Shown piece after piece: positions 1 through 64,000 of a stretch of DNA of 64,000 bases. A program made the translations under genes and the position numbers. Source of the stretch: an uncultured Halobacteriales archaeon (lineage in GTDB: Archaea > Thermoplasmatota > E2 > JACPAO01). How positions within the stretch are numbered: position 1 is the first letter of the stretch; each line of letters starts with the position of its first letter. Location of the stretch: NCBI GenBank assembly GCA_964408365.1, contig CAYOZB010000001.1:2157-66156 (forward strand). The letters are read 5' to 3'. Under the pieces are notes generated by a model. The model saw nothing but the letters and a program-made list of their open reading frames with translations. It did no database searches and was not told the DNA's origin.

Positions 1-674
1 ACCCCAACCGCGGCAACGGCGTGTGGCACGAAAGCGACGCCTGGCCCCCGCCCGAGTCACAAGCGCGCAACTTCAACCTCACCGACACGGGGCTCGCCGC
101 CGACGCCCCCGGGAAGGAACGATCGTACAGGGCGGCACCCATGCCTGAAGGCACAAGCGCGCCCGTCCTCGGGGAAGGCGGTTGGCAGTGGCCGAAGAAC
201 TTCCTCTGCGACGACGCCGCCGACGCGGCGGAACCCGTTCGCCTCGTGTACCGGATGGACGCGACCGGCGACCCGTTCCTCATCGCGGGCATCCCGACGC
301 TCGATCTCACGATCTCGACGGACGAACCGGGCGGGATCGTCAACGCGTTCCTGGTGCTCGAGCACGCGGGGGAACAACCCTGCGACGACACCGACGCGCA
401 GGGTCCGGCCCTCATCAGTTTCGGCGCGGCGGATCTCCTCTTCGTCGACGACATCTACACGGAGAAACCGTTCCCGACCAGCAAGGCGACGCACATCCAG
501 ATCGAACTCACGGACATCGCCCAGGTCGTCCAACCGGGTCAGCGGCTCGTCCTGGTGCTTGGGGCCGGGAACGCGGTGGACCACCAGAGCCGGTACGCGC
601 CGATGATCACGATCCACGAAGGGACGCCCGAGATGCCGACGCATCTGACGTTGCCGATCCTCGAGCAGGGTTGA
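1..674 (+). CDS. C-terminal part (5' end outside window) of a CocE/NonD-family (X-Pro dipeptidyl-peptidase-like) hydrolase, beta-sandwich C-terminal domain
   Basis: Open frame runs in from the window edge and stops at 672-674. Composition is protein-like (not Arg-rich, unlike the overlapping antisense ORF 57..707). The tail ...MITIHEGTPEMPTHLTLPILEQG resembles the PepX_C domain ending of this family; that assignment is from memory, not a search. Confidence 0.4.
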   Translation, partial: PNRGNGVWHESDAWPPPESQARNFNLTDTGLAADAPGKERSYRAAPMPEGTSAPVLGEGGWQWPKNFLCDDAADAAEPVRLVYRMDATGDPFLIAGIPTLDLTISTDEPGGIVNAFLVLEHAGEQPCDDTDAQGPALISFGAADLLFVDDIYTEKPFPTSKATHIQIELTDIAQVVQPGQRLVLVLGAGNAVDHQSRYAPMITIHEGTPEMPTHLTLPILEQG

Positions 675-870
675 GCCAGCGTCGGCGCGCGTAGACCGGA
701 TGTCCATCCAGGCGTCGCTCGTGTCGCCCGCGGGGGCTCAGTGCGGCGTATGGAATCGTTTGGCAGCTTACTAATTTACTAATTTGTAAAATTCTTGTGT
801 TCGTAAGCTAAATGCCGTTTCGTCCCACGCCACACCAAGGGCCCGATGAACGAGTTCCTTGCTCTCCCCA

Positions 871-2337
871 TCAGGGGGAACCGGCGACGCGCGTCGGCAA
901 TTCGACCATCCACGCTTCCGAATAGGGCGTGTCGGCGGTGCTCTTTCGGCCGTCCTGCCACACCGCGACGACGCCTTGGTCGTTGTAGGAGATGCCGAGG
1001 TAATCGCCCAAATGGGTGAGGAACGAAGGCTGGTTGTTCATCGACGTGGCGCTCGTCGGTTCGGAGCTCACTTGGTATTCGGTGAACGTGTGTCCGCTGT
1101 CGACGGAGCGCGCCACGTACGCGTGGTACGCGCTGTCGGCCACTTCCGCCATGTAGATGATCGAGACCGCGCCGTCGGGTTCGACGACGAGTTCCGGCAT
1201 GCGAAGATCCATGCCGTTGCCCACCGTGTCTTGGTTCACGCGGACCGACGGCTCCCAGGTCTTTCCGTTGTCGCGTGACACGTGGAGGAACACGTCCCCG
1301 TCGCCGTTGCGGTCGTCCATCAGGGAGGCATAGATCGTGCCATGGTTCGGTCCCCCGGTGCGGTCGACGTCGACCGAAGGCAACCACGAGCCGGCGTTCT
1401 GTTCAATCAGCCGCGGCGCGGCGAACCCGTTTCCATCCGCGTCGCTGACATAGAACGAGCCCGAGCGTAGCTCGCACCACAGGATGAGGAGATGACCGTC
1501 GACGGTCACGACGGGCCAACCTCCCATTTGGTGCTGCATCGAGCCGATGTAGTGCGGTTCGGGCGCGGAGATCGGGATCGGGTCGTTCCAGGTGCGTCCG
1601 CCGTCGGTGCTTTTGGCGAACATTTGTCGCGCCTCGGAGCTTTGCTGCCACCGTTCGGCGTAGGCGGCGTACACGTGGCCCGTGTAGGGATCGATGGTGA
1701 ACTGTTCCTTGTCGACATGCGGTCCGACCTGCGACGTGGGCACGTCGTGGGCGCCGTCGACGCCGGTCGCGCCGCTTGCGAACTCGGCGACGAACGTCGG
1801 GTCGCGGGAGCCCCAGGGGAATTCTGCGACGCCGATCGAGATGATGACGGGGTAGCGGATCGGAAGGACACCCAAGAGGAGACTGCCGTCGGCTTGGAAG
1901 TTCAGGACGCCGTCGCCAAGGGCCCAAGCACCAGGGAAGGGACCGACCTCGGTGTCGCCGGGGTAGCCGCGGATCGGTTCGTAATCCCAGGTCTCTCCGC
2001 CGTCGTCGCTCAGGGCGATGCCAGTCCACTGCATGGAATCGTAGGGGGCCAGCTCGTACTGGGTCGGGTAGGGCACCATCATGACGGCCGCCATATGGAG
2101 CGGGTTGTATGGGTCCGTCGCGACGTCGATCTCACGTGCGCGGACGCGCTCGGTCAGAAGGGGTCGGTCTTCGATCACGATCTCGGGGTCCAGGATGGCC
2201 GGGAACGAAGGTAGTGCGCCCCCGACTCGTCGTGCGTCGGCATCCTCTTGCTGCGTCTGGAGGCAGCCTGCCAATAACACTGCAAGCACCAGAACGGCCG
2301 CACGGGCCCAACTCGTCACGCGGCAACAGTTGCACAT
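871..2337 (-). CDS. BNR/Asp-box repeat lipoprotein (sialidase-like beta-propeller)
   Basis: Four S-x-D-x-G-x-T-W/F Asp-box motifs (SDDGGETWDY, STDGGRTWND, SRDNGKTWEP, SVDSGHTFTE). Start placed at M201 of the track ORF (MCNCCRVTSWARAAVLVLAVLLAGCLQ: signal peptide with L-A-G-C lipobox), because the upstream extension would overlap the PHP gene. Confidence 0.6.
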   Translation of the reverse strand: MCNCCRVTSWARAAVLVLAVLLAGCLQTQQEDADARRVGGALPSFPAILDPEIVIEDRPLLTERVRAREIDVATDPYNPLHMAAVMMVPYPTQYELAPYDSMQWTGIALSDDGGETWDYEPIRGYPGDTEVGPFPGAWALGDGVLNFQADGSLLLGVLPIRYPVIISIGVAEFPWGSRDPTFVAEFASGATGVDGAHDVPTSQVGPHVDKEQFTIDPYTGHVYAAYAERWQQSSEARQMFAKSTDGGRTWNDPIPISAPEPHYIGSMQHQMGGWPVVTVDGHLLILWCELRSGSFYVSDADGNGFAAPRLIEQNAGSWLPSVDVDRTGGPNHGTIYASLMDDRNGDGDVFLHVSRDNGKTWEPSVRVNQDTVGNGMDLRMPELVVEPDGAVSIIYMAEVADSAYHAYVARSVDSGHTFTEYQVSSEPTSATSMNNQPSFLTHLGDYLGISYNDQGVVAVWQDGRKSTADTPYSEAWMVELPTRVAGSP

Positions 2338-2436
2338 GACCCGTATATGATAGCGGGCTACCAGGAAAGGACTCGGACGCTGCAGGGACGCCCGCTCAGT
2401 AGGCTTAAGCCGATGTTCGGGTTGCGGCGAACTCCC

Positions 2437-3126
2437 ATGGAACTTCCCGGAGCCGCCCGCATCGACTGTCACATCCATTCCAAGTATTCCCCCGACGGGC
2501 GCGGGGAACTCCACGAACTCGTCAAGGTGGCCAAGGAAAAGGGTCTCACAGGGATCGTGGTGAGCGACCACAACACCTACCGAATGCCCGCCGACATGAA
2601 AGCCGCCAAGTTCGACGGGTTCACATTGATCCCCGCCGAGGAAGTCAGTGTCCGGGAGGGACACTGCTTGGCGCTTGGGATCCGCGAACTGATTCCGCCT
2701 CGTCTGCCCCTCATCGAGACGTTGCAGAAGATCCGCGACGCCGGCGGGATCGGCGTCCCGTCTCACCCGTTCCGCCGAGTGCATGGCGTCGGGGCGATCG
2801 CCCTTGACGCTGCGCGGAAGGATCTTCGCGCCCTCGAGGTCTACAATGCACGGGACGGCCCGCGAAAATCCAACGACCGTTCCCAAGCGACGGCGAAACG
2901 GTTCCAGCTCGGGGGAACCGGCGGCAGCGACGCGCACCAGATCTTCGAGGTCGGCAACGCGTTCACCGTGTTCAAGGAACGCGTCGACACCGTGGACGAG
3001 TTCCTAGACCAGATCGACAAACGTCAAACATGGGGCCAGGGTGTTCCGACGCCGCGGAGCAAGTTGTGGATGCAGAACGCCAAGAATGCGTGGTTGTTCG
3101 CGCGGCGCGGCTTCCGAAGCATCTGA
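2437..3126 (+). CDS. PHP-domain metal-dependent phosphoesterase
   Basis: IDCHIHSKYSPDG ... VVSDHN ... GGSDAHQ histidine motifs typical of the PHP fold. Start at MELPGAARIDCH (an alternative M lies 24 nt upstream). Confidence 0.6.
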   Translation: MELPGAARIDCHIHSKYSPDGRGELHELVKVAKEKGLTGIVVSDHNTYRMPADMKAAKFDGFTLIPAEEVSVREGHCLALGIRELIPPRLPLIETLQKIRDAGGIGVPSHPFRRVHGVGAIALDAARKDLRALEVYNARDGPRKSNDRSQATAKRFQLGGTGGSDAHQIFEVGNAFTVFKERVDTVDEFLDQIDKRQTWGQGVPTPRSKLWMQNAKNAWLFARRGFRSI

Positions 3127-3344
3127 GGTCGCGGCGAGTTCACGAGGTCAAACGGTCGGGGAACGTCATCCGGCGGCCCGGGCCGGCGAGGTAGGCCTAG
3201 ATGCCGTCGAATGTCTTGAGCATCTGGTGGGCGCGTTCGCGTTCCTTCGCAAGCCCGCGCGCAGCGACGGGTTGGAGTCCTTGCTTCGGGACATCGAGAA
3301 AGAAGGCGGGCATCTTCGTCGGGTCCGTTGAGCTACCGCTCAGT

Positions 3345-3385
3345 CAGAAAAAACGGACGACCCGACGGATCGTCATGTGGCTTGA
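3345..3385 (-). terminator. Short hairpin (GACGA...TCGTC) followed by T6 on the minus strand, just downstream of the coiled-coil gene
   Basis: Minus-strand reading ...GACGATCCGTCGGGTCGTCCGTTTTTTCTGAC. Archaeal termination at oligo-T tracts is established knowledge; the hairpin itself is weak. Confidence 0.3.
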
Positions 3386-3394
3386 GAGGAGGCC

Positions 3395-4228
3395 TTACTT
3401 GATGCCGTATTTCTTTCGAAGCGCGACTGCGCCGGGGCGGTTCTGGTAGGCGCCCTTGCCGCCGCGGGCGCTCATCGCGCGCTTCTTGAATGCTGCGAAC
3501 TCAGTGTTGTACCGATTTCGGCGCTCAGCGAGCGTCAACGGTTTTTTGCCCGCGCCTTTCTTGACGGTCGCCTTGCGGGCCGGCGCGGGTTTGGCCGCCA
3601 CGGGCGCGACGATCTTCTTGCGCGGAGCGAGCCGAGCGATCTCGGCGTTCGCCTTGTCGAGGCGCGCTTCGGTGTCTTCGAACACCTTGTAGAGTTTCGC
3701 GAGCCGCTCCTGTTCCTGGGTGAAGAGTTTCACGTATTCTTCCAAGCGGGAGGCGGTGCGGGCAGCGTCGCCTTTGAGGAGTTGGTTCTCGGACTCGAGG
3801 TCCAGGATGCGCGCCTTGACGCGGGCGGGGGATCCGAGGTCGACGAGGGATTTCTCGAGCTTGCGGTACTCGCCCAGGATGTCGTCCCGTTCTCGCTCGA
3901 GGGCCTTGAGTTGGTCTTCCTGGGTCTTGAAGGCGTCCCAGAGCTTGGCGAGCCGGCGCTGCTCGGACTCGAGTTCGAGGATGTATTTCCGGGCCTCGGC
4001 GCCGGATTCCACGGTCTTGATCCGGGCCTCGAGTTGATCGATGACGGAAAGCAGATCGTTGAGGTACTTGAGGTCCAACATTCCGCGGATGCGGTCGAGG
4101 CTGTCCACTTCCTCGCGGGTGCGGTCGCGGACGCGGGTGAGTTCATCCGCCACTTGGCGCAGATTGGACTTGAGGCTCTCTGCGCTTTCCATTGGAATGA
4201 TGACATTCTTCTCGTTCGAAGTGGCCAT
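3395..4228 (-). CDS. Coiled-coil protein with lysine/alanine/proline-rich basic C-terminal tail (possible nucleoid- or filament-associated protein)
   Basis: About 200 aa of heptad-like E/K/L/R-rich sequence, then KKIVAPVAAKPAPARKATVKKGAGKKPL...RKKYGIK. No enzymatic motifs. Confidence 0.5.
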   Translation of the reverse strand: MATSNEKNVIIPMESAESLKSNLRQVADELTRVRDRTREEVDSLDRIRGMLDLKYLNDLLSVIDQLEARIKTVESGAEARKYILELESEQRRLAKLWDAFKTQEDQLKALERERDDILGEYRKLEKSLVDLGSPARVKARILDLESENQLLKGDAARTASRLEEYVKLFTQEQERLAKLYKVFEDTEARLDKANAEIARLAPRKKIVAPVAAKPAPARKATVKKGAGKKPLTLAERRNRYNTEFAAFKKRAMSARGGKGAYQNRPGAVALRKKYGIK

Positions 4229-4303
4229 AAAAGCTCTGAACCCGAACCGCTCAAACTTCGAGGAGCCTATAAAAGCCCTTTGTTGTGAGGCGAGCGGCCG
4301 TCG

Positions 4304-4648
4304 TCATGTTTTTGTCGTCGGGTCCGTCGACTCGGCTTCCGGCGTGGTCATGTTGCCGAAGACACGCATCATTTGAGCGACGTAGGATCGGAATTCCTCG
4401 TCGCCACGCGGCCTGATCTTGAACGCCCGGTGCTTGGTAACCGAATTGGGAGTCCATTCCAGGGCGACGTAGCCCGCCTCTTCCAGAACACGAAGATGAG
4501 CGGGGAGATTCCCAGCCGTTAGGGTCGTGCTTTTTTGGAGCGAGGCGAACCGCATCGAGCGGTGGATCGCCCGGCGGCTCATGATGGTAATCCGCGGCGC
4601 GGAGTCGAGCACCTGATTGAATGCATCGGGACGGATTTCGTCGCTCAT
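4304..4648 (-). CDS. Small winged-helix transcriptional regulator
   Basis: Only the last 114 codons of track ORF 4304..4987 look like protein (MSDEIRPDAFNQVLDSAPRITIMSRRAIHRSMRFASLQKST...LRVLEEAGYVALEW: helix-turn-helix then wing). The upstream part of that ORF is Arg-rich non-protein-like sequence. Confidence 0.45.
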   Translation of the reverse strand: MSDEIRPDAFNQVLDSAPRITIMSRRAIHRSMRFASLQKSTTLTAGNLPAHLRVLEEAGYVALEWTPNSVTKHRAFKIRPRGDEEFRSYVAQMMRVFGNMTTPEAESTDPTTKT

Positions 4649-4650
4649 GG

Positions 4651-4830
4651 TCACTCTGGATTCGCCAGGATGCGGAGCGTTCCGAGAATTGCGAGAGGGA
4701 TCATGTATCCGATGGCGATCCAGGTGAACATGAGGTCTTGCGACAGGACCCCGAGCGCCAACAAGAGGGGCCATACCACCGAGACCATGGCATAGGTGCG
4801 CAGGACAGGGTCGTCGTGCTGCTTGCTCAT
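4651..4830 (-). CDS. Possible 59-aa two-TM membrane protein (below the ORF-track length cut-off)
   Basis: My own translation: MSKQHDDPVLRTYAMVSVVWPLLLALGVLSQDLMFTWIAIGYMIPLAILGTLRILANPE. It ends 2 nt before the regulator start. Coordinates approximate. Confidence 0.2.
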   Translation of the reverse strand: MSKQHDDPVLRTYAMVSVVWPLLLALGVLSQDLMFTWIAIGYMIPLAILGTLRILANPE

Positions 4831-4899
4831 CGACTTTCCGGGCAGGGAACGATTGAAGGAGAGGGCGCGGCCCGTCCTGGACCCGCGCCGATCGCTCTC

Positions 4900-5022
4900 C
4901 TACTCTTCGTCGACGCGGCCCTCCCAGTCGTCGGGGCGTTCGTCTTCGCCTCGCGACTCCCAGTAGGCGTCGTTGTTGGGGTTGCATTGGTTCGCGTGGT
5001 TGTCATCGTTGGGGTTGCCCAT
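4900..5022 (-). CDS. Possible 40-aa acidic small protein preceded by a GGAGGTGA Shine-Dalgarno
   Basis: My own translation: MGNPNDDNHANQCNPNNDAYWESRGEDERPDDWEGRVDEE. GGAGGTGA lies 7 nt upstream of the ATG. Coordinates approximate. Confidence 0.2.
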   Translation of the reverse strand: MGNPNDDNHANQCNPNNDAYWESRGEDERPDDWEGRVDEE

Positions 5023-5110
5023 GTTGCGGTGTCACCTCCGCGGCGTCAGCACGCCACATCCCGCTTTCTCGCCGGGATTCATAATGAGATGACCGAACAC
5101 CCGCCAATCC

Positions 5111-7015
5111 TCAACCGGAACAATGCGGGTGGACGAACGAATCCTTCCGAAACACGACGGGCGCGGACGTGGTGGCTGAGCGTGCGGCGCGAAGGGCCAG
5201 ATTGCGGATTTGGACCGCTCGCTGCCCGCCATCTCCCTCCATCATCGTCGCATCTGGAGGGTGAACCAGGAATTCTCCGTGGGTGCGGCTTGACGCTGAC
5301 AGGATCGCCGCAGCCTCTCGGGCCGCCGCGGTGAACTCCTCGGCGCCTTTCTTTGTGGCCAGATTGGCCCGGGAGATCCGCTCCAGCAAGATGCCCAGGT
5401 CCTTGCTACGACCCGTTGGCTGCGACCGGGCAGCCTTCAAGCGGGTCGCCGACCAGCCTTCCCAAAGCTCTCGAAGGCGATTTACGAGCCCCAATTCGGG
5501 AATCATGTGCAAGACCGAGCCCGATACTTCTTCCAACGTCCCCACGGCGACTTGATGAAACGGCTCATCACAAGCGGCGCAATCCTGCTCTCGTTCCAGT
5601 TTGAGGGAATATTCGCGGATTCCGAACCAGGTCGCCGGCGCCGCAGGATTCTTCAGAACCTCGGTTGGGCATTCTTCGTGCACCGGCGGAGCCCATCCGC
5701 GTTCCCGGTTCGCGGAGTCGTGTTTGCGTGATAATAATAGATTTCGCGACCCCCAACACTTTCCGCATTTTGAACAACGGCGGAGGAACATCCAGGCCGA
5801 CGGGGCGAGGACCAACTCGTCTGACGCTTCCAGCGAGCGCTTGATCGCCCCCGAAGCTCCCGCAATCAGCCCGTGGGAAATCGCCTTCTCGATCAACCGA
5901 AACACATTGGTTTCGCCCAGGAGCGCCAAACCCGACCGTCTGGCCTTGTAATTGGCCCGGTTGCGCCCTTGCACTTGTTCCCAGATTTCGCGGGGCGTGA
6001 TCTTGCCCCCCGATTGGAAAGCGTCCGCCGCTGCAGCAAGAAGGGTCGACGGGGGACGGGCGGGGCCCAACACGTAAGCCTTGCCTTCGCGAGCCAGCAG
6101 CTGTGCGTCCGTGAGCAAGTCCAGGTGCTCGTGGGTCGTCGGGGGTTTGACACCGAGTTGTCGTGCAATCGCGCGCGGGCCCAGTTTCTTCCTGGCGTCC
6201 ACATCGTCGAACAGGTCGTAGACGGCCAGCGGGCCTTGCTCGCGGCGTGCCCGGTCATGCAGGGATCGATACCGGGTGACCCGGCCTTCGGAGGTCATTT
6301 CGACTTTCTCGTTCAGCCGCAACTCCTCGAGCGTCCACTCCAATTCCTCACTTCGGTCCTTGTCCAAGTCGAAGACCTTGAGCAGATCCGAAACGGAAAG
6401 TCCTCGGCGGAGCCGCCACGTGGATTTGGCTTCGGTGACCTCGTGGAGCACCCTGAGGATTGCACGGTCGTCGACCGTCGCGGCATACTTGGCGAGCTCG
6501 AGGAATCCGGTCTCGTCGCGAGGAACGTCGTCGAGGTCAAGGTGCAACAAACGGGGGATGGGCAAGGCGGCCTGGACGTCGGCTTCGTCGAGTACGCGCT
6601 CCGGAACCCCTGTCAAGGCCGCAAACAGGACGCGCTGTGCTGCCGTGTGGTCCAATTCCGGTTTCAGCCACGGGGCGCCCCAATCGAGGATTGCGTTCCA
6701 CGTTTGGTCATACGTGGCCAATTGGCGCGCGTGATCGCACTCTTCGCGAAACTGCGGCAGGTTGCCCTTGCCGGAAAGCTGTTTGAGATGCGCAACCACC
6801 TCCGGCCACGGCGCCCGGAATGCTCGGGCAAGTTCCTCACCGGAGAGGGCACGTGGTCCGAGCCGGCGTTGCCATTGGAGGAAACCCAACACGTGTTGTT
6901 GGTCGCATTCGAGTTGGCGCCGCAAGGCGGTGTCTCCGACGCTCATGGGTTGCCTTAATGCTGCGCCTCCAACCCTGATAAGTCGATGACCGAACGTCGC
7001 CCGGATCAACTTCAC
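5111..7015 (-). CDS. Hypothetical 634-aa protein with several winged-helix-like segments and a Cys-rich (zinc-ribbon-like) region
   Basis: Repeated HTH-like stretches (LSGEELARAF...LKQLSGKGNL; LSVSDLLKVF...; AIARQLGVKPPTTHEHLDLL...). Cys cluster CSKCGKCWG...HEECPTEV...CAACDEPFH. Start overlaps the stop of the upstream Hjc-like gene (7012-7015), suggesting translational coupling. The C-terminal ~60 aa look low-complexity (possible frameshift). Confidence 0.5.
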   Translation of the reverse strand: MKLIRATFGHRLIRVGGAALRQPMSVGDTALRRQLECDQQHVLGFLQWQRRLGPRALSGEELARAFRAPWPEVVAHLKQLSGKGNLPQFREECDHARQLATYDQTWNAILDWGAPWLKPELDHTAAQRVLFAALTGVPERVLDEADVQAALPIPRLLHLDLDDVPRDETGFLELAKYAATVDDRAILRVLHEVTEAKSTWRLRRGLSVSDLLKVFDLDKDRSEELEWTLEELRLNEKVEMTSEGRVTRYRSLHDRARREQGPLAVYDLFDDVDARKKLGPRAIARQLGVKPPTTHEHLDLLTDAQLLAREGKAYVLGPARPPSTLLAAAADAFQSGGKITPREIWEQVQGRNRANYKARRSGLALLGETNVFRLIEKAISHGLIAGASGAIKRSLEASDELVLAPSAWMFLRRCSKCGKCWGSRNLLLSRKHDSANRERGWAPPVHEECPTEVLKNPAAPATWFGIREYSLKLEREQDCAACDEPFHQVAVGTLEEVSGSVLHMIPELGLVNRLRELWEGWSATRLKAARSQPTGRSKDLGILLERISRANLATKKGAEEFTAAAREAAAILSASSRTHGEFLVHPPDATMMEGDGGQRAVQIRNLALRAARSATTSAPVVFRKDSFVHPHCSG

Positions 7016-7416
7016 GTTGCAACGTCCTCGACCGACCCATCCGGGGCGACGAAGAGGGCCGTGATCCGTGTGCGACGTTTCGCCTCATCGGGCAGCCGCG
7101 TCGTTCGGAATTGTGGGTGTTCGGGGACCGCAATGCTGTACTTTGCCGCCGGGTCGGTCATCCGCTGCAACGTTTCACCCAAGACGCCGATGAAATAATT
7201 CACCCTCATGGGCTGCAGGGACCCGCCGCCCTTGGCTTCAATCAGCCAGCGCTCGGACCCCCGCTGCGCCGCAATATCCACGCCTCGCGTCTTGGCCACG
7301 GCGACCGCGCACGACCAACCCTGTTTCTCGAGGTGGGCGACGAGAAGGCGTTTCAGCTCGTCTTCTGTGAGTACAGCGGCGGCCGCTTCGAGCCGGCGAG
7401 GCTTTGTCGCCCGCAC
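7012..7416 (-). CDS. PD-(D/E)xK nuclease-fold protein, Hjc-like (putative Holliday-junction resolvase-type endonuclease)
   Basis: 134 aa with E...D...E-x-K spacing: TEDELKRLLVAHLEKQGW...GVDIAAQRGSERWLIEAKGGG. Size and motif order match Hjc/NucS-type archaeal nucleases; no search was run. Confidence 0.4.
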   Translation of the reverse strand: MRATKPRRLEAAAAVLTEDELKRLLVAHLEKQGWSCAVAVAKTRGVDIAAQRGSERWLIEAKGGGSLQPMRVNYFIGVLGETLQRMTDPAAKYSIAVPEHPQFRTTRLPDEAKRRTRITALFVAPDGSVEDVAT

Positions 7417-7495
7417 CCAAAGCCCCTTGTTTACGGAACCGTATACTGTATACGCCTTCGTAAACTATATTGATGGGGGCGACCAATTGTTTGCC

Positions 7496-7741
7496 ATGGC
7501 CGTTGTGAGCTTCCGACCCACGCAGGAGGAAGAAGCGATTATCGAACAAACGCGACGCAGCCTCGGCTCCGGCACGCGCACCGAAGCGGTTCGCTTCCTG
7601 ATTAAGAAGGGAGCGAAAACGGCAGGGTCGTTGGCGGATGATCCAGTGTGGAAGGCACGTGCTCCACCCGAGTTCTGGTTCAAGAAGAGTCTTTCAAGCC
7701 GAGAGATCGATCGACGGCTCTACGGACGACGGCGCCAATAG
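7496..7741 (+). CDS. vapB: Ribbon-helix-helix (CopG/VapB-like) antitoxin
   Basis: MAVVSFRPTQEEEAIIEQTRRSLGSGTRTEAVRFLIKKG has the beta-strand then two helices of an RHH. Its stop TAG abuts the ATG of the PIN gene. Only the last 81 codons of track ORF 7208..7741 are used. Confidence 0.55.
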   Translation: MAVVSFRPTQEEEAIIEQTRRSLGSGTRTEAVRFLIKKGAKTAGSLADDPVWKARAPPEFWFKKSLSSREIDRRLYGRRRQ

Positions 7742-8143
7742 ATGCGTCTCGCTGTGGACAGCTGGGCGTTCATCGAGAGCTTCTTCAGTGGTCCGCGAAG
7801 GGCCGAGGTCGACGCCTTGCTCAAGAACTCCGAAATTCTCGTCACCTCTCGCGAAATTGTTGTGGAGACGTTCAATTCGATTGTCTATGAGCTGCGGCGG
7901 ACATCCCCCGCCAACGACTGGCTCCAACTGCTCCGCTCCAGCCGGACGCGTGTCATCGAACCTGCCATGCACGACGTCGAGGCGTTCATGCAAGCGCTCG
8001 GTGCAAGGTCGACCCTAAGCTACGCGGACTCGTCTCTGGCCTTCGTTGCACAATCAGAAGGCATCGCCCACGTGATCACCGAGGACAGCGGTTTCCGCCA
8101 GGCGCGACTGGAGCCGCTCTTTTCAAAGCCCCTCCGCCGCTGA
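7742..8143 (+). CDS. vapC: PIN-domain toxin (VapC-like ribonuclease)
   Basis: MRLAVDSWAFIE... (Asp near residue 6), ...ITEDSGF acidic quartet typical of PIN/VapC. Immediately follows the RHH gene. Confidence 0.65.
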   Translation: MRLAVDSWAFIESFFSGPRRAEVDALLKNSEILVTSREIVVETFNSIVYELRRTSPANDWLQLLRSSRTRVIEPAMHDVEAFMQALGARSTLSYADSSLAFVAQSEGIAHVITEDSGFRQARLEPLFSKPLRR

Positions 8144-8168
8144 GGGCCGCGCCCAAGTGGGCGCAGAC

Positions 8169-8639
8169 CTACGCCACTTCGGCGCCGTGCTGGGAACCCT
8201 TGGCCATCGATGGGCCGGGTCCGCCGTCCTTCTTTTCGAACTTGACCACGGGCATCGGGATCGGTGGTGGCAGTTGGACGGCGCGCGCGAGCGTCACGGC
8301 TTCCGGCAAGCAGGCGTGCATGATGGTGGTGTGGATCTCGGAGGCGGCTTCGCCGGGCATCTGCTTCTTCTCTTCCCATTCTTTGATGGCTTGGGGAGCC
8401 AACGGGCCGCTGTAGAGGAATTCGCCTTCGATCTTGATGACGCCGAGCGGACCGTACACGGCGGTATAGTTGAACTCGATGTGGGCCGAGTTGGGACCTT
8501 CGGGGCGGATGACGGTGACGGCGAGGTTGTTGTCGATGCGGACCTGGATGGGGGCGGGGGCGACTTTGAGGAATCTTCGCGCTTCGACGTTCTTGAGTTG
8601 GAGCTGTGAGACGTTTCCCATCTTAGACGCCCGAACCAA
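8169..8639 (-). CDS. Hypothetical protein (start probably MGNVSQLQLK at about 8621)
   Basis: Protein-like composition (NYTAVYGPLGVIKIEGEFLYSGPLAPQAIKEWEEKK) but I recognise no motif. Confidence 0.35.
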   Translation of the reverse strand: MVRASKMGNVSQLQLKNVEARRFLKVAPAPIQVRIDNNLAVTVIRPEGPNSAHIEFNYTAVYGPLGVIKIEGEFLYSGPLAPQAIKEWEEKKQMPGEAASEIHTTIMHACLPEAVTLARAVQLPPPIPMPVVKFEKKDGGPGPSMAKGSQHGAEVA

Positions 8640-8698
8640 AATACCCGTCCGTGATAAGCATTTGGGGTCGAACGTTCACTGCGACGAACGCAGCCGCG

Positions 8699-9634
8699 TC
8701 AACCGGCCCCGTGGAGCGTTGTGATATCGGCGACGACATGGTCCGCACGGTCTTCGGAAACGCCGCGGGAGACCAGGAACTTCTTCGCCTTCGCGGCGTT
8801 GGGTGGGGCAAATTTTGGTCGGAACTTTCGGTCGATGGGATGCGACAAGAACACGTCTCGTACCGCTTCGTACTCGGGCATCTTGCCGCCGCGTTCCGCG
8901 AGCGCCTTCGCCAAGCTTCCGTGGCGTTTGATGATCTGGATCGCCGTCACGGGACCGACGCCGCGCACGCCGTCATTGTAATCGGTGCCGATGAGGATCG
9001 CCGCGTCGACCAATTGTTCCCGCGTCAAGCCCGCTGCGGCCAGCGATGCTTTGAGGTCAAGGAGCTCCGGCGGACGCGTCTTGCTCTGCGTCAGGTTGCG
9101 AAGCGCACGAGGCGCGCCAAAAAGCGCGATGTCCCAATCCTGCGTCACCGCGGCCCACGCGTCCCCATCTTGCGCAAGATGCGCGCATTGCGCATCCGAC
9201 TCACCGGGGGCGACCATGTTGGGGATGCCCAACGCGTCGAGCAACGTGCGGCATTCCGCCAGGTCCTCCGGGGTGACTTCGATGCCCGCCTGCGTATCGC
9301 CCCGGGCGCGGGCGGCCTCGATCTTTTCCACGCGACCGATGAGGGTCGCCTGTTTCAGCTCCGGTTGGACACCATCGAAGATCCACGCACTCTTGACGCC
9401 CCACGCAGCGTAGGCGCGCAACCGGCCCACGAGCCCGTACAGGTGCGCCATCGGGCGACCATCCGGCGCGCGCGGGAAATCACCGGTCGCCCCCAGCGCG
9501 GTGGCGAAGGCCCAGATGAGGTTGTCCGCGTCGACGGCGACGACCCTGCCGGATAGTTTCGTCGGATCGAACGGGACCGGCGAGAGGATCTTGCGGAGGG
9601 CGGAGAGTCCCACGATTCCCGAAACCGCCTGCAT
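8699..9634 (-). CDS. fen1: Flap endonuclease 1 (FEN-1)
   Basis: RVVAVDADNLIWAF...GRPMAHLYGLVGR...IFDG...PGESDAQCAHLAQDGDAWAAVTQDWDIALFG...GTDYNDGVRGVGPVTAIQ (H3TH) follow the archaeal FEN-1 motif order. Start at M104 of the track ORF; the upstream part is non-protein-like. Confidence 0.8.
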   Translation of the reverse strand: MQAVSGIVGLSALRKILSPVPFDPTKLSGRVVAVDADNLIWAFATALGATGDFPRAPDGRPMAHLYGLVGRLRAYAAWGVKSAWIFDGVQPELKQATLIGRVEKIEAARARGDTQAGIEVTPEDLAECRTLLDALGIPNMVAPGESDAQCAHLAQDGDAWAAVTQDWDIALFGAPRALRNLTQSKTRPPELLDLKASLAAAGLTREQLVDAAILIGTDYNDGVRGVGPVTAIQIIKRHGSLAKALAERGGKMPEYEAVRDVFLSHPIDRKFRPKFAPPNAAKAKKFLVSRGVSEDRADHVVADITTLHGAG

Positions 9635-9942
9635 CTGATGGAGTTTTTGCCAGAGCAGGCCAGCCGTTCGAATCGTGGCCCGCGGTGGGATTATCAAAGG
9701 GCTCGAGAATCTTGCTGGTTTCCCTGCGTTCGGACCAGTTGTATCGGGCGCTCCAACCGTGATGACCGACCAACGAATCTGAGCAAGTGGTTTCGGAGCC
9801 TTTCCGCGGCTTCCGCGAATGTTACCGATTGGGAGAGAAAACGTAAATGATGGCCGCGCAAAGCGCGTGCGCATCGTTATCATTGGATGGGCAGTCCCAG
9901 CGCCTACCTCTTGTAAGGGGCCATCAAGGAGGAACAAGAACA

Positions 9943-10413
9943 ATGCGTACCCGAGGAAGTTGGACCATTACGATTGTGACCGGAGCATTCCTGACCATGG
10001 CGCTCGCCGCACCGATGGCGGCAAGCTATGCGGAGGCCGAAGCCAGCGTGGACATGAGCGGACTCGGAGGATGGACTTGCACGGCGCGGATCGAATACTA
10101 TGCGTACGCCGACGTCCCAGTTTTTGACATCGGGGCAACCGTCCTCGCTGAGGGTTCCGGCACCGCAGCGCCAACGCTCGCCGACTCCGGAATGGCACCC
10201 GCAAAGACATCTGCTAGCGTTGACTGGGACCAGACAATCTCCGTGCCGGCCGGCGAATTCGCTGTAGCCTTTGCGCACGCCCGTTCCCAAGGAATCATCA
10301 GCGGCACGCAGGACGCCACGATGGACGATGACGCCCAATGCGAAGAAGGCGTGGCTGACGAACTGTGCGAGCTTAATCTCGCGTTCTGCGACCCCCTGCG
10401 ACCGAAACCTTAG
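9943..10413 (+). CDS. Small secreted protein (signal peptide; unknown function)
   Basis: AAGGAGGAAC Shine-Dalgarno 8 nt upstream of the ATG; MRTRGSWTITIVTGAFLTMALAAPMAASYAEA signal peptide; four Cys. Confidence 0.45.
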   Translation: MRTRGSWTITIVTGAFLTMALAAPMAASYAEAEASVDMSGLGGWTCTARIEYYAYADVPVFDIGATVLAEGSGTAAPTLADSGMAPAKTSASVDWDQTISVPAGEFAVAFAHARSQGIISGTQDATMDDDAQCEEGVADELCELNLAFCDPLRPKP

Positions 10414-10467
10414 CGAGCAACCTACTTCTAACCGCGTGGAGTATCACCTGGGAAGGGTTTGGTAACA

Positions 10468-11976
10468 ATGAGACGCGGCTTCTCCGTCCTTCTCATCCTC
10501 ATGTTCATGCCGTGGGCTGGCTGCCTTGAAAGCCTCGCTGACACGGGCGAGTGCACCGTACATCTCCCAGCTGTGACGGCAGGCGACACGTACCTCTACG
10601 AGGCAAATGGGTCCCTTGCACACATCTACACGACAGCTGGCGCCGTCACCCATTGGACCGCTGTAGACGATACTTGGACGGAGGGCAACCTTGCGTTCGG
10701 AGGCATCCTGACCGTCAACAAGGGAGCAACGCTGAAAATTCGGATCGCAGACCAGCCAATCCCGCGCCTCCAGTACCAAGGCCTGGTGCGGCCGGCCTAT
10801 CAAATTGCGTACGAAGTGAAAGACCCCGCGCACGAACCCGTTTTCCACTACGTGGACGAATGGATGGATGCCGAATCAGGGGACTTGGTGGCCGCCAGCT
10901 TGCGTGCCACATATGATTTTGGCGACGACCAAGACCATCTTATCCGCCTCATGCGGGACGGCCGCGCTCCATTATTCATTTCTGGCGCCTTGCCGTCGGA
11001 ACTAGAAGCGGGGCACCGAATTGGGATTAACTCGGCCCCGGAAGTTCGCGGCGGACCACGCGCTCGAGCCGAACGAATTGAAGGAGGAGCGGCTCTGGAC
11101 GGTAGCGTACAGCGCACGGAACTCATCCGCGGCGTGTGTCATGCATTCGTCGAGATCGAGTACAGCGAACTAAGAAACACGCGTTCTGAAATTCAGATAC
11201 AAATCCGTGCCACATACCGGGACGGGCGTCCCCTCCCTGTCGAATACACCGAACACTATCCGCCGTCCTTCGGGTATCTCGACATGAAGTTGGTCCTAGC
11301 GGAGTACAGGGGGGCCAATGGCGCGGCCCTGCCAGAATGGAACCCGCCTTCCCGACAAAATGGCTCCCTAAAGACACAGATCGCGCCCGATGGCTTCTTG
11401 CCTTACACGAAGAACATCTTCCCGACCACATTCGCGGAAGCGGAACAGGCAATCCGCGCGGACGAAGTCGCCGCGACATGGCTCAACGCAAGGGCCGATG
11501 CAACCTTGCTTGAGGTGAGGCACGTCATGGGTGACCCATCGACCGACGCCGTAGACCAGTGGGAGATAACATGGGCGGACAACGAAAAAGCGCTTCTCAC
11601 GGCCACCGCCACGAAGCGCCGCTCATTATTGCCTGATACACCCGTGACGAAACGCGAGGAAATTCAGGTCACGACCAAGCTGGGCGACAAAGCCGACGAC
11701 CTTCCTGGGCCGGTGACACCAAGGATCGCTCTTGATGACATGGACAAGTTGTCAAGGACGTTCTACAAAGAACCGTTGGAATTTCTCTCGTGTGACTTCT
11801 TCCGAAATGATTGCTGGTTTGGATCCCACAATGTTACGGGGTGGCCGAAGGCCGGGGAGACGGGCGGCGGCCTGCCGCAACCGGGCCTAATGATATTCCT
11901 TGAGGCCGGGTGGCTGTTCATGGAACAATCCTATGCGCAGCGCGCATTAGACGACGCGGCCGCCCCAGAGGCCTAG
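10468..11976 (+). CDS. Secreted lipoprotein, unknown function
   Basis: MRRGFSVLLILMFMPWAGC (lipobox-like AGC). 500 aa without recognisable catalytic motifs. Confidence 0.5.
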   Translation: MRRGFSVLLILMFMPWAGCLESLADTGECTVHLPAVTAGDTYLYEANGSLAHIYTTAGAVTHWTAVDDTWTEGNLAFGGILTVNKGATLKIRIADQPIPRLQYQGLVRPAYQIAYEVKDPAHEPVFHYVDEWMDAESGDLVAASLRATYDFGDDQDHLIRLMRDGRAPLFISGALPSELEAGHRIGINSAPEVRGGPRARAERIEGGAALDGSVQRTELIRGVCHAFVEIEYSELRNTRSEIQIQIRATYRDGRPLPVEYTEHYPPSFGYLDMKLVLAEYRGANGAALPEWNPPSRQNGSLKTQIAPDGFLPYTKNIFPTTFAEAEQAIRADEVAATWLNARADATLLEVRHVMGDPSTDAVDQWEITWADNEKALLTATATKRRSLLPDTPVTKREEIQVTTKLGDKADDLPGPVTPRIALDDMDKLSRTFYKEPLEFLSCDFFRNDCWFGSHNVTGWPKAGETGGGLPQPGLMIFLEAGWLFMEQSYAQRALDDAAAPEA

Positions 11977-12113
11977 AGGTGACCGTTCGGCTTTCGGCCC
12001 GATTGGCGCAAGCAACCGGACGAGCTCGGTTATCAGGACAAGCCACCGACGCACCGACCCACTTTCACCCATCCCCTCCCGTTCCCTAAGTACCATGAAG
12101 CCCGAATGCGTCG

Positions 12114-13094
12114 ATGTTGGCCGGAGGGACCCCAGCGCCAAGTCTCGAGGAAGCAGCGAACGCCATCCTCGAAGAAGTCCAGGGCACACTCGACCATCCC
12201 CTCGAATTCTTGCCGATCCAAGTCGCAAAGCACGGGCGACGTTGTGCTGCCGTCGACGGTGGCTCGACGGTCGTCCTCAACGCGCGCACCGCCGGCATGT
12301 ACGCCATCCGAGCGGGGTACGCGCTTCGCGAACCCGACGACCGCCACTTGCTCCGGATCTCCTCCAACACGTGGCGGACCGCCACGAAACGTTCCACCGG
12401 CCGACTCTGGACCGAACTCAAACGCCACTACGCGTGGGGCGTCGACGTGGAGGCTCCGAAAATCGACGCGGCGCGCCTCGTCCCGCAATTGGCGGAAGCA
12501 GAACGGGTGCTCGCCGAGTTCGACGCCTCTCGCCGCGCCCTCAAGGAACTCCGCTCCGGCGATCTTCTCCTCGTCGACGGATCGTTCGACGATGAAGAAC
12601 GGTTCGCTCCGCTTCGAGAGAACCTTCTCGAATGGGCCGAAGCCGGCGGCGTTGGCGTCATCGGCGTGTCCAAGGACACGAGCCTGTCCGTCGGGGGCAT
12701 CCTACCGTTCACGTTGGAACTCGAAGAGTTGAGCGCGTCGCGAAAAGTGACGGCCCCTTGGATGGTGGATGTCACCGCTGCGCTTGGTTACGGCGAACGG
12801 GGATTCCAAGTGTTCGGCATGCAATTCGACACGCGCTCCACGCCCTACCGGGTCGACGTGTCGGGGGTCGACGCGGCGGAGGCAGCCTCGTTCTTGCTGA
12901 GCCTCTGCAACGATCCGGCGTACGCGGGCTACCCCTACCCACTTGCGCGTGTGCACCAACGGGTGCATTACGAAAGCGGCGAATCGATGGACCTGCGACG
13001 CGAACTCGAAGGCATCGTTGCGCGACGACGAGGCCACCGGCTCAGTATGCGACTCTTTGGAAACGGACGGGACGTGCTGGAACTTGCCAACTGA
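12114..13094 (+). CDS. nurA: NurA 5'-3' nuclease
   Basis: CAAVDGGSTVV (the NurA IDGS-type motif), size about 325 aa, immediately upstream of HerA. Confidence 0.7.
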   Translation: MLAGGTPAPSLEEAANAILEEVQGTLDHPLEFLPIQVAKHGRRCAAVDGGSTVVLNARTAGMYAIRAGYALREPDDRHLLRISSNTWRTATKRSTGRLWTELKRHYAWGVDVEAPKIDAARLVPQLAEAERVLAEFDASRRALKELRSGDLLLVDGSFDDEERFAPLRENLLEWAEAGGVGVIGVSKDTSLSVGGILPFTLELEELSASRKVTAPWMVDVTAALGYGERGFQVFGMQFDTRSTPYRVDVSGVDAAEAASFLLSLCNDPAYAGYPYPLARVHQRVHYESGESMDLRRELEGIVARRRGHRLSMRLFGNGRDVLELAN

Positions 13095-13128
13095 ACATGA
13101 CGTCGGACGCATCACGGGAAAAAGCGTT

Positions 13129-14664
13129 ATGGAGCTTGAGCTCCGCGTCCCCTACCGACTCGACGTGAGCCTCGGAGAGATGCTCGTCGGCGTCGAGGAA
13201 GGATCAGAACGGACGTTCCTGCTCCGCGTCACGAACATCCTTCACGGCGCCGAGTCGACCCACGATGACTGGGAGCACCGCGTCGCCGGCTCGATGATGC
13301 GCCTCGACAAGGAGAACGCCAAGTACGATCTCCACGACCGAGAAGAGCGACTGTATCAGGTCGCGGTCGCAACGCCCTTGGGGTTCATCGACAAGGAAGA
13401 GTCGCCGCCCCGGCTTCGCAAACCAAAAACGCTTCCGCCGCAGTTTTCCCTGGTCCGGCGCCTCAATAAGGAGGATCTCGAATTCCTCGCTTCCTACGAG
13501 CAAGACATCCCCATCGGGAAACTCCGAAGCGGATCCCATACGTTGGAGCAGCGCGTCGGAATCCACGGCCGGTACCTGGGCCACCACATCGGCGTGTTCG
13601 CGACGACGGGCATGGGAAAGAGCAACCTCATGAAGACCTTCGGCGCGAGCATCATGCGTTCGCACCGGTACGGCATGCTCGTCTTCGATCCCCATGGCGA
13701 ATACTATGATGGAGGCGCGGGCGTCCTGCCGGACGGACGGAAGCTGCAGGGCCTCATCCATTCGCCCGACGCGGCCGAGCGGCTCGTCGTGTACTCGTCG
13801 CGCCAACTTTCCGGCCCATACAACCAACTCAAGATCAGCGCCGCCGAGATCACGATCGCGGACCTCAAGGCCGTTTACACGTTCTCTCAAGCCCAGGAGG
13901 AATGCTTGTGGGCGCTCAACGCAGTCTACGGGGAAACATGGCTCCTCGATCTCGCATCGTCCAGTCCTGAGGAGCTCAACATCCACTTCGGCTCGAAATT
14001 CCACGAGATGACCCTGGCCGTGCTCAAGCGGCGCGCGGAGCAGGTCCTTCGGTTCGATGTCGTGCACGCCGACCCCGGCGTCACGGTGACGCCTGGGATC
14101 TTGAAGGCGCTCGAGGAAGCGCGGTTGGTCCTCGTGGACACGGCGAGCTTGTGGGAACCCGAGGAACTCCTCGTTTCCGCCGTATTGGCGCGCAGTGTCT
14201 TGAAACGCAACAAGGAGCGGTTCAAGCGCCCCGTAGAATTCCAGGCGACGCCGCATGTGATCATCGCGATGGAAGAAGCGCAACGCGTGCTCGCGAACCG
14301 CGAGGGCGAAGCATCCGTGTTCGCTCAGATCGCGCGTGAGGGTCGCAAGTTCAAGACCGGCTTGTGCGCGATCACGCAGCAGCCGAAGCTGATCCCCGAG
14401 GAGCTCCTATCCCAGTTCAACACGTTCTTCATCCTGGGCTTGGCCGACGAACGAGACCGGGAGATCATCGTCGGCAGCGCCAAGCAGGACATGGGTGCGT
14501 TGGTGCATGAGATCCAGACGTTGGAACCGGGCGAGGCGATCATCGCGTCGCCGAACGTGCCCTTTGCGGTCCCCGCCAAGGTCGACCTGTATGAGGACCT
14601 CTTGCCGACGCTGACGCGCAATGGCGTGAAGCTCGTCTCGCCGTTGCCGAAGGCGTTCTACTGA
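13129..14664 (+). CDS. herA: HerA hexameric DNA helicase/translocase (FtsK-HerA superfamily ATPase)
   Basis: Walker A FATTGMGKSNLMK; Walker B/acidic IIAMEEAQRV; about 510 aa. Start at M63 of the track ORF, 35 nt after the NurA stop. Confidence 0.8.
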   Translation: MELELRVPYRLDVSLGEMLVGVEEGSERTFLLRVTNILHGAESTHDDWEHRVAGSMMRLDKENAKYDLHDREERLYQVAVATPLGFIDKEESPPRLRKPKTLPPQFSLVRRLNKEDLEFLASYEQDIPIGKLRSGSHTLEQRVGIHGRYLGHHIGVFATTGMGKSNLMKTFGASIMRSHRYGMLVFDPHGEYYDGGAGVLPDGRKLQGLIHSPDAAERLVVYSSRQLSGPYNQLKISAAEITIADLKAVYTFSQAQEECLWALNAVYGETWLLDLASSSPEELNIHFGSKFHEMTLAVLKRRAEQVLRFDVVHADPGVTVTPGILKALEEARLVLVDTASLWEPEELLVSAVLARSVLKRNKERFKRPVEFQATPHVIIAMEEAQRVLANREGEASVFAQIAREGRKFKTGLCAITQQPKLIPEELLSQFNTFFILGLADERDREIIVGSAKQDMGALVHEIQTLEPGEAIIASPNVPFAVPAKVDLYEDLLPTLTRNGVKLVSPLPKAFY

Positions 14665-15281
14665 TCGGCTGAAGCAGGCTTCGGAGCGGGGTCGGGGGCC
14701 GGTGCCGGCGCTGCTTGGGTCGGAATCGGTCGGGCGGGGTCCTCCGGGTGTCGGAGACTGAACACCCAGACCGAGATGCGGCTGGAAAGTCGGGCGACCT
14801 TTCCGTCGACGACCTTCCAAAAACTAGGGAAGTACACGGTGGACAGCATCCAGGCGCTGATGGAGACGACGAGGACGAACATCTCGGGGTGGTCGTCCCG
14901 GTAGGTGATGCCGGAGACGATGAGTCCGGCTTGGTCGACGATGAGGCCCAGTCCGGTGCCGTAGAGCACGGCGGCGATGCGGGTGATGGCGACCCCTTTG
15001 TAGTGGAGGCCGACGAACCCGGCGATGCCAAGGAACAGGATGCCGGTCACGATGTGGTGGGGATGGTAGCCGAAGATGACGGTCTTGCCGCCCATCTCGA
15101 ACACGTTCTCCACGCCGACGGGTGGCACTTTGGCGAAGTAGGTGACCCAGACGCGGGCCCACAAGAAGGCGGCGAGGAAGCTGATCCAAATGAGGAACCG
15201 AGTGTCGCCTCCCCGGGTGCGGAACTCTCGGCGCACCATCCTGGGGACCCACGTAACAAAGCGGGCCAGAGAAGAGGACAC
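14658..15281 (-). CDS. Integral membrane protein (4 TM), unknown function
   Basis: Hydrophobic helices (FLIWISFLAAFLWARVWV; IVTGILFLGIAGFVGL; IAAVLYGTGLGLIVDQAGLIV; MFVLVVSISAWMLSTVYF) and a Pro/Ala-rich tail. Confidence 0.45.
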   Translation of the reverse strand: MSSSLARFVTWVPRMVRREFRTRGGDTRFLIWISFLAAFLWARVWVTYFAKVPPVGVENVFEMGGKTVIFGYHPHHIVTGILFLGIAGFVGLHYKGVAITRIAAVLYGTGLGLIVDQAGLIVSGITYRDDHPEMFVLVVSISAWMLSTVYFPSFWKVVDGKVARLSSRISVWVFSLRHPEDPARPIPTQAAPAPAPDPAPKPASADQ

Positions 15282-15349
15282 AACCCCCTTCTTTCCCCGG
15301 ACGAGTACCTAAAGTTTCGCTTGGCTCTCGCAGGTTGGTTGGGGCGGTG

Positions 15350-16795
15350 CTAGCCCGTGGCGGGTTGGAATTCCCCGAGTTCGACCTTGAGGAAAATGTA
15401 GAACGTGAGCCAGAGGTAGGTCTCGAAGGTCTCCGCCATGAGGGCTTCGCCGAACGCGACCTCTTCGGGGGTGAGTTCGGATTCAAAGTCGACGGGGAAG
15501 TTCCAGACCATGTAGCGGGTCCAATTGTCCAGGGTGTCGCGTTGGTTGTGGATGCCGATGGGCGTGTTGAGGGCGTCCCCGTTGAACAGGAAGTAGCTCG
15601 GAACGCCAGCGGCGATGAAACTGGTGTGATCGCTTTGGGCGTTGACGCCCGCGTACCCATTGACTTGGCCACCGCCGACGCCTTCGTAGAGGAAGTACGA
15701 GTCGGGCCAGCCGACCGCCACCTGGGTCTGGATCTCGTGTCCGAGGCCGAGAAGGTTGTCGGCCATGGGGCCGTCGGGGCCGGCGCTCACGATCAACGGG
15801 TCCGGGCAAAAGAAGGGGGCTTGGGCGGTGTGGGCCGGACGGATGGTGCAGTCCGGCACGGTGCCGTCGTTGGACACGGGTGCGGGTCCGGGCCAGGAGA
15901 ACCCGTTCACGTCGAGGTTGACATAGGTACGCATCTGTGCAGCGACGTTCGGGTTCGTCCGGACATAGAATTGGGAGCCTTGAAGCCCAGATTCTTCGCC
16001 GCCCCACAGTCCGAACAGCATGTTGTGGTCGGTGGAGACGTTGGCCATGGCGCGGGCGAACTCGAGGGTGGCGAGGGTACCGGCCGTGTTGTCGAAAGCG
16101 CCTTCCGTCGTGCCCGCGACGACGTCGTAGTGTCCGCCTACGCCGAGCATTTGGGGGTGGGCGAGGTCGGTCTTCGGGTACTTCATGGCGACGACGTTGG
16201 CAAACGGGGGATTGAGGGCGTTGGTGCCGTACGGATCGACTTCGACGTTGTTGTAGCCAAAACTCCGGAACAAGCCGGCGAAGTATTGTTGGGAACGGGC
16301 GTAGTTCGGGCAGCCCTGGCAACGGTTCGGATAGTCGGCACGTTGGACCTTGTACCAATCAACGATGTTCTCGCCCTGGAAGAACCCGGCCGTGGTCTCG
16401 GGCGTCTCGACCTTGACGACGTCGCCGTCGACAGTGAGGGAGACCTCCGTCATGCCGGGTGGGATCAGGAGCGTCAATTGGCTGCTGGGGGTCACGGTGG
16501 CAAGGTGTTCGACGGCGAAACGTTTCGTCGCGGGATCGAACAGGTAGACATTCTCGGGGAAACCGATGATGGCCGCTTTGTCGCCATGCCACGAGAACGT
16601 GGACAGCGCGCCGGAAGCGGTTTTCGCGTCGAATCGGCCCGAACCAGTGTCCACCGACGATTCCAGGTAACCGTTGACGACGTCCGCGAGCTGGGCCTCA
16701 TCCGGGGGCACCTCGGGGCCGTCCTGCGCGCTGAGGCACCCGGCTGAGACAAGGCCGACGACGATCACGAGCGAAGCAACGAAACGGACGGCCAC
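15350..16795 (-). CDS. M28-family aminopeptidase-like metallopeptidase, lipoprotein
   Basis: GGHYDVV, WGGEESGLQGSQ and QSDHTSF metal-ligand motifs of the M28 family. N-terminal VVGLVSAGC lipobox-like signal. GTG start. Confidence 0.7.
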   Translation of the reverse strand: MAVRFVASLVIVVGLVSAGCLSAQDGPEVPPDEAQLADVVNGYLESSVDTGSGRFDAKTASGALSTFSWHGDKAAIIGFPENVYLFDPATKRFAVEHLATVTPSSQLTLLIPPGMTEVSLTVDGDVVKVETPETTAGFFQGENIVDWYKVQRADYPNRCQGCPNYARSQQYFAGLFRSFGYNNVEVDPYGTNALNPPFANVVAMKYPKTDLAHPQMLGVGGHYDVVAGTTEGAFDNTAGTLATLEFARAMANVSTDHNMLFGLWGGEESGLQGSQFYVRTNPNVAAQMRTYVNLDVNGFSWPGPAPVSNDGTVPDCTIRPAHTAQAPFFCPDPLIVSAGPDGPMADNLLGLGHEIQTQVAVGWPDSYFLYEGVGGGQVNGYAGVNAQSDHTSFIAAGVPSYFLFNGDALNTPIGIHNQRDTLDNWTRYMVWNFPVDFESELTPEEVAFGEALMAETFETYLWLTFYIFLKVELGEFQPATG

Positions 16796-16973
16796 CTGTG
16801 GGGCTTCGTGCCGCGTCTATTAGACCATTTCTACAACGCCTCGGTATTTCGGGGAAAAGGGTCCGAGTTGTCCTAGAAAAACCGAAACATGGTCGGGTCC
16901 GAAACCTACCAGTCGGCAGACTCGTCATTTTTCGGCCAAAAACCTCCCATTCCATTGTTTCCCGTTCGGGCTC

Positions 16974-19283
16974 CTACTTGACGGGGACTATGGCGGACGC
17001 CGGGGCCGGGCTCGCCGCGCCTGCCGCGGCCTCGATCTGGACCGCGGTGCCGAGAACGACGAGTACGTCGTGCGCCTTCAGCACTTCGGCGGGCCCTGGG
17101 TTCGTGACGCCTTCGACGCCGCGCTGGATGAGCACCACATGCAGGCCCTGGCGGGCCCGCAACGCGAGCTCCTCCAGGCTCTTGCCGATCCAGGGCGAAT
17201 CCTCCGGGACGACGACGCGTCCGGGCTTCAGTTCCTCGGACGGCAGGTGGAGAGGCATCTTGCGAGCAAGGAGGGCCCGGGCACTTGCGACCTGCTCCGG
17301 GTTGCCCATCAAGGTCAACCGGTCGCCTCCAAGGATCGGAATGTCCTTGGCGGGGATGAGTTGGCCCCCGTTGTCTCGCTCGATGAGGATGATGCTTGCG
17401 CCCGTCGTGCTACGAATCCCCAATTGCTCGACGGTCTTGTCCCTCGCCCAGGCATCGGGCGTGACCACCGCGTGCTCGATGGTCGCCTGCAAGGGGAATT
17501 CGTGCGACAAGAACCCTTGGAGGGCCTCCGGGGCCGAGACGGGCACGTGCTTCGCCTCAAGCAGGGCGCCGACGCTCTCCCGGATGCGGCGATGGAGGCG
17601 TCGGATCTGGGTCCACAGGAGCAACACGGCCCCCGCCACCATCCCGATCCAGATGGCAGCGACGGTCGGTTCTGCGAGGAAAGAGCGTGTCGCGATCACG
17701 AGCGGGAGCCCCAGGAGGACGGTGGCGGCGACCACGAAGCTGTATTGCACGACCCCTCGGACCCCGAGGCCTTTCTGGTCTCCGGAGCGTACGCGGTGCG
17801 CCTCCTCCACCCAACGCCGGCCGGCTCGCTGCATCTCGAACCCAACGGGGAAGAGGAGTGCCGTCACGAAGGCCCAGTACGCGGGGAGCGCCACGCCCAC
17901 GTCAAGGCCCACCTCTTGTTCGAGGAACCGGACGCCGGGCGGTCGAAGAACGGGGGCCGCGCTGATGAGGAGCGCCGCGAGGAGGGCGGCCACGATGGCG
18001 TCGTGCCGGGAGCGGCGCACGGCCTGGGTCTGTTCGGGGCCAGGGCGCTCCCGGACCGAGCGCATCCAGGTGGAGTACACGGAGCCGTAGGTGCGCAGCG
18101 CCGGGAACGCGAGCCGACCCAGGATTCCGCTGATCCTTTCGTCGTGGCGGATGAGAAGGGGGCTCGCGAACGAGGTGATGCCGGCCGTTCCTACGATGAG
18201 CGGGAACAGGAAGGGGCTCATGGTGCCGGTCGCGAGGCCGAGCGCGGCGATGACAAAGCTGAACTCTCCCACTTGGGCAAGCGCGAGGCCCACGGCCACC
18301 GAGGTGGCGGGGGAATAGCCCGCGAGGAAGGTGGCCGCGGTGCCGCTCACGAGCTTCCCGACGACGATGACGGCAACGAGTAGCAAGACCTCGGGTACGT
18401 GGTCGGCGAGAACCGCGAAGTCGACCAGGGTGCCGATGCTTACGAAGAAGATCGCTGCGAAATAGTCGTGCACGGGGCGGACGCGCTCCTCGATGTCCTT
18501 CCGTCGCTTCGCTTCGGAGAGGACGGCGCCCACGACGAAGGCCCCGAGGCCGACGTGGAAGCCCATTGCGGCGCTAAGCGCGGCACCGCCGAGCGCAACG
18601 GCCAGTACGAAGAGAACGAGCACCTCGGGACGAAACCGTTCGGCGATGTGGTCGGCGAGCCGTGGCAATGCGACCAACCCGAACAAGAGGAGCGCCAGTA
18701 GGAAGAGCGTCATCCGCAGAAGGGCAACCAGTGCATCCCGCACGGGGATGTCCCCCGTCGCGGCGTACCCGCTCAGCAAGGCCAGCATGACGACGGCAAC
18801 GACGTCTTCGAGGACGAGAACGGCGAAGATGATCCTTGAAGAATCGGCATCGAGGCGCCCCTGCTCCCGCAGGACGCTCACGATGATCGCGGTGCTGCTG
18901 ATGCTCAGCATGGCGCCGAGGAAGACGGAGTCCACGGGTGACCAGCCGAGAAGATTTCCGGCTTCGTAGCCGAGCCAGAAAACGAACAGCACCTCAAAGA
19001 GCGTGATGAGGAACGCGGCGCCGCCGACCTTGCGAAGTCCCCGCAGGTTGAAGTCGAGGCCGAGCCCGAAGAGGATCAGCACGATGCCGAGGTCGGCGAG
19101 CGTGCGAAGGCTGAACTCGTCTTGGACGAGGGAGAAGGGCGACGTGTGGGGGCCGATGATCACGCCTGCGGCGAGCAGGCCGAAGACCAGCGGGAAGCGG
19201 AGGCGCTGGAATAGCAGGGTCGTGAGGGCCGCGATGACCGTGACGACCGCGAGGTCCTGGAGGAACTGGAATTCGGTCGCCAC
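16974..19283 (-). CDS. CPA2-family monovalent cation:proton antiporter with two C-terminal TrkA-C (RCK_C) domains
   Basis: About 12 TM helices and a Kef/NapA-like fold, followed by two roughly 80-aa RCK_C-like repeats (...DRLTLMGNPEQVASARALL... and ...HDVLVVLGTAVQIEAAAG). Confidence 0.75.
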   Translation of the reverse strand: MATEFQFLQDLAVVTVIAALTTLLFQRLRFPLVFGLLAAGVIIGPHTSPFSLVQDEFSLRTLADLGIVLILFGLGLDFNLRGLRKVGGAAFLITLFEVLFVFWLGYEAGNLLGWSPVDSVFLGAMLSISSTAIIVSVLREQGRLDADSSRIIFAVLVLEDVVAVVMLALLSGYAATGDIPVRDALVALLRMTLFLLALLLFGLVALPRLADHIAERFRPEVLVLFVLAVALGGAALSAAMGFHVGLGAFVVGAVLSEAKRRKDIEERVRPVHDYFAAIFFVSIGTLVDFAVLADHVPEVLLLVAVIVVGKLVSGTAATFLAGYSPATSVAVGLALAQVGEFSFVIAALGLATGTMSPFLFPLIVGTAGITSFASPLLIRHDERISGILGRLAFPALRTYGSVYSTWMRSVRERPGPEQTQAVRRSRHDAIVAALLAALLISAAPVLRPPGVRFLEQEVGLDVGVALPAYWAFVTALLFPVGFEMQRAGRRWVEEAHRVRSGDQKGLGVRGVVQYSFVVAATVLLGLPLVIATRSFLAEPTVAAIWIGMVAGAVLLLWTQIRRLHRRIRESVGALLEAKHVPVSAPEALQGFLSHEFPLQATIEHAVVTPDAWARDKTVEQLGIRSTTGASIILIERDNGGQLIPAKDIPILGGDRLTLMGNPEQVASARALLARKMPLHLPSEELKPGRVVVPEDSPWIGKSLEELALRARQGLHVVLIQRGVEGVTNPGPAEVLKAHDVLVVLGTAVQIEAAAGAASPAPASAIVPVK

Positions 19284-19523
19284 GCCGCCAATGCATCAGG
19301 CGTACGTCGCTAAAGCCTTCCCAAACGGTTCCGAGGGGAGCATTGCCGCCGCTCCCGCTTCTTCCGTTCGCGCCGTCCGAAAAGACAACCAAAAGGGGAA
19401 AATCAGGCGACGCAGACGCACCGTCGCGGGCAAGAACGAGCCACGAACGGAATTTCCTACTTTCACCCAACCCCCCGAACCTGATATCACCCTCGCCGGC
19501 CCAGCAGTCCTGCAGGTCGTGGT

Positions 19524-20660
19524 TTGGTCGAGATTCTCCACGTGTCGGACACACATCTCGGGTTCCAAGCCTACAGCTGCCTCACTCCCGATGGGTTCAA
19601 CCAACGCGAAGTCGACGCGCAAGACGCGTTTCGACGCACGATCGACAACGCAATCGCCAACCCGCCCGACGTCATCGTCCACTCCGGCGACCTTTTCGAC
19701 GTCGTCCGACCCTCGAACCGAGCCATCGCGTTCGCCCTGGAGCACGTGCGCCGCCTGAGCCAAGCCCAGATTCCTTTCGTCCTCGTCTCCGGAAACCACG
19801 AAGCCCCCCGTCTCCGGGAGACCGGCTGCATTTTCCGCATCTTCGATGGATTGCCAAACGTGTACTCCGTCTACCGCGGACAATACGAAGCCCTGACCCT
19901 CGACACCCGAGGCGGCCCGGTCACCGTGCACGGCGTCCCGCAGACGTTGGCCCAGGCCGACTTCTCGCAGGAATTGCTTCGCGCCGCACCCGCCGGTCCG
20001 GGCCAACAGATCCTCGTCGCCCACGGCACCGTCGCCGGCGTCGACGGTTTGTTCATGCACGAGCTCAACGAACTCACCATCCCCCACAACGCCCTCCGAC
20101 CTGACTACGACTACGTCGCCCTCGGACACTTCCACAACCACCGACGCATCGGCGACAATGCCGCGTACGCCGGCTCGACGGAACGCACCTCCTTCTCGGA
20201 AGCCCTGGAAGAGAAAGTGTTCCTGCGCGTCACCCTCAGCGGCGGCCTGCCCCGGATCAAAACGATCTCCAGCGAAGCCCGACCGATGCGGGACGCGGGA
20301 GTCCTGGATGCTTACGGCTTCGATTCGCGCCAAATCGCGGACGAGGCCGCCCAGCGATTGTCCGCCGTCACCCTGCCCGGCGCGATCGTCCGACTCAAAG
20401 TCGTCGGCATGGAACCCTCGACCCTACGGACCCTGGACGTCGAAGCGGTCAAAGCGGCGGCAAGCAACGCCCTGCACGTCGACCTGCGGTTCGAACCCCG
20501 CATGGACGAACACGCCACCCAATCGGTGCCGGAACTGGGATCCATGGAAGCCGAACTCGACGCGTTCCTCTCCACGCGACCCATCGTCGGCATCGACCGA
20601 GAACTCGTTGCGGCCCAGGCCCGGATCTATTTGCGCGGGGAGGCCGACCGTGCGGCTTAA
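19524..20660 (+). CDS. mre11: Mre11 DNA double-strand-break repair nuclease
   Basis: Phosphoesterase motifs I-III HVSDTHLG, GDLFD, GNHE. TTG start as in the track (an in-frame GTG lies 6 nt upstream). Its stop overlaps the Rad50 GTG. Confidence 0.8.
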   Translation: MVEILHVSDTHLGFQAYSCLTPDGFNQREVDAQDAFRRTIDNAIANPPDVIVHSGDLFDVVRPSNRAIAFALEHVRRLSQAQIPFVLVSGNHEAPRLRETGCIFRIFDGLPNVYSVYRGQYEALTLDTRGGPVTVHGVPQTLAQADFSQELLRAAPAGPGQQILVAHGTVAGVDGLFMHELNELTIPHNALRPDYDYVALGHFHNHRRIGDNAAYAGSTERTSFSEALEEKVFLRVTLSGGLPRIKTISSEARPMRDAGVLDAYGFDSRQIADEAAQRLSAVTLPGAIVRLKVVGMEPSTLRTLDVEAVKAAASNALHVDLRFEPRMDEHATQSVPELGSMEAELDAFLSTRPIVGIDRELVAAQARIYLRGEADRAA

Positions 20661-23130
20661 CCGACTGCGACTCGTCAATTACCGCCGATTCGCGGACGCC
20701 GAAGTCGAATTCCCCGACGGCCTCATCGGCATCGTCGGCCGAAACGGGGCCGGCAAGTCCTCCATGCTGGAATCCGTTCTTTGGGCCCTCTTCGGGCACG
20801 AAGCGGCACGGACCAACAAAGAACTCGTCAAACGCCAAGCCGCCGCCCCCGGCGAAGACGTAGTCGTCCGTCTCGAATTCGAGATCGAGGGCATCCAACA
20901 CACAATCACCCGCCGTTTGCGCGGCCGGTCCTTGCAACCCGAGGCGGCCGTCGAATCGGCCGGCGTCCTCGTCGTCGCGCCCGGGCCGAATTCCTGGGAG
21001 CAGGCCAACCTACTCATTATGCGCATCCTCGGCTTCGACCGCTCCTCCTTCGAATCCACCGTCGTCGCCAAACAAGGCGAACTCGCCGCCCTCTCCGAAT
21101 TGCGACCCGCCCAGCGAAAAAAAGTCCTCCTGGGACTCCTCGGCATCGACCGCATCGACCACGCGGTCCAACACGCCCGCTCCGACGGAAGGATCCTCGA
21201 CGCGCGCCTCGGCGAGGCCCGCCGGTCCTTGACGGACGAGGATGCGCTGCGCGCCGAACTCAAGACCACCGACAACGAGCTCGCCATCGCGAAGGCGGCA
21301 CTCTCGAAGGCCGAGACGGACGCCGACGCGACCCGGCGCCGCCTCGGGGGCGTCCAACATGCTGCCGACGACCTCCTCGCTCGAAAGATCAAGGACCAAG
21401 AACTCCGCATCCGACTCCAAGCCCTCCAGTCGCGACTCGAATCCATCTGGGGTCAACGCACGCGACTCGGGGCCGAAGCCCATCTGGCCCGCGAACGCAT
21501 CGCCCAAGCGCCCGAACTGCGTTCTAGACTCGGAACGTTGGGCGATCTCGACGAGCGCGTCGTGACGTTCGAACGGCTTCGGAACCAAGTCGCGCGGCGG
21601 GCGGAACTTTCGGGTCGGCACACCCGGGCCGCCGCCGAGTTCGCCGCCCTTTCGCAATCAACGCCCCCATCGTTCGCGCCCATGGAAGCAGACGTCCGCG
21701 CCCGAGTGGCGAAACTCCAGCGGGAAACCGACGAAATCTCGACCTCGCAGGGCCGGCTCGAAGCAGAGCGCGCCGGGTTGACCACCGTCCTCGCCGAGGC
21801 AAAACCGACCGCCTTGGACCGCTCGCCCGAATGGACCGCCGACGACTGCTGCCCGACCTGCGGACGCGAACTTGCCGACGCGGCCGACCGCCTTCGCCAC
21901 CAATTCCAAGAAGCATTGCAAACGTGGGACGCGTCTCGCCAGACCCTCAAGGCGCGCCTCAACGCCGTAACGACGGAACTGGCTGACTTGGCCGCTCGTC
22001 GCCGGAAAAACGCATCGGAACGAACCAAGACCGAAGCCGCCCTCCGAACGCTGCAACAGAACGCCACGGCGGACGCGGTCCGACAGGCACGACTCGCCCG
22101 GCTCGAACAAGACGTCGCAGAACTCGCGGGGCAGGTCGCTGCCCTTCCCGAACCCGAGTTTGATCCTGCGGAACACGAACGCCTCCTGGTTGCCCGCGCG
22201 GAACGCGACAATTTGCGCGACGCAGTCTCACGCATCGAGGAAACGGAGCGCCGATTATCCCGAATGCAGGACGAAGACCGACTCCTTGCCGCCCAAGAAC
22301 AAGAAATCATCCGCGACCGGGAGACCTCCAGCCGTGAACTCCGGACGCTGACCTACGAGGCTGGATCGTGGGAGAGGACACACGCGGAAGCCGAAACGTT
22401 GCGCCAGCGCGCGGAAGCCGCCGAACGCGACATGATCCAATGGCGCGAACGCTGTGAGGCCCGAACCCGCCAACGAACCCGCATCACGGAAGCCCTTGCA
22501 AAACTCGACGGACGCCGGAAAGAGGTCAAGGAACTCGAAGAAGGCCTTCGGTTGTTGGAGATCCTCGCGGCCCGACGCGGCGAAGACGGCCTCCTGCCCG
22601 AGTTCCGGACCCACCTCATCGGCCGACTACGGCCCGCCTTGAGCCGCGCCGCGGGCCAACTCTTGGGCCAAATGACCCAAGGAACGTACGCGGACCTTGT
22701 CCTCGACGAGGAATATGGGGCCTCGCTCTTCGACAATGGAGTCTCCCATCCCCTCGAACGATTCTCCGGCGGAGAAGTCGACATCTGCAACCTTGCTCTT
22801 CGCCTTGCGGTGAGCGAACTGGTCGCGAACGCCCGGGGCCGAAGCCGACTCCAGTTCATCGCCCTCGACGAAGTCCTCGGGTCACAAGACGAGGAGCGGC
22901 GTGGCCTGATCCTCGTCGCGTTGAACTCGTTGGCGAACGTGTTCCGCCAGGTCTTCGTCGTGACGCACACGGAAGACATCCGCGAACGGCTCGAACATGT
23001 CCTTCGCGTGGAAGACGCGGGAGATGGAACGAGCCGGTTCGTCACGACGTGGGACTCCAGCCCGCCGCGGCCTCCCGAGACCTTGCCGAAGGCGCCCGAG
23101 ACGACGTTGCTGGCGCCTGCACGCGCATAA
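20650..23130 (+). CDS. rad50: Rad50 ATPase
   Basis: Walker A GRNGAGKSS, long coiled coil with zinc hook CPTCGREL, signature FSGGE, Walker B/D-loop FIALDEVLGSQD. GTG start (VRLNRLRLVNYRRF) overlaps the mre11 stop by about 11 nt. The 5' part of track ORF 20158.. is a different-frame artefact. Confidence 0.8.
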   Translation: MRLNRLRLVNYRRFADAEVEFPDGLIGIVGRNGAGKSSMLESVLWALFGHEAARTNKELVKRQAAAPGEDVVVRLEFEIEGIQHTITRRLRGRSLQPEAAVESAGVLVVAPGPNSWEQANLLIMRILGFDRSSFESTVVAKQGELAALSELRPAQRKKVLLGLLGIDRIDHAVQHARSDGRILDARLGEARRSLTDEDALRAELKTTDNELAIAKAALSKAETDADATRRRLGGVQHAADDLLARKIKDQELRIRLQALQSRLESIWGQRTRLGAEAHLARERIAQAPELRSRLGTLGDLDERVVTFERLRNQVARRAELSGRHTRAAAEFAALSQSTPPSFAPMEADVRARVAKLQRETDEISTSQGRLEAERAGLTTVLAEAKPTALDRSPEWTADDCCPTCGRELADAADRLRHQFQEALQTWDASRQTLKARLNAVTTELADLAARRRKNASERTKTEAALRTLQQNATADAVRQARLARLEQDVAELAGQVAALPEPEFDPAEHERLLVARAERDNLRDAVSRIEETERRLSRMQDEDRLLAAQEQEIIRDRETSSRELRTLTYEAGSWERTHAEAETLRQRAEAAERDMIQWRERCEARTRQRTRITEALAKLDGRRKEVKELEEGLRLLEILAARRGEDGLLPEFRTHLIGRLRPALSRAAGQLLGQMTQGTYADLVLDEEYGASLFDNGVSHPLERFSGGEVDICNLALRLAVSELVANARGRSRLQFIALDEVLGSQDEERRGLILVALNSLANVFRQVFVVTHTEDIRERLEHVLRVEDAGDGTSRFVTTWDSSPPRPPETLPKAPETTLLAPARA

Positions 23131-23175
23131 CCGTCGATGCGAGGGTTCTAACCGGTTTCGCCGTTTCCGGGGCCC

Positions 23176-24555
23176 GTGTTCGAGGGCCTCCTCAAGAAAT
23201 CGCTCCAGGAAGGAGCGACGTACGCCGATCTTCGTCATCAGACCATTTCGACGCACGGGTTGGAGATGCGCAACGGCAAGATCGAGCGCGCGATCGGCGG
23301 CAAGGAAGAAGGCATCGGCATCCAAGTCCTGTACAAAGGAGGCTGGGGATTCTATGCGACGAACGTCGCCACCATCGCAGCCCTCGACGACGCGTTGCAG
23401 AGCGCGTTGACTTCCGCGAAGGCCGCGGCGAAGCACATCGGCGAGAGGAACAAGCTCGCCGACGACGAGGCCCGGACGGCGACCGTGTTGTGGAAGCCGA
23501 AGAAGAACCCGGACGACGTGGACGCGAAGGACAAAGAAGAGGTGGTCCGGATCATGCACGGCGCGGTCAAGGAGCAAAAAGAGGTCAAGAGCACGACCGG
23601 CTCCTATGGCGACCGCACAACGCACCAGGTCTTCTACAACTCCGAGGGCGCCCACGTCGAGACGCAGGTGACCCGAAGTGTCGCCCAGGTGCATTTCATC
23701 GCGCGCGCCGAGGGTCGCGTCACGAGTCGCCGGATCCGCGTCGGCGCGGCTGCCGGCTTCGAACTCTTTACCGACGTCGACGTGGAGAAAAAGGCGCGAG
23801 AGGCGGCCGAATCCACGATCCGACTCCTTCGCGCCCCGGCGGCTCCGAGCGGCCGGATGACCGTCGTGACGGATCCAGAACTCACGGGAGTGTTCTCCCA
23901 CGAAGCCGTGGGCCACGCCTCCGAAGGCGATTTGGTCGCGGCGGGCGAATCCTGCCTTGAAGGAAAGATCGGGCAAAAGATCGGTTCTGAGCTCGTCACA
24001 TTGGTCGACGATGGTACCATCAAGGGCTCCTTCGGCTCGGCCCCGTACGACGATCATGGGGTCCCCATGCAGCGACGCGTCCTCGTCGAGAACGGCGTGT
24101 TCAAACGGTACCTCACGGACCGCGTCGCCGGCGGCAAACTTGGGTTCCGCTCGACCGGCTCCGCCCGCGCCGAGTCATACAGTTCGCGGCCGTTGGTCCG
24201 GATGACGAACACGTTCATCGAGAAAGGCGACCTTTCCTTCGACGAACTGGTCGCGGACGTCAAGGACGGCGTCTACGCCGTCGGAAGCCGCGGCGGCCAG
24301 GTCGACACCGCCAAGGGATCGTTCCAGTTCTCCGCCCAGGAAGCATATCGGATCCGCAAGGGCCGCATCGTGGGACCGCTTCGGGACGTGAGCCTGACTG
24401 GGTTCACGTTGGAAACCTTGTCGAACATCGACGGGGTGTCCAAGGAATGGGCCCTCGGCGACCCTGGCTACTGCGGCAAAGGCCAATACGTGCCCGTCGG
24501 GGACGGCGGACCGCATCTTCGCATCCGCAACGCGATCGTGGGAGGCACGGCATGA
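23176..24555 (+). CDS. tldD: TldD-family metalloprotease
   Basis: HEAVGHASEGD motif; about 460 aa; GTG start. Confidence 0.75.
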   Translation: MFEGLLKKSLQEGATYADLRHQTISTHGLEMRNGKIERAIGGKEEGIGIQVLYKGGWGFYATNVATIAALDDALQSALTSAKAAAKHIGERNKLADDEARTATVLWKPKKNPDDVDAKDKEEVVRIMHGAVKEQKEVKSTTGSYGDRTTHQVFYNSEGAHVETQVTRSVAQVHFIARAEGRVTSRRIRVGAAAGFELFTDVDVEKKAREAAESTIRLLRAPAAPSGRMTVVTDPELTGVFSHEAVGHASEGDLVAAGESCLEGKIGQKIGSELVTLVDDGTIKGSFGSAPYDDHGVPMQRRVLVENGVFKRYLTDRVAGGKLGFRSTGSARAESYSSRPLVRMTNTFIEKGDLSFDELVADVKDGVYAVGSRGGQVDTAKGSFQFSAQEAYRIRKGRIVGPLRDVSLTGFTLETLSNIDGVSKEWALGDPGYCGKGQYVPVGDGGPHLRIRNAIVGGTA

Positions 24556-25916
24556 GCGCGGGAAACCTCCTTCGCACGGCTGAGAAAATCGTCGCCTATG
24601 CGACGCGGCACGGAGCGGACGTCGCGGAAGCGTTCGTCGAACGCAGCAACAGCGGCACGGTGCGCATCGAGAAGAACCACGTCGGCGGGATCGAGGCCGA
24701 CACCACGTACGGGATCGGATTGCGGATCGTGAAGGACAAACGCGTCGGGTTCTCGCATCTCACGAGCGAGGAAGACGTGGCGGCTGCGTTGAAGGACGCG
24801 TTGGGGAATGCGAAGCTCGCCAAGCGGTTGCCGGCCTTTGCGCTTCCTTCGTCCAACAAGATGCCGCGCATCTCCGGGATTTTCGACCCGAAGATCGCAG
24901 CACTCTCCGGGCCGGACATCATCGAGCTCTCCATGGAAATGGTGCGCGGCGCCCACGATGTGCGCGCCGGCCTCAACGTCACCGAAGCGGGGGCCTCTTT
25001 CGGTCAGATGGAGAACGCCATCGCGAACTCCGAAGGGCTTGCCGTCTCGAGCCGCGAGACGAGCATCGGGGCAAGCTGTTTCGTCGTCCAAAGCCAAGAA
25101 GGGATCTCGACCGGGTCCGCGAACCGTGAATCCACCCGTTTGAACCTCAACACGAAGAAGCTCGGCGCCGAAGCCGCGCAACTTGCTCTCGATGGGCGAA
25201 AGCCGAAGAAACTGGAAGGAGCCGGTCGACGCATCTTGGTGTTAAAGCCGGATCCTGCCGCCGACTTGATCGGTACCTTGACCGTGCCGTCCCTCTACGG
25301 AAGATCGGCGATGCGCGGCGAATCCTTCTACTCCAAGAAGGTGGGCAAGAAAGTGGCGCATTCGAAGATCTCGTTGATCGATGATCCCACCGTAGAGAAC
25401 GGGTTGGGTTCGTCGCCGTTTGATGACGAAGGCGAGGTCAGTCGACCGTTCTTCGCGATCAAGAACGGCGTCCTCAAGACGTTCCTCTTTGACCGCAGCG
25501 CGGGCGCGGAGTTCAAGAGCAAACCCACTTCGTCCGCGTTGCGCGTCCACCCGTTTGATGGTCGCAGTTACAAGAGTCCCCCGGGCATCAGCGCGCGAAA
25601 CGTCCGATTGGGAGCCCCCTCACGGGCGACTGAGAGCCTCATCGCCGGCGTGGACGATGGTCTTCTCGTGCACGACCTTATGGGAGTCCATACGGCGAAC
25701 ACCGTGAGCGGCGATTTCAGCGTCACGTCGACCGTCCTGTTTCGGATCATCAAGGGGTCCGTCGAAGGCCCCGTCGAGCCGGTTTCCGTCGCCGGGAACC
25801 TCCACCAAGCCTTGCGGGAAGGGCTCGTATTGGGTGACGACCTTAAGCAGACGTCCGGGGAAGCCGTGATCGAGATGCCGAGCACGCGGTTCGAGTCCTT
25901 CACCGTCACGCCCTAA
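24552..25916 (+). CDS. pmbA: PmbA/TldE-family protein (TldD partner)
   Basis: Starts MSAGNLLRTAEKIVAYA with ATG overlapping the tldD TGA (ATGA) and GGAGG 6 nt upstream. TldD/PmbA-fold C-terminal region. Confidence 0.7.
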   Translation: MSAGNLLRTAEKIVAYATRHGADVAEAFVERSNSGTVRIEKNHVGGIEADTTYGIGLRIVKDKRVGFSHLTSEEDVAAALKDALGNAKLAKRLPAFALPSSNKMPRISGIFDPKIAALSGPDIIELSMEMVRGAHDVRAGLNVTEAGASFGQMENAIANSEGLAVSSRETSIGASCFVVQSQEGISTGSANRESTRLNLNTKKLGAEAAQLALDGRKPKKLEGAGRRILVLKPDPAADLIGTLTVPSLYGRSAMRGESFYSKKVGKKVAHSKISLIDDPTVENGLGSSPFDDEGEVSRPFFAIKNGVLKTFLFDRSAGAEFKSKPTSSALRVHPFDGRSYKSPPGISARNVRLGAPSRATESLIAGVDDGLLVHDLMGVHTANTVSGDFSVTSTVLFRIIKGSVEGPVEPVSVAGNLHQALREGLVLGDDLKQTSGEAVIEMPSTRFESFTVTP

Positions 25917-26083
25917 TCCTGGCTCGAAGGGCATTGAAAAGCGATCAACCACGGGTCCCCCGTACACCGCGGCGGGTCGTGAAGCGCGCAACGCTTACCG
26001 ACCCGCCGCGCAAGTTTGGGGATGCGGCTAAGGGAGCGGCCAGGCCATCTGCTTCAACCCCCCTCGCAGCCGCATGCAGGCTT

Positions 26084-26389
26084 CTACCCGATGCAGCCGC
26101 CGTCGTAGTCGTTCTCGTCGCCGACGTCGGAGGTGACGACGTGGGCTGCCCAACAGGCGCGGTCGGCTCCGATGTTGGTCAACCAGCTGAGCACTGCGAG
26201 TCCAAAGTCTGCGACGCAAAGTGCCTCGTTGACGACAAGGTCGACGGGAGAACCTGACCAGCACGGCGGCTCTCCCGTGGCAGGGACATCGGGCGAATCG
26301 GGGGCATCGTGCGGCGTGTGAATCGGATGTGCCGTAACAGACGGCAAGCCGAGGACGGCCGCTGTTAGAATCGCGATTCCTACCCACAT
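26084..26389 (-). CDS. Small secreted Cys-containing protein (about 101 aa), unknown
   Basis: MWVGIAILTAAVLGLPSVTAHP signal peptide, then a 4-Cys mature region. Only this frame is protein-like in the 25.9-26.5 kb gap. Confidence 0.3.
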   Translation of the reverse strand: MWVGIAILTAAVLGLPSVTAHPIHTPHDAPDSPDVPATGEPPCWSGSPVDLVVNEALCVADFGLAVLSWLTNIGADRACWAAHVVTSDVGDENDYDGGCIG

Positions 26390-26513
26390 CTTTCGATTGG
26401 TGGTTGGTGCCACGGCGCCCCCGGGTTACCATCGGGATATCTAGTCTTCCGCGACCAACCTGGCACCCGGGAGGGAACACATATGAATTCCTTATTGAAC
26501 CTCTGAACGTAGG

Positions 26514-27521
26514 ATGGCAACCGAACCCAGAATTGCCCGGGCAGCTCCGGTTGTGCTGATTCTTGTCGCGGCAGCTCTTCTTTCTGCGGGCTGTCTCGAA
26601 CGCGATGCAGACGGGTTGCCGGGCCAGAATGATCCCCGTCGGGCCGGCAAGGCCGCCGCGGCTGAGCACGTTTTGAGTTCAGCGGATGCGCTAGACATTA
26701 GAGAAGGGGATCTGATGGACATCCACCTCCGTGGCGTCGGATGGGGCCGGCTCGTCATTCGGACTCAGGTTCCGACGACCGTCAACATTACGGTGTCCCA
26801 TTCCGAAATCGATCTGGAGAATCCCACTGGCCCGGCGCAGGGGAAGTACGACGAACGAAATCATACTCAAGTTTACTTCTTCCCTGACGGGGGCGCTCCG
26901 ACCGAGCCCAACTCCTTCCTATTTGAATGGCTCGGGCTCCCTCGCAACGCTTCGAGGGGCTTTGTTGGCGCCGCCCGCGGTTCGCTCGAGGTCACTCCCG
27001 AAAATCCAGGAGTCATCGTCGTCGCCACGTCTGTTCAAGGCTACCGAATTGAGCTCCAAGCCGGCGTGGCATCAAGTTTTCTGTCCCGCGACTGGAAACT
27101 TGCCCCTCACGAGGGGTACGCCTTTGAGGTTCCCACTCCATCCATCACCGCAGCGGTCGATGACGACTTGGCCCGCGTGAGCGTTGTTCGTGATTGGACG
27201 ACGGGAAGCCTCGACCTTAACCCGTCTCTTTTGATCGCTTTCCAATGGACGATAAGCGGACCTGATTCGTTCTCCGCGGGCGTAATCCGCAATGAACTTG
27301 CTATCCGCGAGCAGCGCCCGGCCGATGATCCGCGACGTGGACTGAGCATCGACGCCCCGAACACGCCGATTGTCTCCGTGAGTGGAGGATCGTTTTTCCT
27401 ACGACGGATCGTGGCCGAGCCGACGACGTTGGAGATGTATCGTCATCTTGAGGTCACGACTGTGGGCCCGGACACCCAAATCTACGGCGCCTCGTTCCTT
27501 TCCATACCTCTTTACCCCTAA
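26514..27521 (+). CDS. Secreted lipoprotein, unknown function
   Basis: MATEPRIARAAPVVLILVAAALLSAGC (lipobox-like). Beta-rich 335-aa protein. Confidence 0.45.
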   Translation: MATEPRIARAAPVVLILVAAALLSAGCLERDADGLPGQNDPRRAGKAAAAEHVLSSADALDIREGDLMDIHLRGVGWGRLVIRTQVPTTVNITVSHSEIDLENPTGPAQGKYDERNHTQVYFFPDGGAPTEPNSFLFEWLGLPRNASRGFVGAARGSLEVTPENPGVIVVATSVQGYRIELQAGVASSFLSRDWKLAPHEGYAFEVPTPSITAAVDDDLARVSVVRDWTTGSLDLNPSLLIAFQWTISGPDSFSAGVIRNELAIREQRPADDPRRGLSIDAPNTPIVSVSGGSFFLRRIVAEPTTLEMYRHLEVTTVGPDTQIYGASFLSIPLYP

Positions 27522-27625
27522 AGGGCAACGGCGGGGAATCCCTGGGCGATAAGTAAGAGGCGCGTGCAAGCGGCCCCCGCCCCTCGGGGCAAGGTTTTCA
27601 ACAATAGCGGTCATCGGCACGCCGA

Positions 27626-28711
27626 ATGGGGGGAACTCAGCCAGTGGCCGCGCCCGCCAAGGGGCTCTCGTTGGAGACCCCCGAAGCGGCTCCAACCGAG
27701 GCGCTGCGCGTCGACCTCCCCCCGATGCGGAACGGGCACGGTCGTCGGATCGCGAGCCTGCCCGAACTGCGCGCCCTCACCGACCGATCGATCAGGTCGG
27801 TCGACTTGCACCTCGGGCCTCTTCGACGTGTCCCGACGAGTGTCTGGTTTCCCGAACTCCAACGCGCGTTGCGCCCAGCCGGGTTTGCCCACATCGTGCT
27901 CCAAAACGGGAGTGGTGGCGAAGTCCGTTCGATGATGCGCGAAGCGTCGCACTATTTCGACGCGGAACGCACGGGGTCGAGTTCGTTCCTAGTCACGCGA
28001 CGACCGACCTCGGCGACCGCGGACCACTTCGAAGAGCTCGCCGGACACTACTGGTCCCAGATCCCAGTCCACATCCAGGAACATTTCCTCAACCGCAAAC
28101 TCGCGCTCCTTGGCGAACTTGTGCAACCTCTGGAGGGAACCGTCGGCTTGGACCTGGGTTGCGGCGTGGGACGGTTTGCCGCCGAACTCCGTCGCCGATA
28201 CAATGCCAACGTCGTCGGCGTCGATCCGTCGCGAGCGGCCGTGCGGGAAGCGCGTGAGCACGACGCGTCGGGCCGGTTCGCGAGCGCGGACGCGTTGCGG
28301 CTGCCGTTTGGGGACGAATCGTTCCATTACGCGTACACGATCAATGTCCTTCACCACCTCAAGCGTGGCGAGCAGGAACGCGCGTTGGCGGAGTTGCATC
28401 GCGTCATCAAACCGGGCGGGGTCTTGATCGTGCATGAGATGAACATCCGGAACCCGTTGTTTGCGTGGTACCTGCGCAAACTGTACCCGAAGATCCGTCC
28501 GATCGACAAGGGCGACGAGGAGTTCATCCACCCCGATTCGTGGCCGCTTGCGCCGGGCTGGAAGCGGGAGACGACGCGGTACATGACCTTCGTGCCGGAT
28601 TTCCTTCCACGTGCGTTGCTTGCGCCCGCACGGAAGATCGAAACATTCTTGGAAAACGGCCGCGGCGCGCCGTACTCGGCCCATTACGTGGTCGCATTGC
28701 GCAAGTCGTGA
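27626..28711 (+). CDS. Class I SAM-dependent methyltransferase (start uncertain; catalytic core begins near 27932)
   Basis: Motif I GLDLGCGVGRFAAEL; acidic post-I VVGVDPS; motif IV-like VLIVHEMN. The first ~100 codons of the track ORF may be non-coding. Confidence 0.6.
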   Translation: MGGTQPVAAPAKGLSLETPEAAPTEALRVDLPPMRNGHGRRIASLPELRALTDRSIRSVDLHLGPLRRVPTSVWFPELQRALRPAGFAHIVLQNGSGGEVRSMMREASHYFDAERTGSSSFLVTRRPTSATADHFEELAGHYWSQIPVHIQEHFLNRKLALLGELVQPLEGTVGLDLGCGVGRFAAELRRRYNANVVGVDPSRAAVREAREHDASGRFASADALRLPFGDESFHYAYTINVLHHLKRGEQERALAELHRVIKPGGVLIVHEMNIRNPLFAWYLRKLYPKIRPIDKGDEEFIHPDSWPLAPGWKRETTRYMTFVPDFLPRALLAPARKIETFLENGRGAPYSAHYVVALRKS

Positions 28712-28715
28712 ACCA

Positions 28716-31700
28716 TCAGTCTGCTGCGGCGGAGGCGTTGATGGGCGTTGCGCGGAACGCGGACGGGAACGAAGCGTCGTGCTTCCATGTTTCATCCATG
28801 GCACACGTGCTTGGGACAGTGTTGCGCGCCAGATGAGGCACAAGAGGCGCTGTCAGGAGTTTCAAGCACGTGACATCCGTCGGGTGGGTGAGCACCCAGC
28901 CGCTGTCGGGCGCCCACGGTTTGATCCCGGTGAAGGCGATGTTCGCCGACGGGCAACGGTAGGCGAGCGGGTAGGACGATCCATTACGCTCCAAGACCGC
29001 GTATCCCGGTTCTTGTGGCTCGAGGCGCACGACGTCGCCTAGGTCGAGTTCATCGTCGTTGTCGGGCAGGACGGAGTGACCGAGGGACAATGCGTCGTTG
29101 GTCTGGCAGGATGCGGGGATGAGTTCGCGGATCGGCGCGGCGACTTCGCGACCCACCACGACGAGGGGAACGCCGGCGGCGACCCAGTCGAACAGCATGT
29201 TCCGGACCTCGGTCGACATGCTGCTTGCGTCGTAGGCGTCGCGTCCTCCGTCGATCACGACCATCGAGGGCGGTCCGCGTTCGCCAGGGGACGCGTCGAG
29301 GGCGTCGATGGCGACGACGCGGGCGTTGGTGTAGGCGCGGGCGACGGCTGCTGTGAGGCGGAGGCCCCAATCGTGGGGTCGGTCGGCTTCGGAGAAGGCG
29401 GGATGTGTGCGCGAGGAGCGTTCGTGGGTGATGACGACGATCTCGTCGGTCGGTGCGGGTGTCCGGTTGAGGATGTCGCGGTACGCCTTGGTGGCGAGCA
29501 TGAACTCGTCGCCGAATTCGAGGCTCGGTTCGATGCTGCTTCCTTCGAAGAATTCGTTGAAGGTGGCGACCAAGACGAGGTCGGGTCGGTGACGTAGCAC
29601 GGACTCCCACATGAGGTTGTACGTGGTGCCTTGGTCGGTGTAGGCGGGGATCTTGAAGCCGAAGGATCGGGTTGGGGCGAGGGGGTCTTCGGTCTGGAAG
29701 AATCCGGCGCGGTTGACCGTGTCGTCGTAGGCGGGGGCGATGCCGTACGAGGAGAACCGGTTGTCTCCCTCGGTGGCGGCGGTGAGCCAGATGTTGCGGT
29801 CTTCCCAGCTTTGGAAGATGTCGCCGTAGCTTCGTTCGAAGTTGCCGGTTCCGTCGCGCGGGTGATTGCCCCAGACGAAGGAGGGGCTGTAGATGAACGT
29901 CCCGTTGAAGGCGTCGTTGGCGACGAACCCCTTGACGATCCCGGCTTCGAAACCGGCGTGCTCGTTGAAGGCTTCACCGCTGATGAGGAAGAGCGGCCCC
30001 ATCGTTTCTTCGAGGTTCGCGCGGATCTGGTTCCAGAAGTCCCGGTGGAGATTGAGATGTGCAACGCGCCAGTAGGCGGATTGGTTGATCTGGGTGAAGC
30101 CGTGATATTGGGTGGACGGGGTGCGGTTGCCTTGGTAGAACGCCTGGGATGGGTTTCCCTGGAAGGTGGTGCCGGGCGTGGGGAAGTGGAGCAGGGCATC
30201 GTCGATGGTCGGTTCTAGGCCGGGGTTGTCGAAGGCGGTGCGAAGCGTCTCGATGGGGAAGGATTGGAGAAGGGTCTTCGCGAGGAGTCGCTTGGTCGGT
30301 TCGTCGTAACTGATCGCGGACACGTACGAATCGTAGAAGAAGACGACCGGGCGATCGTCGACGCGGTAGAGGGGCGCGGTGGGGCCAGTTAGGTCGGCGA
30401 GTTGCTTGACGAAGTCCTCGATGGCGATGCGCGTGCCGTTGTCGAGTCGGTAGGCGGCGTGGCCGACGGGTCGGCCGTCGGGTCCGAGGGCGTGTCGTTC
30501 GACTTGGTCGTAGATCTGGTTGAGTTCGATGAGGGGGGCGACGAGGAGTCCTTGCTCGGCGGCCTCTTCCATGAAGACGCGCATCCGTTCGTGTTCGCTG
30601 CTGTGGTAGCTCACGATGGCGACGTCGATGCCGCTCTCGAGCATCATGCGGACGTGGTCGCGGGCGACGCCGCGGGTGTTGGTGTAGTAGCCCATTTCAG
30701 GTGTTTGGCTGACCTTGAGCCAGTTTCCGTAGAGGATGGTCGGGTCGTGGGCGGGGTTGTGCCACCAGAGGTAGTAGAAGGCGGCGATGAGGGGTTCGTC
30801 GGCGGAGGGTTCGGGTCGGATGTCGGGGAGGTCCGGTGCGCCGACGGGGAGGATGGGGATCATGATGACGAGGAGGGTCGCGGCGGTTGCGTAGTAGCGG
30901 CTGTGCATTTCGCGTGACGTGGCGGGCGAGCGGACGGATAGGGCGGGAATCCAGCGTCGGGCGAACCGGTAGCTGAGGAACAGGTTGGCGCTGATGCCGA
31001 TGAGGAAGAGGACGGCGGCGACGTTGTCGGGCAGGGGGAAGATGCGTTCGCGCATCTGGCGCAATGCGGGGATGTGTTCCCGGATTTCTTCGGCGACCGC
31101 GTCGACGGGTTTGCCGAAGGTGGGGAGGGCGATGTCGGGGGGGATGAAGGTGAGGAAGTGCCAGCCGATGAATACGGTCACGCCGGCGAGGAAGGCGGGG
31201 ACGATCCTGGCGGCGCGGCGGGCGGTCTTGCTTTCGAGTTCTCCCAGTCCGAAGAGTAGCAGTAGCGGGGCGACGGCGAGGACCATGTATTGGTCGTTGA
31301 CGACGCGGTTCCAGAAGAGGATCTGGACGCTGGCGGCGAGGGTGATGAGGAGCGGGGCGGCGGGGGAGCGCACGCGGGGTGCAAGGAGTGCCAAAAGGAG
31401 CAGGCTGGCCGACATGAGGGCGAAGCTTGCGATCTCGATGCTTTCGGCGGAGGCGGCTTCGGCGGGGACGAGTCGCCAGATGCTGTGGCCTTGGACGGGG
31501 CGGGCGAGATGGAAGAGGACGATCTGTTGGAAGAATCCGCGGGGAGTGGCGATGAAGAACGGGAGGCACACGGCGAGGATGGTGGCGCACGCGGCGCCGA
31601 ACGCCCGACCGACGGGTCGCCAGCCGCGTTCGTAGAGGAAGAACGAAGCCAGCGGCAGGGCGAGGAGGATGGGGAAGGGTTTGATGAGCGTCGCGAGTCC

Positions 31701-32462
31701 GACGAACAGCCCGGCTTCGAGGGCCCGGCCTTGCTGGAACCGTAAGGCGCCGAAGAGGAAGAGGGCGATGAGGGCAGGATCCGTCATGCCCCAGACGGGT
31801 CCGATGATGATGAGGAAGGGGTTGAACAGCAGCAGGGTACGGACGCGTCGACCGACTTCGGGGGTCTTGCCGAGGTGTTTGGCCCAGGCTTCGCCGACGA
31901 AGGCGACGGCGAGCGTGCCGAGGACCATCGGGAGTTTGAGGAGGATCCGTTCGAGGAAGGGCGGGACGTCGAGGAGGATCTCGGGCATGTACGTGAATGC
32001 CATCGCCAAAAGCGGCAAGGGCGGGTAGGCGTACCATTGGGGGTGGGCGTCGTTGATGCCGAGGAACGTGTAGAACGGTTGGTCTTCGGCGACCGCGTAG
32101 GGGGTCTTGCCTTCCCAGAAGTCGCGGACGCTGTTCTCGAAGACGAACCCGTCCCAGTCGTGGATGAAGAGGGCGGCGAGGAGCACGTACATCGCGGCCG
32201 CGATGAGGTAGTGGGTTCGCCGCCGGACGGGGGAATCCGGTTCGGTGGGAGCGGGGTCTGGAACGTCGGTCGTAGTGGATTCCCTCGGGCCGGAACAAAC
32301 GGGCGGAACGTGGGGCCTATAAATTAGATTCCGGACGGACCACGGCCACGGTAGGGCGGCGGATACGTCAGGAAACGCCCCGGAGCCAGCGGAGGGCTCG
32401 CTGGTTCCAGGCGACCGTGTGCGTGGTGCCGGTGCGTCCGGCGATCGACGCCAGGTGGGCAA
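28716..32462 (-). CDS. Giant membrane protein: N-terminal polytopic GT-C-fold (PMT/ArnT/DUF2029-like) glycosyltransferase-like domain fused to a GH99-like (endo-alpha-mannosidase-like) domain and a ~250-aa C-terminal domain of unknown function
   Basis: About 12 TM helices at the N-terminus with loop motifs similar to GT-C enzymes. Middle: AAFYYLWWHNP...TPEMGYYTNTRGVARDHVRMMLESGIDVAIVSYHS ... LVLVATFNEFFEGSSIEP, matching the YYPWY...YdS.d...H...aGId...SW...SFNEWhEGTqIEP pattern of glycoside hydrolase family 99 (from memory). The true start is ambiguous: TTG at 32462 would overlap the upstream epimerase by about 95 nt, the next ATG is at 32192, and a TATA-like TTTATAGG lies in between (see findings). 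Confidence 0.6.
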   Translation of the reverse strand: MPTWRRSPDAPAPRTRSPGTSEPSAGSGAFPDVSAALPWPWSVRNLIYRPHVPPVCSGPRESTTTDVPDPAPTEPDSPVRRRTHYLIAAAMYVLLAALFIHDWDGFVFENSVRDFWEGKTPYAVAEDQPFYTFLGINDAHPQWYAYPPLPLLAMAFTYMPEILLDVPPFLERILLKLPMVLGTLAVAFVGEAWAKHLGKTPEVGRRVRTLLLFNPFLIIIGPVWGMTDPALIALFLFGALRFQQGRALEAGLFVGLATLIKPFPILLALPLASFFLYERGWRPVGRAFGAACATILAVCLPFFIATPRGFFQQIVLFHLARPVQGHSIWRLVPAEAASAESIEIASFALMSASLLLLALLAPRVRSPAAPLLITLAASVQILFWNRVVNDQYMVLAVAPLLLLFGLGELESKTARRAARIVPAFLAGVTVFIGWHFLTFIPPDIALPTFGKPVDAVAEEIREHIPALRQMRERIFPLPDNVAAVLFLIGISANLFLSYRFARRWIPALSVRSPATSREMHSRYYATAATLLVIMIPILPVGAPDLPDIRPEPSADEPLIAAFYYLWWHNPAHDPTILYGNWLKVSQTPEMGYYTNTRGVARDHVRMMLESGIDVAIVSYHSSEHERMRVFMEEAAEQGLLVAPLIELNQIYDQVERHALGPDGRPVGHAAYRLDNGTRIAIEDFVKQLADLTGPTAPLYRVDDRPVVFFYDSYVSAISYDEPTKRLLAKTLLQSFPIETLRTAFDNPGLEPTIDDALLHFPTPGTTFQGNPSQAFYQGNRTPSTQYHGFTQINQSAYWRVAHLNLHRDFWNQIRANLEETMGPLFLISGEAFNEHAGFEAGIVKGFVANDAFNGTFIYSPSFVWGNHPRDGTGNFERSYGDIFQSWEDRNIWLTAATEGDNRFSSYGIAPAYDDTVNRAGFFQTEDPLAPTRSFGFKIPAYTDQGTTYNLMWESVLRHRPDLVLVATFNEFFEGSSIEPSLEFGDEFMLATKAYRDILNRTPAPTDEIVVITHERSSRTHPAFSEADRPHDWGLRLTAAVARAYTNARVVAIDALDASPGERGPPSMVVIDGGRDAYDASSMSTEVRNMLFDWVAAGVPLVVVGREVAAPIRELIPASCQTNDALSLGHSVLPDNDDELDLGDVVRLEPQEPGYAVLERNGSSYPLAYRCPSANIAFTGIKPWAPDSGWVLTHPTDVTCLKLLTAPLVPHLARNTVPSTCAMDETWKHDASFPSAFRATPINASAAAD

Positions 32463-33390
32463 TGTACCAGTCGTAACTGTCGACCAGGGTCTCGCTGTTG
32501 GAGCGTCGGGGATGCCAGCCGAGCTTCGCTGTGGCTTTGGTGATCTCGACGTAGGATTCCCGGTCCATGGTACCGTAGTGCCAACGGGTCAAGGGGGACA
32601 GCCGGAGCTTGTCGAGCACGAACAAGGCGAACTTGCTGAGGCGGCGGGGCAGGGCCGTGACACGCGAAGCCGTGCCCGCGTGGTCGATCACGGTCTGAAG
32701 ATCCTGCTTGATGGAGGCAAAGCGGTCGGCGCCCAGGTTGAAGTCGTCGTTTCCGGCGCTCGTCTGCGCGGCGAGGATGATCCCGTCGACAAGGTCCTCG
32801 ACATCGAGGAGTTGGTAGCGGTTGTTTCCCTTGCCGATGGTGTAGATGCGTTTGCCGCGTCGGATCCAGTCGAACAGGATCTCGAACACGCCGAGTCGTC
32901 CGGGGCCGAGGAACGTCTTGCAACGCAAGATGCCCACGTGGAGCCCTTTCGCGCGGTACTCGCGGCACATTTCTTCACCGCGGACCTTCGAGGCACCGTA
33001 CGGTCCGATGGGGATCATGGGAGACGTCTCGAGGATCGGATGGTACTTGTGCAAACCATACACGGCAGTGCTGCTCGTGAACACGAACCCTTTCACGCGC
33101 GCCGCGACGGCGGCATCGAGCACGTTTCGCATGCCTTCGACGTTGACGGAGAAAATGAACTTGCGAGAACGGTGGATCGGAAGAGCCGCTGCTGCGTGGA
33201 CGACGTAGTCGGCTCCGGCGACGGCTCGTTCGACGGCCGCCTTGTCGCGGATGTCCACACGGACGTAGTCCACGCCCTCGACCACGAAGGCCGGTTCCGG
33301 ATCGACGATGTCGATGCTTTTGGCCTTCACGCCCGCCTTGACCATGCGCGTCAACACGGCGTGCCCGAGGAACCCGGCGCCGCCCGTCAT
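32368..33390 (-). CDS. NAD-dependent epimerase/dehydratase (UDP-sugar 4-epimerase-like, extended SDR)
   Basis: VMTGGAGFLGHAV Rossmann motif and YGASK catalytic Y-x3-K; about 340 aa. Start at M94 of the track ORF. Confidence 0.75.
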   Translation of the reverse strand: MTGGAGFLGHAVLTRMVKAGVKAKSIDIVDPEPAFVVEGVDYVRVDIRDKAAVERAVAGADYVVHAAAALPIHRSRKFIFSVNVEGMRNVLDAAVAARVKGFVFTSSTAVYGLHKYHPILETSPMIPIGPYGASKVRGEEMCREYRAKGLHVGILRCKTFLGPGRLGVFEILFDWIRRGKRIYTIGKGNNRYQLLDVEDLVDGIILAAQTSAGNDDFNLGADRFASIKQDLQTVIDHAGTASRVTALPRRLSKFALFVLDKLRLSPLTRWHYGTMDRESYVEITKATAKLGWHPRRSNSETLVDSYDWYIAHLASIAGRTGTTHTVAWNQRALRWLRGVS

Positions 33391-33539
33391 CACCCAGGTC
33401 GTGCCGTTTCGCGGGCTCGGCCGGGGGGTGTCGTTCTGCACGGTCTCGCGTACCGCAGGCTGCGGAAAAAGGCTGCTACGACGGAACCCGCGGCGGCCAG
33501 GGCAAACGTAAAGCGTTTGGGACGAGTGCCGCGCCGCGA

Positions 33540-35249
33540 ATGGGAACCGACAATCCAACGCCGGGGCCCGTTGCGCCGTCGCGGTCCGCGTGGATTTGGC
33601 GAATGGTTTTTGCGTCGCGACCGCTCGAACGTCGCGACCTCTGGATCGCCGCATCACTTTTCCTTGCATCGTTGGGATTGCTCGTGTCCGTCCGCGCTCG
33701 GACCCTCAACACCACGGACAGTTTCCTGTTCGCGCTGGCGACGGAGGATTATGACTTGACGCGCGCGCATCCCCACCCGCCCGGATACCCCGTCTTCATC
33801 GCATTGGCCCGCATCTTCCTGGTTTTCACACAGGAGGCGAACGCGGCGCTCGTGGGGGTCAGTGTGCTGTTCGGTGCCGTGTCGATCGCCCTGCTGTACC
33901 TGCTGGTTCGCGAGTTCGCATCGGTCGCCGCCGCTGCGCTTGCGGCCATTTTGTTCGCTGCGTCGCCGAACCTCCTATACAACGGGGCGCTGGCACTTTC
34001 GTACACGGCGGAAGGCGCAACCTCGATCGCCGTGGCTTGGGCGGCCGTCCGGACCCGTCAAGGTCGGTTCCCATTTTGGGCTCTTGGGGTGCTCTTCGCG
34101 GTGAGCCTCGGTCTGCGCCAATCCTCGTTGTTTTTCTTGACGCCGATCGTCCTTTGGACTCTTGTGGACCGACTCCGCGACCGGACCCGGCTTCGCCAAG
34201 CCATCCAAGGGCTCGCGTCGGGTGCGGTGCCGACGTTCCTCCTCTGGTTCGTCCCCATGTTGATGTTCGGAGGCGGGTTCCGCGTCTGGCTCGAGACGAC
34301 GCAACTGCAGAGTCGCGTCGTTGTCTTCGCGTACACGGTCTTCAACTCCGGGTGGCCGGCCGTCTTCGACAATGTGAGCCGTCTGCGGATCTTCACAGAG
34401 GCGGATTGGATCCTTGTTTGGGCCGCCGTACCCGTGCTTTTGCTGGCAGTGTTTTTGTCGCGAAGAAACACGGGCGGGGCCAGGATCTCACCAACCGTAA
34501 AGCAGGCGAGCACGGCGCTGTTGATCTGGGCCTTGCCGAGCCTGCTTTTTTACACATTCATTTTCAGCGGCTCCCACAACGGACCGCGCGGCTACATTCT
34601 CGTCGTTGAACCAGCGTTCTTTGCCGCGCTTGCGGTGCTCACTCAGTGGCTGTACGACGGAGTGGAAATTTCTTTCAAGCGGCCGAGGGCGAGCGTTTCG
34701 ATGGGGTCCGCGGTGCTGGTGTTGCTCTTGCTGTTGACGATCCCCTTCGGGACCGCCTCCGCCGCTCTGCTCAAGAAGGAAGTCCGAGACCACGACGTCT
34801 GGTCCGACGCATGGCTCGGTCTCAAACAGGAATACGCCCCCAACGAGACGGCCCTCTTCGCGAGCCACAGTTGGGGATTCGCAAAATGGTACTTTCCCGA
34901 ATACGTGGTCTGGAACTTCATGCCCGTGACACCAGACCCGGCGGGCACTCCTCTCCATTTCATCATGGAATCCCGCCATCACGTCGACGACGTCGCCCTC
35001 TACGACAGCTGGGTCCGCTCCGCCTGGAACACCGAACACCCCATCCCCCCCGGCATCCGCACCATCATCATCCTTGATTTCCAACTCGCCGGAGAGAACA
35101 ACGGCATCCGCGCGATCCGCCCCGAGATCAAGGTCGACGAAGCGCACCTGGCCTCCGGCTGGCGCCTGCTCGTCATGCATCCCGATCCGGAACACCCCAC
35201 CGTCGAATCGCTCGTCTACCTCGACGACCGGTCACCGCAACCAAGATAG
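33540..35249 (+). CDS. GT-C-fold membrane glycosyltransferase-like protein (PMT/ArnT-like first-loop acidic motif)
   Basis: About 11 TM helices. First loop TEDYDLTRAHPHPPGYPVF resembles the D-E ... HPPL loop of GT39/GT83 enzymes. Soluble C-terminal domain of about 150 aa. Confidence 0.55.
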   Translation: MGTDNPTPGPVAPSRSAWIWRMVFASRPLERRDLWIAASLFLASLGLLVSVRARTLNTTDSFLFALATEDYDLTRAHPHPPGYPVFIALARIFLVFTQEANAALVGVSVLFGAVSIALLYLLVREFASVAAAALAAILFAASPNLLYNGALALSYTAEGATSIAVAWAAVRTRQGRFPFWALGVLFAVSLGLRQSSLFFLTPIVLWTLVDRLRDRTRLRQAIQGLASGAVPTFLLWFVPMLMFGGGFRVWLETTQLQSRVVVFAYTVFNSGWPAVFDNVSRLRIFTEADWILVWAAVPVLLLAVFLSRRNTGGARISPTVKQASTALLIWALPSLLFYTFIFSGSHNGPRGYILVVEPAFFAALAVLTQWLYDGVEISFKRPRASVSMGSAVLVLLLLLTIPFGTASAALLKKEVRDHDVWSDAWLGLKQEYAPNETALFASHSWGFAKWYFPEYVVWNFMPVTPDPAGTPLHFIMESRHHVDDVALYDSWVRSAWNTEHPIPPGIRTIIILDFQLAGENNGIRAIRPEIKVDEAHLASGWRLLVMHPDPEHPTVESLVYLDDRSPQPR

Positions 35250-35261
35250 GAGCGGGTCACG

Positions 35262-36800
35262 GTGGCACGTTCGATGGAAGCCCGCGCACGGTTGTTGCAG
35301 TGGGCACCTTACTTGTTACTCACCCTCTTGGCGTTCGCGTTGAAGCTGCCATTCGCCGACATCCCCCCGTATGGCGACGAGGGCGCGTTCTACTACACTT
35401 CACGTGAACTCGATTCGTTTCCGCCCAATGTCCACGACCTGTACCTGCCCGCGGAGTCGGAACTTTCGCCCAACGTTCTCTACCGGCCGGTTCCCTTGTT
35501 CTGGTATCGACCGGTCCATTACCTCACGATGTGGCCCGCGGCACAGTTTGGGTTCGACGCATACCGAGTCGCTTCGATCGCATTGACGTCGACGATACCG
35601 GCGCTCGCCGCTTCCGTATTGGTGTCGTTCGGAACGCGACGCTCCTATGCGGTCGGCGCTGGCGTTGTCCTCGCGACGGTACCGTACTTTGTCGTCTGGG
35701 GCGTCCTCACACTGCCGGACACGCTGCTGACGATGTGGTTCCTCGCGGGCCTCCTCGCGTACCGGCTCGGACGTCCGTGGCTTATGGGCGCGGCCTTCCT
35801 CAGCGCGGCTTGGACGAAAGAGATCGCCGTGATCGGGATCGCCGCTCTCCTTGTCTTCACGGTTGCGACCCGGATCCGCTCGGGCGCGCCGCGAACGTGG
35901 CCGCTCGAGGTCTCGCGGCGCGAGTTCGTTCTCGCTCTATGCGTGCCCCTTGGCCTCGTGCCGATGATGATCGCGCTGTGGAAAGGCGGCGCACCTCCCG
36001 GCGGCGGAGGCGCCCCAGGCTGGGGTTGGTTGTTCGAGGGTTTGTTCGGCGTCGTCTGGCTGCTTCCCTTGGTGCTCCTGGCGCTTGTCTACCGCAACAC
36101 GCGGCTGCTCGCCGGTTTCGCCCTCGTGTACCCGGTGTTCTACGTGTTGTACGGGCAGATTTTGGGCCGCGCCGTGAACATCTGGTACCTCTACGTTCCC
36201 GCGACGCTGTCCATCGTGGCCGCCGCCGCAGCGTTGGACGCATGGACCTCCGCGGTCGATGGGACTCGTCACAAGCGGGTGCCAAAGGTCGTCGCCGCTA
36301 TCGTGGTCGCAATGTTCCTCGCAATGGCCCTCCTCCCGACCGGCGCCGCCAAGGGTGCTTTGATCCGGCCTTTCACCCGTGATCCCGCGGACAGTCTACG
36401 CGATGCGTTGCAATATGAGTCGGCGCGAGACGCCGATCTGCGCGACGCGTTGGCGGCGCTTCAACTGGGTCCGGGGCGGCGGGTGTTCGTGGTGGACCTG
36501 TATGGATCCTACGTGCTGCATCCCGTATCCACGTCGGGCGCCGAGGTGTGGTGGGGGGAAACCCGGACGGTGGAACTGTTTCACCAACGGTTGGATCCGT
36601 GGTCGGTGACCTTGGAGCAGCGTGCGACCCACACGTTGGTGTCGAAGAACGACAACGCCTTGAACCGCGCCGTGCGCGACGTGTACGCAGATTGTGTCAC
36701 ATTCGCGAGCGAACGGTTTGCCGTCATCGAAGGGTCAGGATGCCCAGATCGGAAGGACGTGTTGGCCAATCGGTACGCGGAGCTCACTGTTTCGGAGTGA
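35262..36800 (+). CDS. GT-C-fold membrane glycosyltransferase-like protein (second paralog)
   Basis: Polytopic. First loop PPYGDEGAFYY (DE motif). C-terminal soluble domain. Follows the previous gene by 12 nt. Confidence 0.5.
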   Translation: MARSMEARARLLQWAPYLLLTLLAFALKLPFADIPPYGDEGAFYYTSRELDSFPPNVHDLYLPAESELSPNVLYRPVPLFWYRPVHYLTMWPAAQFGFDAYRVASIALTSTIPALAASVLVSFGTRRSYAVGAGVVLATVPYFVVWGVLTLPDTLLTMWFLAGLLAYRLGRPWLMGAAFLSAAWTKEIAVIGIAALLVFTVATRIRSGAPRTWPLEVSRREFVLALCVPLGLVPMMIALWKGGAPPGGGGAPGWGWLFEGLFGVVWLLPLVLLALVYRNTRLLAGFALVYPVFYVLYGQILGRAVNIWYLYVPATLSIVAAAAALDAWTSAVDGTRHKRVPKVVAAIVVAMFLAMALLPTGAAKGALIRPFTRDPADSLRDALQYESARDADLRDALAALQLGPGRRVFVVDLYGSYVLHPVSTSGAEVWWGETRTVELFHQRLDPWSVTLEQRATHTLVSKNDNALNRAVRDVYADCVTFASERFAVIEGSGCPDRKDVLANRYAELTVSE

Positions 36801-37959
36801 CCGCGGCGACGAACATCGCCGTCGACGGGGTGGGCTTCGGGCCCAGTGTCGTGGGCGTGGGGCGAGGCGTCGGCTTCGAGCTGCGGTCCTTCCATCCGAG
36901 GCTCGGGGTCTCGACCAACACGTAGAGGAGCCACGTCGCGAGCATGACCGGGGCGGCCAGGATCAGTTGGAACATGACGAACCCGTGGTCGAGCGTCCAC
37001 GGCATCTTCGAGGCGATGAACGTCATGACGGGGAAGTGCATGAGGTAGAGGCTGTAGCTGCGTTCTCCGAGAGCGTCCGTGAACCGGTTGCCGAGCGCGC
37101 GGCTGACGACGCGTTCCGGGTTTGCGGCGAGGAAGATGGCCAATGCGAAACCGATTGCGGGGCCGGCGCGAACGATAAAAGTGCTGGGCAAGGGGGCCAG
37201 GGCGCTCCACAGGCCCGGTGGCGGTGCGGCCAAGAGCAGCGGCGCGACGATAAGGATGGGTACGGAGGCCCAAAGCCAGGGACGGGCGGATTTACTGATG
37301 GTGTAGTTGCCGACGTATAGCCGCGCGGCCGTGATGCCGAGGGCGAAGTGGAACAGGTAGCCGGGCAGTTGGCTGAGCGCCCAGAAGTTGTCCGCGCCGG
37401 GGTTGTTCATGTCGATGGTCAACACGTTCCAGGTCATCGAGACCGCGTAGGCGGCGGCGAGTCCGACGATGGGGTGGGTCCGCAAGAGGAACCAGAGAAG
37501 GACCGGCAGGACGACGTAGAATTGGAACTCGACCGCGAGGGACCAGTAGACGGGGTTGATGGTCCACACGAGACCATCGACGAAGTTGTGCGCGTAGGCA
37601 CCGTGAAGCATGAGGCTGGTGGGGCGGGTCCATAGGTAGTTCATGGTGCCGGCCGCGAACAGGGCGAAGAGGAGCGACGCGTAGTAGGGAGGCGCGATGC
37701 GGATCAAGCGTCGGCGCAGGTAATTGGCCCAATACCCGAAGCTTTGTCCCTCGTTCTTGCGCAGCAACGGGGAAGCGAGAAGGAAGGCGCTCAGCACGAA
37801 GAACAGGTCGACGCCGATCCAGCCGTATCGGTAGACCCCGTCCACTCCAGCGAAAACGCTGTGCTTGGCGACGTACAGCTGCCACGCGTGGTAGACAGCG
37901 ACGTAAAGCGCGGCTAGGCCACGCATGCCTGTCAGCGCCGGCAGTCGCCCCACGAACAT
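36784..37959 (-). CDS. Acyltransferase family 3 (OatA-like O-acetyltransferase) membrane protein
   Basis: GMRGLAALYVAVYHA ... GVDLFFVLSAFLL, the characteristic acyl_transf_3 N-terminal motifs; about 10 TM. A TATA-like TTAAAT lies about 22 nt upstream of the ATG. Confidence 0.7.
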   Translation of the reverse strand: MFVGRLPALTGMRGLAALYVAVYHAWQLYVAKHSVFAGVDGVYRYGWIGVDLFFVLSAFLLASPLLRKNEGQSFGYWANYLRRRLIRIAPPYYASLLFALFAAGTMNYLWTRPTSLMLHGAYAHNFVDGLVWTINPVYWSLAVEFQFYVVLPVLLWFLLRTHPIVGLAAAYAVSMTWNVLTIDMNNPGADNFWALSQLPGYLFHFALGITAARLYVGNYTISKSARPWLWASVPILIVAPLLLAAPPPGLWSALAPLPSTFIVRAGPAIGFALAIFLAANPERVVSRALGNRFTDALGERSYSLYLMHFPVMTFIASKMPWTLDHGFVMFQLILAAPVMLATWLLYVLVETPSLGWKDRSSKPTPRPTPTTLGPKPTPSTAMFVAAVTPKQ

Positions 37960-38108
37960 TTCGTTGCAGGGTCAATGATTTAAGAGGTGTGGTGAGGCCG
38001 TGGTTACTTCGCATTCACATCTTTAGCGTGGCACGGCCAATCGGCCCCGCGTCGGCGGGAACCACGGTCTCGACGCGATGACGGTTTCTCCCAAACGACA
38101 ACCGTCGC

Positions 38109-38118
38109 TATATAAGGC
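38109..38118 (+). promoter_or_regulatory. TATA-box-like element (CTATATAAGG) about 30 nt upstream of the ATG at 38148
   Basis: AT-rich hexamer in an otherwise GC-rich context at the canonical archaeal distance for a near-leaderless transcript. Confidence 0.35.
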
Positions 38119-38147
38119 GCCCGGGCACATCGAAGACTCGGACGAGC

Positions 38148-38996
38148 ATGACCAAGATAGTCCTTGACGCGGAGGCCTTCAAAGCCTTGGCAAGCGACAC
38201 GCGCCTCCAGATCCTCAAGGCGCTCGACGCTCGACCCCTGACGGTCTCGGAACTGTCCCGGCTCCTGAACCTCAACAAAGCGACCGTCTTCGAGCACCTC
38301 AAGCAACTCATGGCCGCCGACTTGGCCAAGCGCGAGGACGACCCGGCCCGCAAATGGGTCTACTACCACCTCACGTGGAAAGGCAAGAACATCCTCCATC
38401 CCGAGAACGCACAGATCTTCCTGATGCTCGGCATGGCCGCCTTGGGCCTGGGCGGCGCCGTGCTCCAGACCGCCTACCTCGCCCAACTTTGGCTCCAAGG
38501 GAACAACTCGCTCTCATCCCCCTCGTCTGGGCCGTCGGCGGACCTCGTTTCGGACATGTCCGAAAGCCGGCTCGTCGAGGATTCCAACGACAACGCGGCG
38601 CAGCACGAACCGCAAGCCGCCCAAGGTTCCAGTACCGCCGATCCGGCTCCCGCCGGAGCCCCCGCATCCTCCACGTCCGCCTCGGGCGCCGGGGGCCAAG
38701 CAGACAAAGCGGGTGGCGGCGGCAACGAGGACACGGTCGCCGAAGCCGACGTGATCCCCGTCAACGCCGACGAATCCGCCATGGCCGACACGGCGGGTCC
38801 GGCCTGGTGGGAACCCTTGACGAGCAACTACTTCCTCACCCTGATGGGGGTCCTCGTGTTCTTGGGACTCCTCACGCTCATCATCTGGACCCTGTACGGC
38901 AGCCAACGCAACGAGCGCCTCGCGATGCGCACGAAGATCGGAACGTTGCCCTTGGACGTCAACCGCGAAGAGGCCGCCCTCGGCCAGCCGGCGTAG
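38148..38996 (+). CDS. Membrane-tethered ArsR-family winged-helix regulator (wHTH - TM - acidic Ser/Ala-rich extracytoplasmic linker - TM)
   Basis: LASDTRLQILKALDARPLTVSELSRLLNLNKATVFEHLKQL is a textbook ArsR HTH. Two hydrophobic helices (IFLMLGMAALGLGGAVL; FLTLMGVLVFLGLLTLIIWTLY) flank a low-complexity segment. Confidence 0.55.
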   Translation: MTKIVLDAEAFKALASDTRLQILKALDARPLTVSELSRLLNLNKATVFEHLKQLMAADLAKREDDPARKWVYYHLTWKGKNILHPENAQIFLMLGMAALGLGGAVLQTAYLAQLWLQGNNSLSSPSSGPSADLVSDMSESRLVEDSNDNAAQHEPQAAQGSSTADPAPAGAPASSTSASGAGGQADKAGGGGNEDTVAEADVIPVNADESAMADTAGPAWWEPLTSNYFLTLMGVLVFLGLLTLIIWTLYGSQRNERLAMRTKIGTLPLDVNREEAALGQPA

Positions 38997-39066
38997 CTAT
39001 AGCCAGGGAAGGAATGAATCGCGAGGCTCAGGTTTTTGCGAACAAAGGGGTGACCGTTCGCGGGCG

Positions 39067-39939
39067 CTAGGGTTCGAATGCTGCGGCTTGTTTGAGAACC
39101 TCGGCGCGCATTTTCTGCGGGCGGGCGTCCTTCGCCAAGCGCTTCTCCAGGTCCGTGAGGTTGTTCAGGAAGGAGAACCGTTTGGCTGCTTTGGCGCATT
39201 CGGGGTTCCAGTCCTTTTGCTGGTTCTTGCCGAGCAGGCGGTTGAGGTTCTTCCAATCCTTCAGCCCGGTGCCTAGTTTTTTGAGAATCAAGGGTGGATC
39301 CAACGACTGGCGGACGCTCCAGAGTTTGGCGGCGGCGAGGAACCGGGCCGGGTCGGCCTTGAAGGGCAGGGAAGCGTATTGGATGACATCGTAGTAGTCG
39401 CGATCGCTTGTCCGTTGCTGGAGGGCTCGGAGCTTTTCCGAAATGGCCTCCACCATCGGAAGGCTTGGCACGTCAACCGGTGTGAAAGGCAGCGATGGGA
39501 AGTAGGATTGTGGGATCTGGGGGGTGGGCCGGGGGTTGAGGAAGGGGGCTTCCCTGTAACTGACGTCGATCGAGAAGTGGTCTTCCGCGTGCTCGTGTGT
39601 GTAGTGAACGTCGCAAGCCCAACTGCCTTCGTCCGTCGTGTGGGCGTTGTCGATCGTAAACGTGATCCCGTCGAACGGCTGCGCAAACGCTTTTCGAAAC
39701 AAGGCCTCGGGATCTTTTTGGATCCCGTTCTGAGTGAAATCGAGGTCTTCGCTGATCCGGCCGAGTCCACCCACAATCATTTTCCGAAGGTACGTTCCGC
39801 CTTTGAACACCAAGAGACGCAGCAATCCGTGCTGGTGTAAGCGCTGAAGGGCATAGGTCAGGACGACGTCTTGTTGGGCGACCTCGACGTCTGTCTGGGC
39901 CTGGTCGGCAAACTTGTTGAGAACCGGGTACGGAATCAA
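39067..39939 (-). CDS. abiEii: AbiEii-family nucleotidyltransferase toxin (DUF1814)
   Basis: VFKGGTYLRK ... GRISEDLDFT (GG-x-A/Y-L and R-x-S-E-D-x-D-F motifs of the AbiEii/AbiGii NTase). Overlaps the upstream gene by 4 nt. Confidence 0.7.
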   Translation of the reverse strand: MIPYPVLNKFADQAQTDVEVAQQDVVLTYALQRLHQHGLLRLLVFKGGTYLRKMIVGGLGRISEDLDFTQNGIQKDPEALFRKAFAQPFDGITFTIDNAHTTDEGSWACDVHYTHEHAEDHFSIDVSYREAPFLNPRPTPQIPQSYFPSLPFTPVDVPSLPMVEAISEKLRALQQRTSDRDYYDVIQYASLPFKADPARFLAAAKLWSVRQSLDPPLILKKLGTGLKDWKNLNRLLGKNQQKDWNPECAKAAKRFSFLNNLTDLEKRLAKDARPQKMRAEVLKQAAAFEP

Positions 39940-40754
39940 CCAATACTCACTTCGCTGAGGATTTCACCCATCGGTTGATTCACTTGCACGTGCCACTGCG
40001 AATCCGTCGGGCCGCCTCGTGGCGAGGAAGGATCAATCTGGACGTAGCCTGCGCCGACACAAGCCGCCAACGTCTTCCGGGCGTTGGTCGGGATGGCAAT
40101 GTCCTTTCTCACGTGATCCAGGAGCCAACCCAAGCGTTGCACCGTACTGTGGCGTCCGAAATGAGTCGCGGCATCCGCTAAACGCTTCCAATTCATTCGG
40201 GGCTTTGCCGCTGCGACGATCTGCGCGGAATTGGAAACGCCTCCCACCAGGTCGGGGCGGTCGACGCATTCCAGGACCGTCGTTTCTTGGTTTGAAAGCC
40301 GAATCTCGACTCCTCGGCGTTCCTGCGTTTCCGCATCCTGGCCCTTGCGTGGCGAAATCACGAACCTGATCTGGACTGGCAAATCCTTGGGGACGCGTTT
40401 GCGCTTCGGGGTCGTGATCACGTACTCTTGGAAACGTTGCTTTAGCAGTCCATGGAGGTTTGCCGCCGTGGAATGGCTGAAGAAGTATGGGTGAACGAGG
40501 CTGCTTCCAATTCGAAACGGGTCGCGATCCGGAATCGCGTCGGGGCCATTCACGCTTGGGTTGACGAGGTACCGGCCCCGGCCGACTCGTTGCAACCAAT
40601 GTTTTTCGTTCAGCCTGTGGGCAAGCTTTCGTGCATGGGTCCGGCTGGCCGAAGTCCAAAGCTGAATCTGATCCAACGTCACCTCGCGCTGGGCCTCTGA
40701 CTCCGCCGTCAGAATGACCTGGGATTCCAAGGGCGACAGACTACGCACACTCAT
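39936..40754 (-). CDS. abiEi: AbiEi-family antitoxin / transcriptional regulator
   Basis: N-terminal wHTH with WLQRVGRGRYLV (the G-R-G-R-Y motif of AbiEi), plus a C-terminal domain. Forms an operon with abiEii. Confidence 0.7.
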   Translation of the reverse strand: MSVRSLSPLESQVILTAESEAQREVTLDQIQLWTSASRTHARKLAHRLNEKHWLQRVGRGRYLVNPSVNGPDAIPDRDPFRIGSSLVHPYFFSHSTAANLHGLLKQRFQEYVITTPKRKRVPKDLPVQIRFVISPRKGQDAETQERRGVEIRLSNQETTVLECVDRPDLVGGVSNSAQIVAAAKPRMNWKRLADAATHFGRHSTVQRLGWLLDHVRKDIAIPTNARKTLAACVGAGYVQIDPSSPRGGPTDSQWHVQVNQPMGEILSEVSIG

Positions 40755-40780
40755 TGGGCGGTTTATCCAACGAGGGCCCT

Positions 40781-40870
40781 CTTATAATCTTTGTAACTAT
40801 AATTACTCAATTAGTAATTTATGGGATATCGTCCGATGTAACTAAAATTACTGAATCTATAATTTTAGGG
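40781..40870. promoter_or_regulatory. About 75% AT island upstream of abiEi with two 19-nt direct repeats (GTAACTAWAATTACTSAAT at about 40793-40811 and 40838-40856) and an inverted repeat AATTACT-N5-AGTAATT (about 40801-40819)
   Basis: Seen directly in the sequence. AbiEi antitoxins are known to autoregulate by binding repeats in their own promoter. Confidence 0.35.
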
Positions 40871-40925
40871 ATTGGGAAAAATGCGCCCTTTTGCGGACCA
40901 GCTGGGACGGCCCAAACCTACCCAC

Positions 40926-42215
40926 CTAGGCCGGGTTTTTCCGCGCCACGATTGGCAACGCCCGCACGACGTCGACTTCCATCTGTGCCGCATCGGTCTC
41001 CTCGATCCGGAGTTGCTTGGCGAACGCGTCGAGCATCCGACGTTCCTTGATCGTGATCCGACCGTCGGACCAGGCTTCTGCCAACGCGTCACGGTACACG
41101 TCCCGCTTCCGTCCGCCTTCGTAGGAACGTGTTCGCTCCACGGTCGGCAGCAACCGTCCAGCGAACCGTTCCGCCCAGCGTTGCAACGGGTTGAGCGCGA
41201 ACAAGAGAAGGCCGCACGCGATGCCTCCGATGAGGTAGTCTTGGCCGAATTCGTCCTCGAAGAACGCTTCCACCACCTGTGACACGAGGATGAAGACGAA
41301 CGTGAACGAGGCGACGACTTCCCCCCGCGACACGGTGACTTTCAGTCGCAGGTCGATGTCAAACAGGCGGGCGCGGGCGAGGGCATAGGTGAGGACGATG
41401 CCGAAAACGAGGGCGTTGACGGCCGGGAAGTCGACGCGAAAGACGTCGAGCACGCGCGCCAGAAACACCAATCCAAGCAAGGCTCCTACGAAGGTCGACT
41501 TGCCGACGCCGCTTTGTTGTTGTCGGGACGCTGCGCGGATCGCCAACACGGCGAGGAACAAGGCGGCCACTCGTGCGGCCAAGTACAGGGTTTCGACGAT
41601 GGCGTCGGCGACCGCGGAAGCGGATCCGACGTCGGTGAGGTAGTCGATGAGGTTCGCCCAATACGATGGGGAGAGCATCGTGACGGCCTGGCTCAACGGA
41701 TAGACGAGGAACGCCGTCGCGACGAGGATCATGCTCCACGCGCGGGGATCGCGGGGTTGTCGCAACGGGGTTTGGAGGGAACGGAACGCTCCCCACGCCA
41801 GGAGTGGCGTCCACGCGACGGAGATGAGTGTGAACATGGGGCTCTCGGCAGCGCTGCGGTCGCCTGCGTACCACACGCTGAGCGCGCCCGCCCCGACCAG
41901 ACAGGCCCAGCCGATCCAGTTCGCGCGACGAGCACGTTTCGGGTAAAGGCAGAGGAACCAGACCAACGCTGCGGACGCCCAAACGGCAAGATGCGTGTAC
42001 AAGCGCAGGTAATAATCGTCCCGGGGCGGGAGCGTGGAGAAGAGCAATCCCTCGACGAGGTCCCAGATCGCGTTGAGGGTCACAAGGATGGCGAAGCTGC
42101 GGTGCCGCGCGTTGCCGGGCGCCAGCGAGAAGACCCACACGGCCGCGGCGAGTTGGAGCAGGGCGCCCACGGCGTAGGTGAGCACCTGTGGGTCCGTGAA
42201 CTCGGGAGGAACCAC
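40926..42215 (-). CDS. Polytopic membrane protein, paralog of the sensor domain of the Ser/Thr kinase at 45868..47790 (no kinase domain)
   Basis: Shares ...RLFDIDLRLKVTV... (vs kinase ...QLFDFDLKLKAAV...) and a C-terminal ...RDVYRDALAEAWSDGRITIKERRMLDAFAKQL... (vs ...VEVYREALRDALGPDGKMDSKQSSALREFRNSL...). About 8 TM. Confidence 0.45.
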   Translation of the reverse strand: MVPPEFTDPQVLTYAVGALLQLAAAVWVFSLAPGNARHRSFAILVTLNAIWDLVEGLLFSTLPPRDDYYLRLYTHLAVWASAALVWFLCLYPKRARRANWIGWACLVGAGALSVWYAGDRSAAESPMFTLISVAWTPLLAWGAFRSLQTPLRQPRDPRAWSMILVATAFLVYPLSQAVTMLSPSYWANLIDYLTDVGSASAVADAIVETLYLAARVAALFLAVLAIRAASRQQQSGVGKSTFVGALLGLVFLARVLDVFRVDFPAVNALVFGIVLTYALARARLFDIDLRLKVTVSRGEVVASFTFVFILVSQVVEAFFEDEFGQDYLIGGIACGLLLFALNPLQRWAERFAGRLLPTVERTRSYEGGRKRDVYRDALAEAWSDGRITIKERRMLDAFAKQLRIEETDAAQMEVDVVRALPIVARKNPA

Positions 42216-42683
42216 CTATGCCACCGACCCGAGAAGCATCGTGGCCTACGCCGGGTGCCGCCATTTAACGTGTCGGTCGCGGGCGTTCGCGACGAACCGA
42301 CTTCACCGACGATGAAAAAGAGTCCCTTAGGGGCACGCGAGGAGAGGGGGAATGCACGTCGTGCCCCTAGGACCAGGTTCATCGGCAAACGCATCGAGCG
42401 GGCGCTCGCAACCAAGGGGGAGCGGAAGCTGTCCTCGGTTGCGAAGCGCTCGTCGAGCATCATCCACGAAGCGACCGAGCTCGGCAGCGCCGCGTGGGCG
42501 GCGCGCCCGCAGTTGCGTCGCAACGTACGCGACCACGGGGTCGGAGTCGTTCCGGGTTCCTCGCGTCGGCAAGATCGCCGTTCGGAGGGCGCCGATCGTT
42601 CGCATCATGGGTAAACCAGACCGAGAGCAGATGGAGTATATCGCGCCGCGGAGGGGGTGGGTGAAAGTGGCCGAAAGTGGGGG

Positions 42684-43020
42684 TCAGCCGATGCGGTTCA
42701 TCGCGACGAAAATGAGGATCGTGAACGCCAGGGTCAGCACCAGGAACAGGATTCCTGCCGGGGTCTTCGGAAGTCGCAGGCGTCGTCGCAGGAACCAGAT
42801 GAGCGGCAAAACGAGCCACGCGACGAGGAATCCGATGAGGAGACGGATCAGGATGAAGAACCACACGTCGGCGGCCGCAGAGGAGTCCACGCCAAGGTAG
42901 GCGAGGAAAAGCAAGCTGGCGAGCCCGATGAGGAAGAACAATGCGAGGCTCCGTTTCCTGCGCCGTAGGGCGTCGTACTCGACGAGGTTGTGGAGGTAAC
43001 GTCGGAAACGTCCAGCCAAG
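42684..43020 (-). CDS. Possible small 3-TM membrane protein (TTG start)
   Basis: The track ORF 42684..43301 cannot be real upstream of about 43020 because it runs through the tRNA. The hydrophobic C-terminal 112 aa (ALFFLIGLASLLFLAYLG...FFILIRLLIGFLVAWLVLPLIWF...ILFLVLTLAFTILIFVAM) has no internal ATG, so a TTG start is assumed. Confidence 0.2.
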
Positions 43021-43074
43021 GTCGTTCCGGCAAATGCCCGCGCCGCGTAAGGGTTCGCCTTGGAGTTGGAAAGG

Positions 43075-43163
43075 CGTGGGGGCGGGATTCGAACCCGCGA
43101 GGACCGCCTTCGGGATCCATTGGTCCTCAGCCAATCGCCTTTTCCAGGCTGGGCTACCCCCAC
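43075..43163 (-). tRNA. tRNA-Leu (anticodon GAG), type II with long variable arm; no encoded CCA; possible 1-nt defect at the T-stem/acceptor junction
   Basis: Reverse complement reads GTGGGGG-TA-GCC(C)-AGCCTGGAAAA-GGC-G-ATTGG-CTGAGGA-CCAAT-[20-nt variable arm]-GCGGG-TTCGAAT-CCCG-CCCCCAC-G. Anticodon loop CTGAGGA gives GAG. The 3-bp D-stem and long variable arm are Leu-like. One C fewer than tRNA-2 between T-stem and acceptor. Confidence 0.6.
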
Positions 43164-43215
43164 GTTCCGAACGATTTTCTTGCCCCACCACCATGTACTC
43201 GTTGGACTCCTGTCC

Positions 43216-43286
43216 GACTGTGTCCAGCCCTCAGCAGCTGGGCCAGCTCGGGGGTCTTCGGACCCCCGAAGCCTTTCCTTTTTTGG
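43216..43286. repeat. Copy 1 of a ~70-nt repeat: ...GACTGTGTCCAGCCCTCAGCAGCTGGGCCAGCTCGGGGGTCTTCGGACCCCCGAAGCCTTTCCTTTTTTGG (7-bp GC hairpin with UUCG loop followed by a T-tract on the plus strand)
   Basis: Near-identical copies at 49905-49972 and 50139-50210. Each lies about 45-55 nt 5' (in the minus-strand sense) of a tRNA-Leu-like sequence. Confidence 0.5.
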
Positions 43287-43384
43287 AAACCATGTTTGCA
43301 TGACCTCTGGCCGGGGTGGACAGGCGACGACAGCGGCGTCAGTCAGTTGGCTGGACGCCCTTATGCATGGCCGCGTCCGGTGGG

Positions 43385-45049
43385 ATGGCTATGAACCAAC
43401 TCGTTCGCGGCCCTGGAATGCTCTTTGTCATGCTGATCCTCGCAGGCTGTGCCGGCGCGGGGTCGAACCCTTCGCAGACCGTCGCTCCGGCCGTCTTGGG
43501 GCCCGGCGACGCCCCCGGCCCAGCCCAGACCGCCCAGGCACCGGTCACGGGTCCCTTGCTCACGGTCCCCGTGTCGGGCACATTCACGAGCGACGGCTTC
43601 ATGCCGCCGGACCAGGTGATCTGCTTCGACCCCTCGAACCCTATCGCCCCTCGCCCGGGCGCTTGTGAAGCGTACTTCACGATGTTCCTCAACATGAGTG
43701 GCACCCTCACAGGCCGGATCACCGACATCTTCCACTTCCACGCGCTCGAGAACGGATCGATCGACGCGGAGGGCACACGCGTGTTCACGGGCGCCGTGGA
43801 CAGGTGCGGATCCGGCACCATGTCCCTGCGCCTGGACGGCATCGCTCCGGCGGATCCGAACCCGGAAATGCCCGGGTACACCCACATCAAGGAACCCATG
43901 CAGACGCTCTTGCAAGGATCCACGACGACGGGCCTTGCGGGCGTCATCGACGCGCGGATCCGGTTCGAGTTCAACACGACGAACGGGCCCGGCGGGGTCT
44001 CAAGCATCCCGGACGGCACCGTGACGGGATGGATCCAGTGCCGATCGGCCGGAGACGCCCAAACGTTGTCCAGCCACGACAAGACAACAGCAATCGCGAT
44101 CGCCGGACATTTCACGATGGACGGCGCACAGACGGAAAGCCAAGCCGCCTGCGACGTCGAGACACGGCGTTGCGAGCTCTACCCGGACCTGTTCCTCGAC
44201 CTCACGGGACCGATCGAGGGCCGCATGGTCGACCATGGGCACTTCCACTACCACGACGGGTCGACCGACGGGTCCGTCGACGGATACGGTGAACGCATCT
44301 TCACCGGCACCATCGCCGGTTGCGGTTCGGGTACCCTCACGCTCCTCGTCGACGGCGCGGCCCCGCCCCAGCCCAACCCGCCCAACGCGTTCCGATACCA
44401 CGAGCCATCGATGAAACTCGTCCCGGGGTCAACGACGACCGGACTTTCGGGCGTGATGGACGCCGACCTCGTGTTGGAATGGAACATCACGGTCCAAGGC
44501 ACCATCCGCGACGGCACGGTCACCGGAACGGTCTGGTGCAAGGAGTCCCACGGGAAAGGGACCATCGACCGAGACGAGGGAGCACGCGCGCAGTCGGTCA
44601 CGATGCGGACGATCACCCCCGGCATCCTCCTTCCCAAGGAAGGGAACTGCGCGGTCGATCCTGCCAAGCCCGATGAGTGCGACGTCTACGCGAGCCAATT
44701 CCTCTTCGCAGATGCGCCCTGGGACGCGCTGATCATCGACAACGCCCACCTTCACACCCACCGGAACGGATCGGTGTGGGCGACCGCGGAGCGGCCCTTC
44801 TTCGGCGAAGTGCCTGGGTGCGGCTCCGGCATGATGACGTTCCGCCTCGGCGGCTGGCTCGGCAGCGTGGACCCCGTCCTGGACCAGCCAGGCTACTTCC
44901 ACCTTCGCGAGCCCGCCATGCGGCTCGTCCCGGGATCGACGTCGACCGGCCTTGCGGGCCTCGTCGACGCCGAACTCACCGGCGACTTCGTCTTCACCGG
45001 CCCCGGCGCCGGCACCGACACGTTCACGGGCACCGTCTGGTGCCGTTGA
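43385..45049 (+). CDS. Secreted lipoprotein composed of tandem ~130-aa repeats of an unrecognised domain (H-x-H ... CGSG ... GSTTTGL)
   Basis: MAMNQLVRGPGMLFVMLILAGCAG (L-A-G-C lipobox). Three to four repeats such as FHFHALENGS...RCGSGTMSL...GSTTTGLAGVIDA; HFHYHDGS...GCGSGTLTL...GSTTTGLSGVMDA; HLHTHRNGS...GCGSGMMTF...GSTSTGLAGLVDA. Confidence 0.55.
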   Translation: MAMNQLVRGPGMLFVMLILAGCAGAGSNPSQTVAPAVLGPGDAPGPAQTAQAPVTGPLLTVPVSGTFTSDGFMPPDQVICFDPSNPIAPRPGACEAYFTMFLNMSGTLTGRITDIFHFHALENGSIDAEGTRVFTGAVDRCGSGTMSLRLDGIAPADPNPEMPGYTHIKEPMQTLLQGSTTTGLAGVIDARIRFEFNTTNGPGGVSSIPDGTVTGWIQCRSAGDAQTLSSHDKTTAIAIAGHFTMDGAQTESQAACDVETRRCELYPDLFLDLTGPIEGRMVDHGHFHYHDGSTDGSVDGYGERIFTGTIAGCGSGTLTLLVDGAAPPQPNPPNAFRYHEPSMKLVPGSTTTGLSGVMDADLVLEWNITVQGTIRDGTVTGTVWCKESHGKGTIDRDEGARAQSVTMRTITPGILLPKEGNCAVDPAKPDECDVYASQFLFADAPWDALIIDNAHLHTHRNGSVWATAERPFFGEVPGCGSGMMTFRLGGWLGSVDPVLDQPGYFHLREPAMRLVPGSTSTGLAGLVDAELTGDFVFTGPGAGTDTFTGTVWCR

Positions 45050-45062
45050 GGAGCTTCTGTCC

Positions 45063-45863
45063 ATGCTGAACTTCAGTCGTGGCGTACGCATGGCGGCCCA
45101 AGCCGTGATGAACGGGAAACCACCTGTTGCACCCATGCAACGACAAGGGGCGCCGGATGTGGATTATGCGAGCCTGGCGGACTTTCTGAGCGCCCTTGCG
45201 TACCCGACGCGGCTGGAACTCCTTCGCGTCCTTCGATTCCCGCACATCGCAAGCGAGATCCGGATTGCGCCTCTTCGCGTCGAACGCGGCGAGAACCCCA
45301 GGCGGACCGCCAGCAAGCAGACGATCCAGGCGCACCTCGACAAACTCGTGGATGCTGGCCTGGTGCGGGTAGAATCGTCGGGCGAAGAGGGGAGAAAGCG
45401 ACGCGTGTACAGCGTCAACAGCCAGAAAGTGTACGCGGTCACCGAGGATCTGAGAAAGGTGTCCACCATCTACGCCGGTCGGGGTGCGGTCGGCGAGGCG
45501 ACAGGCACACTGGTCCAGTCGCCGCCTACGAACGATCCACTCCCGGGCCCCCGGCTCGTGCTCGTGCATGGACTCTACGAAGGAAAATCGTTCCCACTCG
45601 ACGAGCGGATCGCGCCTGACGGCGCGTGGGTCATCGGCCGGCGACGCGGGCTGGCCATCTCCCTCGACTACGACCCATACGTTTCTCTCGAGAACAGTGT
45701 CGTCCGTCGCCAAGGCAACCAACTCACGGTCGAAGACCTGCCGGAGAGCAAGAACGGCGTCACGGTGAATTGGGAACCCGTTGCCAAGGGCGCCCGTCGC
45801 GTGCTGAAATCCGCCGATGTGGTGGGCGTGGGGCGTTCGTTGTTGGTCTTCTCGCTGGGATGA
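45063..45863 (+). CDS. ArsR-type winged-helix + C-terminal FHA-domain protein (phospho-threonine-reading transcription regulator)
   Basis: N-terminus LADFLSALAYPTRLELLRVL (ArsR HTH). C-terminus PRLVLVHGLYEGKSFPLDERIAPDGAWVIGRRRG...VSLENSVVRRQGNQLTVEDLPESKNGVTVN (the G-R ... S-x-x-H/N ... N-G-T-x-V-N pattern of an FHA domain). Confidence 0.6.
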   Translation: MLNFSRGVRMAAQAVMNGKPPVAPMQRQGAPDVDYASLADFLSALAYPTRLELLRVLRFPHIASEIRIAPLRVERGENPRRTASKQTIQAHLDKLVDAGLVRVESSGEEGRKRRVYSVNSQKVYAVTEDLRKVSTIYAGRGAVGEATGTLVQSPPTNDPLPGPRLVLVHGLYEGKSFPLDERIAPDGAWVIGRRRGLAISLDYDPYVSLENSVVRRQGNQLTVEDLPESKNGVTVNWEPVAKGARRVLKSADVVGVGRSLLVFSLG

Positions 45864-45867
45864 GACC

Positions 45868-47790
45868 CTAGTGCAACGCGGCCGTCAACGCGCGACGCAT
45901 CTCGGCGGCGCTCGAAAACCGTTTTTCGGGCGCGAGGGCGCGCGCGAACCAGGCCCGGAGCTTCGACGGCTTCACGTTCCCCTTGAAGTCCCGCAGGGCG
46001 CCGACGCGCATCCTGAGCTCGATGGCGCTCTCGTCCGGCAGGCGCTCGATCACGGGGCGTCCCGTGCGGGCCTCGTACATGGTGGCTGCGGCGCTGTAGA
46101 GATCGCTCAACACGGTGAGCCGCTTGCCGCGCGCCTGCTCGGGAGACATGTATTGGGCCGTGCCAGACCCGGAACCCCCGATGGTGGTCTCGAACCCGGC
46201 GAGCTGTGCGATTCCGAAGTCGGCCAGCTTGGCGCGGCCATCGCGCGTCAGCAGAATGTTGCTGGGTTTCACGTCGCGGTGAACGGCCCCTGCGGCGTGC
46301 ACGGCTTCGAGGGCGGCGAGCACGTCATCGGCGATGCGGGCGAAGGCCGAGTCCGAGAGTGGACCGCTCGTTCGAAGCCTCTCGCGGAGTGATCCGCCGT
46401 CCACGTACTCCATCACGAGCACGGTCTGGTCCCGCACGTTCTCGACGTCGTAGATCCTCACGACATTGGGATGTTCGATGGCGGCGGCGGTCCGCGCTTC
46501 GCGGATGACGGCCGCCTGATCGTCGCTCGGGATGGTCTTGAGAACGACGCGACGGTTCATGCGCACGTCGCTTGCGAGGAACGCCTTTCCGCTCCCACCT
46601 GCGCCGAGCTCGCGTTCGACCCGATACTTTCCAAGAATCGTGGCTCCCGGGACGACTTGGGCGGCGCGGTTTGCGAACGGACTGGCCTCGAGCGCGGCGA
46701 GCATCACGTCGTGGTCGCGCTGTGTGAGACCGAGGCTGTTCCTGAACTCACGAAGCGCGGAGGATTGTTTGGAATCCATCTTGCCGTCCGGTCCGAGCGC
46801 GTCGCGCAGTGCTTCTCGGTAGACCTCGACCTTCTTGCGCATGAGGTAGTCCGGTGTCTTGGAGACGCCGGGAAAGAGGCGGTCGGCAAGGGCGTTCGAG
46901 GCTCGTCGAATGGGGGCGATCGCGATCAGCAGTGCGCCGACGGCCGCGCCGCCCACGAGGATCCCGTACTGTTGTAGATACTGCTGAGCGATGGCACTTC
47001 CAAGCACGAAGGCGCCGACGAAGATGGCGACGAGCGCGCTCCGGGCGACGGCCGCCTTGAGCTTGAGGTCAAAGTCGAACAGTTGGTATCGAAGCAAGGC
47101 GGTGGTGACGAGGGCGCCGAACGCCAGCTGGAGGACGACGTTGGCGATGTCGTGCCCAATCAAGTCGTTCGGTTTGAGAAATATGTACGAGAGCGCCGCA
47201 GCGACGCCGACGTCTTGCGTGGTGAAGGCCAGAAGGTAGGCTTTCGCGCGCCGACGAGGCATCGTCCCTGGGACTGTGCGTCGGAAGGCGGAGATGGCGG
47301 CGACCAGCCCAAAAACCACCATGAACAGGTAGACGAAGAGACCCGTCGTGAGAAGGGGACCGGAATCCCAGGCCCAACCGTGCTCCGGCACCAAGCGTCC
47401 GGGGCCGGTCATGACGGTCTGTGGGAAAAGAAAGGAAATGATGCCGGCCGTGGCCGCCACCAGGATGATCGCGACGCGGAACCAAGCGCGGCGCAACAGA
47501 TTCGTCAACGGTGTCTCGAGGGCGTAGCCGAGGAAGATGGGGTAAGAGGCGAGGCCGCCCCACGCCAAGGCCCATAGGGTCCGGGTGGCATTGTAATCGA
47601 GTGTGCGGTCCGGGAAGAGAGTGCCGAACACGCCCGGGGGCACGGAGATTGCCTTGAACACGATCAAGGCCGCGAGCGCGCGGTTGGTGCCGCGGCGTGG
47701 TCCGGCCGCGAGGATGATGCCGGCGAGGACGAACTCGATCACCATCATGACGATGGTGACGATGGCGACCGTCATTGCGGCGCTGACCAT
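45868..47790 (-). CDS. Membrane-integrated Hanks-type Ser/Thr protein kinase (N-terminal ~8-TM sensor domain, C-terminal kinase)
   Basis: ELGAGGSGKAFLA (G-loop), VVLK (Lys), HRDVKPSNILL (catalytic loop), DFGIA, SPEQ (APE-like). N-terminal 330 aa polytopic. Confidence 0.7.
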   Translation of the reverse strand: MVSAAMTVAIVTIVMMVIEFVLAGIILAAGPRRGTNRALAALIVFKAISVPPGVFGTLFPDRTLDYNATRTLWALAWGGLASYPIFLGYALETPLTNLLRRAWFRVAIILVAATAGIISFLFPQTVMTGPGRLVPEHGWAWDSGPLLTTGLFVYLFMVVFGLVAAISAFRRTVPGTMPRRRAKAYLLAFTTQDVGVAAALSYIFLKPNDLIGHDIANVVLQLAFGALVTTALLRYQLFDFDLKLKAAVARSALVAIFVGAFVLGSAIAQQYLQQYGILVGGAAVGALLIAIAPIRRASNALADRLFPGVSKTPDYLMRKKVEVYREALRDALGPDGKMDSKQSSALREFRNSLGLTQRDHDVMLAALEASPFANRAAQVVPGATILGKYRVERELGAGGSGKAFLASDVRMNRRVVLKTIPSDDQAAVIREARTAAAIEHPNVVRIYDVENVRDQTVLVMEYVDGGSLRERLRTSGPLSDSAFARIADDVLAALEAVHAAGAVHRDVKPSNILLTRDGRAKLADFGIAQLAGFETTIGGSGSGTAQYMSPEQARGKRLTVLSDLYSAAATMYEARTGRPVIERLPDESAIELRMRVGALRDFKGNVKPSKLRAWFARALAPEKRFSSAAEMRRALTAALH

Positions 47791-47982
47791 TGCTGACCAC
47801 CCACACCGGTCTCGGCCGGTTGTCGACCGACGGGACCCGGTTTAGCGACGCTGCTGGGAAGATATAAGGCCTGGCGGGCCAGCCCCGCTATTGCATGCGA
47901 TCTCTCGTGGCGGTTGCCGGGCTGGGATTGCCAGCGAGTTGGCTGGCAAGCCTATTGGGAGGGACGCCCACTGGGTCGTGAC

Positions 47983-49539
47983 ATGAACCGAGCGTGCCTC
48001 CCGTCGATTTGCCTTCTCCTGCTGGCCGCGTTGGCCGGGTGCGCGTCGACCCAGCCCGAATCGCCAACCATGTCCGGCGATGGCCTGGGTGCCGGCACGC
48101 CTCCCGACGGGCCGGGAGTCGTGTTCTTGAAGCCGCCGACCGAGAGGCCTCTAAAGTTCCACTTCGACCTCCATCTCACCGCGGCGCCTTTTCCGCTTGA
48201 TTGCGGCCCGTCCACTCCGGGCACCTGCCGGGAGTACCTGACCGGCTCCGCCAACCTCAGTGGGGACGTCGTCGGGAACGCCGTGGACTCAGGATTCCTC
48301 TATTGGGAATCGGGATCCCGGTTCAACGCCCGGGAATGGTTTCGCGTGACCGCCGACGTGGCCGGGTGCGGCTCGGGGACTTTCACGCTCGCCAACATCG
48401 GCACTGGCGCGCTCGAGCCCGACGCCGGCGGCGTCATCCACATCCTGGCGGACCTCCACCTTGTCGCCGGCTCGACGTCCACGGGCCTCGTCGGCCTCGT
48501 CGCGATGAACGTCACCGGGGACTGGCGTTTGAACGGCCAGTTCGGCTCCGGCGACCTGGCCGGGACGATCTCGTGCGCCGAAGTCGTTAACGACGAAAAG
48601 GCGAAGGCCGTCGGGCCCGGGGAGCAGGCTTTCAAGTTCCACTTCGACGCGCACCTAACGTTCGCCCCGTACCCTGTCGATTGCGCCGCCGCCAAAACCT
48701 GGGTGTGCGACGAGTACTGGACCGGCAACGTGAATCTCACGGGCGGCCTCGTGGGGACCGCGTCCCTCTCGGGCCACGTCCACCACAAAGGCGGCGCCGT
48801 TGTCTGGGCGCAGGAATACTACCGGTTCAGTGGCACCGTCGCCGGTTGCGGTTCCGGCTCTTTCAGCATGGTCCTCAACGGGACCGTGACCGCGGAGGCC
48901 AACCCGGCGGGTATCAGCCACTTGATGGCACGCGCCGACCTCGTGCCCGGCTCCACATCGACGGGCCTTGCGGGGCTCATGCGCCTGCACGCGCTGGGCG
49001 ACTGGCGGCAGAGCGGCCAGTTCGGGTCCGGGGACCTTGAGGGCACCGTTTCCTGCTCCGACGTGAAGGCCCCCGGCAAGGACGCGGCGCATGCTGCCCG
49101 CGAGCGCCCTCTCAAATTCCACTTCGACGCCCACATCACCCTCGCGCCGGATCCCGTCGACTGCAACGCTGCGCGCGCCTGGGTCTGCGACGAATATTGG
49201 ACGGGCAACGCTGAGATGAGCGGGGGACTCGTCGGCAACGCCATCCTCCAAGGCCATGTCCACTACGACGCCGGCACCCGCGCCTGGGCCCGCGAATCCT
49301 ACGAGTTCAGCGGCCAGGTGCTGGACTGCGGCTCCGGCGCGTTCACCCTTACAGTACCTGGAGCCGGCACCGTCGAGCCCAACACAGGCGGCGTCCTCCA
49401 CCTCCAGGCCGCGGTCGACCTTGTGTCCGGCTCGACCTCCACCGGCCTCTCGAGCCTCGCAAGCATCCACGGGAAGGCAGACATTCGTCTCACGGGACAA
49501 TTCGGTTCCGGCGACGTCGAAGTCACCGTCGCCTGTTAG
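47983..49539 (+). CDS. Secreted lipoprotein, paralog of 43385..45049, with three ~150-aa repeats (KFHFDxHLTxAPxPxDC ... AGCGSG ... GSTSTGL)
   Basis: MNRACLPSICLLLLAALAGCAS lipobox. Repeats at about residues 70, 230 and 380, each with FKFHFD.HLT.AP.P.DC, CGSG(T/S)F and GSTSTGL(V/A/S). Confidence 0.55.
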   Translation: MNRACLPSICLLLLAALAGCASTQPESPTMSGDGLGAGTPPDGPGVVFLKPPTERPLKFHFDLHLTAAPFPLDCGPSTPGTCREYLTGSANLSGDVVGNAVDSGFLYWESGSRFNAREWFRVTADVAGCGSGTFTLANIGTGALEPDAGGVIHILADLHLVAGSTSTGLVGLVAMNVTGDWRLNGQFGSGDLAGTISCAEVVNDEKAKAVGPGEQAFKFHFDAHLTFAPYPVDCAAAKTWVCDEYWTGNVNLTGGLVGTASLSGHVHHKGGAVVWAQEYYRFSGTVAGCGSGSFSMVLNGTVTAEANPAGISHLMARADLVPGSTSTGLAGLMRLHALGDWRQSGQFGSGDLEGTVSCSDVKAPGKDAAHAARERPLKFHFDAHITLAPDPVDCNAARAWVCDEYWTGNAEMSGGLVGNAILQGHVHYDAGTRAWARESYEFSGQVLDCGSGAFTLTVPGAGTVEPNTGGVLHLQAAVDLVSGSTSTGLSSLASIHGKADIRLTGQFGSGDVEVTVAC

Positions 49540-49813
49540 CAACGGGTGCCTTGCTTGGCCGGTGGGGCAAGGGACCGCCATCTCGAATCGTGCTTCCCGC
49601 GCCCTTGGCTGTTAGGCATGTGGCTGGCGCCCCTGAACCGCCACAGAGAACGCGCCGAAACGGCTAGGATTGCACTTTGTGGGAACCAACGCCGAAACTT
49701 GTTGATGGGTTTTACCGGGCGCCGGCGCGTCGCTGCGTGCCGCGCCGCGACGACAAGCGGCGCCGCGGTCAGGTCACCGACTGCGGCTCCGCGTCCATCA
49801 CCTTCTACCCTTG

Positions 49814-49852
49814 TTCTCAGCCAATCACCGTTTCCGGGCTGGGCTACCCCAT
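49814..49852 (-). pseudogene. Truncated tRNA-Leu 5'-half copy (acceptor 5' strand, D-arm and anticodon 5' stem, then divergence)
   Basis: Reverse complement TGGGGTAGCCCAGCCCGGAAACGGTGATTGGCTGAGAAC is about 90% identical to positions 3-41 of the tRNA at 43075-43163 but lacks the 3' half. Confidence 0.4.
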
Positions 49853-49904
49853 AGAATTTTCTTTTCCTTGGGCAGCACTATCATGGCCGGACGCCTGAGG
49901 TCCA

Positions 49905-49972
49905 CTTTGTTCAGCCGTCTCAGCGGCTGGGCCACTCGGGGGTCTTCGGACCCCCGAACCCTCCTTTTCTGC
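49905..49972. repeat. Copy 2 of the ~70-nt hairpin + T-tract repeat
   Basis: ...TTCAGCCGTCTCAGCGGCTGGGCCACTCGGGGGTCTTCGGACCCCCGAACCCTCCTTTTCTG. Sits between tRNA-Leu copy 2 and the tRNA fragment. Confidence 0.5.
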
Positions 49973-49996
49973 CTCCCCTTCCACGATGTGGAGAGG

Positions 49997-50084
49997 CGTG
50001 GGGGGCGGGATTTGAACCCGCGAGGACTGCCACATCCAACTTGGTCCTCAGCCAAGCGCCGTAACCGGTCTGGGCCACCCCCAC
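49997..50084 (-). tRNA. tRNA-Leu (anticodon GAG), type II, canonical stems, no encoded CCA
   Basis: Reverse complement GTGGGGG-TG-GCC-C-AGACCGGTTAC-GGC-G-CTTGG-CTGAGGA-CCAAG-[18-nt variable arm]-GCGGG-TTCAAAT-CCCGC-CCCCCAC-G. All stems pair. Differs from copy 1 in D-loop, anticodon stem, variable arm and T-loop. Confidence 0.7.
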
Positions 50085-50138
50085 ATCGAAATTGTTATTG
50101 CCTTTCCTCACGTAGTGGTCGTGAGGACTGCCAGATCC

Positions 50139-50210
50139 GACTGTGTTCAGCCGTCTCAGCGGCTGGGCCGCTCGGGGGTCGTCGGACCCCCGAACCCTTT
50201 CCTTTTCTGG
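50139..50210. repeat. Copy 3 of the ~70-nt hairpin + T-tract repeat
   Basis: GACTGTGTTCAGCCGTCTCAGCGGCTGGGCCGCTCGGGGGTCGTCGGACCCCCGAACCCTTTCCTTTTCTGG. It is preceded (50120-50135) by a 16-nt copy of the tRNA-2 variable-arm segment GAGGACTGCCAGATCC. Confidence 0.5.
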
Positions 50211-50290
50211 TTCCCACGTTTGCGTGACGCTGTGAGCAAAGCCTAAACCGCGCTGCGCCTTCGGCCGCGCCCACCGAGGCGACGCGTCCC

Positions 50291-51475
50291 ATGGATCTCC
50301 AACTCACCGAAGACCAGAAACTCCTCCGACAGACGGTTCGGCAGTTCGTCGACGACGAGATCAAGCCCCACGTCCGCCAGTGGGAAATCAAAGGCGAGGT
50401 CCCGGACTCGATCTACAAACGCATGGCGGACCAGGGCTTCATGGGCGCCCCGATCCCGGAAGAATACGGCGGCGCCGGCCTTGACCCCGTCTCCTACGCG
50501 ATCCTGACGGAGGAACTCGCGAAAGGTTGCTCCTCATTGCGCACCTCGTTGAGCGTCAATGCGAGCCTTGCGGGGATGACGCTCCTCAAGTTCGGCTCGG
50601 AGGCCCAGAAGGAGAAATGGCTTCGGCCGATCGCGAGCGGGAAAAAGATGGGCGCATGGGCGCTCACGGAAGCGGGTTCTGGTTCCGACGCGGCGGCGAT
50701 GAAGACGCGTGCGGTCCGACGAAGCAAGGACTACGTGGTCAACGGTTCCAAGATGTGGATCAGCAACGGCGCCAAGGCCGACGAGGTCGTCCTGTTCGCG
50801 TCGACGGATCCCAAAAAACGCCACGAAGGCATCTCCACGTTCATCGTCGCGAAGGGCCACAAAGGGTTCCGACCCGGCACCATCGAGACGACCAACAAAC
50901 TCGGGTTGCGCAGTTCCCCGACGGCGGAACTGATCTTCGAAGACTGCTCGTTGCCGGAGGATCAACGGATCGGGAAGGAAGGCCAAGGGTGGGAGATCGC
51001 CATGTACGTGCTCAACAACGGCCGCCTCTCCGTTGCGGCGGGCGCGGTCGGGATCGCGCAGGCGGCGTTCGAGGCGTCGCAGGATTATGTGAAGAAACGC
51101 ACCGCGTTCGAGAAACCGATCGGAAGTTTCCAACTTGTGAAAGCGAAGATCGCCGACATGGCGACGCAGATCGAAGCGGGGCGGCTCCTCGTGTGGAACG
51201 CCGCATTGATGAAGCAACGGTACGAGAACAAGGACTGCACGTTCGACGAGTGGACGCTCGCGGTCTCCAAGGCCAAACTGTTCACTGCGGAGATGTGCGT
51301 GAAGGTCGCGGAGGAAGCGATTCAGATCCATGGAGCGAACGGGTACACGAACGAGTACCCGGTGGAGCGGTATTGGCGGGACGCCAAGATCTGCGGCATC
51401 TACGAGGGGACCAATGAGATCCAACGGCTCATCATCGCGCGGCACGTATTGGGGAAAGAGTTCAGCGCGACGTGA
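50291..51475 (+). CDS. Acyl-CoA dehydrogenase
   Basis: Full-length ACAD architecture; ...[15 protein letters not shown]-terminal signature; FAD/CoA-binding regions. Confidence 0.8.
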
Positions 51476-51484
51476 CGCGACGTT

Positions 51485-52750
51485 CTACGTCGCCTTGCCG
51501 CGCGAAACCTGACGGGGCGCGCGCATCGACGTCGGACGGATCCCGGCGACGAGTTGTTCGACCGCGTTGGCGAAATCGTCGATCTCTTCTTTCCGGTTGT
51601 AGAAGTAGAAACTGGCGCGGACCCAGCCGTCGATGCCCCGGCGTGCAAAATAGGAGGTCACGCAGTGGGCGCCGCTACGCACCGCGACGTTTTTGGCCTG
51701 GTCCAAGTACAAGGCGACGTCGTGCGGACCCAGGCCGTCGACGTTGAACGGCAAGATGCTGCCGCGGTTGGCGGCGGACGGACCGTAGAGGGTCACGCCA
51801 TCGATCTCGCTCAACCGTTTCGTCGCGTGCGCGTTGAGCATGCGGTCGCGCGACTGGATCCAGTCACGTCCCACCTTGTCGAGGAACTCGAGCGCGGCCG
51901 GGAACGCGGCGAGGGCCGCATAGTTCTGAAGCCCTGCCTCGAACCGCATCGGCACGTCGTGCATTTCGAACGATTCGCCTTTGACCGTGTTGACTGCCCC
52001 GCCGCCGTAGATGAGAGGGTCGAGCCCATCGAGTGCCTCCGTGGTTCCCCAAAGGAATCCGAGGCCGCTGGGTCCGAGCATTTTGTGTGCGCTGGCGGCG
52101 ACAAAGTCGGCGCCAAGAAGCCGCACGTCGACGGGTTGGTGGGGAATGGATTGGGCGCAGTCGAGAAGGAGGAGGGCGTCCTGTTCGTGGGCGATGTCTG
52201 CCACCTGTTTCGCGGGGATCTGAGCTCCATCCGCGTTGGACACGTGGACCATGCTCACAAGGCGGAGTTTTGCGCCTGCTGTTTTCACAGCTTTCTCGTA
52301 GGCCCGTTCGTCGAAACTGCCGTCCGCGGCGCTGGCAACGGCCACGACGTTGACCCCGAGACGTTTTCGTAGTTGAAGCCAAGGGATCCAGTTGCTGTTG
52401 TGCTCCTTGTCGGTGGTGAGGACGACGTCGCCGCGCGAGAGTCCCAGACCGTTGGCGACGATGTTGATGGCTTCGGTCGCGCTCTTCGTGAACACGATTT
52501 CTTGAGAAACACGGGCTCCGACGAAGGCTGCCACGCGTCGACGGGCGGCTTCCACTTGGCCGGACACCGCTTCGCCCAACCGGTGGACGCTTCGCCCGCC
52601 GCAGACCGGCGTGTCGCGGTAATACGCAACGGTAGCGTCGATCACCGATTGGGGCTTGAGGCTCGTGCAAGCATTGTCGAAATAGATCGGCCGCTGCTTG
52701 GCCCCCACGTTCAGGATCGGGAACTCTTTCCGGATCCGTTCAATGTCCAC
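51485..52750 (-). CDS. Cysteine desulfurase (class V aminotransferase, SufS/NifS-like)
   Basis: PLP-lysine region SAHKMLGPSGLGFLWG; about 420 aa; N-terminal MDIERIRKEFPIL typical of SufS/CsdA. Confidence 0.75.
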   Translation of the reverse strand: MDIERIRKEFPILNVGAKQRPIYFDNACTSLKPQSVIDATVAYYRDTPVCGGRSVHRLGEAVSGQVEAARRRVAAFVGARVSQEIVFTKSATEAINIVANGLGLSRGDVVLTTDKEHNSNWIPWLQLRKRLGVNVVAVASAADGSFDERAYEKAVKTAGAKLRLVSMVHVSNADGAQIPAKQVADIAHEQDALLLLDCAQSIPHQPVDVRLLGADFVAASAHKMLGPSGLGFLWGTTEALDGLDPLIYGGGAVNTVKGESFEMHDVPMRFEAGLQNYAALAAFPAALEFLDKVGRDWIQSRDRMLNAHATKRLSEIDGVTLYGPSAANRGSILPFNVDGLGPHDVALYLDQAKNVAVRSGAHCVTSYFARRGIDGWVRASFYFYNRKEEIDDFANAVEQLVAGIRPTSMRAPRQVSRGKAT

Positions 52751-53018
52751 GTCGACTCACCTCGGAGAGGCTCGGCGAAAGATCATCCCAGACCGCTTGC
52801 GCCGCAGCCATGTCGAGGGTCTTGATGAGCACGCGACCGTTCTGGAAGATGGTCGCCTCATGTTCCTTTCGGACGATGAGCATCACGCCCGCGTTTACAC
52901 GCGGCTCCCAGCCACGCTTCTCCAACCGTGGCTCCAATGCGGCCAAGTCAAGATTGAGGTCCCCCTCCGGGATCGCCTCCAGGGCGCGCGTCGTCCGGCA
53001 TGGCTGGATCAGAACCAT
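52740..53018 (-). CDS. Small (92 aa) hypothetical protein overlapping the sufS start by 11 nt
   Basis: Only the last 92 codons of track ORF 52740..53339 are protein-like (MVLIQPCRTTRALEAIPEGDLNLDLAALEPRLEKRGWEPRVNAGVMLIVRKEHEATIFQNGRVLIKTLD...). The upstream part is Ser/Thr/Arg-rich. Confidence 0.3.
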   Translation of the reverse strand: MVLIQPCRTTRALEAIPEGDLNLDLAALEPRLEKRGWEPRVNAGVMLIVRKEHEATIFQNGRVLIKTLDMAAAQAVWDDLSPSLSEVSRRGH

Positions 53019-53067
53019 CGGGCCCACGCGACGAGCAAGGCGTTCCGATAAACCTATCGCACGGGGC

Positions 53068-54267
53068 TTAGCGCTTCGCGACCTTGAGTTCCTTGCGCGC
53101 CAGTTCCGTTCCGCGGGCCATGATCTCCATCTTTTTCCGGGAGACCTCCCATGTGCGGGTGCGAAGCCCACAATCCGGGTTGATGTAGATCTTCTCCGGG
53201 TCGCCGCGCATCTTGACCGCGTACAGGATCCGGTCCCGCACGAGCTCGGGCGTCTCCAGGTTGTCCGTGTGCACGTCGAGGACGCCGACACCGACCTCGA
53301 AATCGGTCTTGTGGTCCTTGAACAACTTGATCGTCTCATACCCAGGTCGCTCGCCTTCCTTGACGCCAGTTTCCTGGCTGTCCTTGTTCGCGTATTCGAG
53401 CGTGAACTGGGCGCAGTTCTCGAGCTTCGTGACGGCCGGCCACATCAAACGGTAGTCGCTGAAGCAGATGTGGATCGTGAACCGACCCTTCAAGCCCTTC
53501 ACGGACTCGTTGAACGTGTCCACGACGAGATCCACCTCGTCCGGACGCGTGATGGCGGCGGGTTCGTCGATCTGGATCGAATGCGCGCCCGCGTCGACCA
53601 GGGCTTTGATGTTGGGCCGCAACACGTTCTTCGCGAGATCGATACCGAAGTGTCGACGGGCCTCGTCGAGCACTTCGCGTCGTCGTCGGCCGTTCTGCTT
53701 GACCTTGCCGATGTAGTACTCGTCGAAGCTCCAATCCATCAACGTGTACGCGCCCGTGATTGGGATCTTCACCGGCTTCGTGGCGTACTTCTTGATGATC
53801 TTGAGTTCCTCGTTGTGGTAGAACTCTGTGGGCTTGACCGGACCCACGACGGCCTGTTTGAGGTAATACCGGTTGTCGAAGCTCCGCACATAGCCGCGGG
53901 GTTCGAAGTTCTGGATGTGCTTGACCGCGTAATCGTACATCTCGGTACGGTGCTGTTCCCCATCGTAGACGATGTCGAGACCGATCTTCTCTTGCCAACC
54001 GATGGCAAGGGCGGAGGCGAATTCTTTCACCTCTTGCTTCTCCTTCGGCTCGAGTCCCTGCTTCTTCAGAAGCTGCAGCAGGCGGTCGCCGTCCTTGAGT
54101 CGGAGTTCCTTCACCAAGGACTCGGCTTCCTTGTAGGCGGCCGGGGCGACCGGTTTTCCGGACAGCGCTTGGATGCGCCAGACCGGTTTTGCGAGGCTTC
54201 CGATCTCTTGGAGCGGGAAAAGGGGCAACGTCTGGGCGCCGGCGCCGGTCTTGACGGTCGGGCTCAT
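53068..54267 (-). CDS. metE: Cobalamin-independent methionine synthase, catalytic (MetE C-terminal-type) protein
   Basis: Archaeal-type short MetE. ...IHICFSDYRL... and ...INPDCGLRTR... zinc-ligand regions (His/Cys/Glu/Cys). Start at M35 of the track ORF. Confidence 0.75.
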   Translation of the reverse strand: MSPTVKTGAGAQTLPLFPLQEIGSLAKPVWRIQALSGKPVAPAAYKEAESLVKELRLKDGDRLLQLLKKQGLEPKEKQEVKEFASALAIGWQEKIGLDIVYDGEQHRTEMYDYAVKHIQNFEPRGYVRSFDNRYYLKQAVVGPVKPTEFYHNEELKIIKKYATKPVKIPITGAYTLMDWSFDEYYIGKVKQNGRRRREVLDEARRHFGIDLAKNVLRPNIKALVDAGAHSIQIDEPAAITRPDEVDLVVDTFNESVKGLKGRFTIHICFSDYRLMWPAVTKLENCAQFTLEYANKDSQETGVKEGERPGYETIKLFKDHKTDFEVGVGVLDVHTDNLETPELVRDRILYAVKMRGDPEKIYINPDCGLRTRTWEVSRKKMEIMARGTELARKELKVAKR

Positions 54268-55217
54268 GCCGTCACCGCCTTTTTGGAACGGACCGATGCA
54301 AGGGCTTCGAGTTTCCGCACAGCGACGTCGGCGGGAACGAACTCCAGGTCCCAGGTGTGGGTGACCCACAGCGCGGCGGGTTTCAACTTGTTCCGGATCC
54401 GGCCGACGAGTTCATCCAGTTCCGCGGGGGTCTCGAGGTGGCTTTCGCGGCCATTGACGACCTGAGCCTGGAGTTTCTTGCCTTGGAGGCGGGGCGGGAG
54501 TTTTTCGGGCAATGTTTCGATGAAATCGATCCCCAGCACATCGACCGGGACGGTCTGCAGGAACGAGTGATGGCGCGCGGCGTCGCCGTTCGTGAAATTT
54601 CCGACCGTGGTCCCCTTGACGCCAGTCGTGGCTTCGGCGAGGAGTTCGTTGCAGAAGCCGACGTCAGGGACTTTTTCGTAGAGCAAGGCGGGTTCTTGGA
54701 ACTGGATCGTCTGGTAGCCATCGACGGCGAGTTGCTTCGCGGCGTCGTTGAGCACGCCGGCGAGTGCGTGGCCGAGCTTGGCTTCGTCCTTGAAGTGGTG
54801 GTCGAGGGTGGCGCGCGTGAACCAGTAGGGCGAGGGGAGGATGGCTTTCCAAGTGCCCTTCTTGGTCTGAGCTGATGAAGGCAACGCGGCGCGGAGCTTG
54901 GCGTAATCGAGTTTCGGCGCGTCGTGGAGGATGGGTTGCCGGAAGAACCGGTTCGTCTCGAAGAGCCGCGTGACGCCGCCGACCTCGAAGCCTGTGGTTG
55001 CTTCGACGATGCCGCGGAACTGGTCTTGCCAGTTCAGGAGTCCGTCGAAGAGCGGGGTGAATCCGAGTCGCGCTTGCAGTTCGACGAGTTCGTTCGTGGC
55101 GTCCGCCTGGAGTTTGGTGAGTTCCTCTTTCTTGAGGAGTCCCTTGTCGGCGTTCCAAGTGCCTTTGACGAGTTCTTCGCGGCGTGGGTAGATGCCGCCG
55201 AGCGTTGCTTCTGTCAT
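54264..55217 (-). CDS. MetE N-terminal-domain-like protein (stand-alone UroD/MetE-fold partner of MetE)
   Basis: ...TRLFETNRFFRQP... resembles the W-F-D-T-N-Y-H-Y region of the MetE N-terminal domain. 4-nt overlap with metE. Confidence 0.55.
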   Translation of the reverse strand: MTEATLGGIYPRREELVKGTWNADKGLLKKEELTKLQADATNELVELQARLGFTPLFDGLLNWQDQFRGIVEATTGFEVGGVTRLFETNRFFRQPILHDAPKLDYAKLRAALPSSAQTKKGTWKAILPSPYWFTRATLDHHFKDEAKLGHALAGVLNDAAKQLAVDGYQTIQFQEPALLYEKVPDVGFCNELLAEATTGVKGTTVGNFTNGDAARHHSFLQTVPVDVLGIDFIETLPEKLPPRLQGKKLQAQVVNGRESHLETPAELDELVGRIRNKLKPAALWVTHTWDLEFVPADVAVRKLEALASVRSKKAVTA

Positions 55218-56122
55218 CGTTTTTCCTCGAGGGGTTTGACCAAGGGCGGAGAGCTCCGCTTGCCGCGCAGTTCGGAGAGCAGACGCAGGACCTGCTCCTC
55301 GTTGGGGTTGATCGGCATGAGGTGAAGCCCGTTGTAGCGACCCTTGATGGCGTCGCGCAGTTCCAGGACGAGTCGGTTGGCCTCGGTGGCGAAATCTGTG
55401 GCGGCGGCCAATCGTTTTTCGAGGCGTTCCGTCACCTCGATGCCCGGGATGGTCTTGAGCGTGGCGAGGACCTTCTGGTTCTTGAGCGGAACGGTCCCGA
55501 GAAGCACCGGAAGTTCGGCTTGGTATCGTCGCACGGTCGGAGAGTCGAGGGTGGCGGGGTCGAGGATGATCTGCGTCTGGAAGAAGTCCGCTCCACCGTC
55601 GATCTTTTTCTTGAACGTCTCGAACCCATCGGGGCGCGTGTCCGTGAGGGTCACCGCGGCGCCGATGCTGAACGAAGTCGGAGGCTTGATCTCTTTTCCG
55701 ACGCGGTCGCGTCCTTCGTTGAGTCCGCGCACCAGTTCGATCAGTTGGTTCGCGTAGAGCTCGTACACACCCTTGGCGTCCGGGTGGTCGCCGATCTTCA
55801 TCGGGTCGCCGGTGAGCGCGAACACGTTCCGGATGCCTTGGAACGAGAATCCCAAGAGTTCGCTCTGAAGCGCGAGGACGTTTCGGTCGCGGCCCGTGAT
55901 ATGAGGAATCGTGGCGACGTTCGTTTGGTTCTGGATCGCCGCGGCGAGCGGTCCAGGCGACATGCGCAGGCTCGACATCGGATTGTCAGTGAGGTTGAAT
56001 GCGTCGACGAAGGGCGCGACGGTCTTCGCGTGCGTCAACACGCTCGTCGCATCGCTGCTTCGCGGCGGGTTCAGTTCATAGGTGAGCGTGAAGTTTGGTT
56101 TGAGGAACTTGGGTTTGACCAT
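55214..56122 (-). CDS. metF: 5,10-methylenetetrahydrofolate reductase
   Basis: ...YELNPP...ITGRD...ALTGDP...FFQTQ... MTHFR motifs. GGAGGTGA Shine-Dalgarno upstream of MVKPKF. Confidence 0.7.
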   Translation of the reverse strand: MVKPKFLKPNFTLTYELNPPRSSDATSVLTHAKTVAPFVDAFNLTDNPMSSLRMSPGPLAAAIQNQTNVATIPHITGRDRNVLALQSELLGFSFQGIRNVFALTGDPMKIGDHPDAKGVYELYANQLIELVRGLNEGRDRVGKEIKPPTSFSIGAAVTLTDTRPDGFETFKKKIDGGADFFQTQIILDPATLDSPTVRRYQAELPVLLGTVPLKNQKVLATLKTIPGIEVTERLEKRLAAATDFATEANRLVLELRDAIKGRYNGLHLMPINPNEEQVLRLLSELRGKRSSPPLVKPLEEKR

Positions 56123-57125
56123 GCCGTGTCTCACCTCCGTTGTGCCGGGCGACGCGGAGCAGGTCGCCGTAGACGTTGGTTGCGGTGCCGCGGCCTCCGG
56201 CGCCGATTCCGCGGACGAACAATTCGCCTGCGTTCGGCGTATCGATGAGGAGCGCGTTCTCCAATCCGTACACGCGAAGCGGGGAGTGCATCGGGAGAGT
56301 CTTGGCCTCGGTCTCGACGCGTCCCGGCGTCACGCGTGCGACAAGCCGCGTGCCTGGGACGAGCGTCTCGGGTTCCTGGAGGAACGATTGGATCCCCGTG
56401 CGTCTGACGCGTTTCCACGAGATCGGTTCCGGGAACATGGTATTGTGCAGGATCGTGGCTTTGGCGGCGAGGTCCCACCCGTCGAGGTCGTGCCGCTCAT
56501 CACGCTCGAGGATGCCGAGTTTTCGCGCCCGGTCGACGATCTCCCGAGGACCTGCGCGTCGGGCTTCGAGTTCGGTCAAGATGTAGGTGGTGGTGGCGTT
56601 GACGACGCCGGTCGCGCCTTGGACCTGGTGCGCTGCGGCGGCTTGCTCGAGGATCGGGATGAACGGGACGCTTCCACCGACGCACGCGCTGTAGCGAAGC
56701 TGGGCGCGTCCTTTCTCTTGCGCGGCGCGAAGGCGTTCGAAGCCGAGCACGAGGGACGCTTTCTCGGCGGAGACGACATCGATGCCTCGCTCTAGGGCGG
56801 CGATGCTGCCGGTAAGCGCGAGGCCGCCGGTCTCGTAGTCGCACGGGAGAAGGTTCAGGAGGATCTTCACGGGTTCCCGCTCAACAAGGTCCGGGGCGGA
56901 TGCTTGCGGTTCGAACCGTGCGCCGCGCAAGGAGCCGAGTCCTTTGCCTTGCTTGGCGTGAAGCAGATCGGCGGGGCGGATCCCCTCGCGAGCGATCACG
57001 GCGCCCGTGGAGTCTGCCGCCCAGGCGATGCGGAACCGGGGTTCGGGTCGTTCGGACCAGAGTTCGAGAAGGCCGCGTCCGACGCCGCCGAGGCCGAGGA
57101 TGCCGACGTCAACGGGCGGCGACAA
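56076..57125 (-). CDS. hom: Homoserine dehydrogenase
   Basis: VGILGLGGVGRGL NAD-binding motif; homoserine dehydrogenase catalytic-domain-like middle region. Its end overlaps the metF start region. Confidence 0.7.
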   Translation of the reverse strand: MSPPVDVGILGLGGVGRGLLELWSERPEPRFRIAWAADSTGAVIAREGIRPADLLHAKQGKGLGSLRGARFEPQASAPDLVEREPVKILLNLLPCDYETGGLALTGSIAALERGIDVVSAEKASLVLGFERLRAAQEKGRAQLRYSACVGGSVPFIPILEQAAAAHQVQGATGVVNATTTYILTELEARRAGPREIVDRARKLGILERDERHDLDGWDLAAKATILHNTMFPEPISWKRVRRTGIQSFLQEPETLVPGTRLVARVTPGRVETEAKTLPMHSPLRVYGLENALLIDTPNAGELFVRGIGAGGRGTATNVYGDLLRVARHNGGETRHGQTQVPQTKLHAHL

Positions 57126-58305
57126 CGGTCCTCCTCCGAGCGGCGGGCGCGGCCGCTTCCAAGCCGACGGCGAGGTCGGCTTTGAGGTCGTCGATGTGCT
57201 CGATGCCGACGCTCAGCCGCACGAGTCCGTCTCGGATGCCGGCCTTTGCCCGCAGTACCGCGGACATGGAGGCGTGCGTCATCGACGCGGGATGCGTGAT
57301 GATGGACTCCACGGCACCGAGGTTTTCGGCCAAGGAAAAGAGTTTCACGGCTTTCATGAACCGGACCCCTGCGTCGAATCCGTCGCGAAGCTCGAACGAC
57401 AGCATGCCGCCGTGCCCGGTCGATTGCTTCGTGGAAACGTTGTGGCCGGCGAAGGATTTGAGGCCCGGGTAATTCACGGTCGCGACGCGGGGATCCTTCT
57501 CCAGCCACTCGGCGATCTCCTGCGCGTTCTTGGAGTGCTGCGCCAAGCGCAAGGGCAACGTCTTGAGGCCTTGCAACGTGAGCCACGCCTCGAAGGGCGA
57601 CAAGATGATGCCCAACGCGTTCTGGTCGAATTTCAGACGCTCGTAGAGTTTCGCGTCGTTGACCAAGATGGCGCCGCCCGTCGTCGCATTGTGGCCTTCG
57701 ATGTACTTGGTCGTCGAGTACACGCTGATGTCCGCACCGAAATCGAGAGGACGCTGGTAGTAGGCGGTGAGGAACGTGTTGTCGACCGCGACCAAGGCGC
57801 CCGCTTTCTTGGCGACGTCGCACACGGCTCGGATGTCGGTCACTTTGAGGGTCGGGTTCGCCGGGGTCTCGATCACGACGAGTCGGGTGGGCTTCGCGAG
57901 GGCGGTCTTCACGGCTTTGAGGTCGCTGGTGTCGACGTATTCGACGATGACCCCGAATTTTTGGAACGTGTTGTTGAAGAGCCGCACCGTGCCGCCGTAC
58001 ACCGCGTCGCCGATGATGACGCGGTCACCTTGTTTGAGGAGACTCGTGCCGATGCACGTGATGGCGGCCATCCCGGTGCCGAAGCAGAGTCCGGGCTGTT
58101 TTGCGTCTTCGAGTGCGGCGAGCCGTCGTTCGAGGACGGACACCGTGGGGTTGCCGCTTCGACTGTACGCGTAGCCTTTGGTCTCGTTCGGTCCGGTCTG
58201 AAGATAGGTGGTGCTTTGGTAGATGGGTGGGAGAAGCGCGTTGAAGCCGGGTTCGGCGTCGTAGCCTGCGCGGATCGCGTCGGTCTCGAATTTTCGCGAC
58301 GTCAT
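57109..58305 (-). CDS. Cystathionine gamma-synthase / O-acyl-homoserine sulfhydrylase (PLP, Cys/Met family)
   Basis: YSRSGNPT and ...YSTTKYIEGHNATTGG... (PLP Lys region). Start at M97 (MTSRKFETDAIRAGY). Confidence 0.7.
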   Translation of the reverse strand: MTSRKFETDAIRAGYDAEPGFNALLPPIYQSTTYLQTGPNETKGYAYSRSGNPTVSVLERRLAALEDAKQPGLCFGTGMAAITCIGTSLLKQGDRVIIGDAVYGGTVRLFNNTFQKFGVIVEYVDTSDLKAVKTALAKPTRLVVIETPANPTLKVTDIRAVCDVAKKAGALVAVDNTFLTAYYQRPLDFGADISVYSTTKYIEGHNATTGGAILVNDAKLYERLKFDQNALGIILSPFEAWLTLQGLKTLPLRLAQHSKNAQEIAEWLEKDPRVATVNYPGLKSFAGHNVSTKQSTGHGGMLSFELRDGFDAGVRFMKAVKLFSLAENLGAVESIITHPASMTHASMSAVLRAKAGIRDGLVRLSVGIEHIDDLKADLAVGLEAAAPAARRRTVVAAR

Positions 58306-59312
58306 TTGGAACGGCCCCCGATCAACGGAGCGGCGACTTCGCGAAGAAGATCGACCTGGGGTGGTTCTTCCTTGAAGTTGGTTCGGAAATATTCGTCGTT
58401 GTAGACCTTGGACAAGTAGCGTTCGCCGCCATCGGGGATGATGACGAGGATCCGGTCTTCGCGGGAGAGTTTGCTTGCGACACCAATCGCGGCGTGAACG
58501 GCCGCGCCGGCTGAGCTGCCAGCGAAGATCCCTTCGAGTCGGGCGAGGCGTCGGCACGTCACGAACGCGTCCTTGTCGCCAACGCGGACCCATTCATCGA
58601 TGACCTGGCGCCACAGCGTGGCTGGGGTAAAGTCGTACCCGATTCCTTCGGTCAGGTAGGGCGCCGAGGGGGCTTTGGTGGCGAGGCTGGAGCCGATCGG
58701 GTCGACGCCGATGATTTTGATCTTCGGGTTCTTCTGCTTGAGGAAATTGCCGATGCCGCTGATGGTTCCCCCGGTGCCCGCTCCGGCGACGACCGCTGTA
58801 AGCGTCGCACCGAAGTCGTCCCAGATCTCGCGTCCGGTCTGGAAGTGTCCTTGGACGTTCGCCTGGTTCTCTGTTTGCGCGCAGAAAAACGCGCCCGGTC
58901 GCTCTTTGACGATGCGTTGGGCGACGCCGATGTAACTCTCAGGGTGATCGTGGGGCAGGGTGTCGCACACGTGCACTTCGGCGCCGAGGGCGCGCAAGAT
59001 AGCGACCTTTTCGGTCGTCATCTTCTTCGGGATCGTGATGACGACGCGGTAGCCCTTGACGGCCCCGATGAGGGCCAACGCGATGCCCGTGTTGCCGCTC
59101 GACGCCTCGACGAGTGTGTCCCCCGGGTGGATCTTGCCGCGTTTCTCCGCGTCGTCGACCACGGCGACCGCGCAACGGTCCTTGACGGATCCGCCCGGGT
59201 TGAGATATTCCAGTTTGGCATAGACTTCGGCGCCGCCTGCGCGGGGCAGCCGGTTGAGGCGGACGACGGGCGTCTTGCCCACGAGCGACAGGATGTTCTG
59301 GTGGATTACCAC
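58302..59312 (-). CDS. Cysteine synthase / cystathionine beta-synthase-family PLP enzyme
   Basis: ...GKTPVVRLNRL...AKLEYLNPGGSVKDR...SSGNTGIALA... are classic CysK/CBS motifs. 4-nt overlap with the downstream gene. Confidence 0.75.
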   Translation of the reverse strand: MVIHQNILSLVGKTPVVRLNRLPRAGGAEVYAKLEYLNPGGSVKDRCAVAVVDDAEKRGKIHPGDTLVEASSGNTGIALALIGAVKGYRVVITIPKKMTTEKVAILRALGAEVHVCDTLPHDHPESYIGVAQRIVKERPGAFFCAQTENQANVQGHFQTGREIWDDFGATLTAVVAGAGTGGTISGIGNFLKQKNPKIKIIGVDPIGSSLATKAPSAPYLTEGIGYDFTPATLWRQVIDEWVRVGDKDAFVTCRRLARLEGIFAGSSAGAAVHAAIGVASKLSREDRILVIIPDGGERYLSKVYNDEYFRTNFKEEPPQVDLLREVAAPLIGGRSK

Positions 59313-59370
59313 AGGGACCCTCGTTGGGTTGCCGACGAGACGGGCCGCTCTTAATCATGACGGGGTACGT

Positions 59371-59386
59371 TATTCCTAAAAGAATA
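59371..59386. promoter_or_regulatory. Palindrome TATTC-CTAAAA-GAATA in the divergent promoter region between the Met/Cys operon and the HTH-CBS regulator
   Basis: Seen in the sequence. AT-rich, so it may double as a TATA element. Confidence 0.25.
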
Positions 59387-59414
59387 TGTAGGGCCAAAGG
59401 TTCGGCGAGGACCG

Positions 59415-59999
59415 ATGATCCCCGAGATCGAGGAGATCCGACACGTGCGTCGGGAACTCGGCTTGACCCAGAAGGAGCTCGCGACGACGGCGGGGGTCAG
59501 TCAGAGTCTCATCGCGAAGATCGAAGGCGGCCTCGTCCAGCCTTCCTACGCGAACGTGAAGAAACTCCTCGAAGTGTTGGAGCGCGAGAAAACGCGTCGC
59601 CACCCGCCCGTCGCTGTCGGCAAGGTCTGCGCGCGCAACATCGTGTGGTGCGAAGCCAGCGAGAGCGTGCGGGACGCGGCGATCTTGATGCGCAAACACG
59701 GATTCTCGCAGCTTCCGGTGCGTCGACGCGGCGCTCCCGTGGGTTCGATCACGGACAAACTCTTGAGCGAAGCGTTGACGATCTCGGACCGCCCGGACGT
59801 CGTGGCTCAGCAACGTGTCGAAGAGATCATGGGCGAGCCGTTCCCGCAGTTGCCCGAGACGACGCCGTTGAAGGTCGCTTCGACGTTGCTGCAGTACGCG
59901 CCGGCGGTTTTGGTGATGCGAGAGAGTGAGCCGGTCGGGATGCTGACGAAGGCGGACTTGTTGAAGGTGCTCGCCGCGGAGTCGCCGTCGCGATCGTAG
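59415..59999 (+). CDS. XRE-type HTH + tandem CBS-domain transcriptional regulator
   Basis: LGLTQKELATTAGVSQSLIAKIEGG (HTH_XRE), then two CBS-like segments (VGKVCARNIVWCEASESVRDAAILMRKHGFSQLPV...; ...PLKVASTLLQYAPAVLVMRESEPVGMLTKADLL). Confidence 0.65.
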   Translation: MIPEIEEIRHVRRELGLTQKELATTAGVSQSLIAKIEGGLVQPSYANVKKLLEVLEREKTRRHPPVAVGKVCARNIVWCEASESVRDAAILMRKHGFSQLPVRRRGAPVGSITDKLLSEALTISDRPDVVAQQRVEEIMGEPFPQLPETTPLKVASTLLQYAPAVLVMRESEPVGMLTKADLLKVLAAESPSRS

Positions 60000-60642
60000 G
60001 GCGGGTCGTTGGCGCGGCGGTCCGTACCGCGGCGCGCAGTGGCGCGGGGGTCTCTTCTTCTTCGGCTTCGCGCGTGACCACGCGGGACAACGGTCGGACG
60101 TCGAAGCCGAGGCCGGGTTGCCACGTCTCGAACGCCGTGACGTAGAGGCCCGCCCCGAGGACGACGGCACCAAAGACCGAGATGAAACCGCGGTTGAGGA
60201 TTCCGTCGTAGTTGAGGTACACGAATGCGGCCCAGCCGACGCCGCCTTCGGCGCCGCTTACCGACGCCTTGAACAAGAACACGATGCCAAAGTAGACGAG
60301 GAAGAGTCCGAACACGAGGATGACCGGGTAGAACCGCATCCGAGGCGCCATGATCCCCCGTTCGCGCTTGTTGGCGGCCAACGCAGCGGTTTCCTTGGAG
60401 ACGCGGCCAAAGACGGCATAGCCCGCGATCCCGAGGACCAGCAAGATCAGGAATACGACGTGGAGCCCGGTGAACGTAATGAGCGTGGACGGGACGGCGA
60501 TGACGATGAAGATGTTCCCGGTCTGCAGGGCCCAGTCCCAGTTCCAACCGGGACCGAACATGATGCCCAGGACGACCGCCAACAGCGACGCCGCGGCCGG
60601 CAACGGGCGAACATGAACGGGCAGCCGGCGCGCGATCGACAC
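59827..60642 (-). CDS. Membrane protein (about 5 TM); true 3' end uncertain because the last ~170 nt overlap the HTH-CBS gene and look non-coding
   Basis: GTG start MSIARRLPVHVRPLPAAASLLAVVLGIMF... with hydrophobic helices for about 175 aa, then a Pro/Ala/Thr/Arg-rich tail. Confidence 0.3.
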   Translation of the reverse strand: MSIARRLPVHVRPLPAAASLLAVVLGIMFGPGWNWDWALQTGNIFIVIAVPSTLITFTGLHVVFLILLVLGIAGYAVFGRVSKETAALAANKRERGIMAPRMRFYPVILVFGLFLVYFGIVFLFKASVSGAEGGVGWAAFVYLNYDGILNRGFISVFGAVVLGAGLYVTAFETWQPGLGFDVRPLSRVVTREAEEEETPAPLRAAVRTAAPTTRPTIATATPRRAPSTSPPSSASRPAHSLASPKPPARTAATSKRPSTASSRATAGTARP

Positions 60643-60758
60643 ACCTTTGCAGTCATCGTCGGCCTATTTAGCGGTGCGGCGGCGACGACAAACGGCGCTT
60701 CGGCGGTTACGCTAACGTTTTTATGGAAGGCGCCTGTGGTTCGAGGAGCGTCTTCTCC

Positions 60759-61694
60759 ATGAAGGTCCGGGTTCGCTTGTTCAGCATCCTGCGCGACCGC
60801 GCCGGAACGAGTGAAACCGAAATCCAGCTACCCGCGGGCGCTACGGTCGGAGGCGCGCTGGAGAACCTCGCCGAACGATTGCCGAGACTCGCGCCCACGC
60901 TCTTAGGGGCGGGCGGGTTTCCTTTGTTGTTGGCGGTGAACAGGGATTACGCCAAACGCGAGACCACGCTTCGCGATGGCGATGAACTCGCCGTCTTGCC
61001 GCCCGTTTCCGGCGGAAGCGGGTTGCCCCATGGGCTCTTGCTCCTAAGCGGCGGCTTCGACAGCCCCGTCGCCGGTTCCCTTGTCCTCGCCTCGGGACGC
61101 ACCCTCGACGCGGTGCACTACACGATGGAGCCGTTTACGGACGATGCCAGCGTGCACAAAGCGCGCGATTTGGCGCGTCGACTGGGCTTGGGACGCCTGA
61201 TCGTGATCCCGTTGGGCGAGGACTTGGCGGAATTCACCCGAAAATGCGGCCACCGCTACTACTTCATCCTCCTCAAACGGCTCATGGTTCGTGTCGCGGA
61301 ACGCGTGGCCGCCACAGTCGGCGCCTCGTTTCTCGTCACCGGGGAAAACCTGGGCCAGGTCAGCAGCCAAACACTGAGCAACCTCACCGTCATCGATCAG
61401 ATCTCCACCTTGCCCATCGTGCGTCCCGTCATCGGACTGGACAAACAGGAGATCGTCGACTACGCCAAACGCATCTCCACGTACGAAACCAGCCGCGGAC
61501 CGGAACTCTGCGATCTTCTCGGGCCGAAGCATCCGGCAACGCACAGTTCGGTCGCGGACATCCTCGCCGAGGAAGCCAAGCTCGACGTGGAAGCATTGGT
61601 CCGAAACGCGTTGTCGAAGGCCAAAACGGAGCCGCTCGTGCCGTTCGGGGTCCCTCTTACGAAACCCGGCGCCAGCGGAACGAAAGCGGTGTGA
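60759..61694 (+). CDS. Fusion of an N-terminal MoaD/ThiS-like ubiquitin-fold domain (ending ...PPVSGG) with a PP-loop ATP-pyrophosphatase of the ThiI/TtuA-like sulfurtransferase type
   Basis: MKVRVRLFSILRDRAG...DGDELAVLPPVSGG (beta-grasp ending in Gly-Gly), then LLLLSGGFDSPVAG (SGGxDS PP-loop) and a ThiI-like C-terminal region. Confidence 0.6.
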   Translation: MKVRVRLFSILRDRAGTSETEIQLPAGATVGGALENLAERLPRLAPTLLGAGGFPLLLAVNRDYAKRETTLRDGDELAVLPPVSGGSGLPHGLLLLSGGFDSPVAGSLVLASGRTLDAVHYTMEPFTDDASVHKARDLARRLGLGRLIVIPLGEDLAEFTRKCGHRYYFILLKRLMVRVAERVAATVGASFLVTGENLGQVSSQTLSNLTVIDQISTLPIVRPVIGLDKQEIVDYAKRISTYETSRGPELCDLLGPKHPATHSSVADILAEEAKLDVEALVRNALSKAKTEPLVPFGVPLTKPGASGTKAV

Positions 61695-63285
61695 GCACCA
61701 AGAGACCCACAAGGAACACCCAACCCTGGGCGGTCCCGATGAGATCGGAGATGAAATCGTCGATGCTCTGCGAACCCGAGGCCAACTGCGACGCGGCTCC
61801 TGACCCGTATCCGACGGAGACGGGATCCTTGGCGTGCCTCGGATCGCCGGATTCGGCGCCGGCGTACTTCACTTTCCCGGCCAGGAACGAATCCATCGAA
61901 CCCGGTGCCTTGAGAGCGGTGCGGTACGCGTTGAGCGCATGCACGTAGCCTTTCCCGCTTTCCCACACGTCGTAGCCGGTGACAGGGGTGGAGGTGCTGA
62001 CGATGATGTCCATCACTTCGTCGGGGCTGAGGTCCGGGTTTCCTTCGATGAGGAGCGCCGCCACGCCCGACACGTGGGGCGCGGCCATGCTGGTGCCGCT
62101 CTTCGTCGTGTAAGGATTCGTCAAGCCGCCGTCCCCCTCGGTCGAGGCTTTGGCGGCCGTGATGGCAACGCCAGGCGCCATGACGTCCGGGTGATCGTAG
62201 GGTTGTTCGCGGATCGTCGGGTCACTGCCGCGTGAACTGAACCGGGCCAATTTGTTGAGGTAATCCCCGGCCGCGACGCCGAGGACCCACGGGGCGACCG
62301 CGTACTTGTTGAGGGTGTGCTCGCCGTTCTCGCCTTCATTGCCGGCGGCGAAGACGACGACGAGTCCATCCTTGTACATGAGCAGGCTCGCGATGTTGAT
62401 CGGGGAGCGCGGATCGAATTCACCGTTGGCGCCCCAGCTGTTGCTCACGACGCGGATGCCATATTTTTTCTGGTTGGCGATCGCATAGTTGAACGCTTCC
62501 AGCACGGTCTGGCTTTCGAACGCGATTTCGCCCGTCGCGGGGTCCTCGATCCCCGCAGCGAACCCGACGAGGTCCGCTTCGTGGGCGATGCCGCGGTATT
62601 TGCCGATGTCTCCTGCTTGCGCCCGTCCGCCGGCGATGCTTGCGACGTGCGTGCCGTGTCCGTCGAAATCAGTGAGCGGTTGGTTCTCGGCGCTTTGGGC
62701 ACTGAGGAGTCCGCCGCCGCTGAGGACGGGCTTGACGTTTTGGACGAGGTTCTCGCCCAGCCGGACGTCGGGATGGGTTCCGTCGACGCCGGAGTCGACG
62801 ATCATGATGGTCGCAGCTTTGCCGCGGACCCCGTAGGTCTTCCAGACGACAGACGCCCCGGTGTAGTCGGCCGAGCGGTCTAGTTGGAGTTCCATGTGTT
62901 CGTTGTGATAGATGACGAGGATACCGGGAACCCCAGAGAGATCCTCCAAGCGATCTTGGGGCAGTAGGACGGAGACCATGCGAAGCTCATCGTACGGGTG
63001 GAAGGGCAACCCCAACTGCGTGAGCGCCGCCGTGGCGTCGTCGTATGCCGATGGTTCGATGACGACGATGACGATCTGCGTCAGAGCGATTTCGAACCGT
63101 TCCAACACGATCGGATCGATGTAGAATGACCCCTCGGTGAGGCCCGCATACGCCTTCACGCCCGTGGAATCCGCGGTCGTGCCTGCCGTCGCTCCCGCCC
63201 CCGAGTCAACCTTGACCTGGCCTAGTGCAGACGTCGGTGTAAGGACAACAGCCCAAACGAGGAGCAAAGCGAGGATTCGACGCAA
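61657..63285 (-). CDS. Secreted subtilisin-like serine protease (peptidase S8) with C-terminal hydrophobic anchor
   Basis: Catalytic triad contexts IVDSGVDGTHPD (Asp), HGTHVASIAGG (His), GTSMAAPHVSGVAALL (Ser). N-terminal signal peptide. C-terminal WVFLVGLLVLTPLSFRWRRVS. A TATA-like TTATAG lies about 30 nt upstream. Confidence 0.8.
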   Translation of the reverse strand: MRRILALLLVWAVVLTPTSALGQVKVDSGAGATAGTTADSTGVKAYAGLTEGSFYIDPIVLERFEIALTQIVIVVIEPSAYDDATAALTQLGLPFHPYDELRMVSVLLPQDRLEDLSGVPGILVIYHNEHMELQLDRSADYTGASVVWKTYGVRGKAATIMIVDSGVDGTHPDVRLGENLVQNVKPVLSGGGLLSAQSAENQPLTDFDGHGTHVASIAGGRAQAGDIGKYRGIAHEADLVGFAAGIEDPATGEIAFESQTVLEAFNYAIANQKKYGIRVVSNSWGANGEFDPRSPINIASLLMYKDGLVVVFAAGNEGENGEHTLNKYAVAPWVLGVAAGDYLNKLARFSSRGSDPTIREQPYDHPDVMAPGVAITAAKASTEGDGGLTNPYTTKSGTSMAAPHVSGVAALLIEGNPDLSPDEVMDIIVSTSTPVTGYDVWESGKGYVHALNAYRTALKAPGSMDSFLAGKVKYAGAESGDPRHAKDPVSVGYGSGAASQLASGSQSIDDFISDLIGTAQGWVFLVGLLVLTPLSFRWRRVS

Positions 63286-63460
63286 ACAAAAGAGACAGCA
63301 GTCTTCCGACTATAAGTAGGGTTTACCAAGCGGGAAATGTAGCGTCCGCGGCTCCGCGGCAAAAATGGGCCTTGGGACGCGCATCCTTCGAAGCTTGGGA
63401 AAAACTCGATTTAAGAGCCAACCCCGCCAGGAGAAGGTTGGACATCGGGAGTTGACAAAC

Positions 63461-64000
63461 GTGGAAACACGCGCACCATGGTTCATTCTAGGCATCCTGA
63501 TCGGTGCGACACTACTGCTTCCAATCGTCCTGTCCCAGGACGACACTCGTTCTTGGGAACAAGACGAACGTCGCTTAAGTTTCCAACAAACCCCCGACGG
63601 GTTCCGCTACGAGTCGACCCGCGATACCGACCTTGGAAACGACGTCGTCGAAGGCTCCTTCTCGACCCTAAACCGACGCTACTCCATGAGCTACCTCGAC
63701 CGCCTCTCCGCCAACATGACCCCGCTCCGCCTCGACGTCGCCTTCGAAGGCCTTCTCGAATACCAAGACATCGACGGCGACGACGCCTACAGCCTCGGCG
63801 ACCGGATCATTCAACGCCAGCGGCTCGTCGACCTGCCCGCTCCCACCCAGAAGGTGGATCCGTTACTCAACGGCGGCCAACGCGCGACCTACACGTACGC
63901 GCTCTCCGTTCTCGACCCCGAAAGCCAAGACGCTACCCTCCAAGTCGCGTTCAGCATCTTCCCGCGCGCCGAAACGATCGGGGACCAACTCGTGCCCCCG
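63461..64000 (+). CDS. Partial (3' end beyond window) secreted or membrane-anchored hypothetical protein
   Basis: Own translation from GTG: VETRAPWFILGILIGATLLLPIVLSQDDTRSWEQDERRLSFQQTPDGFRYESTRDTDLGNDVVEGSF..., open to the window end. Not in the ORF track (no stop). Confidence 0.3.
   Translation, partial: METRAPWFILGILIGATLLLPIVLSQDDTRSWEQDERRLSFQQTPDGFRYESTRDTDLGNDVVEGSFSTLNRRYSMSYLDRLSANMTPLRLDVAFEGLLEYQDIDGDDAYSLGDRIIQRQRLVDLPAPTQKVDPLLNGGQRATYTYALSVLDPESQDATLQVAFSIFPRAETIGDQLVPP

Follow-up and report, generated by a model that had tools for sequence, protein, structure and literature searches.

The two adjacent genes described here, from an uncultured high-GC member of the Thermoplasmatota, are best explained as an accessory, strain-variable, restriction-like cassette in which a large protein supplies recognition in trans, rather than as part of the housekeeping Hjc or repair machinery; we give this explanation about an even chance of being right. 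Both genes lie in the 64-kb stretch of DNA that was analysed, which we call the window. The smaller encodes a protein of 134 aa that, judging from its homologues, is a divergent member of an unnamed, mostly bacterial wHTH–nuclease family. This protein would be a Mg2+-dependent DNA-cleaving subunit, corresponding to the catalytic domain of a widely transferred nuclease family whose N-terminal module is missing from this copy. The product of the larger gene would then provide, in trans, the recognition or regulation that is normally provided in cis by a fused winged helix.

The family comprises at least 400 clusters at ~55–68% identity to the window protein, across which most members are 203–221 aa long. 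In their usual architecture a nuclease domain of ~120 aa is preceded by a variable N-terminal module for DNA binding or sensing (a MarR_2-like winged helix, DUF7662 or DUF7669), and most members carry an N-terminal winged helix. All 41 reference-genome loci (GTDB) are bacterial, with 45–63% identity and a spread over many phyla. In one member (P0101) DUF7662 and the nuclease are fused, whereas in another (P0040) DUF7662 is encoded by its own 103-aa gene, with a 4-nt overlap between the two genes, giving a precedent for a partner that acts in trans. Four apparent short forms (L002, L025, L038 and L040) have a wHTH encoded just upstream in another frame or ORF and, from their sequences, are split or frameshifted genes rather than true short forms. 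The other bacterial short forms have no consistent partner, and their neighbours are unrelated and in some cases metabolic, indicating that a partner is not obligatory for the nuclease.

Gene layout and a variable segment

Both genes are on the reverse strand, and the ORF list contains both where the original prediction had placed them. The nuclease gene (7012..7416) has a GTG start with an SD-like AAGGGG 8–13 nt 5' of it. The gene for the large protein (5111..7015) encodes 634 aa from a GTG, or 611 aa from an ATG at 6946, which is where the public annotation of the identical contig starts the gene. With the GTG start the two ORFs have 4 nt in common (7012–7015; local sequence acGTGAag), so that the predicted 4-nt overlap stands, as GTGA rather than ATGA. 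The ATG start lies 69 nt later than the GTG and leaves a gap of 65 nt past the stop of the small gene; the overlap thus hinges on the start chosen for the large gene. An SD-like purine run precedes each of the two candidate starts, and GC3 is 0.57 in the first 23 codons of the 634-aa version compared with 0.71 for the whole large gene. With either start the genes run in the same direction with no more than 65 nt between them, a scan of this interval gave no terminator-like site, and on this layout they are probably co-transcribed.

The pair occupies a 2.95-kb variable segment (4556..7507), which also holds ORFs of 40 and 59 aa and the 5' 93 nt of a gene for an HTH_34 winged-helix regulator (114 aa; 4304..4648, reverse strand; Pfam HTH_34 E = 1.1e-11) located downstream of the cassette. 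The 59-aa ORF (4651..4830, reverse strand), which is hydrophobic by eye and present as a public gene call, abuts the HTH_34 start from inside the segment. Blastn and junction alignment show that the closest sister genome (L049), whose FEN-1 is 95% identical to that of the window, lacks the segment and has 107 bp in its place. One breakpoint falls inside the HTH_34 gene, which is intact in the window, full-length in a second sister genome (L050) and a truncated, frameshifted remnant in L049. This pattern argues for a deletion in L049, and an insertion in the window lineage is rejected as the origin of the segment. By the same comparison, the HTH_34 gene is ancestral to the lineage, with its 5' end inside the variable segment. 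Because the loss in L049 was a single event that also took unrelated sequence, the co-deletion of the two genes is not independent evidence for their linkage. At the same spot L049 has VapBC only and L050 has another gene, of 552 aa with DUF4332, and none of the syntenic regions in L049, L050 and L051 has the nuclease gene. We class the locus as an accessory cassette, dispensable in L049, within a variable hotspot.

Divergent from the nuclease gene, on the forward strand, are a vapB-like ORF (7496–7741, 81 aa) and a PIN-domain vapC (7742–8143; Pfam PIN E = 2.3e-10), which share 81% and 84% identity with their L049 counterparts and form the only defence-type neighbour in the window. The vapB/nuclease intergenic region contains a 37-bp palindrome (7429..7465) with 18-nt arms that are 83% complementary and 1 nt apart; it is conserved in L049 and, from its sequence and position, probably serves as a VapB operator or as a shared promoter region. 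The other neighbour named in the original prediction, FEN-1 (XPG_I E = 1e-23), was likewise confirmed, and FEN-1, NurA and HerA all lie within 7 kb. VapBC and an unrelated 156-aa gene stand between the nuclease and FEN-1. Since the intervening genes differ among related genomes, the proximity of FEN-1 is incidental.

The large protein and its pairing with the nuclease

The large protein is a near-orphan. An exhaustive HMMER search of 1.84 billion representatives gave one relative (P0122), which is 29% identical over 361 aa. The gene itself has a coding-type, host-like GC1/2/3 pattern. An ArsR/MarR-type winged helix at aa 270–316 (6068..6208, reverse strand) is matched by Pfam (HTH_20 at aa 274–314, E = 3.3e-6, plus HTH_IclR and MarR_2), by NCBIfam (ArsR/SmtB, E = 1.2e-5) and, in a profile comparison, by the ArsR structure 6j0e, and P0122 gives the same matches. 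Another putative winged helix, at aa 183–251 (6263..6469, reverse strand), has a local H-H-H-E-E order in the AF2 model and a weak TFIIE_beta-type match, and is the sole locally confident part of that model (pLDDT ~58–78). Of the three or more winged helices originally predicted, these two are retained; a candidate third (aa ~52–86) has weak matches only. The cysteines that had been described as a C4-type cluster are present, but they rather form two CxxC...HxxC motifs that are kept in P0122. The first comprises C414/C417/H446/C449 (5669..5776, reverse strand), with all four residues kept. The second putative zinc site contains the CxxC C479/C482 (5570..5581, reverse strand), whose likely partner is the C-terminal HxxC H629/C632 (5120..5131, reverse strand) in an FVHxxC motif; both halves are kept.

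Searches of Pfam, NCBIfam, PADLOC and PHROGs, the last of which gave no match of any kind, found no ATPase or other enzymatic domain in the large protein, as the original prediction had also held. The profile of the large family matched only ArsR-type winged helices among PDB sequences, and the whole-length AF2 model, built from a 2-sequence alignment (pLDDT 38), was left out of the fold search. We describe the large protein as a predicted DNA-binding protein with at least two winged helices and two zinc motifs. Derivation of these winged helices from the N-terminal wHTH of the nuclease family was considered and rejected, as an HMM built from 30 wHTH sequences of the family did not match the large protein.

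The original prediction looked to conservation of the two genes as neighbours, and this part of it failed. No relative of the large protein occurs at any of the 41 bacterial nuclease loci, tblastn of the large protein against 48 loci matched nothing beyond the contig of the window itself (L001) and those of P0122 (L047 and L048), and the latter contain no small-family nuclease gene. The nuclease and the large protein are thus paired in one genome only. The P0122 locus does have a gene for a small ERCC4 nuclease, of the PD-(D/E)xK superfamily, ~480 nt downstream on the same strand; tblastn of the L047 ERCC4 protein found no homologue in the 64-kb window. The single locus with both genes makes a functional pair of nuclease and recognition subunit possible, and any physical or functional partnership between the two proteins is putative.

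Alternatively, the two genes could be chance neighbours, unrelated cargo in a hotspot between the conserved 156-aa gene and HTH_34, with the nuclease working alone, for example as a homodimer, and the large protein an independent, lineage-specific DNA-binding regulator. The different occupants of this spot in L049 and L050, the restriction of the pair to one genome, the missing small-family neighbour of P0122 and the unrelated metabolic genes beside bacterial stand-alone short forms all fit such an arrangement, and we take it seriously while judging it somewhat unlikely. Chance does not readily explain the tight spacing, possible overlap and terminator-free interval, nor why the window nuclease is without the DNA-binding module found in most of its family, nor why the only homologue of the large protein is also encoded near a small nuclease.

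Fold, divergence and identity of the small protein

The AF2 model of the 134-aa protein (pLDDT 83.6) has an alpha-beta-beta-beta-alpha-beta core, and every Foldseek match to this model in the PDB is a PD-(D/E)xK protein, in agreement with the fold originally predicted. The predicted E...D...ExK motif is equally well supported: in an alignment of 43 homologues E18, D47 and K62 (codons 7363–7365, 7276–7278 and 7231–7233, reverse strand) are invariant, and E60 (7237–7239) is nearly so. On the strength of the model, a PD-(D/E)xK fold with an intact catalytic tetrad can be assigned with confidence, and the protein would be expected to have nuclease activity.

The window protein is a stand-alone nuclease domain that lacks the N-terminal module of its family, and an HMM of the family wHTH found no remnant of this module upstream of the small gene. 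Moreover, of 55 highly conserved alignment columns, six are mismatched in this protein, where the family median is 1. The radical changes among them (W40V, an L-W deletion and L111E) affect four otherwise near-invariant hydrophobic positions, and they could reflect decay rather than adaptation. Together with the deletion of the segment in L049, these features would be expected if the small ORF were a non-functional, 5'-truncated leftover of a horizontally acquired wHTH–nuclease gene. We consider such decay improbable, because the ORF is intact, all four catalytic residues are kept, the structural model is confident and the SD-like AAGGGG precedes the start. In addition, GC3 is 0.75 and the GC1/2/3 pattern is that of host genes, indicating long residence under coding constraint.

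The original prediction described the small protein as Hjc-like, and as a family assignment this label does not hold. Hjc (PF01870; PDB 1gef, 1hh1 and 2wcw) does resemble the window protein in superfamily fold, in length and in E...D...ExK spacing, and Hjc chains are among the Foldseek matches (E = 9e-3 to 0.2, TM 0.33–0.43). The fold and the E, D and ExK residues are, however, common to the whole superfamily and thus not specific to Hjc. Better structural matches are AF2093 (E = 2e-3) and, best of all, the XisH structures 2inb and 2okf (E = 1e-5 to 4e-5, TM 0.58–0.63, probability 1.00), which align over ~126–131 positions at ~20% identity. At E ≤ 0.1 the 134-aa protein matches no Pfam family, including PF01870 and PF08814; NCBIfam and PHROG gave no match and PADLOC nothing significant. 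Searches of PDB sequences with the single sequence and with the family profile found no Hjc chain, and the family profile matched nothing.

A genuine Hjc-type resolvase, or a repair accessory tied to FEN-1 and NurA/HerA, is largely refuted by these comparisons and by the genomic setting, and we regard it as very improbable. Although the superfamily fold, the motif spacing and the repair genes within 7 kb would suit such a role, the homologues are bacterial, patchily distributed and found in variable or defence contexts, VapBC and the 156-aa gene separate the nuclease from FEN-1, and the gene is dispensable, being missing from sister genomes that still have FEN-1, NurA and HerA. A tblastn search of the 64-kb window with an approximate Pyrococcus furiosus Hjc sequence found no homologue there. 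The original prediction had left a choice between a repair factor and a defence or restriction-like module; the contexts of the family fit the latter better and repair less.

The likeness to XisH could point to yet another function. Cyanobacterial xisH works together with a downstream partner gene, and XisH and the 134-aa protein are both stand-alone PD-(D/E)xK domains of ~130 aa. XisH is a family of its own within the PD-(D/E)xK superfamily and an fdxN excision factor (PMC3424549). By analogy, the small protein might control recombination or excision of an integrated element and the large protein might be the partner that binds DNA, and one homologue (P0115) adjoins an excisionase-type HTH_17 gene and a phage-type integrase. 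We nevertheless think this highly unlikely: PF08814 matched neither the window protein nor any of nine homologues at E ≤ 0.1, XisI was found in the large protein neither at E ≤ 0.1 with the whole sequence nor at E ≤ 1 with fragments, which matched HTH/winged-helix-type profiles only, the locus has no XisI-like partner, no integrase lies around the 2.95-kb segment and no flanking direct or inverted repeats rise above background. Furthermore, XisH is mostly cyanobacterial, whereas the present family usually has an N-terminal wHTH and spans many bacterial phyla. The nuclease family has one match in 2.9 million viral contigs (IMG/VR) and none in phage genomes, and the large protein has none in either; a viral origin of the two proteins is rejected on this near-absence.

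Defence contexts and implications of the nuclease family

Some relatives of the nuclease are found within or next to defence loci. One family member lies between HmaA and HmaB (L008), another is immediately 5' of an Hma/DUF499/DUF1156 system, next to HmaA (L002), and a third is on the conjugative plasmid pNOCA01, inside an island that contains McrBC. Other neighbours include ResIII helicases, methyltransferases, transposases, PbeA and MADS components. Defence-type neighbours occur at only a minority of loci, many loci have neighbours of unrelated kinds, and Hma systems are missing from most, that of the window among them. A gene found within an Hma system is often a defence gene in its own right (bioRxiv 10.1101/2024.01.29.577857), and stand-alone PD-(D/E)xK nucleases serve as auxiliary effectors in Hma or DUF499-centred BREX-related systems (PMC12839542). 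Members of the present family share the location of those auxiliary nucleases (L008 and L002) but match neither PADLOC HEC models nor other defence models.

In modification-dependent enzymes, a small winged helix and a small nuclease domain are combined in solitary genes (PMC11037411), an architecture that the nuclease family shares. Such type IV restriction enzymes include DpnI-like PD-(D/E)xK–winged-helix, winged-helix–GIY-YIG and winged-helix–HNH fusions, together with Mrr, in which a winged helix is joined to Mrr_cat. In the present family the winged helix precedes the nuclease, the opposite of the order in DpnI, and the window nuclease has no winged helix at all, unlike these fusions and Mrr. 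Likeness to Mrr_cat is confined to one homologue (P0021; E = 1.5e-3 and 19.1 bits, below the 21-bit Pfam cut-off) and is not seen in the window protein. By analogy, the wHTH–nuclease architecture and the defence-island contexts resemble those of modification-dependent (type IV) or auxiliary restriction nucleases.

The family is not covered by any model in Pfam, NCBIfam or PADLOC, and annotation pipelines label its members 'MarR family transcriptional regulator'. A PADLOC search at E ≤ 0.01 with seven family members gave no match, and the matches of the window proteins in PADLOC-DB 2.0 were insignificant (HEC-01B, E = 0.036; the winged helix of Csa3, E = 6e-4).

A more far-reaching proposal, which we hold tentatively and regard as doubtful, is that the locus encodes an undescribed archaeal two-component DNA-targeting system, in which the nuclease has been uncoupled from its own winged-helix sensor and placed under the control of the large orphan protein. 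Under this proposal, the large-protein family would repeatedly take on small nucleases of the PD-(D/E)xK superfamily, XisH-like here and ERCC4 beside P0122, and the parent wHTH–nuclease family would count as a new restriction or defence family whose systems consist of a single gene.

Neither a new partner for Hjc nor an archaeal repair factor emerges from the analysis. Its more modest value lies in a widespread and strongly conserved wHTH/PD-(D/E)xK family (45–68% identity), found across bacterial phyla and in one archaeon and unnamed in curated libraries, whose presence inside or beside Hma, McrBC and methylase loci means that it could reasonably be proposed as a type IV-like defence nuclease encoded by a single gene. 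The work further records, in soil Thermoplasmatota, a hotspot of indels adjacent to FEN-1, and the archaeal locus within it is a natural 'split' variant of the family beside an orphan DNA-binding neighbour. If the two proteins do cooperate, this variant would represent a defence nuclease re-wired to a new recognition subunit after inter-domain transfer.

The small nuclease and its bacterial family

Both open reading frames are present at the positions given by the original prediction, 7012..7416 (134 aa) and 5111..7015 (634 aa); they lie on the minus strand and each has a GTG start. The smaller protein, predicted to be an Hjc-like PD-(D/E)xK nuclease, has no match in Pfam, NCBIfam, PHROG or PDB sequences and no significant PADLOC match; a database search places it in a family of at least 400 related clusters, with ~55–68% identity to it. 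Across an alignment of 43 homologues, E18, D47 and K62 are invariant, E60 is nearly so, and M70, N73, Y74, F75, E81 and Q84 form a second strongly conserved block. AlphaFold2, given the family alignment as input, returned a model (pLDDT 83.6) with the alpha-beta-beta-beta-alpha-beta core of PD-(D/E)xK nucleases, and its Foldseek matches in the PDB are PD-(D/E)xK proteins. The top match is XisH (2inb and 2okf; E 1e-5 to 4e-5, TM 0.58–0.63), followed by AF2093 (E about 2e-3, TM 0.36–0.58), whereas Hjc, PaqCI, Bax1 and others match at E about 1e-2 or weaker (TM 0.33–0.43 for Hjc). Because of this core and the ranking of XisH over Hjc, the predicted fold and catalytic residues stand, but the likeness to Hjc holds at the superfamily level only; XisH, Hjc and Mrr are distinct families in the published superfamily classification (PMC3424549).

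A typical family member (203–221 aa) carries a MarR-like winged helix of ~70 residues N-terminal to the nuclease domain, replaced in other members by DUF7669 or DUF7662, and source annotations read ‘MarR family transcriptional regulator’ or ‘hypothetical’. The only Pfam links of the nuclease domain, Mrr_cat and NOV_C, are both sub-threshold. In one-genome-per-species references, all 41 family loci are bacterial, from Proteobacteria, Chloroflexi, Firmicutes, Acidobacteria, Spirochaetes, Synergistetes and other phyla. Two additional copies reside on actinobacterial plasmids and one was found among 2.9 million viral contigs; none of the phage genomes searched has a copy.

Surveying two genes on each side of every copy gave 149 proteins in 135 different Pfam families, with no fixed partner; the commonest were ResIII/Helicase_C (4), DUF6094 methyltransferase (3), the DNA polymerase III beta C-terminal domain (3), and N6_N4 methylase, Mutator transposase and DUF499 (2 each). 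PADLOC identified some of these neighbours as Hma, MTase, PbeA, MADS and DrmD/BrxH-type proteins. For example, in an alphaproteobacterial MAG (L008:6234-16637) the 1170-aa HmaA and the 971-aa HmaB of a complete Hma/DUF499 system flank a full-length 209-aa member. Genes found inside such systems frequently prove to serve defence in their own right (bioRxiv 10.1101/2024.01.29.577857); published models of Hma-embedded candidates do not match the family. At a second locus (L002), the copy immediately precedes a helicase/DUF499/DUF7680/DUF1156 system and has the helicase as its neighbour, and stand-alone PD-(D/E)xK nucleases have been described as auxiliary effectors of DUF499-centred systems (PMC12839542). 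On the Nocardioides plasmid pNOCA01, McrBC, UvrD-helicase and AAA ATPase genes share an island with the family copy. Among modification-dependent restriction enzymes, moreover, small fusions of a winged helix and an endonuclease are a well-established design (PMC11037411). Architecture, distribution, defence contexts and this literature lead us to propose that the family's members are restriction-like nucleases whose N-terminal DNA reader can be exchanged. A reading of the locus in terms of Hjc or repair is not supported, given the better match to XisH and a bacterial family found in defence contexts.

The large protein and the gene arrangement

An exhaustive HMMER search of 1.84 billion representatives recovered only the large protein itself and P0122, a 618-aa relative (E 1e-18; 29% identity across 361 residues). 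The description of the large protein as a winged-helix protein with a Cys motif and no enzymatic domain was essentially right, with some adjustment. An ArsR/MarR-type winged helix at residues 270–316 is recognised by Pfam and NCBIfam, and residues 183–251, the sole confident stretch of an otherwise poor AlphaFold2 model (pLDDT 38), have winged-helix topology; the third of the proposed segments, near residues 52–86, has weak matches. The supposed C4-type cluster takes the form of two CxxC...HxxC zinc motifs, C414/C417/H446/C449 and C479/C482/H629/C632, both conserved in P0122. We found no enzymatic domain. Judged by composition, the gene is real and long resident.

If the large gene starts at GTG, the two genes share four bases as predicted, but the sequence is GTGA rather than ATGA. 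The public gene call for the identical contig instead begins at an ATG at 6946, giving 611 aa and a start 65 nt past the small-gene stop. We lean slightly towards this ATG, because GC3 is 0.57 in the 23 extra codons and 0.71 over the whole gene. Whichever start is used, the genes run in the same direction with a gap of at most 65 nt and no terminator-like site was found between them; they are likely to be co-transcribed.

FEN-1 (8699-9634; XPG_I 1e-23) and a VapBC pair, comprising a PIN-domain VapC (7742-8143) and an abutting 81-aa VapB-like ORF, are neighbours as described. Between vapB and the divergent nuclease gene, just upstream of the nuclease start, lies a 37-bp palindrome (7429-7465; GTTTACGGAACCGTATAC t GTATACGCCTTCGTAAAC) that is conserved in a related archaeal contig (L049) and is probably a VapB operator or shared promoter region.

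A mosaic of indels around FEN-1

The host, identified through its FEN-1 homologues, is an uncultured Thermoplasmatota archaeon. The window reads FEN-1, a 156-aa gene, VapC, VapB, nuclease, large protein, 40-aa and 59-aa ORFs, an HTH_34 regulator and a coiled-coil gene. In L049 (FEN-1 95% identical), FEN-1, a 150-aa counterpart of the 156-aa ORF, VapC and VapB are followed almost directly by the coiled-coil gene; in L050 (85%) the spot is taken by an unrelated gene on the other strand, which encodes a 552-aa DUF4332 protein, and in L051 (76%) synteny is lost. At the nucleotide level, 2952 bp (4556-7507) correspond to 107 bp in L049. One breakpoint falls inside the HTH_34 gene. Since the window and L050 have this gene intact, whereas L049 has a truncated, frameshifted form of it, the best reading is that L049 underwent a deletion, not that the window gained an insertion. 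The nuclease–large protein cassette is accessory and dispensable and occupies an indel hotspot; nothing that would mark it as a mobile element (flanking repeats, an integrase or a tRNA) was found. The deleted segment also holds the strongly hydrophobic 59-aa ORF (4651-4830, minus strand), which abuts the HTH_34 start and probably encodes two membrane helices.

L049 and L050 have a response-regulator gene between the coiled-coil and PHP genes, followed by an Hpt-domain gene in L049 and an unannotated 103-aa ORF in L050; the window lacks this stretch (L049:13446-14310) at ~3229-3230, so the whole FEN-1-to-PHP region is a mosaic of indels. A second indel, ~2.4 kb between FEN-1 and NurA (9613-12056), holds ORFs of 188 aa (9847-10413) and 505 aa (10459-11976) and is skipped in blastn alignments to L049 and L050; FEN-1 abuts NurA in L049, and a 357-aa HTH gene separates them in L050. 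In the window, FEN-1 has NurA and HerA beside it (12114-14664), and in L049:1-9899 Mre11-like (Metallophos) and Rad50-like (SMC_N) genes occur farther along, separated from HerA by several unrelated genes; together these form a housekeeping cluster for end resection that has no relation to the cassette. Elsewhere, two tRNA-Leu(GAG) genes (43073-43164 and 49995-50084) lie on the same strand 6.8 kb apart. They are about 85% identical, with the variable arm accounting for most of the differences, and are paralogues, though they could also represent an integration target that was duplicated.

A nuclease domain without the N-terminal module

The window copy lacks the N-terminal module, and a profile search of 4000-8300 found no remnant of the family wHTH. 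With the same profile, several apparent bacterial short forms proved to be split or frameshifted genes; true short forms exist (L032, L036, L039 and P0009), with unrelated neighbours. At the P0040 locus (L054:905-1647), a 103-aa gene of its own encodes the DUF7662 module and overlaps the nuclease gene by 4 nt, whereas P0101 has module and nuclease domain fused. This is evidence of gene fission and indicates that the nuclease domain can function with a partner from a separate gene.

Could the large protein be such a partner? The original prediction had named lack of neighbour conservation as telling against it, and the pair is indeed not conserved: bacterial loci of the nuclease family encode no relative of the large protein, and the P0122 contigs (2.6–3.4 kb) carry no small-family gene. 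Chance adjacency of the two genes, one of the two main rival accounts, has to be weighed against their close, probably co-transcribed arrangement, and we consider it possible though less likely. On L047, P0122 (557-2413) has a metallo-beta-lactamase-fold gene upstream on the opposite strand and, ~480 nt downstream on the same strand (2897-3355), a gene for a 152-aa nuclease with an ERCC4 domain (Pfam 4e-6), which weakly resembles the nuclease domain of P. furiosus Hef (1j22). By virtue of this ERCC4 gene, both known members of the large-protein family have a small PD-(D/E)xK-superfamily nuclease as a neighbour; a sample of two makes this a lead rather than a result. The other main rival, that the nuclease ORF is a decaying remnant, is improbable. 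The window copy of the nuclease keeps its catalytic residues. Four hydrophobic positions that hardly vary elsewhere in the family are radically altered in it (W40V, an L-W pair lost, L111E), which brings its mismatches to 6 at 55 conserved columns (family median 1); these could reflect an altered interaction surface or relaxed selection.

On the best-supported account, the nuclease would be a restriction-like domain that was acquired horizontally from a bacterial defence-island family and has lost its cis DNA-binding module. Within a variable region, it would now share a probable operon with a DNA-binding protein that is an orphan. The large protein may then supply recognition in trans, a reading that, with one locus as its basis, we put forward as plausible but tentative.

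Follow-up and report, generated by a model that had tools for sequence, protein, structure and literature searches.

A conserved Thermoplasmatota gene cluster carrying a rare fusion of a GT-C membrane domain with a GH99-like barrel, and its possible role in surface-glycan assembly

The DNA analysed here (hereafter, the window) comprises 64,000 nt, positions 2,157-66,156 of the forward strand of contig CAYOZB010000001.1 (assembly GCA_964408365.1), from a soil organism recorded as an uncultured Halobacteriales archaeon (GTDB lineage Archaea; Thermoplasmatota; E2; JACPAO01). A preliminary description of the locus at window positions 27626-37959 had listed six open reading frames, all of which are present in that order, at those coordinates and on those strands, with coding-type GC3 values of 0.77-0.86. 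The genes and their features are the following:

27626..28711, + strand: SAM-dependent methyltransferase (MT), 361 aa (Pfam Methyltransf_11/25, E ~1e-23)
28716..32462, - strand: large fusion protein (BIG), 1248 codons, with GT-C membrane domain, GH99-like barrel and GH42-B-like domain
30843..32225, - strand: GT-C domain of BIG, aa ~80-540 (Pfam GT87, PDB profile match, Foldseek, hydropathy/charge)
32148..32162, - strand: HDWDG motif of BIG, in the predicted first extracytoplasmic loop (translation checked)
29508..30800, - strand: GH99-like (beta/alpha)8 barrel of BIG, aa ~555-985 (Pfam, profile, Foldseek; translation checked)
29541..29558, - strand: NEFFEG motif of BIG, aligning to the GH99 catalytic NEWHEG (translation checked)
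28719..29510, - strand: C-terminal alpha/beta domain of BIG, aa 985-1248 (domain model and Foldseek)
32368..33441, - strand: extended-SDR NAD-dependent sugar epimerase/dehydratase-family enzyme (EPI), ~340-357 aa (Pfam Epimerase, E 6e-40)
33540..35249, + strand: PMT_2/TMEM260-like GT-C, 569 aa (Pfam PMT_2)
35262..36800, + strand: third GT-C, 512 aa (hhalign to the BIG family)
36784..37959, - strand: acyltransferase-3 family integral membrane acyltransferase, 391 aa (Pfam Acyl_transf_3, E 2.3e-26, full length)

Pfam, profile and structure evidence agrees with the domain calls made earlier for these genes. The class I MTase domain of MT covers residues ~150-290, with no domain assigned to the 150 aa before it, and no TM helix is predicted in the protein, which is thus probably cytoplasmic. 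EPI lies immediately upstream of BIG in the same direction, and its closest matches in the PDB come from GalE-type epimerases and SDRs (E 1e-21 to 1e-15); the start first given for it, 33669, was replaced after start codon analysis by a probable start at 33441 (GTG) or 33390 (ATG). The product of 33540-35249 scores 29.3 bits with PMT_2 (cut-off 26.1) and 24.5 bits with the TMEM260-like model, its family profile matches human TMEM260 (9rql, E 3e-4), and it has an HPPGYP motif and a soluble C-terminal domain of ~160 aa. The ORF at 35262-36800 has no Pfam match, but its sequence relationships identify it as a GT-C: its family aligns with the membrane domain of the BIG family across 250 columns (hhalign, 93.9% probability, E 1.6e-7) and weakly with Pmt1 and PMT. 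The protein itself, in which ~10 TM helices are predicted, TM1 is followed by YGDE..H and the C-terminal ~150 aa form a soluble domain, matches the NCBIfam surface-glycopolymer family AZOBR_p60025 (E 3.6e-5). Three GT-Cs do occur at the locus, as had been proposed, but they are not close paralogs, one being TMEM260/PMT_2-like and the other two remotely related. To call their number unusual was an overstatement: loci with several GT-Cs are usual where actinobacteria make arabinan/mannan, and relatives of the cluster carry up to four or five GT-Cs, one close relative only two, with 0-3 copies of the third one.

The cluster is conserved across Thermoplasmatota, and MT, BIG, EPI, the TMEM260-like GT-C, extra GT-Cs and acyltransferase-3 are kept in at least 10 related contigs. 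Orthologues of MT adjoin BIG in loci L003, L004, L006, L009, L018, L019 and L020 and in the P0004/P0005 contigs, and those of EPI in L002, L003, L007, L013, L018, L019, L020 and the same two contigs, whereas the TMEM260-like GT-C and the acyltransferase-3 gene are each found in L002, L004, L006, L007, L018, L019 and L020. A Methyltransf_11 gene also occurs near a distant form of BIG fused to a GT2 domain.

The sole canonical start of BIG that retains TM1 is TTG 32462, from which the gene overlaps the 3′ end of the epimerase gene by 95 nt; P0001, the gene call in the database, begins at ATG 32192 and gives 1158 aa. The fusion of GT-C and GH99-like domains, described beforehand as unusual, is genuine, and it is conserved as well as rare. 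Of 1.84 billion cluster representatives searched with the fusion, 32 matched at E<1e-30; in the strong matches the barrel lies at residue ~480-540 of proteins of 900-1200 aa, and a barrel of this subfamily hardly ever occurs by itself. Independent assemblies contribute 68 database clusters of homologues, mostly ~1100 aa long and with the architecture of BIG, a single ORF of this type is seen in 15 genome loci, and an assembly of an independent read set encodes an identical protein. The fusion is distributed among Thermoplasmatota and, in a form without the last domain, CPR bacteria. Our literature search found no publication describing it.

The membrane domain of BIG matches Pfam GT87 at aa 144-379 (26.3 bits, cut-off 25) and PIG-M weakly, its best match among PDB profiles is GPI mannosyltransferase I (E 1.5e-10), and with Foldseek the BIG model aligns with 9wno (GPI-MT-I with Dol-P-Man; TM 0.66). 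Hydropathy and charge bias predict 13 TM helices with the N-terminus inside and the C-terminus outside. In 28 homologues, the inside loops contain 0.13-0.28 K+R per residue and the outside loops 0.00-0.11, with the single exception of a six-residue outside loop (0.17) that bears an invariant Lys. Sequons are absent from the membrane domain and number 0-9 per homologue in the ectodomain (2-9 in 27 of the 28), and the four conserved Cys of the family are confined to the last domain. The charge distribution, the Cys and the sequons together place the barrel and the C-terminal domain outside the cell, so that the prediction agrees with the earlier claim of a GH99-like domain on the active-site side of the GT-C. 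The HDWDG sequence, which would be the acidic catalytic motif of the GT-C, is kept in 27 of the 28 aligned homologues (the last one is gapped at those columns) and in all CPR and GT2-fused forms. The GT-C loop residues HDWD, D138, K171, Q223, H228, R231, N299, Q301, Y302 and H345 are the same in archaea and in CPR bacteria, whose proteins have an overall identity of ~28%.

For the barrel, the single-sequence match to Pfam Glyco_hydro_99 (41.9 bits, cut-off 33) aligns only the 39 residues 943-981, while the profile of 28 BIG homologues reaches E 4e-15 against the solved GH99 enzymes 4acz and 4ad1, with three collinear stretches of alignment across the barrel. The AlphaFold model of BIG (pLDDT 81.7) aligns with GH99 structures at TM 0.6-0.66, and the barrel has an inserted segment of ~150 aa that the solved enzymes lack. 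When NEFFEG is aligned to the NEWHEG of 4acz/4ad1, both catalytic glutamates are kept, and neither they nor the N and G of the motif vary among the 28 homologues, the CPR forms and the GT2-fused forms. Between archaea and CPR bacteria, WW476-477, E556, Y768, Y822, D824 and N879-E880-x-x-E883-G884 are likewise identical, and E888 is so in all forms but the GT2-fused P0066 (Gln). The canonical GH99 motif has been defined as EW[H/G]E (PMC11025385), versus E[F/W]FE in the BIG family; of the GH99 H[I/L]EPY, the LIELN of BIG keeps the Glu alone, and the residue matching the W/Y of the -2 subsite is aligned with uncertainty.

The C-terminal domain was previously listed as unknown, and its predicted structure (pLDDT 85.8) now allows its assignment to a class I glutamine-amidotransferase-like fold, as in domain B of GH42. 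Foldseek matches of the isolated domain are GATase1 enzymes, GH42 and Op5Man5 (E ~3e-3, prob 0.9-1.0). The domain is present in the archaeal forms of BIG.

Regarding the donor sugar, the CPR homologues of BIG are flanked by phosphomannomutase (ManB), ManC, GtrA and GT2 genes, and P0061-P0066 join a DPMS-type GT2, GtrA_DPMS_TM, GT87 and GH99 in one chain. These neighbours and fusions, together with GPI-MT-I as the best solved relative, point to a polyprenyl-phosphate hexose, probably mannose. The 64 kb of the window contain neither a Dol-P-Man synthase nor a flippase nor a UbiA gene, an observation that we count against the proposal that follows.

The analysis establishes which genes are present, their folds, how far motifs are conserved, the topology as predicted, the synteny of the cluster and how rare the fusion is; from this we infer a donor sugar, an acceptor, a hydrolytic activity and an order of steps. 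We propose, with about even confidence, that this is a surface-glycan cluster of Thermoplasmatota in which BIG combines a hexose GT-C with an active, endo-acting retaining glycosidase. The cell-surface glycan would be assembled and decorated on the outside of the cytoplasmic membrane from polyprenyl/dolichyl-phosphate-linked sugars, and all the context fits the general reading suggested beforehand, in which a glycan attached to lipid or protein is built or modified there from lipid-linked donors. EPI may adjust the donor sugar in the cytoplasm, the TMEM260/PMT_2-like GT-C would initiate or branch the glycan on protein or lipid, and the third GT-C would extend it, with MT and acyltransferase-3 as its likely decorating enzymes. 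For the GT87/PIG-M-like domain of BIG, the most likely donor is a dolichyl-phosphate-hexose, probably that of mannose, and the most likely acceptor a glycan bound to lipid or protein. The last 700 residues of BIG would lie outside the cell, as a barrel with the catalytic glutamate pair followed by the GH42-domain-B-like accessory domain. The barrel would act on the very alpha-linked glycan being extended by the GT-C domain, cutting or remodelling it to control chain length, to trim it or to release it, in a role parallel to that of the glycanases accompanying many polysaccharide synthases. What makes this coupled transfer and trimming plausible is one feature, the retention of the GH99 catalytic glutamates.

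The alternative that survives best, although we consider it unlikely, is an elaborated archaeal form of the extracytoplasmic pentofuranose systems, where BIG transfers ribo-, xylo- or arabinofuranose instead of mannose and the barrel acts on a furanoside polymer. In eight more distant archaeal relatives the cluster includes a polyprenyl-phosphate phosphoribosyltransferase-like UbiA gene immediately adjoining MT and BIG, which would fit pentofuranose and counts against a mannose donor; pentofuranose donors may thus be involved besides mannose. UbiA beside MT/BIG is seen in L002, L003, L004, L006, L007, L009, L013, L018 and the P0005 contig, and it is co-directional with them wherever the strand was recorded (L004, L006, L007, L018, P0005 contig). 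The four UbiA genes that were scanned (L004, L006, L007, L013) reach 202-229 bits on the decaprenyl-phosphate phosphoribosyltransferase model (cut-off 234). The L018 cluster adds an LPG_synthase_TM membrane protein, a possible flippase, and GT87 includes the arabinofuranosyltransferase AftC. The GalE-like SDR beside a GT-C matches ORF13, which acts from undP-Ribf to undP-Xylf (PMC11127046). However, the cluster UbiA is missing from the window and from its closest relatives (L019, L020, P0004 contig), the GT-C loop residues of the archaeal forms are those of the CPR and GT2-fused forms, with their mannose/hexose context, and a pentofuranose donor could equally feed other GT-Cs of the cluster.

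It is also unlikely, and slightly more so, that the barrel is a non-hydrolytic module, a lectin-like former glycosidase that binds the acceptor or measures the chain while holding the growing glycan for the GT-C site. C-terminal ectodomains of GT-Cs usually bind, and non-catalytic ones are common; the CBM of the GT136 enzyme ORF12, for instance, binds the acceptor and is dispensable. This precedent, the changes in the canonical EWHE and HIEPY signatures (E-F-F-E and LIELN in BIG) and the low confidence at the NEFFEG loop (pLDDT <50 in the whole-protein model) favour a binding role and are counted against our proposal. Binding-only derivatives of glycosidases, however, typically lack the catalytic acids, whereas both Glu, the preceding Asn and ~15 further barrel residues with polar or aromatic side chains show full or nearly full identity among archaeal, CPR and GT2-fused forms.

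Much less probable is a transglycosylase or “ligase”, which would cleave the lipid-linked oligomer made by the GT-C and move it en bloc to an acceptor, be it protein, lipid or wall. The fusion does hold synthase and cutter on one membrane face, and GH99 enzymes are retaining, which makes transglycosylation chemically possible, but to our knowledge it is the physiological role of no GH99. GH76 relatives act on alpha-mannans by hydrolysis as well as by transglycosylation (PMC11233589). Finally, a chance GH99 match or a mis-assembly of two genes, suggested by the short Pfam alignment, is refuted by the independent assemblies and genome loci, the collinear profile match and the structural agreement with GH99.

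Among known systems, the GT87/GT50 GT-C mannosyltransferases that depend on polyprenyl- or dolichyl-phosphate-mannose (mycobacterial PimE-type; PIG-M/Gpi14) share with BIG the multi-pass GT-C fold and an acidic motif in the first outward loop, and GPI-MT-I, including its Dol-P-Man complex, is its best solved relative by sequence and fold; in contrast, the GT87 score of BIG is marginal, and no characterised member of these families has a catalytic-looking ectodomain of 700 residues. The GH99 endo-alpha-1,2-mannosidases/-mannanases (human MANEA, Bacteroides BtGH99 and BxGH99) share the barrel and the motifs FYY.WW, YDSY, P.YDDT and N-E-x-x-E-G-x-x-I-E-P with both catalytic Glu. BIG differs from them in its ~14-16% identity in structural alignments, its insertion and altered signatures, and its tether to a membrane glycosyltransferase in a biosynthetic, rather than catabolic or Golgi-processing, context. 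The ectodomain model also aligns over 730-800 columns with GH42/GH164/GH35-type proteins (barrel, domain B and small beta domain), namely GH42 beta-galactosidases, the GH164 beta-mannosidase and the I. album beta-1,2-glucosyltransferase; the likeness of the last domain to the GATase1-like domain B is weak, and the barrel sequence resembles GH99, not clan GH-A families.

Extracytoplasmic pentofuranose systems combine a polyprenyl phosphoribose synthase, a flippase and a GT136 GT-C with an auxiliary SDR epimerase, and “more elaborate systems” with several GT-Cs have been mentioned (Kelly et al. 2024, PMC11127046). With them and with the mycobacterial decaprenyl-phospho-arabinose/Emb-Aft pathway, the cluster would share lipid-phosphate donors made inside and used outside by GT-Cs, and it has a GalE-like SDR gene beside a GT-C; the UbiA-bearing clusters of distant archaeal relatives resemble the bacterial systems. 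The window, however, has neither UbiA nor MATE flippase, its GT-Cs belong to other families (GT87-like, TMEM260/PMT_2-like), and the systems described are bacterial and have no glycosidase-like ectodomain. In Haloferax volcanii, AglD/AglR/AglS place mannose on dolichol phosphate inside, flip it and move it outside to a protein-bound glycan, and AglP is a SAM methyltransferase modifying the N-glycan (PMC3871713), which as a pathway would offer an archaeal precedent for outward Dol-P-Man transfer and glycan methylation, although without a glycosidase domain. The mycobacterial LamH is an endo-alpha-mannanase that cleaves GT-C-made lipomannan/lipoarabinomannan and releases capsular polymer (PMC11233589). 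Despite belonging to GH76 rather than GH99, and being a separate protein unfused to the synthase, LamH may be regarded as a functional analogue of the mechanism proposed for BIG, where a surface glycan would be built outside by GT-Cs and then cut.

All six open reading frames that the preliminary description had placed in this glycan-modification locus were recovered, with the same limits and strands. Their GC3 of 0.77-0.86 is at the level of real genes, and the window has a GC content of 63%.

Genes of the cluster (window coordinates, strand, product, basis)
27626-28711, +, class I SAM methyltransferase (Pfam)
28716-32462, -, large fusion protein (Pfam GT87 at aa 144-379, weak PIG-M, and Glyco_hydro_99 at aa 943-981)
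32368-33669, -, NAD-dependent epimerase/dehydratase (Pfam)
33540-35249, +, GT-C enzyme with PMT_2 and TMEM260-like matches, 569 aa (Pfam)
35262-36800, +, third GT-C, 512 aa (without Pfam match)
36784-37959, -, Acyl_transf_3 protein (Pfam PF01757)

The acyltransferase matches its model along the full length (E 2.3e-26, profile positions 3-325 of 326), and the epimerase is an extended SDR with a TGGAGFLG motif, whose closest solved relatives are GalE-type epimerases. For the large fusion protein there are two canonical starts, ATG 32192, which gives the database call P0001, and TTG 32462. The ATG start cuts the first transmembrane helix (TM1), which public gene calls shorten likewise, and the TTG is the sole canonical start that spares it, preserving an RRR-TM1 segment common to all longer homologues. 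With the TTG as start, the fusion gene shares 95 nt (32368-32462) with the 3' end of the epimerase gene; in relatives the fusion gene starts at an ATG about 14 nt past the epimerase stop. With reservations, we regard TTG 32462 as the more likely true start.

Thirteen transmembrane helices are predicted by hydropathy in the large fusion protein, and the density of Lys plus Arg in 28 homologues alternates between the inside loops (0.13-0.28 per residue) and the outside ones (0.00-0.11), with the exception of one six-residue outside loop (0.17) that bears an invariant Lys. This alternation places the N-terminus in the cytoplasm, and the first loop and the C-terminal 700 residues outside, so the GH99-like domain is predicted to be extracytoplasmic like the GT-C loop, as had been proposed. 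The sequence HDWDG, which directly follows TM1 and opens the first outside loop, occurs in 27 of the 28 aligned homologues (the other one is gapped here) and in all the CPR forms, and is the acidic motif of GT-C enzymes. The family profile matches GPI mannosyltransferase I (E 1.5e-10), and the AlphaFold model (pLDDT 81.7, pTM 0.75) retrieves with Foldseek the complex of this same enzyme with Dol-P-Man (9wno; E 2.8e-6, TM 0.66). The GT87 model PF09594 gives a marginal match (26.3 bits vs a cut-off of 25, E 7e-6), and the models for PIG-M, ALG3, ALG6/8 and PIG-U also match members of the family, weakly. Helix count, acidic motif, and profile and fold homology all agree with the assignment of the N-terminal domain to GT-C.

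The second domain matches the Pfam GH99 model PF16317 with 41.9 bits (cut-off 33), in an aligned part that covers aa 943-981 only. This short match is not a chance one: three collinear segments that together cover the barrel (FYY.WW..P; F.YDSY; P.YDDT...NEffEGssiEP) align the family profile with two Bacteroides GH99 structures (4acz, 4ad1; E 4e-15), and some 40 GH99 chains can be superposed on the model (TM 0.6-0.66). The catalytic motif of GH99 is EW[H/G]E, with two glutamates (PMC11025385), and its counterpart in the fusion protein is NEFFEG (window 29541-29558), where a Phe takes the H/G position; the Asn, both Glu (E880 and E883 of P0001) and the Gly are invariant positions, and some homologues have Trp in place of the first Phe. 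In an alignment made partly by eye, neither the H[I/L]EPY motif nor the W/Y189 residue of GH99 was found in the barrel: the counterpart of the former is P-L-I-E-L-N, of which the Glu alone is kept, and is invariant, and the 'TWWG' segment with W/Y189, of the -2 subsite, aligns to S-Y-H. Of the initial reading of a GH99-type hydrolase, homology to GH99 holds; the catalytic Glu pair is retained, but the barrel is not a canonical GH99, with EF/WFE and PLIELN at the diagnostic positions. Judged from its sequence, the barrel would be a divergent member of the GH99 superfamily with the catalytic pair intact. One chain would thus carry an outward GT-C site and an outward GH99-like site with intact catalytic residues, according to the predicted topology.

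Whole-protein Foldseek searches gave as best matches GH42 beta-galactosidases, a GH164 beta-mannosidase and a GH35-like transferase, in alignments of 730-800 columns that span the barrel plus the part that follows. In the whole-protein model, pLDDT falls below 50 exactly at the NEFFEG loop (P0001 residues 879-885, window 29538-29558), within a barrel that is mostly above 85. When residues 985-1248 were modelled alone (pLDDT 85.8), the matches were weak (E ~3e-3, probability 0.9-1.0) but consistent, pointing to the class I glutamine-amidotransferase fold and to domain B, its equivalent in GH42 and in Op5Man5; in GH42, domain B mediates oligomerisation. The four conserved cysteines of the ectodomain all lie within this last domain, and N-glycosylation sequons are confined to the ectodomain (0-9, and 2-9 in 27 of the 28 homologues), with none in the membrane domain, which fits an extracellular location.

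The locus had also been described as carrying three GT-C paralogs. The count of three GT-C enzymes is correct, but they are not recent paralogues. The 569-aa protein scores 29.3 bits with PF13231 (cut-off 26.1) and 24.5 with PF11028 (cut-off 24.2), and its family profile matches human TMEM260 (9rql) at E 3e-4 through a common HPPGYP segment, which places it with enzymes of the PMT_2/TMEM260 kind. For the 512-aa protein, large-database searches yielded two close relatives only, whether the query was its sequence alone or a profile of 11 sequences, and its family was assembled from tblastn matches in the fetched loci. The profile of these 11 relatives aligned by hhalign with the GT-C domain of the large fusion family (93.9%, E 1.6e-7, 250 columns), and this remote profile comparison is what identifies the protein as a probable GT-C. 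It has about 10 transmembrane helices and a nearly invariant YGDE..H motif (D39-E40) past the first of them. Single-sequence hhalign of the two smaller proteins against the large family was weak (41% and 3% probability), and in the PDB the 512-aa profile found a marginal match to Pmt1 alone (E 0.014). The number of copies of this third GT-C varies: none in L019, a locus whose large fusion protein is 86% identical, one in the window and in the related locus L020, and two to three in four other loci, L002 (2754-7184), L004 (3104-6268), L009 and L018 (1917-6934).

A word-indexed search with the large fusion protein returned 68 clusters, mostly of about 1100 aa and with the same architecture, and an exhaustive HMMER search with the ectodomain in 1.84 billion representatives found 32 matches at E<1e-30 and 66 at E<1e-10. 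Nearly all the strong matches are proteins of 900-1200 aa whose barrel begins at residue ~480-540, so this barrel subfamily essentially exists only as a fusion. A genome scan found relatives in nine Thermoplasmatota/Thermoplasmata MAGs, two of them labelled 'Halobacteriales', and more distant ones (~28% identity) in five CPR bacteria (Moraniibacteriota, Levyibacteriota, Peribacteria, Saccharibacteria and one further CPR). A haloarchaeal origin of the window, suggested by its 63% GC, acidic proteins and HVO_* HTH matches, was rejected: when named homologues and genome loci are taken together, nearly all come from Thermoplasmatota/Thermoplasmata MAGs, with three assemblies labelled 'Halobacteriales'; the contig name 'JX_forest' of one close relative suggests forest soil. 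The CPR proteins (~930-945 aa) stop about 30 residues past NEFFEG and are devoid of the last domain, and the compared residues of the GT-C loop and of the barrel are the same or nearly the same in archaeal and CPR forms. One locus (L006:2974-5811 and 13201-17331) shows a second, shorter paralogue (945 aa, 30% identity to aa 81-635 of the large fusion protein), and two tandem sulfatase/phosphodiesterase-family genes just past its large gene; sulfatase-like genes were searched for in the window and not found. We found no description of this fusion in the open-access literature searched. The domain superfamilies are already familiar, and so is a cluster that combines lipid-linked donors, GT-Cs, acyltransferase-3, epimerase and methyltransferase; what is new is that a GT-C and a glycosidase-like ectodomain form a conserved fusion, notable for its restriction to Thermoplasmatota and CPR bacteria, lineages with largely uncharacterised surface glycans.

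The gene tables of further contigs and tblastn searches of the fetched loci with the window proteins delineate a conserved archaeal cluster composed of the methyltransferase, the large fusion protein, the epimerase, the TMEM260-like GT-C, zero to three third GT-Cs and the acyltransferase-3. The window itself is archaeal, as it carries NurA/HerA, Mre11/Rad50, FEN1 and HVO-type HTH regulators. Its genes for DNA-end resection (12114-23130) are split into NurA (12114-13094) with HerA (12943-14664) and Mre11 (19524-20660) with Rad50 (20158-23130); genes for an M28 peptidase and for a Na+/H+ exchanger with TrkA_C domains lie between the two pairs. A 1.7-kb segment (25917-27625) that separates the TldD/PmbA pair from the methyltransferase has a GC3 of 0.62-0.63, compared with 0.77-0.86 in the neighbour genes, and encloses an ORF (26514-27521) whose product has a signal/lipobox-like N-terminus and matches no family; in L019 and L020 the segment is absent and the methyltransferase directly follows TldD, and it looks like a recent insertion. 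An AbiEii toxin/AbiEi antitoxin pair (39067-40754) sits between an ArsR-type regulator (38148-38996) and the gene of a 429-aa membrane protein (40926-42215), and is an insertion in this genome, since its two flanking genes adjoin in L020. Two tRNA-Leu(GAG) genes (43073-43164 and 49995-50084) occur on the same strand 6.8 kb apart, with ~83% identity across the aligned 130 nt, and enclose an FHA/HTH protein, a Ser/Thr protein kinase and two ~550-aa proteins without assignment.

The two outward sites of the large fusion protein are conserved together across a very large evolutionary distance, inside a biosynthetic cluster. GT87 enzymes typically form alpha-1,2-mannosidic bonds, and GH99 enzymes cleave such bonds by a mechanism that requires the 2-OH of mannose, so the GT-C domain and the barrel could act on the same linkage. 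The GT-C domain would extend an alpha-linked, probably mannose-containing glycan on a lipid or a protein, and the barrel would then cut or remodel this glycan endo-wise, for trimming, chain-length control or release. Each half has a parallel: outward transfer from Dol-P-Man by AglS of Haloferax (PMC3871713), and processing of GT-C-made lipomannan by the GH76 mannanase LamH (PMC11233589). A main rival to trimming is that the barrel is a binding module, as the GT-C ectodomains known so far have been; its invariant catalytic Glu pair speaks against this. Another is that the barrel is a transglycosylase.

The third main rival concerns the donor, which could be a pentofuranose instead of a hexose. 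Around the fusion gene, CPR genomes carry phosphomannomutase, GtrA, a small Ig-like (Big_13) protein, and ManC or a GT2, in compact modules.

CPR modules with phosphomannomutase, GtrA, Big_13 and ManC/GT2
L010:6486-13808
L011:9380-13530
L012:8604-14197

Homologues P0061-P0066 join a DPMS-type GT2, GtrA_DPMS_TM, GT87 and GH99 in one chain of 1200-1300 aa. The gene for P0061 (1211 aa) is found at 8001-11636 of locus L017 (5891-13787), with a PMT_2 GT-C, a B12-binding radical-SAM enzyme and a Methyltransf_11 methyltransferase as neighbours; the contig also bears an archaeal-type TYW2/Trm5. From these Rosetta-stone and context arguments we infer a polyprenyl-phosphate hexose donor, most simply mannose. 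For the pentofuranose speaks the parts list of relatives, where a putative UbiA-type phosphoribose synthase accompanies a GalE-like SDR epimerase and a GT-C. The UbiA-family gene stands beside the methyltransferase and the large fusion gene in eight more distant relatives, co-directional wherever the strand was recorded.

UbiA-family genes of the eight loci
L002:7392-8258
L003:397-1248
L004:7767-8690
L006:7768-8712
L007:7940-8818
L009:3082-3936
L013:8979-9818
L018:6978-7913

Four of these genes were scanned and reached 202-229 bits with the NCBI model of decaprenyl-phosphate phosphoribosyltransferase (cut-off 234), which suggests an archaeal lipid-linked pentofuranose pathway in these relatives. 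A fusion of UbiA with the large protein in L013/L005 was rejected, since its long ORF extends upstream out of frame, as is typical where GC is high. A possible flippase is the LPG_synthase_TM membrane protein of L018 (8864-9904), whose gene stands between those for the methyltransferase and the large fusion protein. Against the pentofuranose, no UbiA gene occurs in the cluster of the window or of its nearest relatives (L019, L020 and the contig of P0004, with large fusion proteins 74-90% identical), and tblastn for UbiA in the window gave nothing better than E 0.8. A hexose donor is favoured for the large fusion protein, because the archaeal GT-C shares its active-site residues with the forms found in a mannose context, and a pentofuranose donor is possible for the other GT-Cs of the relatives. 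A catabolic role in scavenging external mannan was rejected, as the barrel of every strong homologue is tethered to a transferase and stands among biosynthetic neighbours.

A bolder reading, which we consider improbable when taken as a whole, is that the fusion of Thermoplasmatota and CPR bacteria works as a self-contained make-and-cut machine. Its membrane domain would polymerise an alpha-linked mannan-like chain on an outside lipid carrier, and its tethered retaining barrel would release the chain or transfer it en bloc to lipid or protein, an oligosaccharyltransferase-independent attachment, with an unrecognised archaeal polyprenyl-phosphate pentofuranose pathway accompanying most archaeal members. 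If the ectodomain were an active endo-glycosidase, it would reveal a new design principle, in which a single polypeptide both makes and cleaves a glycan at one membrane face, and the family would offer a handle on the surface glycans made by uncultured members of Thermoplasmatota and CPR.

GT-C enzymes build surface glycans of great importance, among them N-glycans, GPI anchors, and the arabinan and mannan of mycobacteria. Mycobacteria use lipid-linked pentofuranose donors, which have lately been described for Gram-negative O antigens too, and the synteny reported here suggests their use by archaea as well. The UbiA-bearing archaeal relatives share a parts list of UbiA-family protein, GalE-like SDR and GT-C with the mycobacterial arabinan pathway and with the three-component pentofuranose systems, extracytoplasmic and recently described (PMC11127046). 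Like these systems, the window has an auxiliary GalE-like SDR epimerase. The systems encode a UbiA-family polyprenyl phosphoribose synthase together with the GT-C; the window has no UbiA-like gene, and eight more distant relatives have one. The systems also have a MATE flippase, a family without match among the window ORFs scanned, and a GT-C of family GT136, whereas the GT-Cs of the window are GT87-like and PMT_2-like.

Follow-up and report, generated by a model that had tools for sequence, protein, structure and literature searches.

A gene block bracketed by tRNA-Leu(GAG) units looks like an old recombination scar

A 7.17-kb block of genes and tRNA-Leu(GAG) units separates two genes that are neighbors in related lineages. 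We propose, with a probability of roughly 40%, that recombination within a tRNA-Leu unit, in its 5' half, captured the cargo of this block, with the geometry of pTN3-type integration, and that the integrase was lost. The window, by which we mean the whole 64-kb stretch of DNA analysed, is assigned to an uncultured, Thermoplasmatota-like archaeon. The nearest named homologues of the acyl-CoA dehydrogenase flanking the block are Thermoplasmatota/Euryarchaeota MAG proteins, and the loci of relatives carry archaeal markers (L7Ae, S28e, L24e and Mre11-Rad50-like genes in L003; NurA/DUF87 with Mre11-Rad50-like genes in L002). The block and its flanks are as follows.

43060-50228, no strand: lineage-specific insertion block, 7.17 kb, comprising unit 1, cargo, truncated unit 2 and unit 3 (blastn of relatives against the window)
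42684-43034, minus strand: left flank, small membrane-protein ORF, which adjoins the dehydrogenase gene in L013 without any tRNA
50291-51475, plus strand: right flank, acyl-CoA dehydrogenase, the synteny anchor (Pfam; homologues)

The flanking genes are neighbors in five related lineages (L002, L003, L004, L005-L008 and L013), and neither the tRNA nor the hairpin described below lies between them in any of the five. By blastn, positions 186-449 and 575-1804 of L013 match 42733-42996 and 50236-51467 of the window, and positions 2365-2727 and 2758-6180 of L004 match 42314-42675 and 50234-53682. Judged by eye, the L013 homology extends up to 43059 (gggttcgcc) and picks up again at ~50229. Since these relatives have adjacent flanks without tRNA or repeat, the insertion comprises the whole of 43060-50228, both tRNAs included. 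The segment is thus absent from relatives with the same flanking genes, in keeping with the island outlined in a first-pass annotation of this DNA, and a resident tRNA as the target is rejected on the same evidence. The homology between units 1 and 3 stops at 50228, precisely where the insertion has its right edge, and the junction between repeat 3 and the dehydrogenase gene is common only to the closest relative, L014 (97% amino acid identity). No target-site duplication was seen at the block ends. Further independent insertions nearby, including a toxin-antitoxin pair, mark a hot spot.

The tRNA genes and the elements of the repeated unit are listed here in window order; the Rfam tRNA gathering score is 29.

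43075-43163, minus strand: tRNA-Leu(GAG) copy 1 ("type 1"; Rfam tRNA 40.5 bits; ARAGORN)
43164-43213, minus strand: spacer 1, poorly conserved (segment identities 51-60%), with an A/T-rich box just upstream of tRNA1
43214-43304, minus strand: repeat copy 1, with a decayed tRNA-like part at 43214-43246 and a 9-bp hairpin at 43248-43269
49810-49853, minus strand: 5' fragment of a type-1 tRNA-Leu(GAG), positions ~3-44 (sequence comparison)
49854-49902, minus strand: spacer 2, in which an A-rich box precedes the fragment (from sequence)
49903-49972, minus strand: repeat copy 2, hairpin at 49936-49957
49997-50084, minus strand: tRNA-Leu(GAG) copy 3 ("type 3"), the best-scoring copy (Rfam 54 bits; ARAGORN)
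50085-50136, minus strand: spacer 3, whose 5' part is a decayed tRNA copy (variable-arm relic at 50120-50142)
50137-50228, minus strand: repeat copy 3, hairpin at 50172-50193; its outer end is the right edge of the insertion

By ARAGORN the window holds exactly two tRNA genes (43073-43164 and 49995-50084); each is a minus-strand tRNA-Leu(GAG), as the first-pass annotation had read them. The Rfam alignment likewise shows tRNA1 to be one nucleotide short at the T-stem/acceptor junction; its discriminator position is G. The two genes had been called only partly similar, and they are, with differences mainly in the D-loop and variable arm rather than throughout the longer list of regions first given. 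The 5' half of tRNA3 is almost identical to that of the tRNA-Leu(GAG) of a metagenome contig, L010. The 5' fragment is also real: over positions ~3-44 it shares 80% identity with tRNA1 and 74% with tRNA3, its first three acceptor bases are mutated, and beyond it a weaker, non-significant resemblance continues to ~49788.

What had been described as a repeat of ~70 nt belongs to a longer unit of ~230 nt, units 1 and 3 sharing homology that starts at the tRNA trailer and reaches 43304 in the one and 50228 in the other. Followed along the tRNA strand, the unit begins with an outer 25 nt and an A-tract; a 9-bp GC hairpin comes next, then a partial, decayed copy of tRNA-Leu, and after a spacer of ~50 nt the tRNA itself with its 8-nt trailer. 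There are three direct copies; units 1 and 3 are complete, and unit 2 ends after tRNA position ~44. In repeat copy 1 the A-tract (a T-tract on the plus strand) lies at 43273-43286 and the outer segment reaches 43304. Repeat copy 2 comes directly after the tRNA3 trailer, with only ~25 nt between, and is 95% identical to copy 3 across 59 nt; its T-tract is weaker than those of copies 1 and 3. The spacers, 49-52 nt long and so close to the ~50 nt first estimated, are presumably the site of the tRNA promoter. Identity between units is 89-92% in the A-tract and hairpin, 74-84% in the tRNA 5' half and 51-60% in the spacers, and this difference between hairpin and spacers suggests that the A-tract and hairpin are probably functional.

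The 24-nt hairpin core TTCGGGGGTCCGAAGACCCCCGAG (minus strand) occurs at three sites in the window with at most one mismatch (43247-43270, 49935-49958 and 50171-50194) and had no match in 100 shuffles; an nhmmer profile of the repeat recovered only the same three copies (E 1e-22 to 1e-29). The repeat is therefore confined to these sites within the 64 kb. It is part of the tRNA unit and not a separate mobile repeat; the idea of an independent, dispersed element gives way to that of the upstream part of a duplicated tRNA unit, itself partly tRNA-derived. Part of the "70-nt repeat", judged by alignment, is a decayed partial tRNA-Leu copy: repeat 3 and its spacer, aligned to tRNA3 from position 8 to the T-stem, scored 36, compared with 14.8 ± 2.2 for shuffled sequences (0 of 500 as high). 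L010 has the same architecture, with a partial copy (27/29 nt matching) 42 nt upstream of its tRNA by local alignment, or 34-35 nt if the weaker resemblance is traced to the start of the T-stem. The L010 unit lies at another locus, beside guaAA, a gene that stands without a tRNA in L015-L018.

Between truncated unit 2 and unit 1 lie 6.4 kb of cargo, with two secreted repeat proteins, an HTH-FHA regulator and a Ser/Thr kinase.

43391-45049, plus strand: secreted/lipoprotein-like protein with three ~160-aa repeats and a CGSG motif (ORF translation); no Pfam, PHROG or NCBIfam match
44952-45863, plus strand: HTH (ArsR/MarR-like) and FHA-domain regulator (Pfam FHA 2.4e-06, HTH_20 5.5e-05; NCBIfam); the true start is probably downstream of 44952
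45868-47790, minus strand: Ser/Thr protein kinase, with a C-terminal Pkinase domain after an unassigned N-terminal region of ~380 aa (Pfam Pkinase 6.6e-43)
47983-49539, plus strand: second secreted protein with three 160-aa repeats (480-nt DNA period)

These read as ordinary cellular genes. Kinase paralogues of 57-58% identity lie on a relative's chromosome without any tRNA, single-domain homologues of the second secreted protein adjoin kinase paralogues in L011/L012, and the cargo module is found in a relative's chromosome with no tRNA nearby. The GC content of the block (64-68%) is nearly equal to that of its flanks (61-65%). As the first-pass annotation had remarked, no integrase is visible: Pfam, PHROGs and NCBIfam, applied to every ORF on either strand, gave neither an integrase, whole or split, nor any gene of a mobile element in or beside the block.

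That annotation read the layout as what site-specific integration would leave. The layout itself stands (a partial 5' tRNA, cargo, a complete tRNA and a direct repeat), but not the tRNA as resident target. Among archaea, the pTN3/TKV4-like plasmids of Thermococcales offer a documented precedent for integration at the 5' half of tRNA-Leu. Their SSV-type "suicidal" tyrosine integrase targets tRNA-Leu, its own gene being split on integration; the att site is tRNA-Leu nt 2-44 (minimal att Leu2-44, 41 bp shared), the displaced 5' part keeps the old promoter, and the rebuilt tRNA is expressed from upstream DNA supplied by the element (PMC5495485, PMC8371274). By analogy, recombination within the 5' half of a tRNA-Leu unit would have joined a DNA segment to a chromosomal unit. 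The segment would have carried its own version of the upstream part of the unit, along with a tRNA 5' half, displacing the old promoter and 5' half, which would be the present fragment, and rebuilding a complete gene, tRNA1. The recombinase may have been lost or have acted in trans, in which case the element would now be fixed.

The block resembles the plasmid case in the gene used, in its 5' half, in a fragment extent of ~3-44 that agrees with Leu2-44, and in a complete gene with its own upstream DNA. It differs in lacking an integrase or any int(N)/int(C) remnant overlapping the repeats, in cargo without plasmid or virus genes, and in a tRNA that is not resident here in relatives; the host, too, is a mesophile-type, GC-rich Thermoplasmatota-like archaeon rather than a member of Thermococcales. 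Several observations weigh against integration. The direct repeat reaches ~130 nt upstream of the tRNA, far past a normal att site, and the repeats have diverged by 8-26%, so that any integration must be old or its partners already different. The relatives' lack of a target tRNA leaves at least one earlier step, the arrival of the tRNA unit, unaccounted for. The tRNA-free cargo module of the relative, the near-equal GC content, the absence of integrase and mobile-element genes and the lack of a target-site duplication count on the same side.

Tandem tRNA duplication, already raised as an alternative, is still live as the main rival, although we consider it rather unlikely. Here no site-specific event took place: unequal crossing-over or slippage duplicated a tRNA-Leu(GAG) unit in tandem, its copies decayed to partial copies and the fragment, and the cargo came to lie between two copies through recombination, illegitimate or homologous, or through a deletion that took the 3' half of the middle tRNA. 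The head-to-tail arrangement of units 3 and 2 and the near-identity of their repeats favor this course, as do the absence of integrase and mobile-element genes, cargo like this lineage's ordinary chromosomal genes with host-like GC, and homology spanning the entire unit, including upstream DNA needless for an att site. Yet it does not account for truncation at ~nt 44, the end of the known tRNA-Leu 5'-half att, for the exact placing of the cargo, with the 5' fragment on one side and a complete, directly oriented unit on the other, or for the block's arrival between genes adjacent in five relatives. A misjoined MAG contig, with the bracketing of the cargo unreal, is very improbable. Repeats of ~200 nt are typical breakpoints of short-read assemblers, L010 and L014 each end inside or beside a unit, the independent Logan contig L001 begins only at ~48900 of the window, and the unit 1 side is known from one 70-kb contig only. 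However, copies diverged by 8-26% are not collapsible repeats, L001 has the same order (cargo end, fragment, unit 2, unit 3, dehydrogenase), the repeat-3/dehydrogenase junction recurs in L014 from a different sample, and the left-flank homology with L013 extends to the tRNA1 trailer.

It is also conceivable, if improbable, that the A-tract/hairpin is the functional core and the island layout secondary: a plus-strand small RNA of ~90 nt, transcribed divergently from the region of the tRNA promoter, or a palindrome that travels with tRNA-Leu genes as an insulator or a binding site for protein. As RNA, the plus strand of the repeat would form two stem-loops, one with a cUUCGg tetraloop, followed by a U-tract, its 5' part antisense to the D, anticodon and variable regions of tRNA-Leu. 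All three copies fold with z-scores between -3.4 and -3.6. Three of the 10 bp of stem-loop A are G.U pairs, impossible on the minus strand, and the tetraloop is kept in 3/4 copies (three paralogous and one partial orthologous). Conservation amid near-random spacers, uniqueness in the window and the lack of a matching Rfam family point the same way. Gene conversion among nearby repeats could yield equal conservation, though, and with only three full copies and one partial, an invariant hairpin and no compensatory changes, a structural role for the RNA is no more than putative; pattern scans of genome, metagenome and viral collections gave no further homologues.

Like intrinsic terminators and archaeal oligo-T termination, each repeat presents on the plus strand a perfect 9-bp GC hairpin and then a T-rich tail, and these three are the only such structures in the 64 kb. 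Unlike terminators, only copy 2 lies behind a co-oriented gene (~400 nt), what precedes copies 1 and 3 being just tRNA antisense sequence; such a structure serves no other gene in the window, and look-alikes in viral contigs match in the hairpin alone. Sigma-70 promoter and rho-independent terminator logic is inapplicable to an archaeal host, and with it fall, in their bacterial sense, the bidirectional terminator and the "tRNA leader" suggested earlier. On our main reading, the hairpin, as part of the unit, would most likely halt rightward transcription leaving the tRNA promoter region.

Capture within the 5' half of tRNA-Leu also invites comparison with classical tRNA-linked genomic islands and proviruses, described as integrating at the 3' end (Williams 2002, as cited in PMC6563490 and PMC8371274). 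The block shares with them a variable segment by a tRNA, absent in relatives and bounded by a partial tRNA copy in direct repeat, as well as neighboring independent insertions; unlike them, its partial copy is the 5' part, no integrase lies beside the tRNA, and the tRNA genes are inside the inserted DNA. Its successive direct-orientation partial copies (decayed copies and fragment) recall the reuse of a single att site by arrays of integrated elements (Krupovic et al. 2019, PMC6563490), but cargo occupies one interval only; the alignments place the remaining partial copies just ~35-50 nt upstream of the tRNA that follows, with no element between. Overall, the locus has the look of a scar left by old recombination at a tRNA gene rather than that of a novel type of element. 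Each tRNA-Leu has an older partial tRNA copy upstream of it, in one case in another lineage and at another locus, which suggests repeated events of this kind at this tRNA.

The two tRNA-Leu(GAG) genes proposed in the first-pass annotation were recovered by ARAGORN as the only tRNA genes in the 64 kb, and both scored above the gathering score of 29 for Rfam family RF00005 (40.5 bits for the left copy, tRNA1, and 54 bits for the right copy, tRNA3) with anticodon GAG. The Rfam alignment also bears out the claim that tRNA1 is one nucleotide short, the missing nucleotide lying between the T-stem and the 3' acceptor strand. A third, partial copy, proposed earlier as a 5'-half fragment beside the cargo genes, was located by sequence comparison:

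43073-43164, minus strand: tRNA-Leu(GAG) gene tRNA1, in unit 1
49810-49853, minus strand: 5' tRNA-Leu fragment, in unit 2, not called as a tRNA
49995-50084, minus strand: tRNA-Leu(GAG) gene tRNA3, in unit 3

The fragment is 80% identical to the 5' half of tRNA1 (43120-43163), lies in direct orientation to it and encloses 6.4 kb with it. Its homology covers tRNA positions ~3-44; a longer fragment reaching through the variable arm to the T-stem was rejected, since similarity beyond position ~44 is not significant.

In all tRNA-Leu(GAG) copies of this lineage (43075 and 49997 here, and ~1533 on the metagenome contig L010) discriminator position 73 is G, followed by CC, where A is usual; a Desulfurococcales tRNA-Leu(GAG) on contig L009 has A73 and CCA. 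Recognition by LeuRS may differ in a lineage with G73. No recoding is implied, because CTC occupies conserved Leu positions in the acyl-CoA dehydrogenase of the right flank, and we therefore rejected codon reassignment.

Each tRNA copy is part of a larger direct repeat. A 24-nt hairpin core is present at 43247-43270, 49935-49958 and 50171-50194 with no more than one mismatch, where none is expected by chance, and a whole-repeat profile search of the window returned just those copies. The three hairpin repeats described before are thus confirmed, and all three in the 64 kb are tRNA-linked. Their length had been put at ~70 nt, which is too short: units 1 and 3 are homologous over ~230 nt, from the tRNA trailer out to 43304 and 50228, respectively. 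Related loci totalling ~146 kb (L002-L013, L015-L018) yielded no further copy, and the exact repeat pattern gave 0 matches in genome and metagenome contig collections. A looser hairpin pattern gave 16 matches in viral contigs; these were dismissed as generic A-run and hairpin phage terminators lacking extended similarity. Conservation differs along the unit:

Identity between units, by segment
A-tract and hairpin: 89-92% among the three units
Middle part with the second hairpin: 77-88% among the three units
Spacer: 51-60% among the three units
tRNA 5' half: 74-84% among the three units
T-arm and acceptor: 93%, units 1 and 3 only

Unit 2 is a mosaic, with a repeat that matches repeat 3 at 95% identity but a fragment nearer to tRNA1 (80%) than to tRNA3 (74%). 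We also found tRNA sequence within the repeat itself. The alignment of repeat 3 and its spacer to tRNA3 begins at position 8 (GGCCCAG), reaches the start of the T-stem and scores 36, compared with 14.8 ± 2.2 for shuffled sequences (0 of 500 shuffles scored as high); a decayed 5' copy of tRNA-Leu therefore makes up part of the "70-nt repeat". Two further derivations were rejected for lack of significant similarity, namely the A-tract and outer repeat segment as a copy of the tRNA promoter, and the hairpin as a decayed T-arm (upstream part of unit 1 against tRNA1).

The sequence comes from a metagenome and lies on a 70,302-nt NCBI contig; an assembly of SRR6868922 (Logan) also covers part of it. 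The nearest named homologues of the dehydrogenase (50291-51475) are proteins of Thermoplasmatota/Euryarchaeota metagenome-assembled genomes (MAGs), and related loci carry archaeal markers: L7Ae, S28e, L24e and Mre11-Rad50-like genes on L003, and NurA/DUF87 and Mre11-Rad50-like genes on L002. We compared the locus with relatives whose dehydrogenase is 93% (L004), 90% (L013), 82% (L005-L008), 81% (L002) or 77% (L003) identical, and none of them has a tRNA or hairpin repeat near this gene. Two more dehydrogenases with 90% identity or above, P0348 and P0349, are encoded on contigs of 56 kb and 21 kb. By blastn, L004 matches the window at 42314-42675 (its positions 2365-2727) and at 50234-53682 (2758-6180), and L013 at 42733-42996 (186-449) and 50236-51467 (575-1804); by eye, the L013 homology extends to 43059. 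Since the two flanks are joined in the relatives, the sequence from 43060, in the tRNA1 trailer, to 50228, at the outer end of repeat 3, is extra DNA in this lineage. The synteny comparison that had been suggested thus finds the block absent and its flanking genes kept. The junction of repeat 3 with the dehydrogenase is common to L014 only, a contig from another sample (97% amino-acid and 91% nucleotide identity) that stops inside the hairpin, and parsimony on these sequences favours a gain of the block in the clade of the window and L014. Judged from these alignments, the tRNA genes belong to the inserted block. The earlier idea of a resident tRNA serving as integration target does not hold, as L002-L008 and L013 have no tRNA at the site.

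The neighbourhood is an insertion hot spot. Compared with L004, the window carries a separate 3.3-kb insertion (38996-42314) with an AbiEii toxin/AbiEi antitoxin pair (39067-40754, minus strand) and a GC content of ~57%, against 63-66% around it. It is separated from the block by a conserved gene of ~93-110 aa and unknown function (42327-42608, minus strand), which in relatives always lies between an HTH/DUF7347 gene and the dehydrogenase. Further left, between TldD2 and the HTH/DUF7347 gene, lies a 12-kb glycosylation cluster (25913-38083) encoding a 1248-aa GT87/GH99-like protein, an epimerase, a PMT_2-like protein, an acyltransferase and a methyltransferase; it is missing at that position in L002, L003 and L004 but present in the contig of P0005 (JGI sample 3300071358), where the dehydrogenase gene is preceded by a gap of 348 nt.

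As in an island, direct repeats flank the cargo, and one of them is a partial tRNA copy. Pfam, PHROGs and NCBIfam gave no recombinase for any long ORF on either strand of 38.9-50.3 kb, and no other mobile-element gene was detected on either strand of the block. Two places for a hidden integrase were considered and rejected. The ORF at 40926-42264, beside the AbiEii/AbiEi pair, encodes an unassigned 429-aa multi-pass membrane protein (40926-42215), and antisense and read-through ORFs across the units, as expected of a split (suicidal) integrase, show no recombinase similarity. A single minus-strand ORF of 80 aa or more runs through a tRNA copy, 42684-43301 (tRNA1), and it also lacks such similarity; none runs through the fragment, and the sequence upstream of tRNA1 is non-coding repeat. 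None of the relatives compared has an empty attB, that is, an uninterrupted tRNA without the island: where the island is absent, so is the tRNA. The block also has neither mobile-type cargo nor atypical composition, its GC content being host-like (64-68%, flanks 61-65%). The element features expected of an integration, namely integrase, empty attB in relatives and mobile-type cargo, are thus not found here.

The cargo between the fragment and unit 1 comprises two secreted proteins, each with three ~160-aa repeats, an HTH-FHA regulator and a Ser/Thr kinase. An origin of the block from a plasmid, a phage or IMG/VR sequences was rejected, as only kinase-domain similarity was found. Paralogues of the cargo are chromosomal in contigs L011 and L012. 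Kinase paralogues in another MAG, GCA_964643795.1, are 57-58% identical and neighbour an FHA protein and single-domain homologues of the secreted domain, with no tRNA or repeat around them. The secreted domain, to which no family is assigned, has CGSG and GSTSTGL motifs and forms the triple repeats at 43391-45049 and 47983-49539; in L011 it occurs as single-domain proteins of ~200 aa (2930-3526, 6848-8149 and 14680-15315; same genes in L012) adjoining Ser/Thr kinase paralogues and an FHA protein. From its gene neighbourhoods, the kinase/FHA/secreted-domain set looks like a recurrent module of unknown function. The kinase (45868-47790, minus strand) has a ~380-aa N-terminal region without a family match, and its full-length homologues are few and confined to related archaeal MAGs (65-51% identity). 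We also considered whether the fragment cuts the second secreted-protein gene, with a fourth repeat at 49766-49805. This was rejected: the protein ends naturally after repeat 3, and the supposed fourth repeat is a 13-aa match (E = 0.16) overlapping tRNA-derived sequence. In the 250-nt non-coding stretch between this gene and the fragment lies a GC-rich inverted repeat (GCCGCGCCGCG...CGCGGCGCCGCGG, 49739-49780) whose one Rfam match, to AS1726, is weak and below threshold (25 bits; gathering score 50).

Scans with tRNA patterns gave one unrelated Desulfurococcales tRNA (L009), the metagenome contig L010 and nothing in viral contigs. The region 1531-1697 of L010 (minus strand), next to guaAA, holds a tRNA3-like tRNA-Leu(GAG) with the same unit architecture as in the window. 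The anticodon and variable arm of this tRNA are partly duplicated upstream of it, over 29 nt (27 of 29 identical). By local alignment this copy lies 42 nt from the tRNA, or 34-35 nt, as in unit 3, when the weaker similarity reaching the T-stem start is included; the L010 sequence breaks off 77 nt upstream of the tRNA. In the relatives L015-L018, whose GuaAA proteins are 90% and 81% identical, there is no tRNA upstream of guaAA. The guaAA neighbourhood was therefore rejected as a "native" tRNA-Leu locus, and the unit occupies different, lineage-specific loci.

On the plus strand, every copy of the repeat forms two neighbouring stem-loops with a T-rich tail behind them, and z is about -3.5 for each of the three. 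In stem-loop A there are three G.U pairs that the minus strand could not form. Stem-loop B, a GC helix of 9 bp, is closed by a cUUCGg tetraloop in copies 1 and 2; L014 has this tetraloop too. The hairpin is invariant among copies, so covariation neither supports nor refutes the structure. That it is conserved while the spacers are near-random speaks for constraint or else local gene conversion. We infer a possible role of the hairpin in termination or insulation. In a search against Rfam 15 only tRNA scored above threshold, matches to the hairpin being at chance level (E 0.5-9.5, far below gathering scores). A GC hairpin with a T-rich tail occurs nowhere else in the window, so it is not the general terminator style of this genome. 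A bidirectional terminator had been offered as an alternative reading of the repeat. Hairpin and T-tail are indeed present on the plus strand, but the host is archaeal, so that bacterial promoter and terminator logic does not apply; no co-oriented gene lies upstream of copies 1 and 3, a scan for terminators did no better than chance and one for sigma-70 promoters gave 0 sites. A replication origin with ORB repeats was also rejected: the repeats are direct rather than inverted and, with GC at 62% or more, no stretch is AT-rich. No orc1/cdc6 was found among neighbouring genes with a family match.

The order of parts, a promoter and the tRNA-Leu 5' part (to about nucleotide 44), then cargo, then a second upstream region with a complete tRNA-Leu, is the geometry that integration into a tRNA 5' half would leave. 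We tentatively propose, with a probability of roughly 0.4, that recombination within the 5' half of a tRNA-Leu unit captured the cargo and that the recombinase has since been lost; the older partial tRNA copies would be traces of earlier events. We infer both the site-specific nature of the event and its direction. The main rival, which we regard as somewhat unlikely, is that the tRNA unit was first duplicated and the locus then rearranged by illegitimate recombination. That the hairpin is in itself the functional element, a reading that fits either history, is decidedly less probable, and misassembly is most improbable, since the copies have diverged and the right-hand junctions recur in two independent assemblies.

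The closest known system for capture through the tRNA 5' half is pTN3, an integrative plasmid of Thermococcales. Integration into this half is rare (PMC6563490). The minimal att of pTN3-like integrases is Leu2-44 (PMC5495485), and their integration rebuilds the tRNA gene away from its original promoter and splits the integrase gene (PMC5495485, PMC8371274). A review describes these Thermococcales integrases as unique among archaea at this site, although single 5'-side cases from other archaea have been cited. The fragment described here (~3-44) agrees with that att (~2-44) in covering the 5' half of tRNA-Leu, whereas no int(N) and int(C) halves overlap the two att copies. The block resembles a 5'-half tRNA-linked island but lacks integrase, empty attB and mobile cargo, and for these reasons we do not file it as a pTN3-like element. 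The locus is best called a fixed, recombinase-less array of tRNA-Leu units with captured chromosomal genes.

The unit adjoins the dehydrogenase here and in L014 and guaAA in L010, it is absent from the syntenic sites of other relatives, and its ends coincide with the insertion boundaries. It might thus be a relocatable cassette in this lineage, with conserved plus-strand stem-loops that may encode a divergent small RNA of ~90 nt, partly antisense to the sequence of tRNA-Leu, a reading we consider very doubtful. If it were true, an essential tRNA gene would move between intergenic sites and act as a landing pad for gene capture with no recognisable recombinase. Current concepts stay unchanged unless this mobility or the small-RNA reading is true. 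The occurrence of the unit at different lineage-specific loci prompts one to ask by what means essential, single-copy tRNA genes relocate. The conserved hairpin and U-tract upstream of every copy are a candidate, open to test, for a regulatory or insulating element linked to tRNA genes in Archaea. If recombination within the tRNA 5' half did capture the cargo, it would place 5'-half tRNA-Leu integration in a GC-rich, uncultured Thermoplasmatota-like lineage, and would be a route by which ordinary signalling and secretion genes become fixed in the chromosome, leaving layered partial-tRNA scars.
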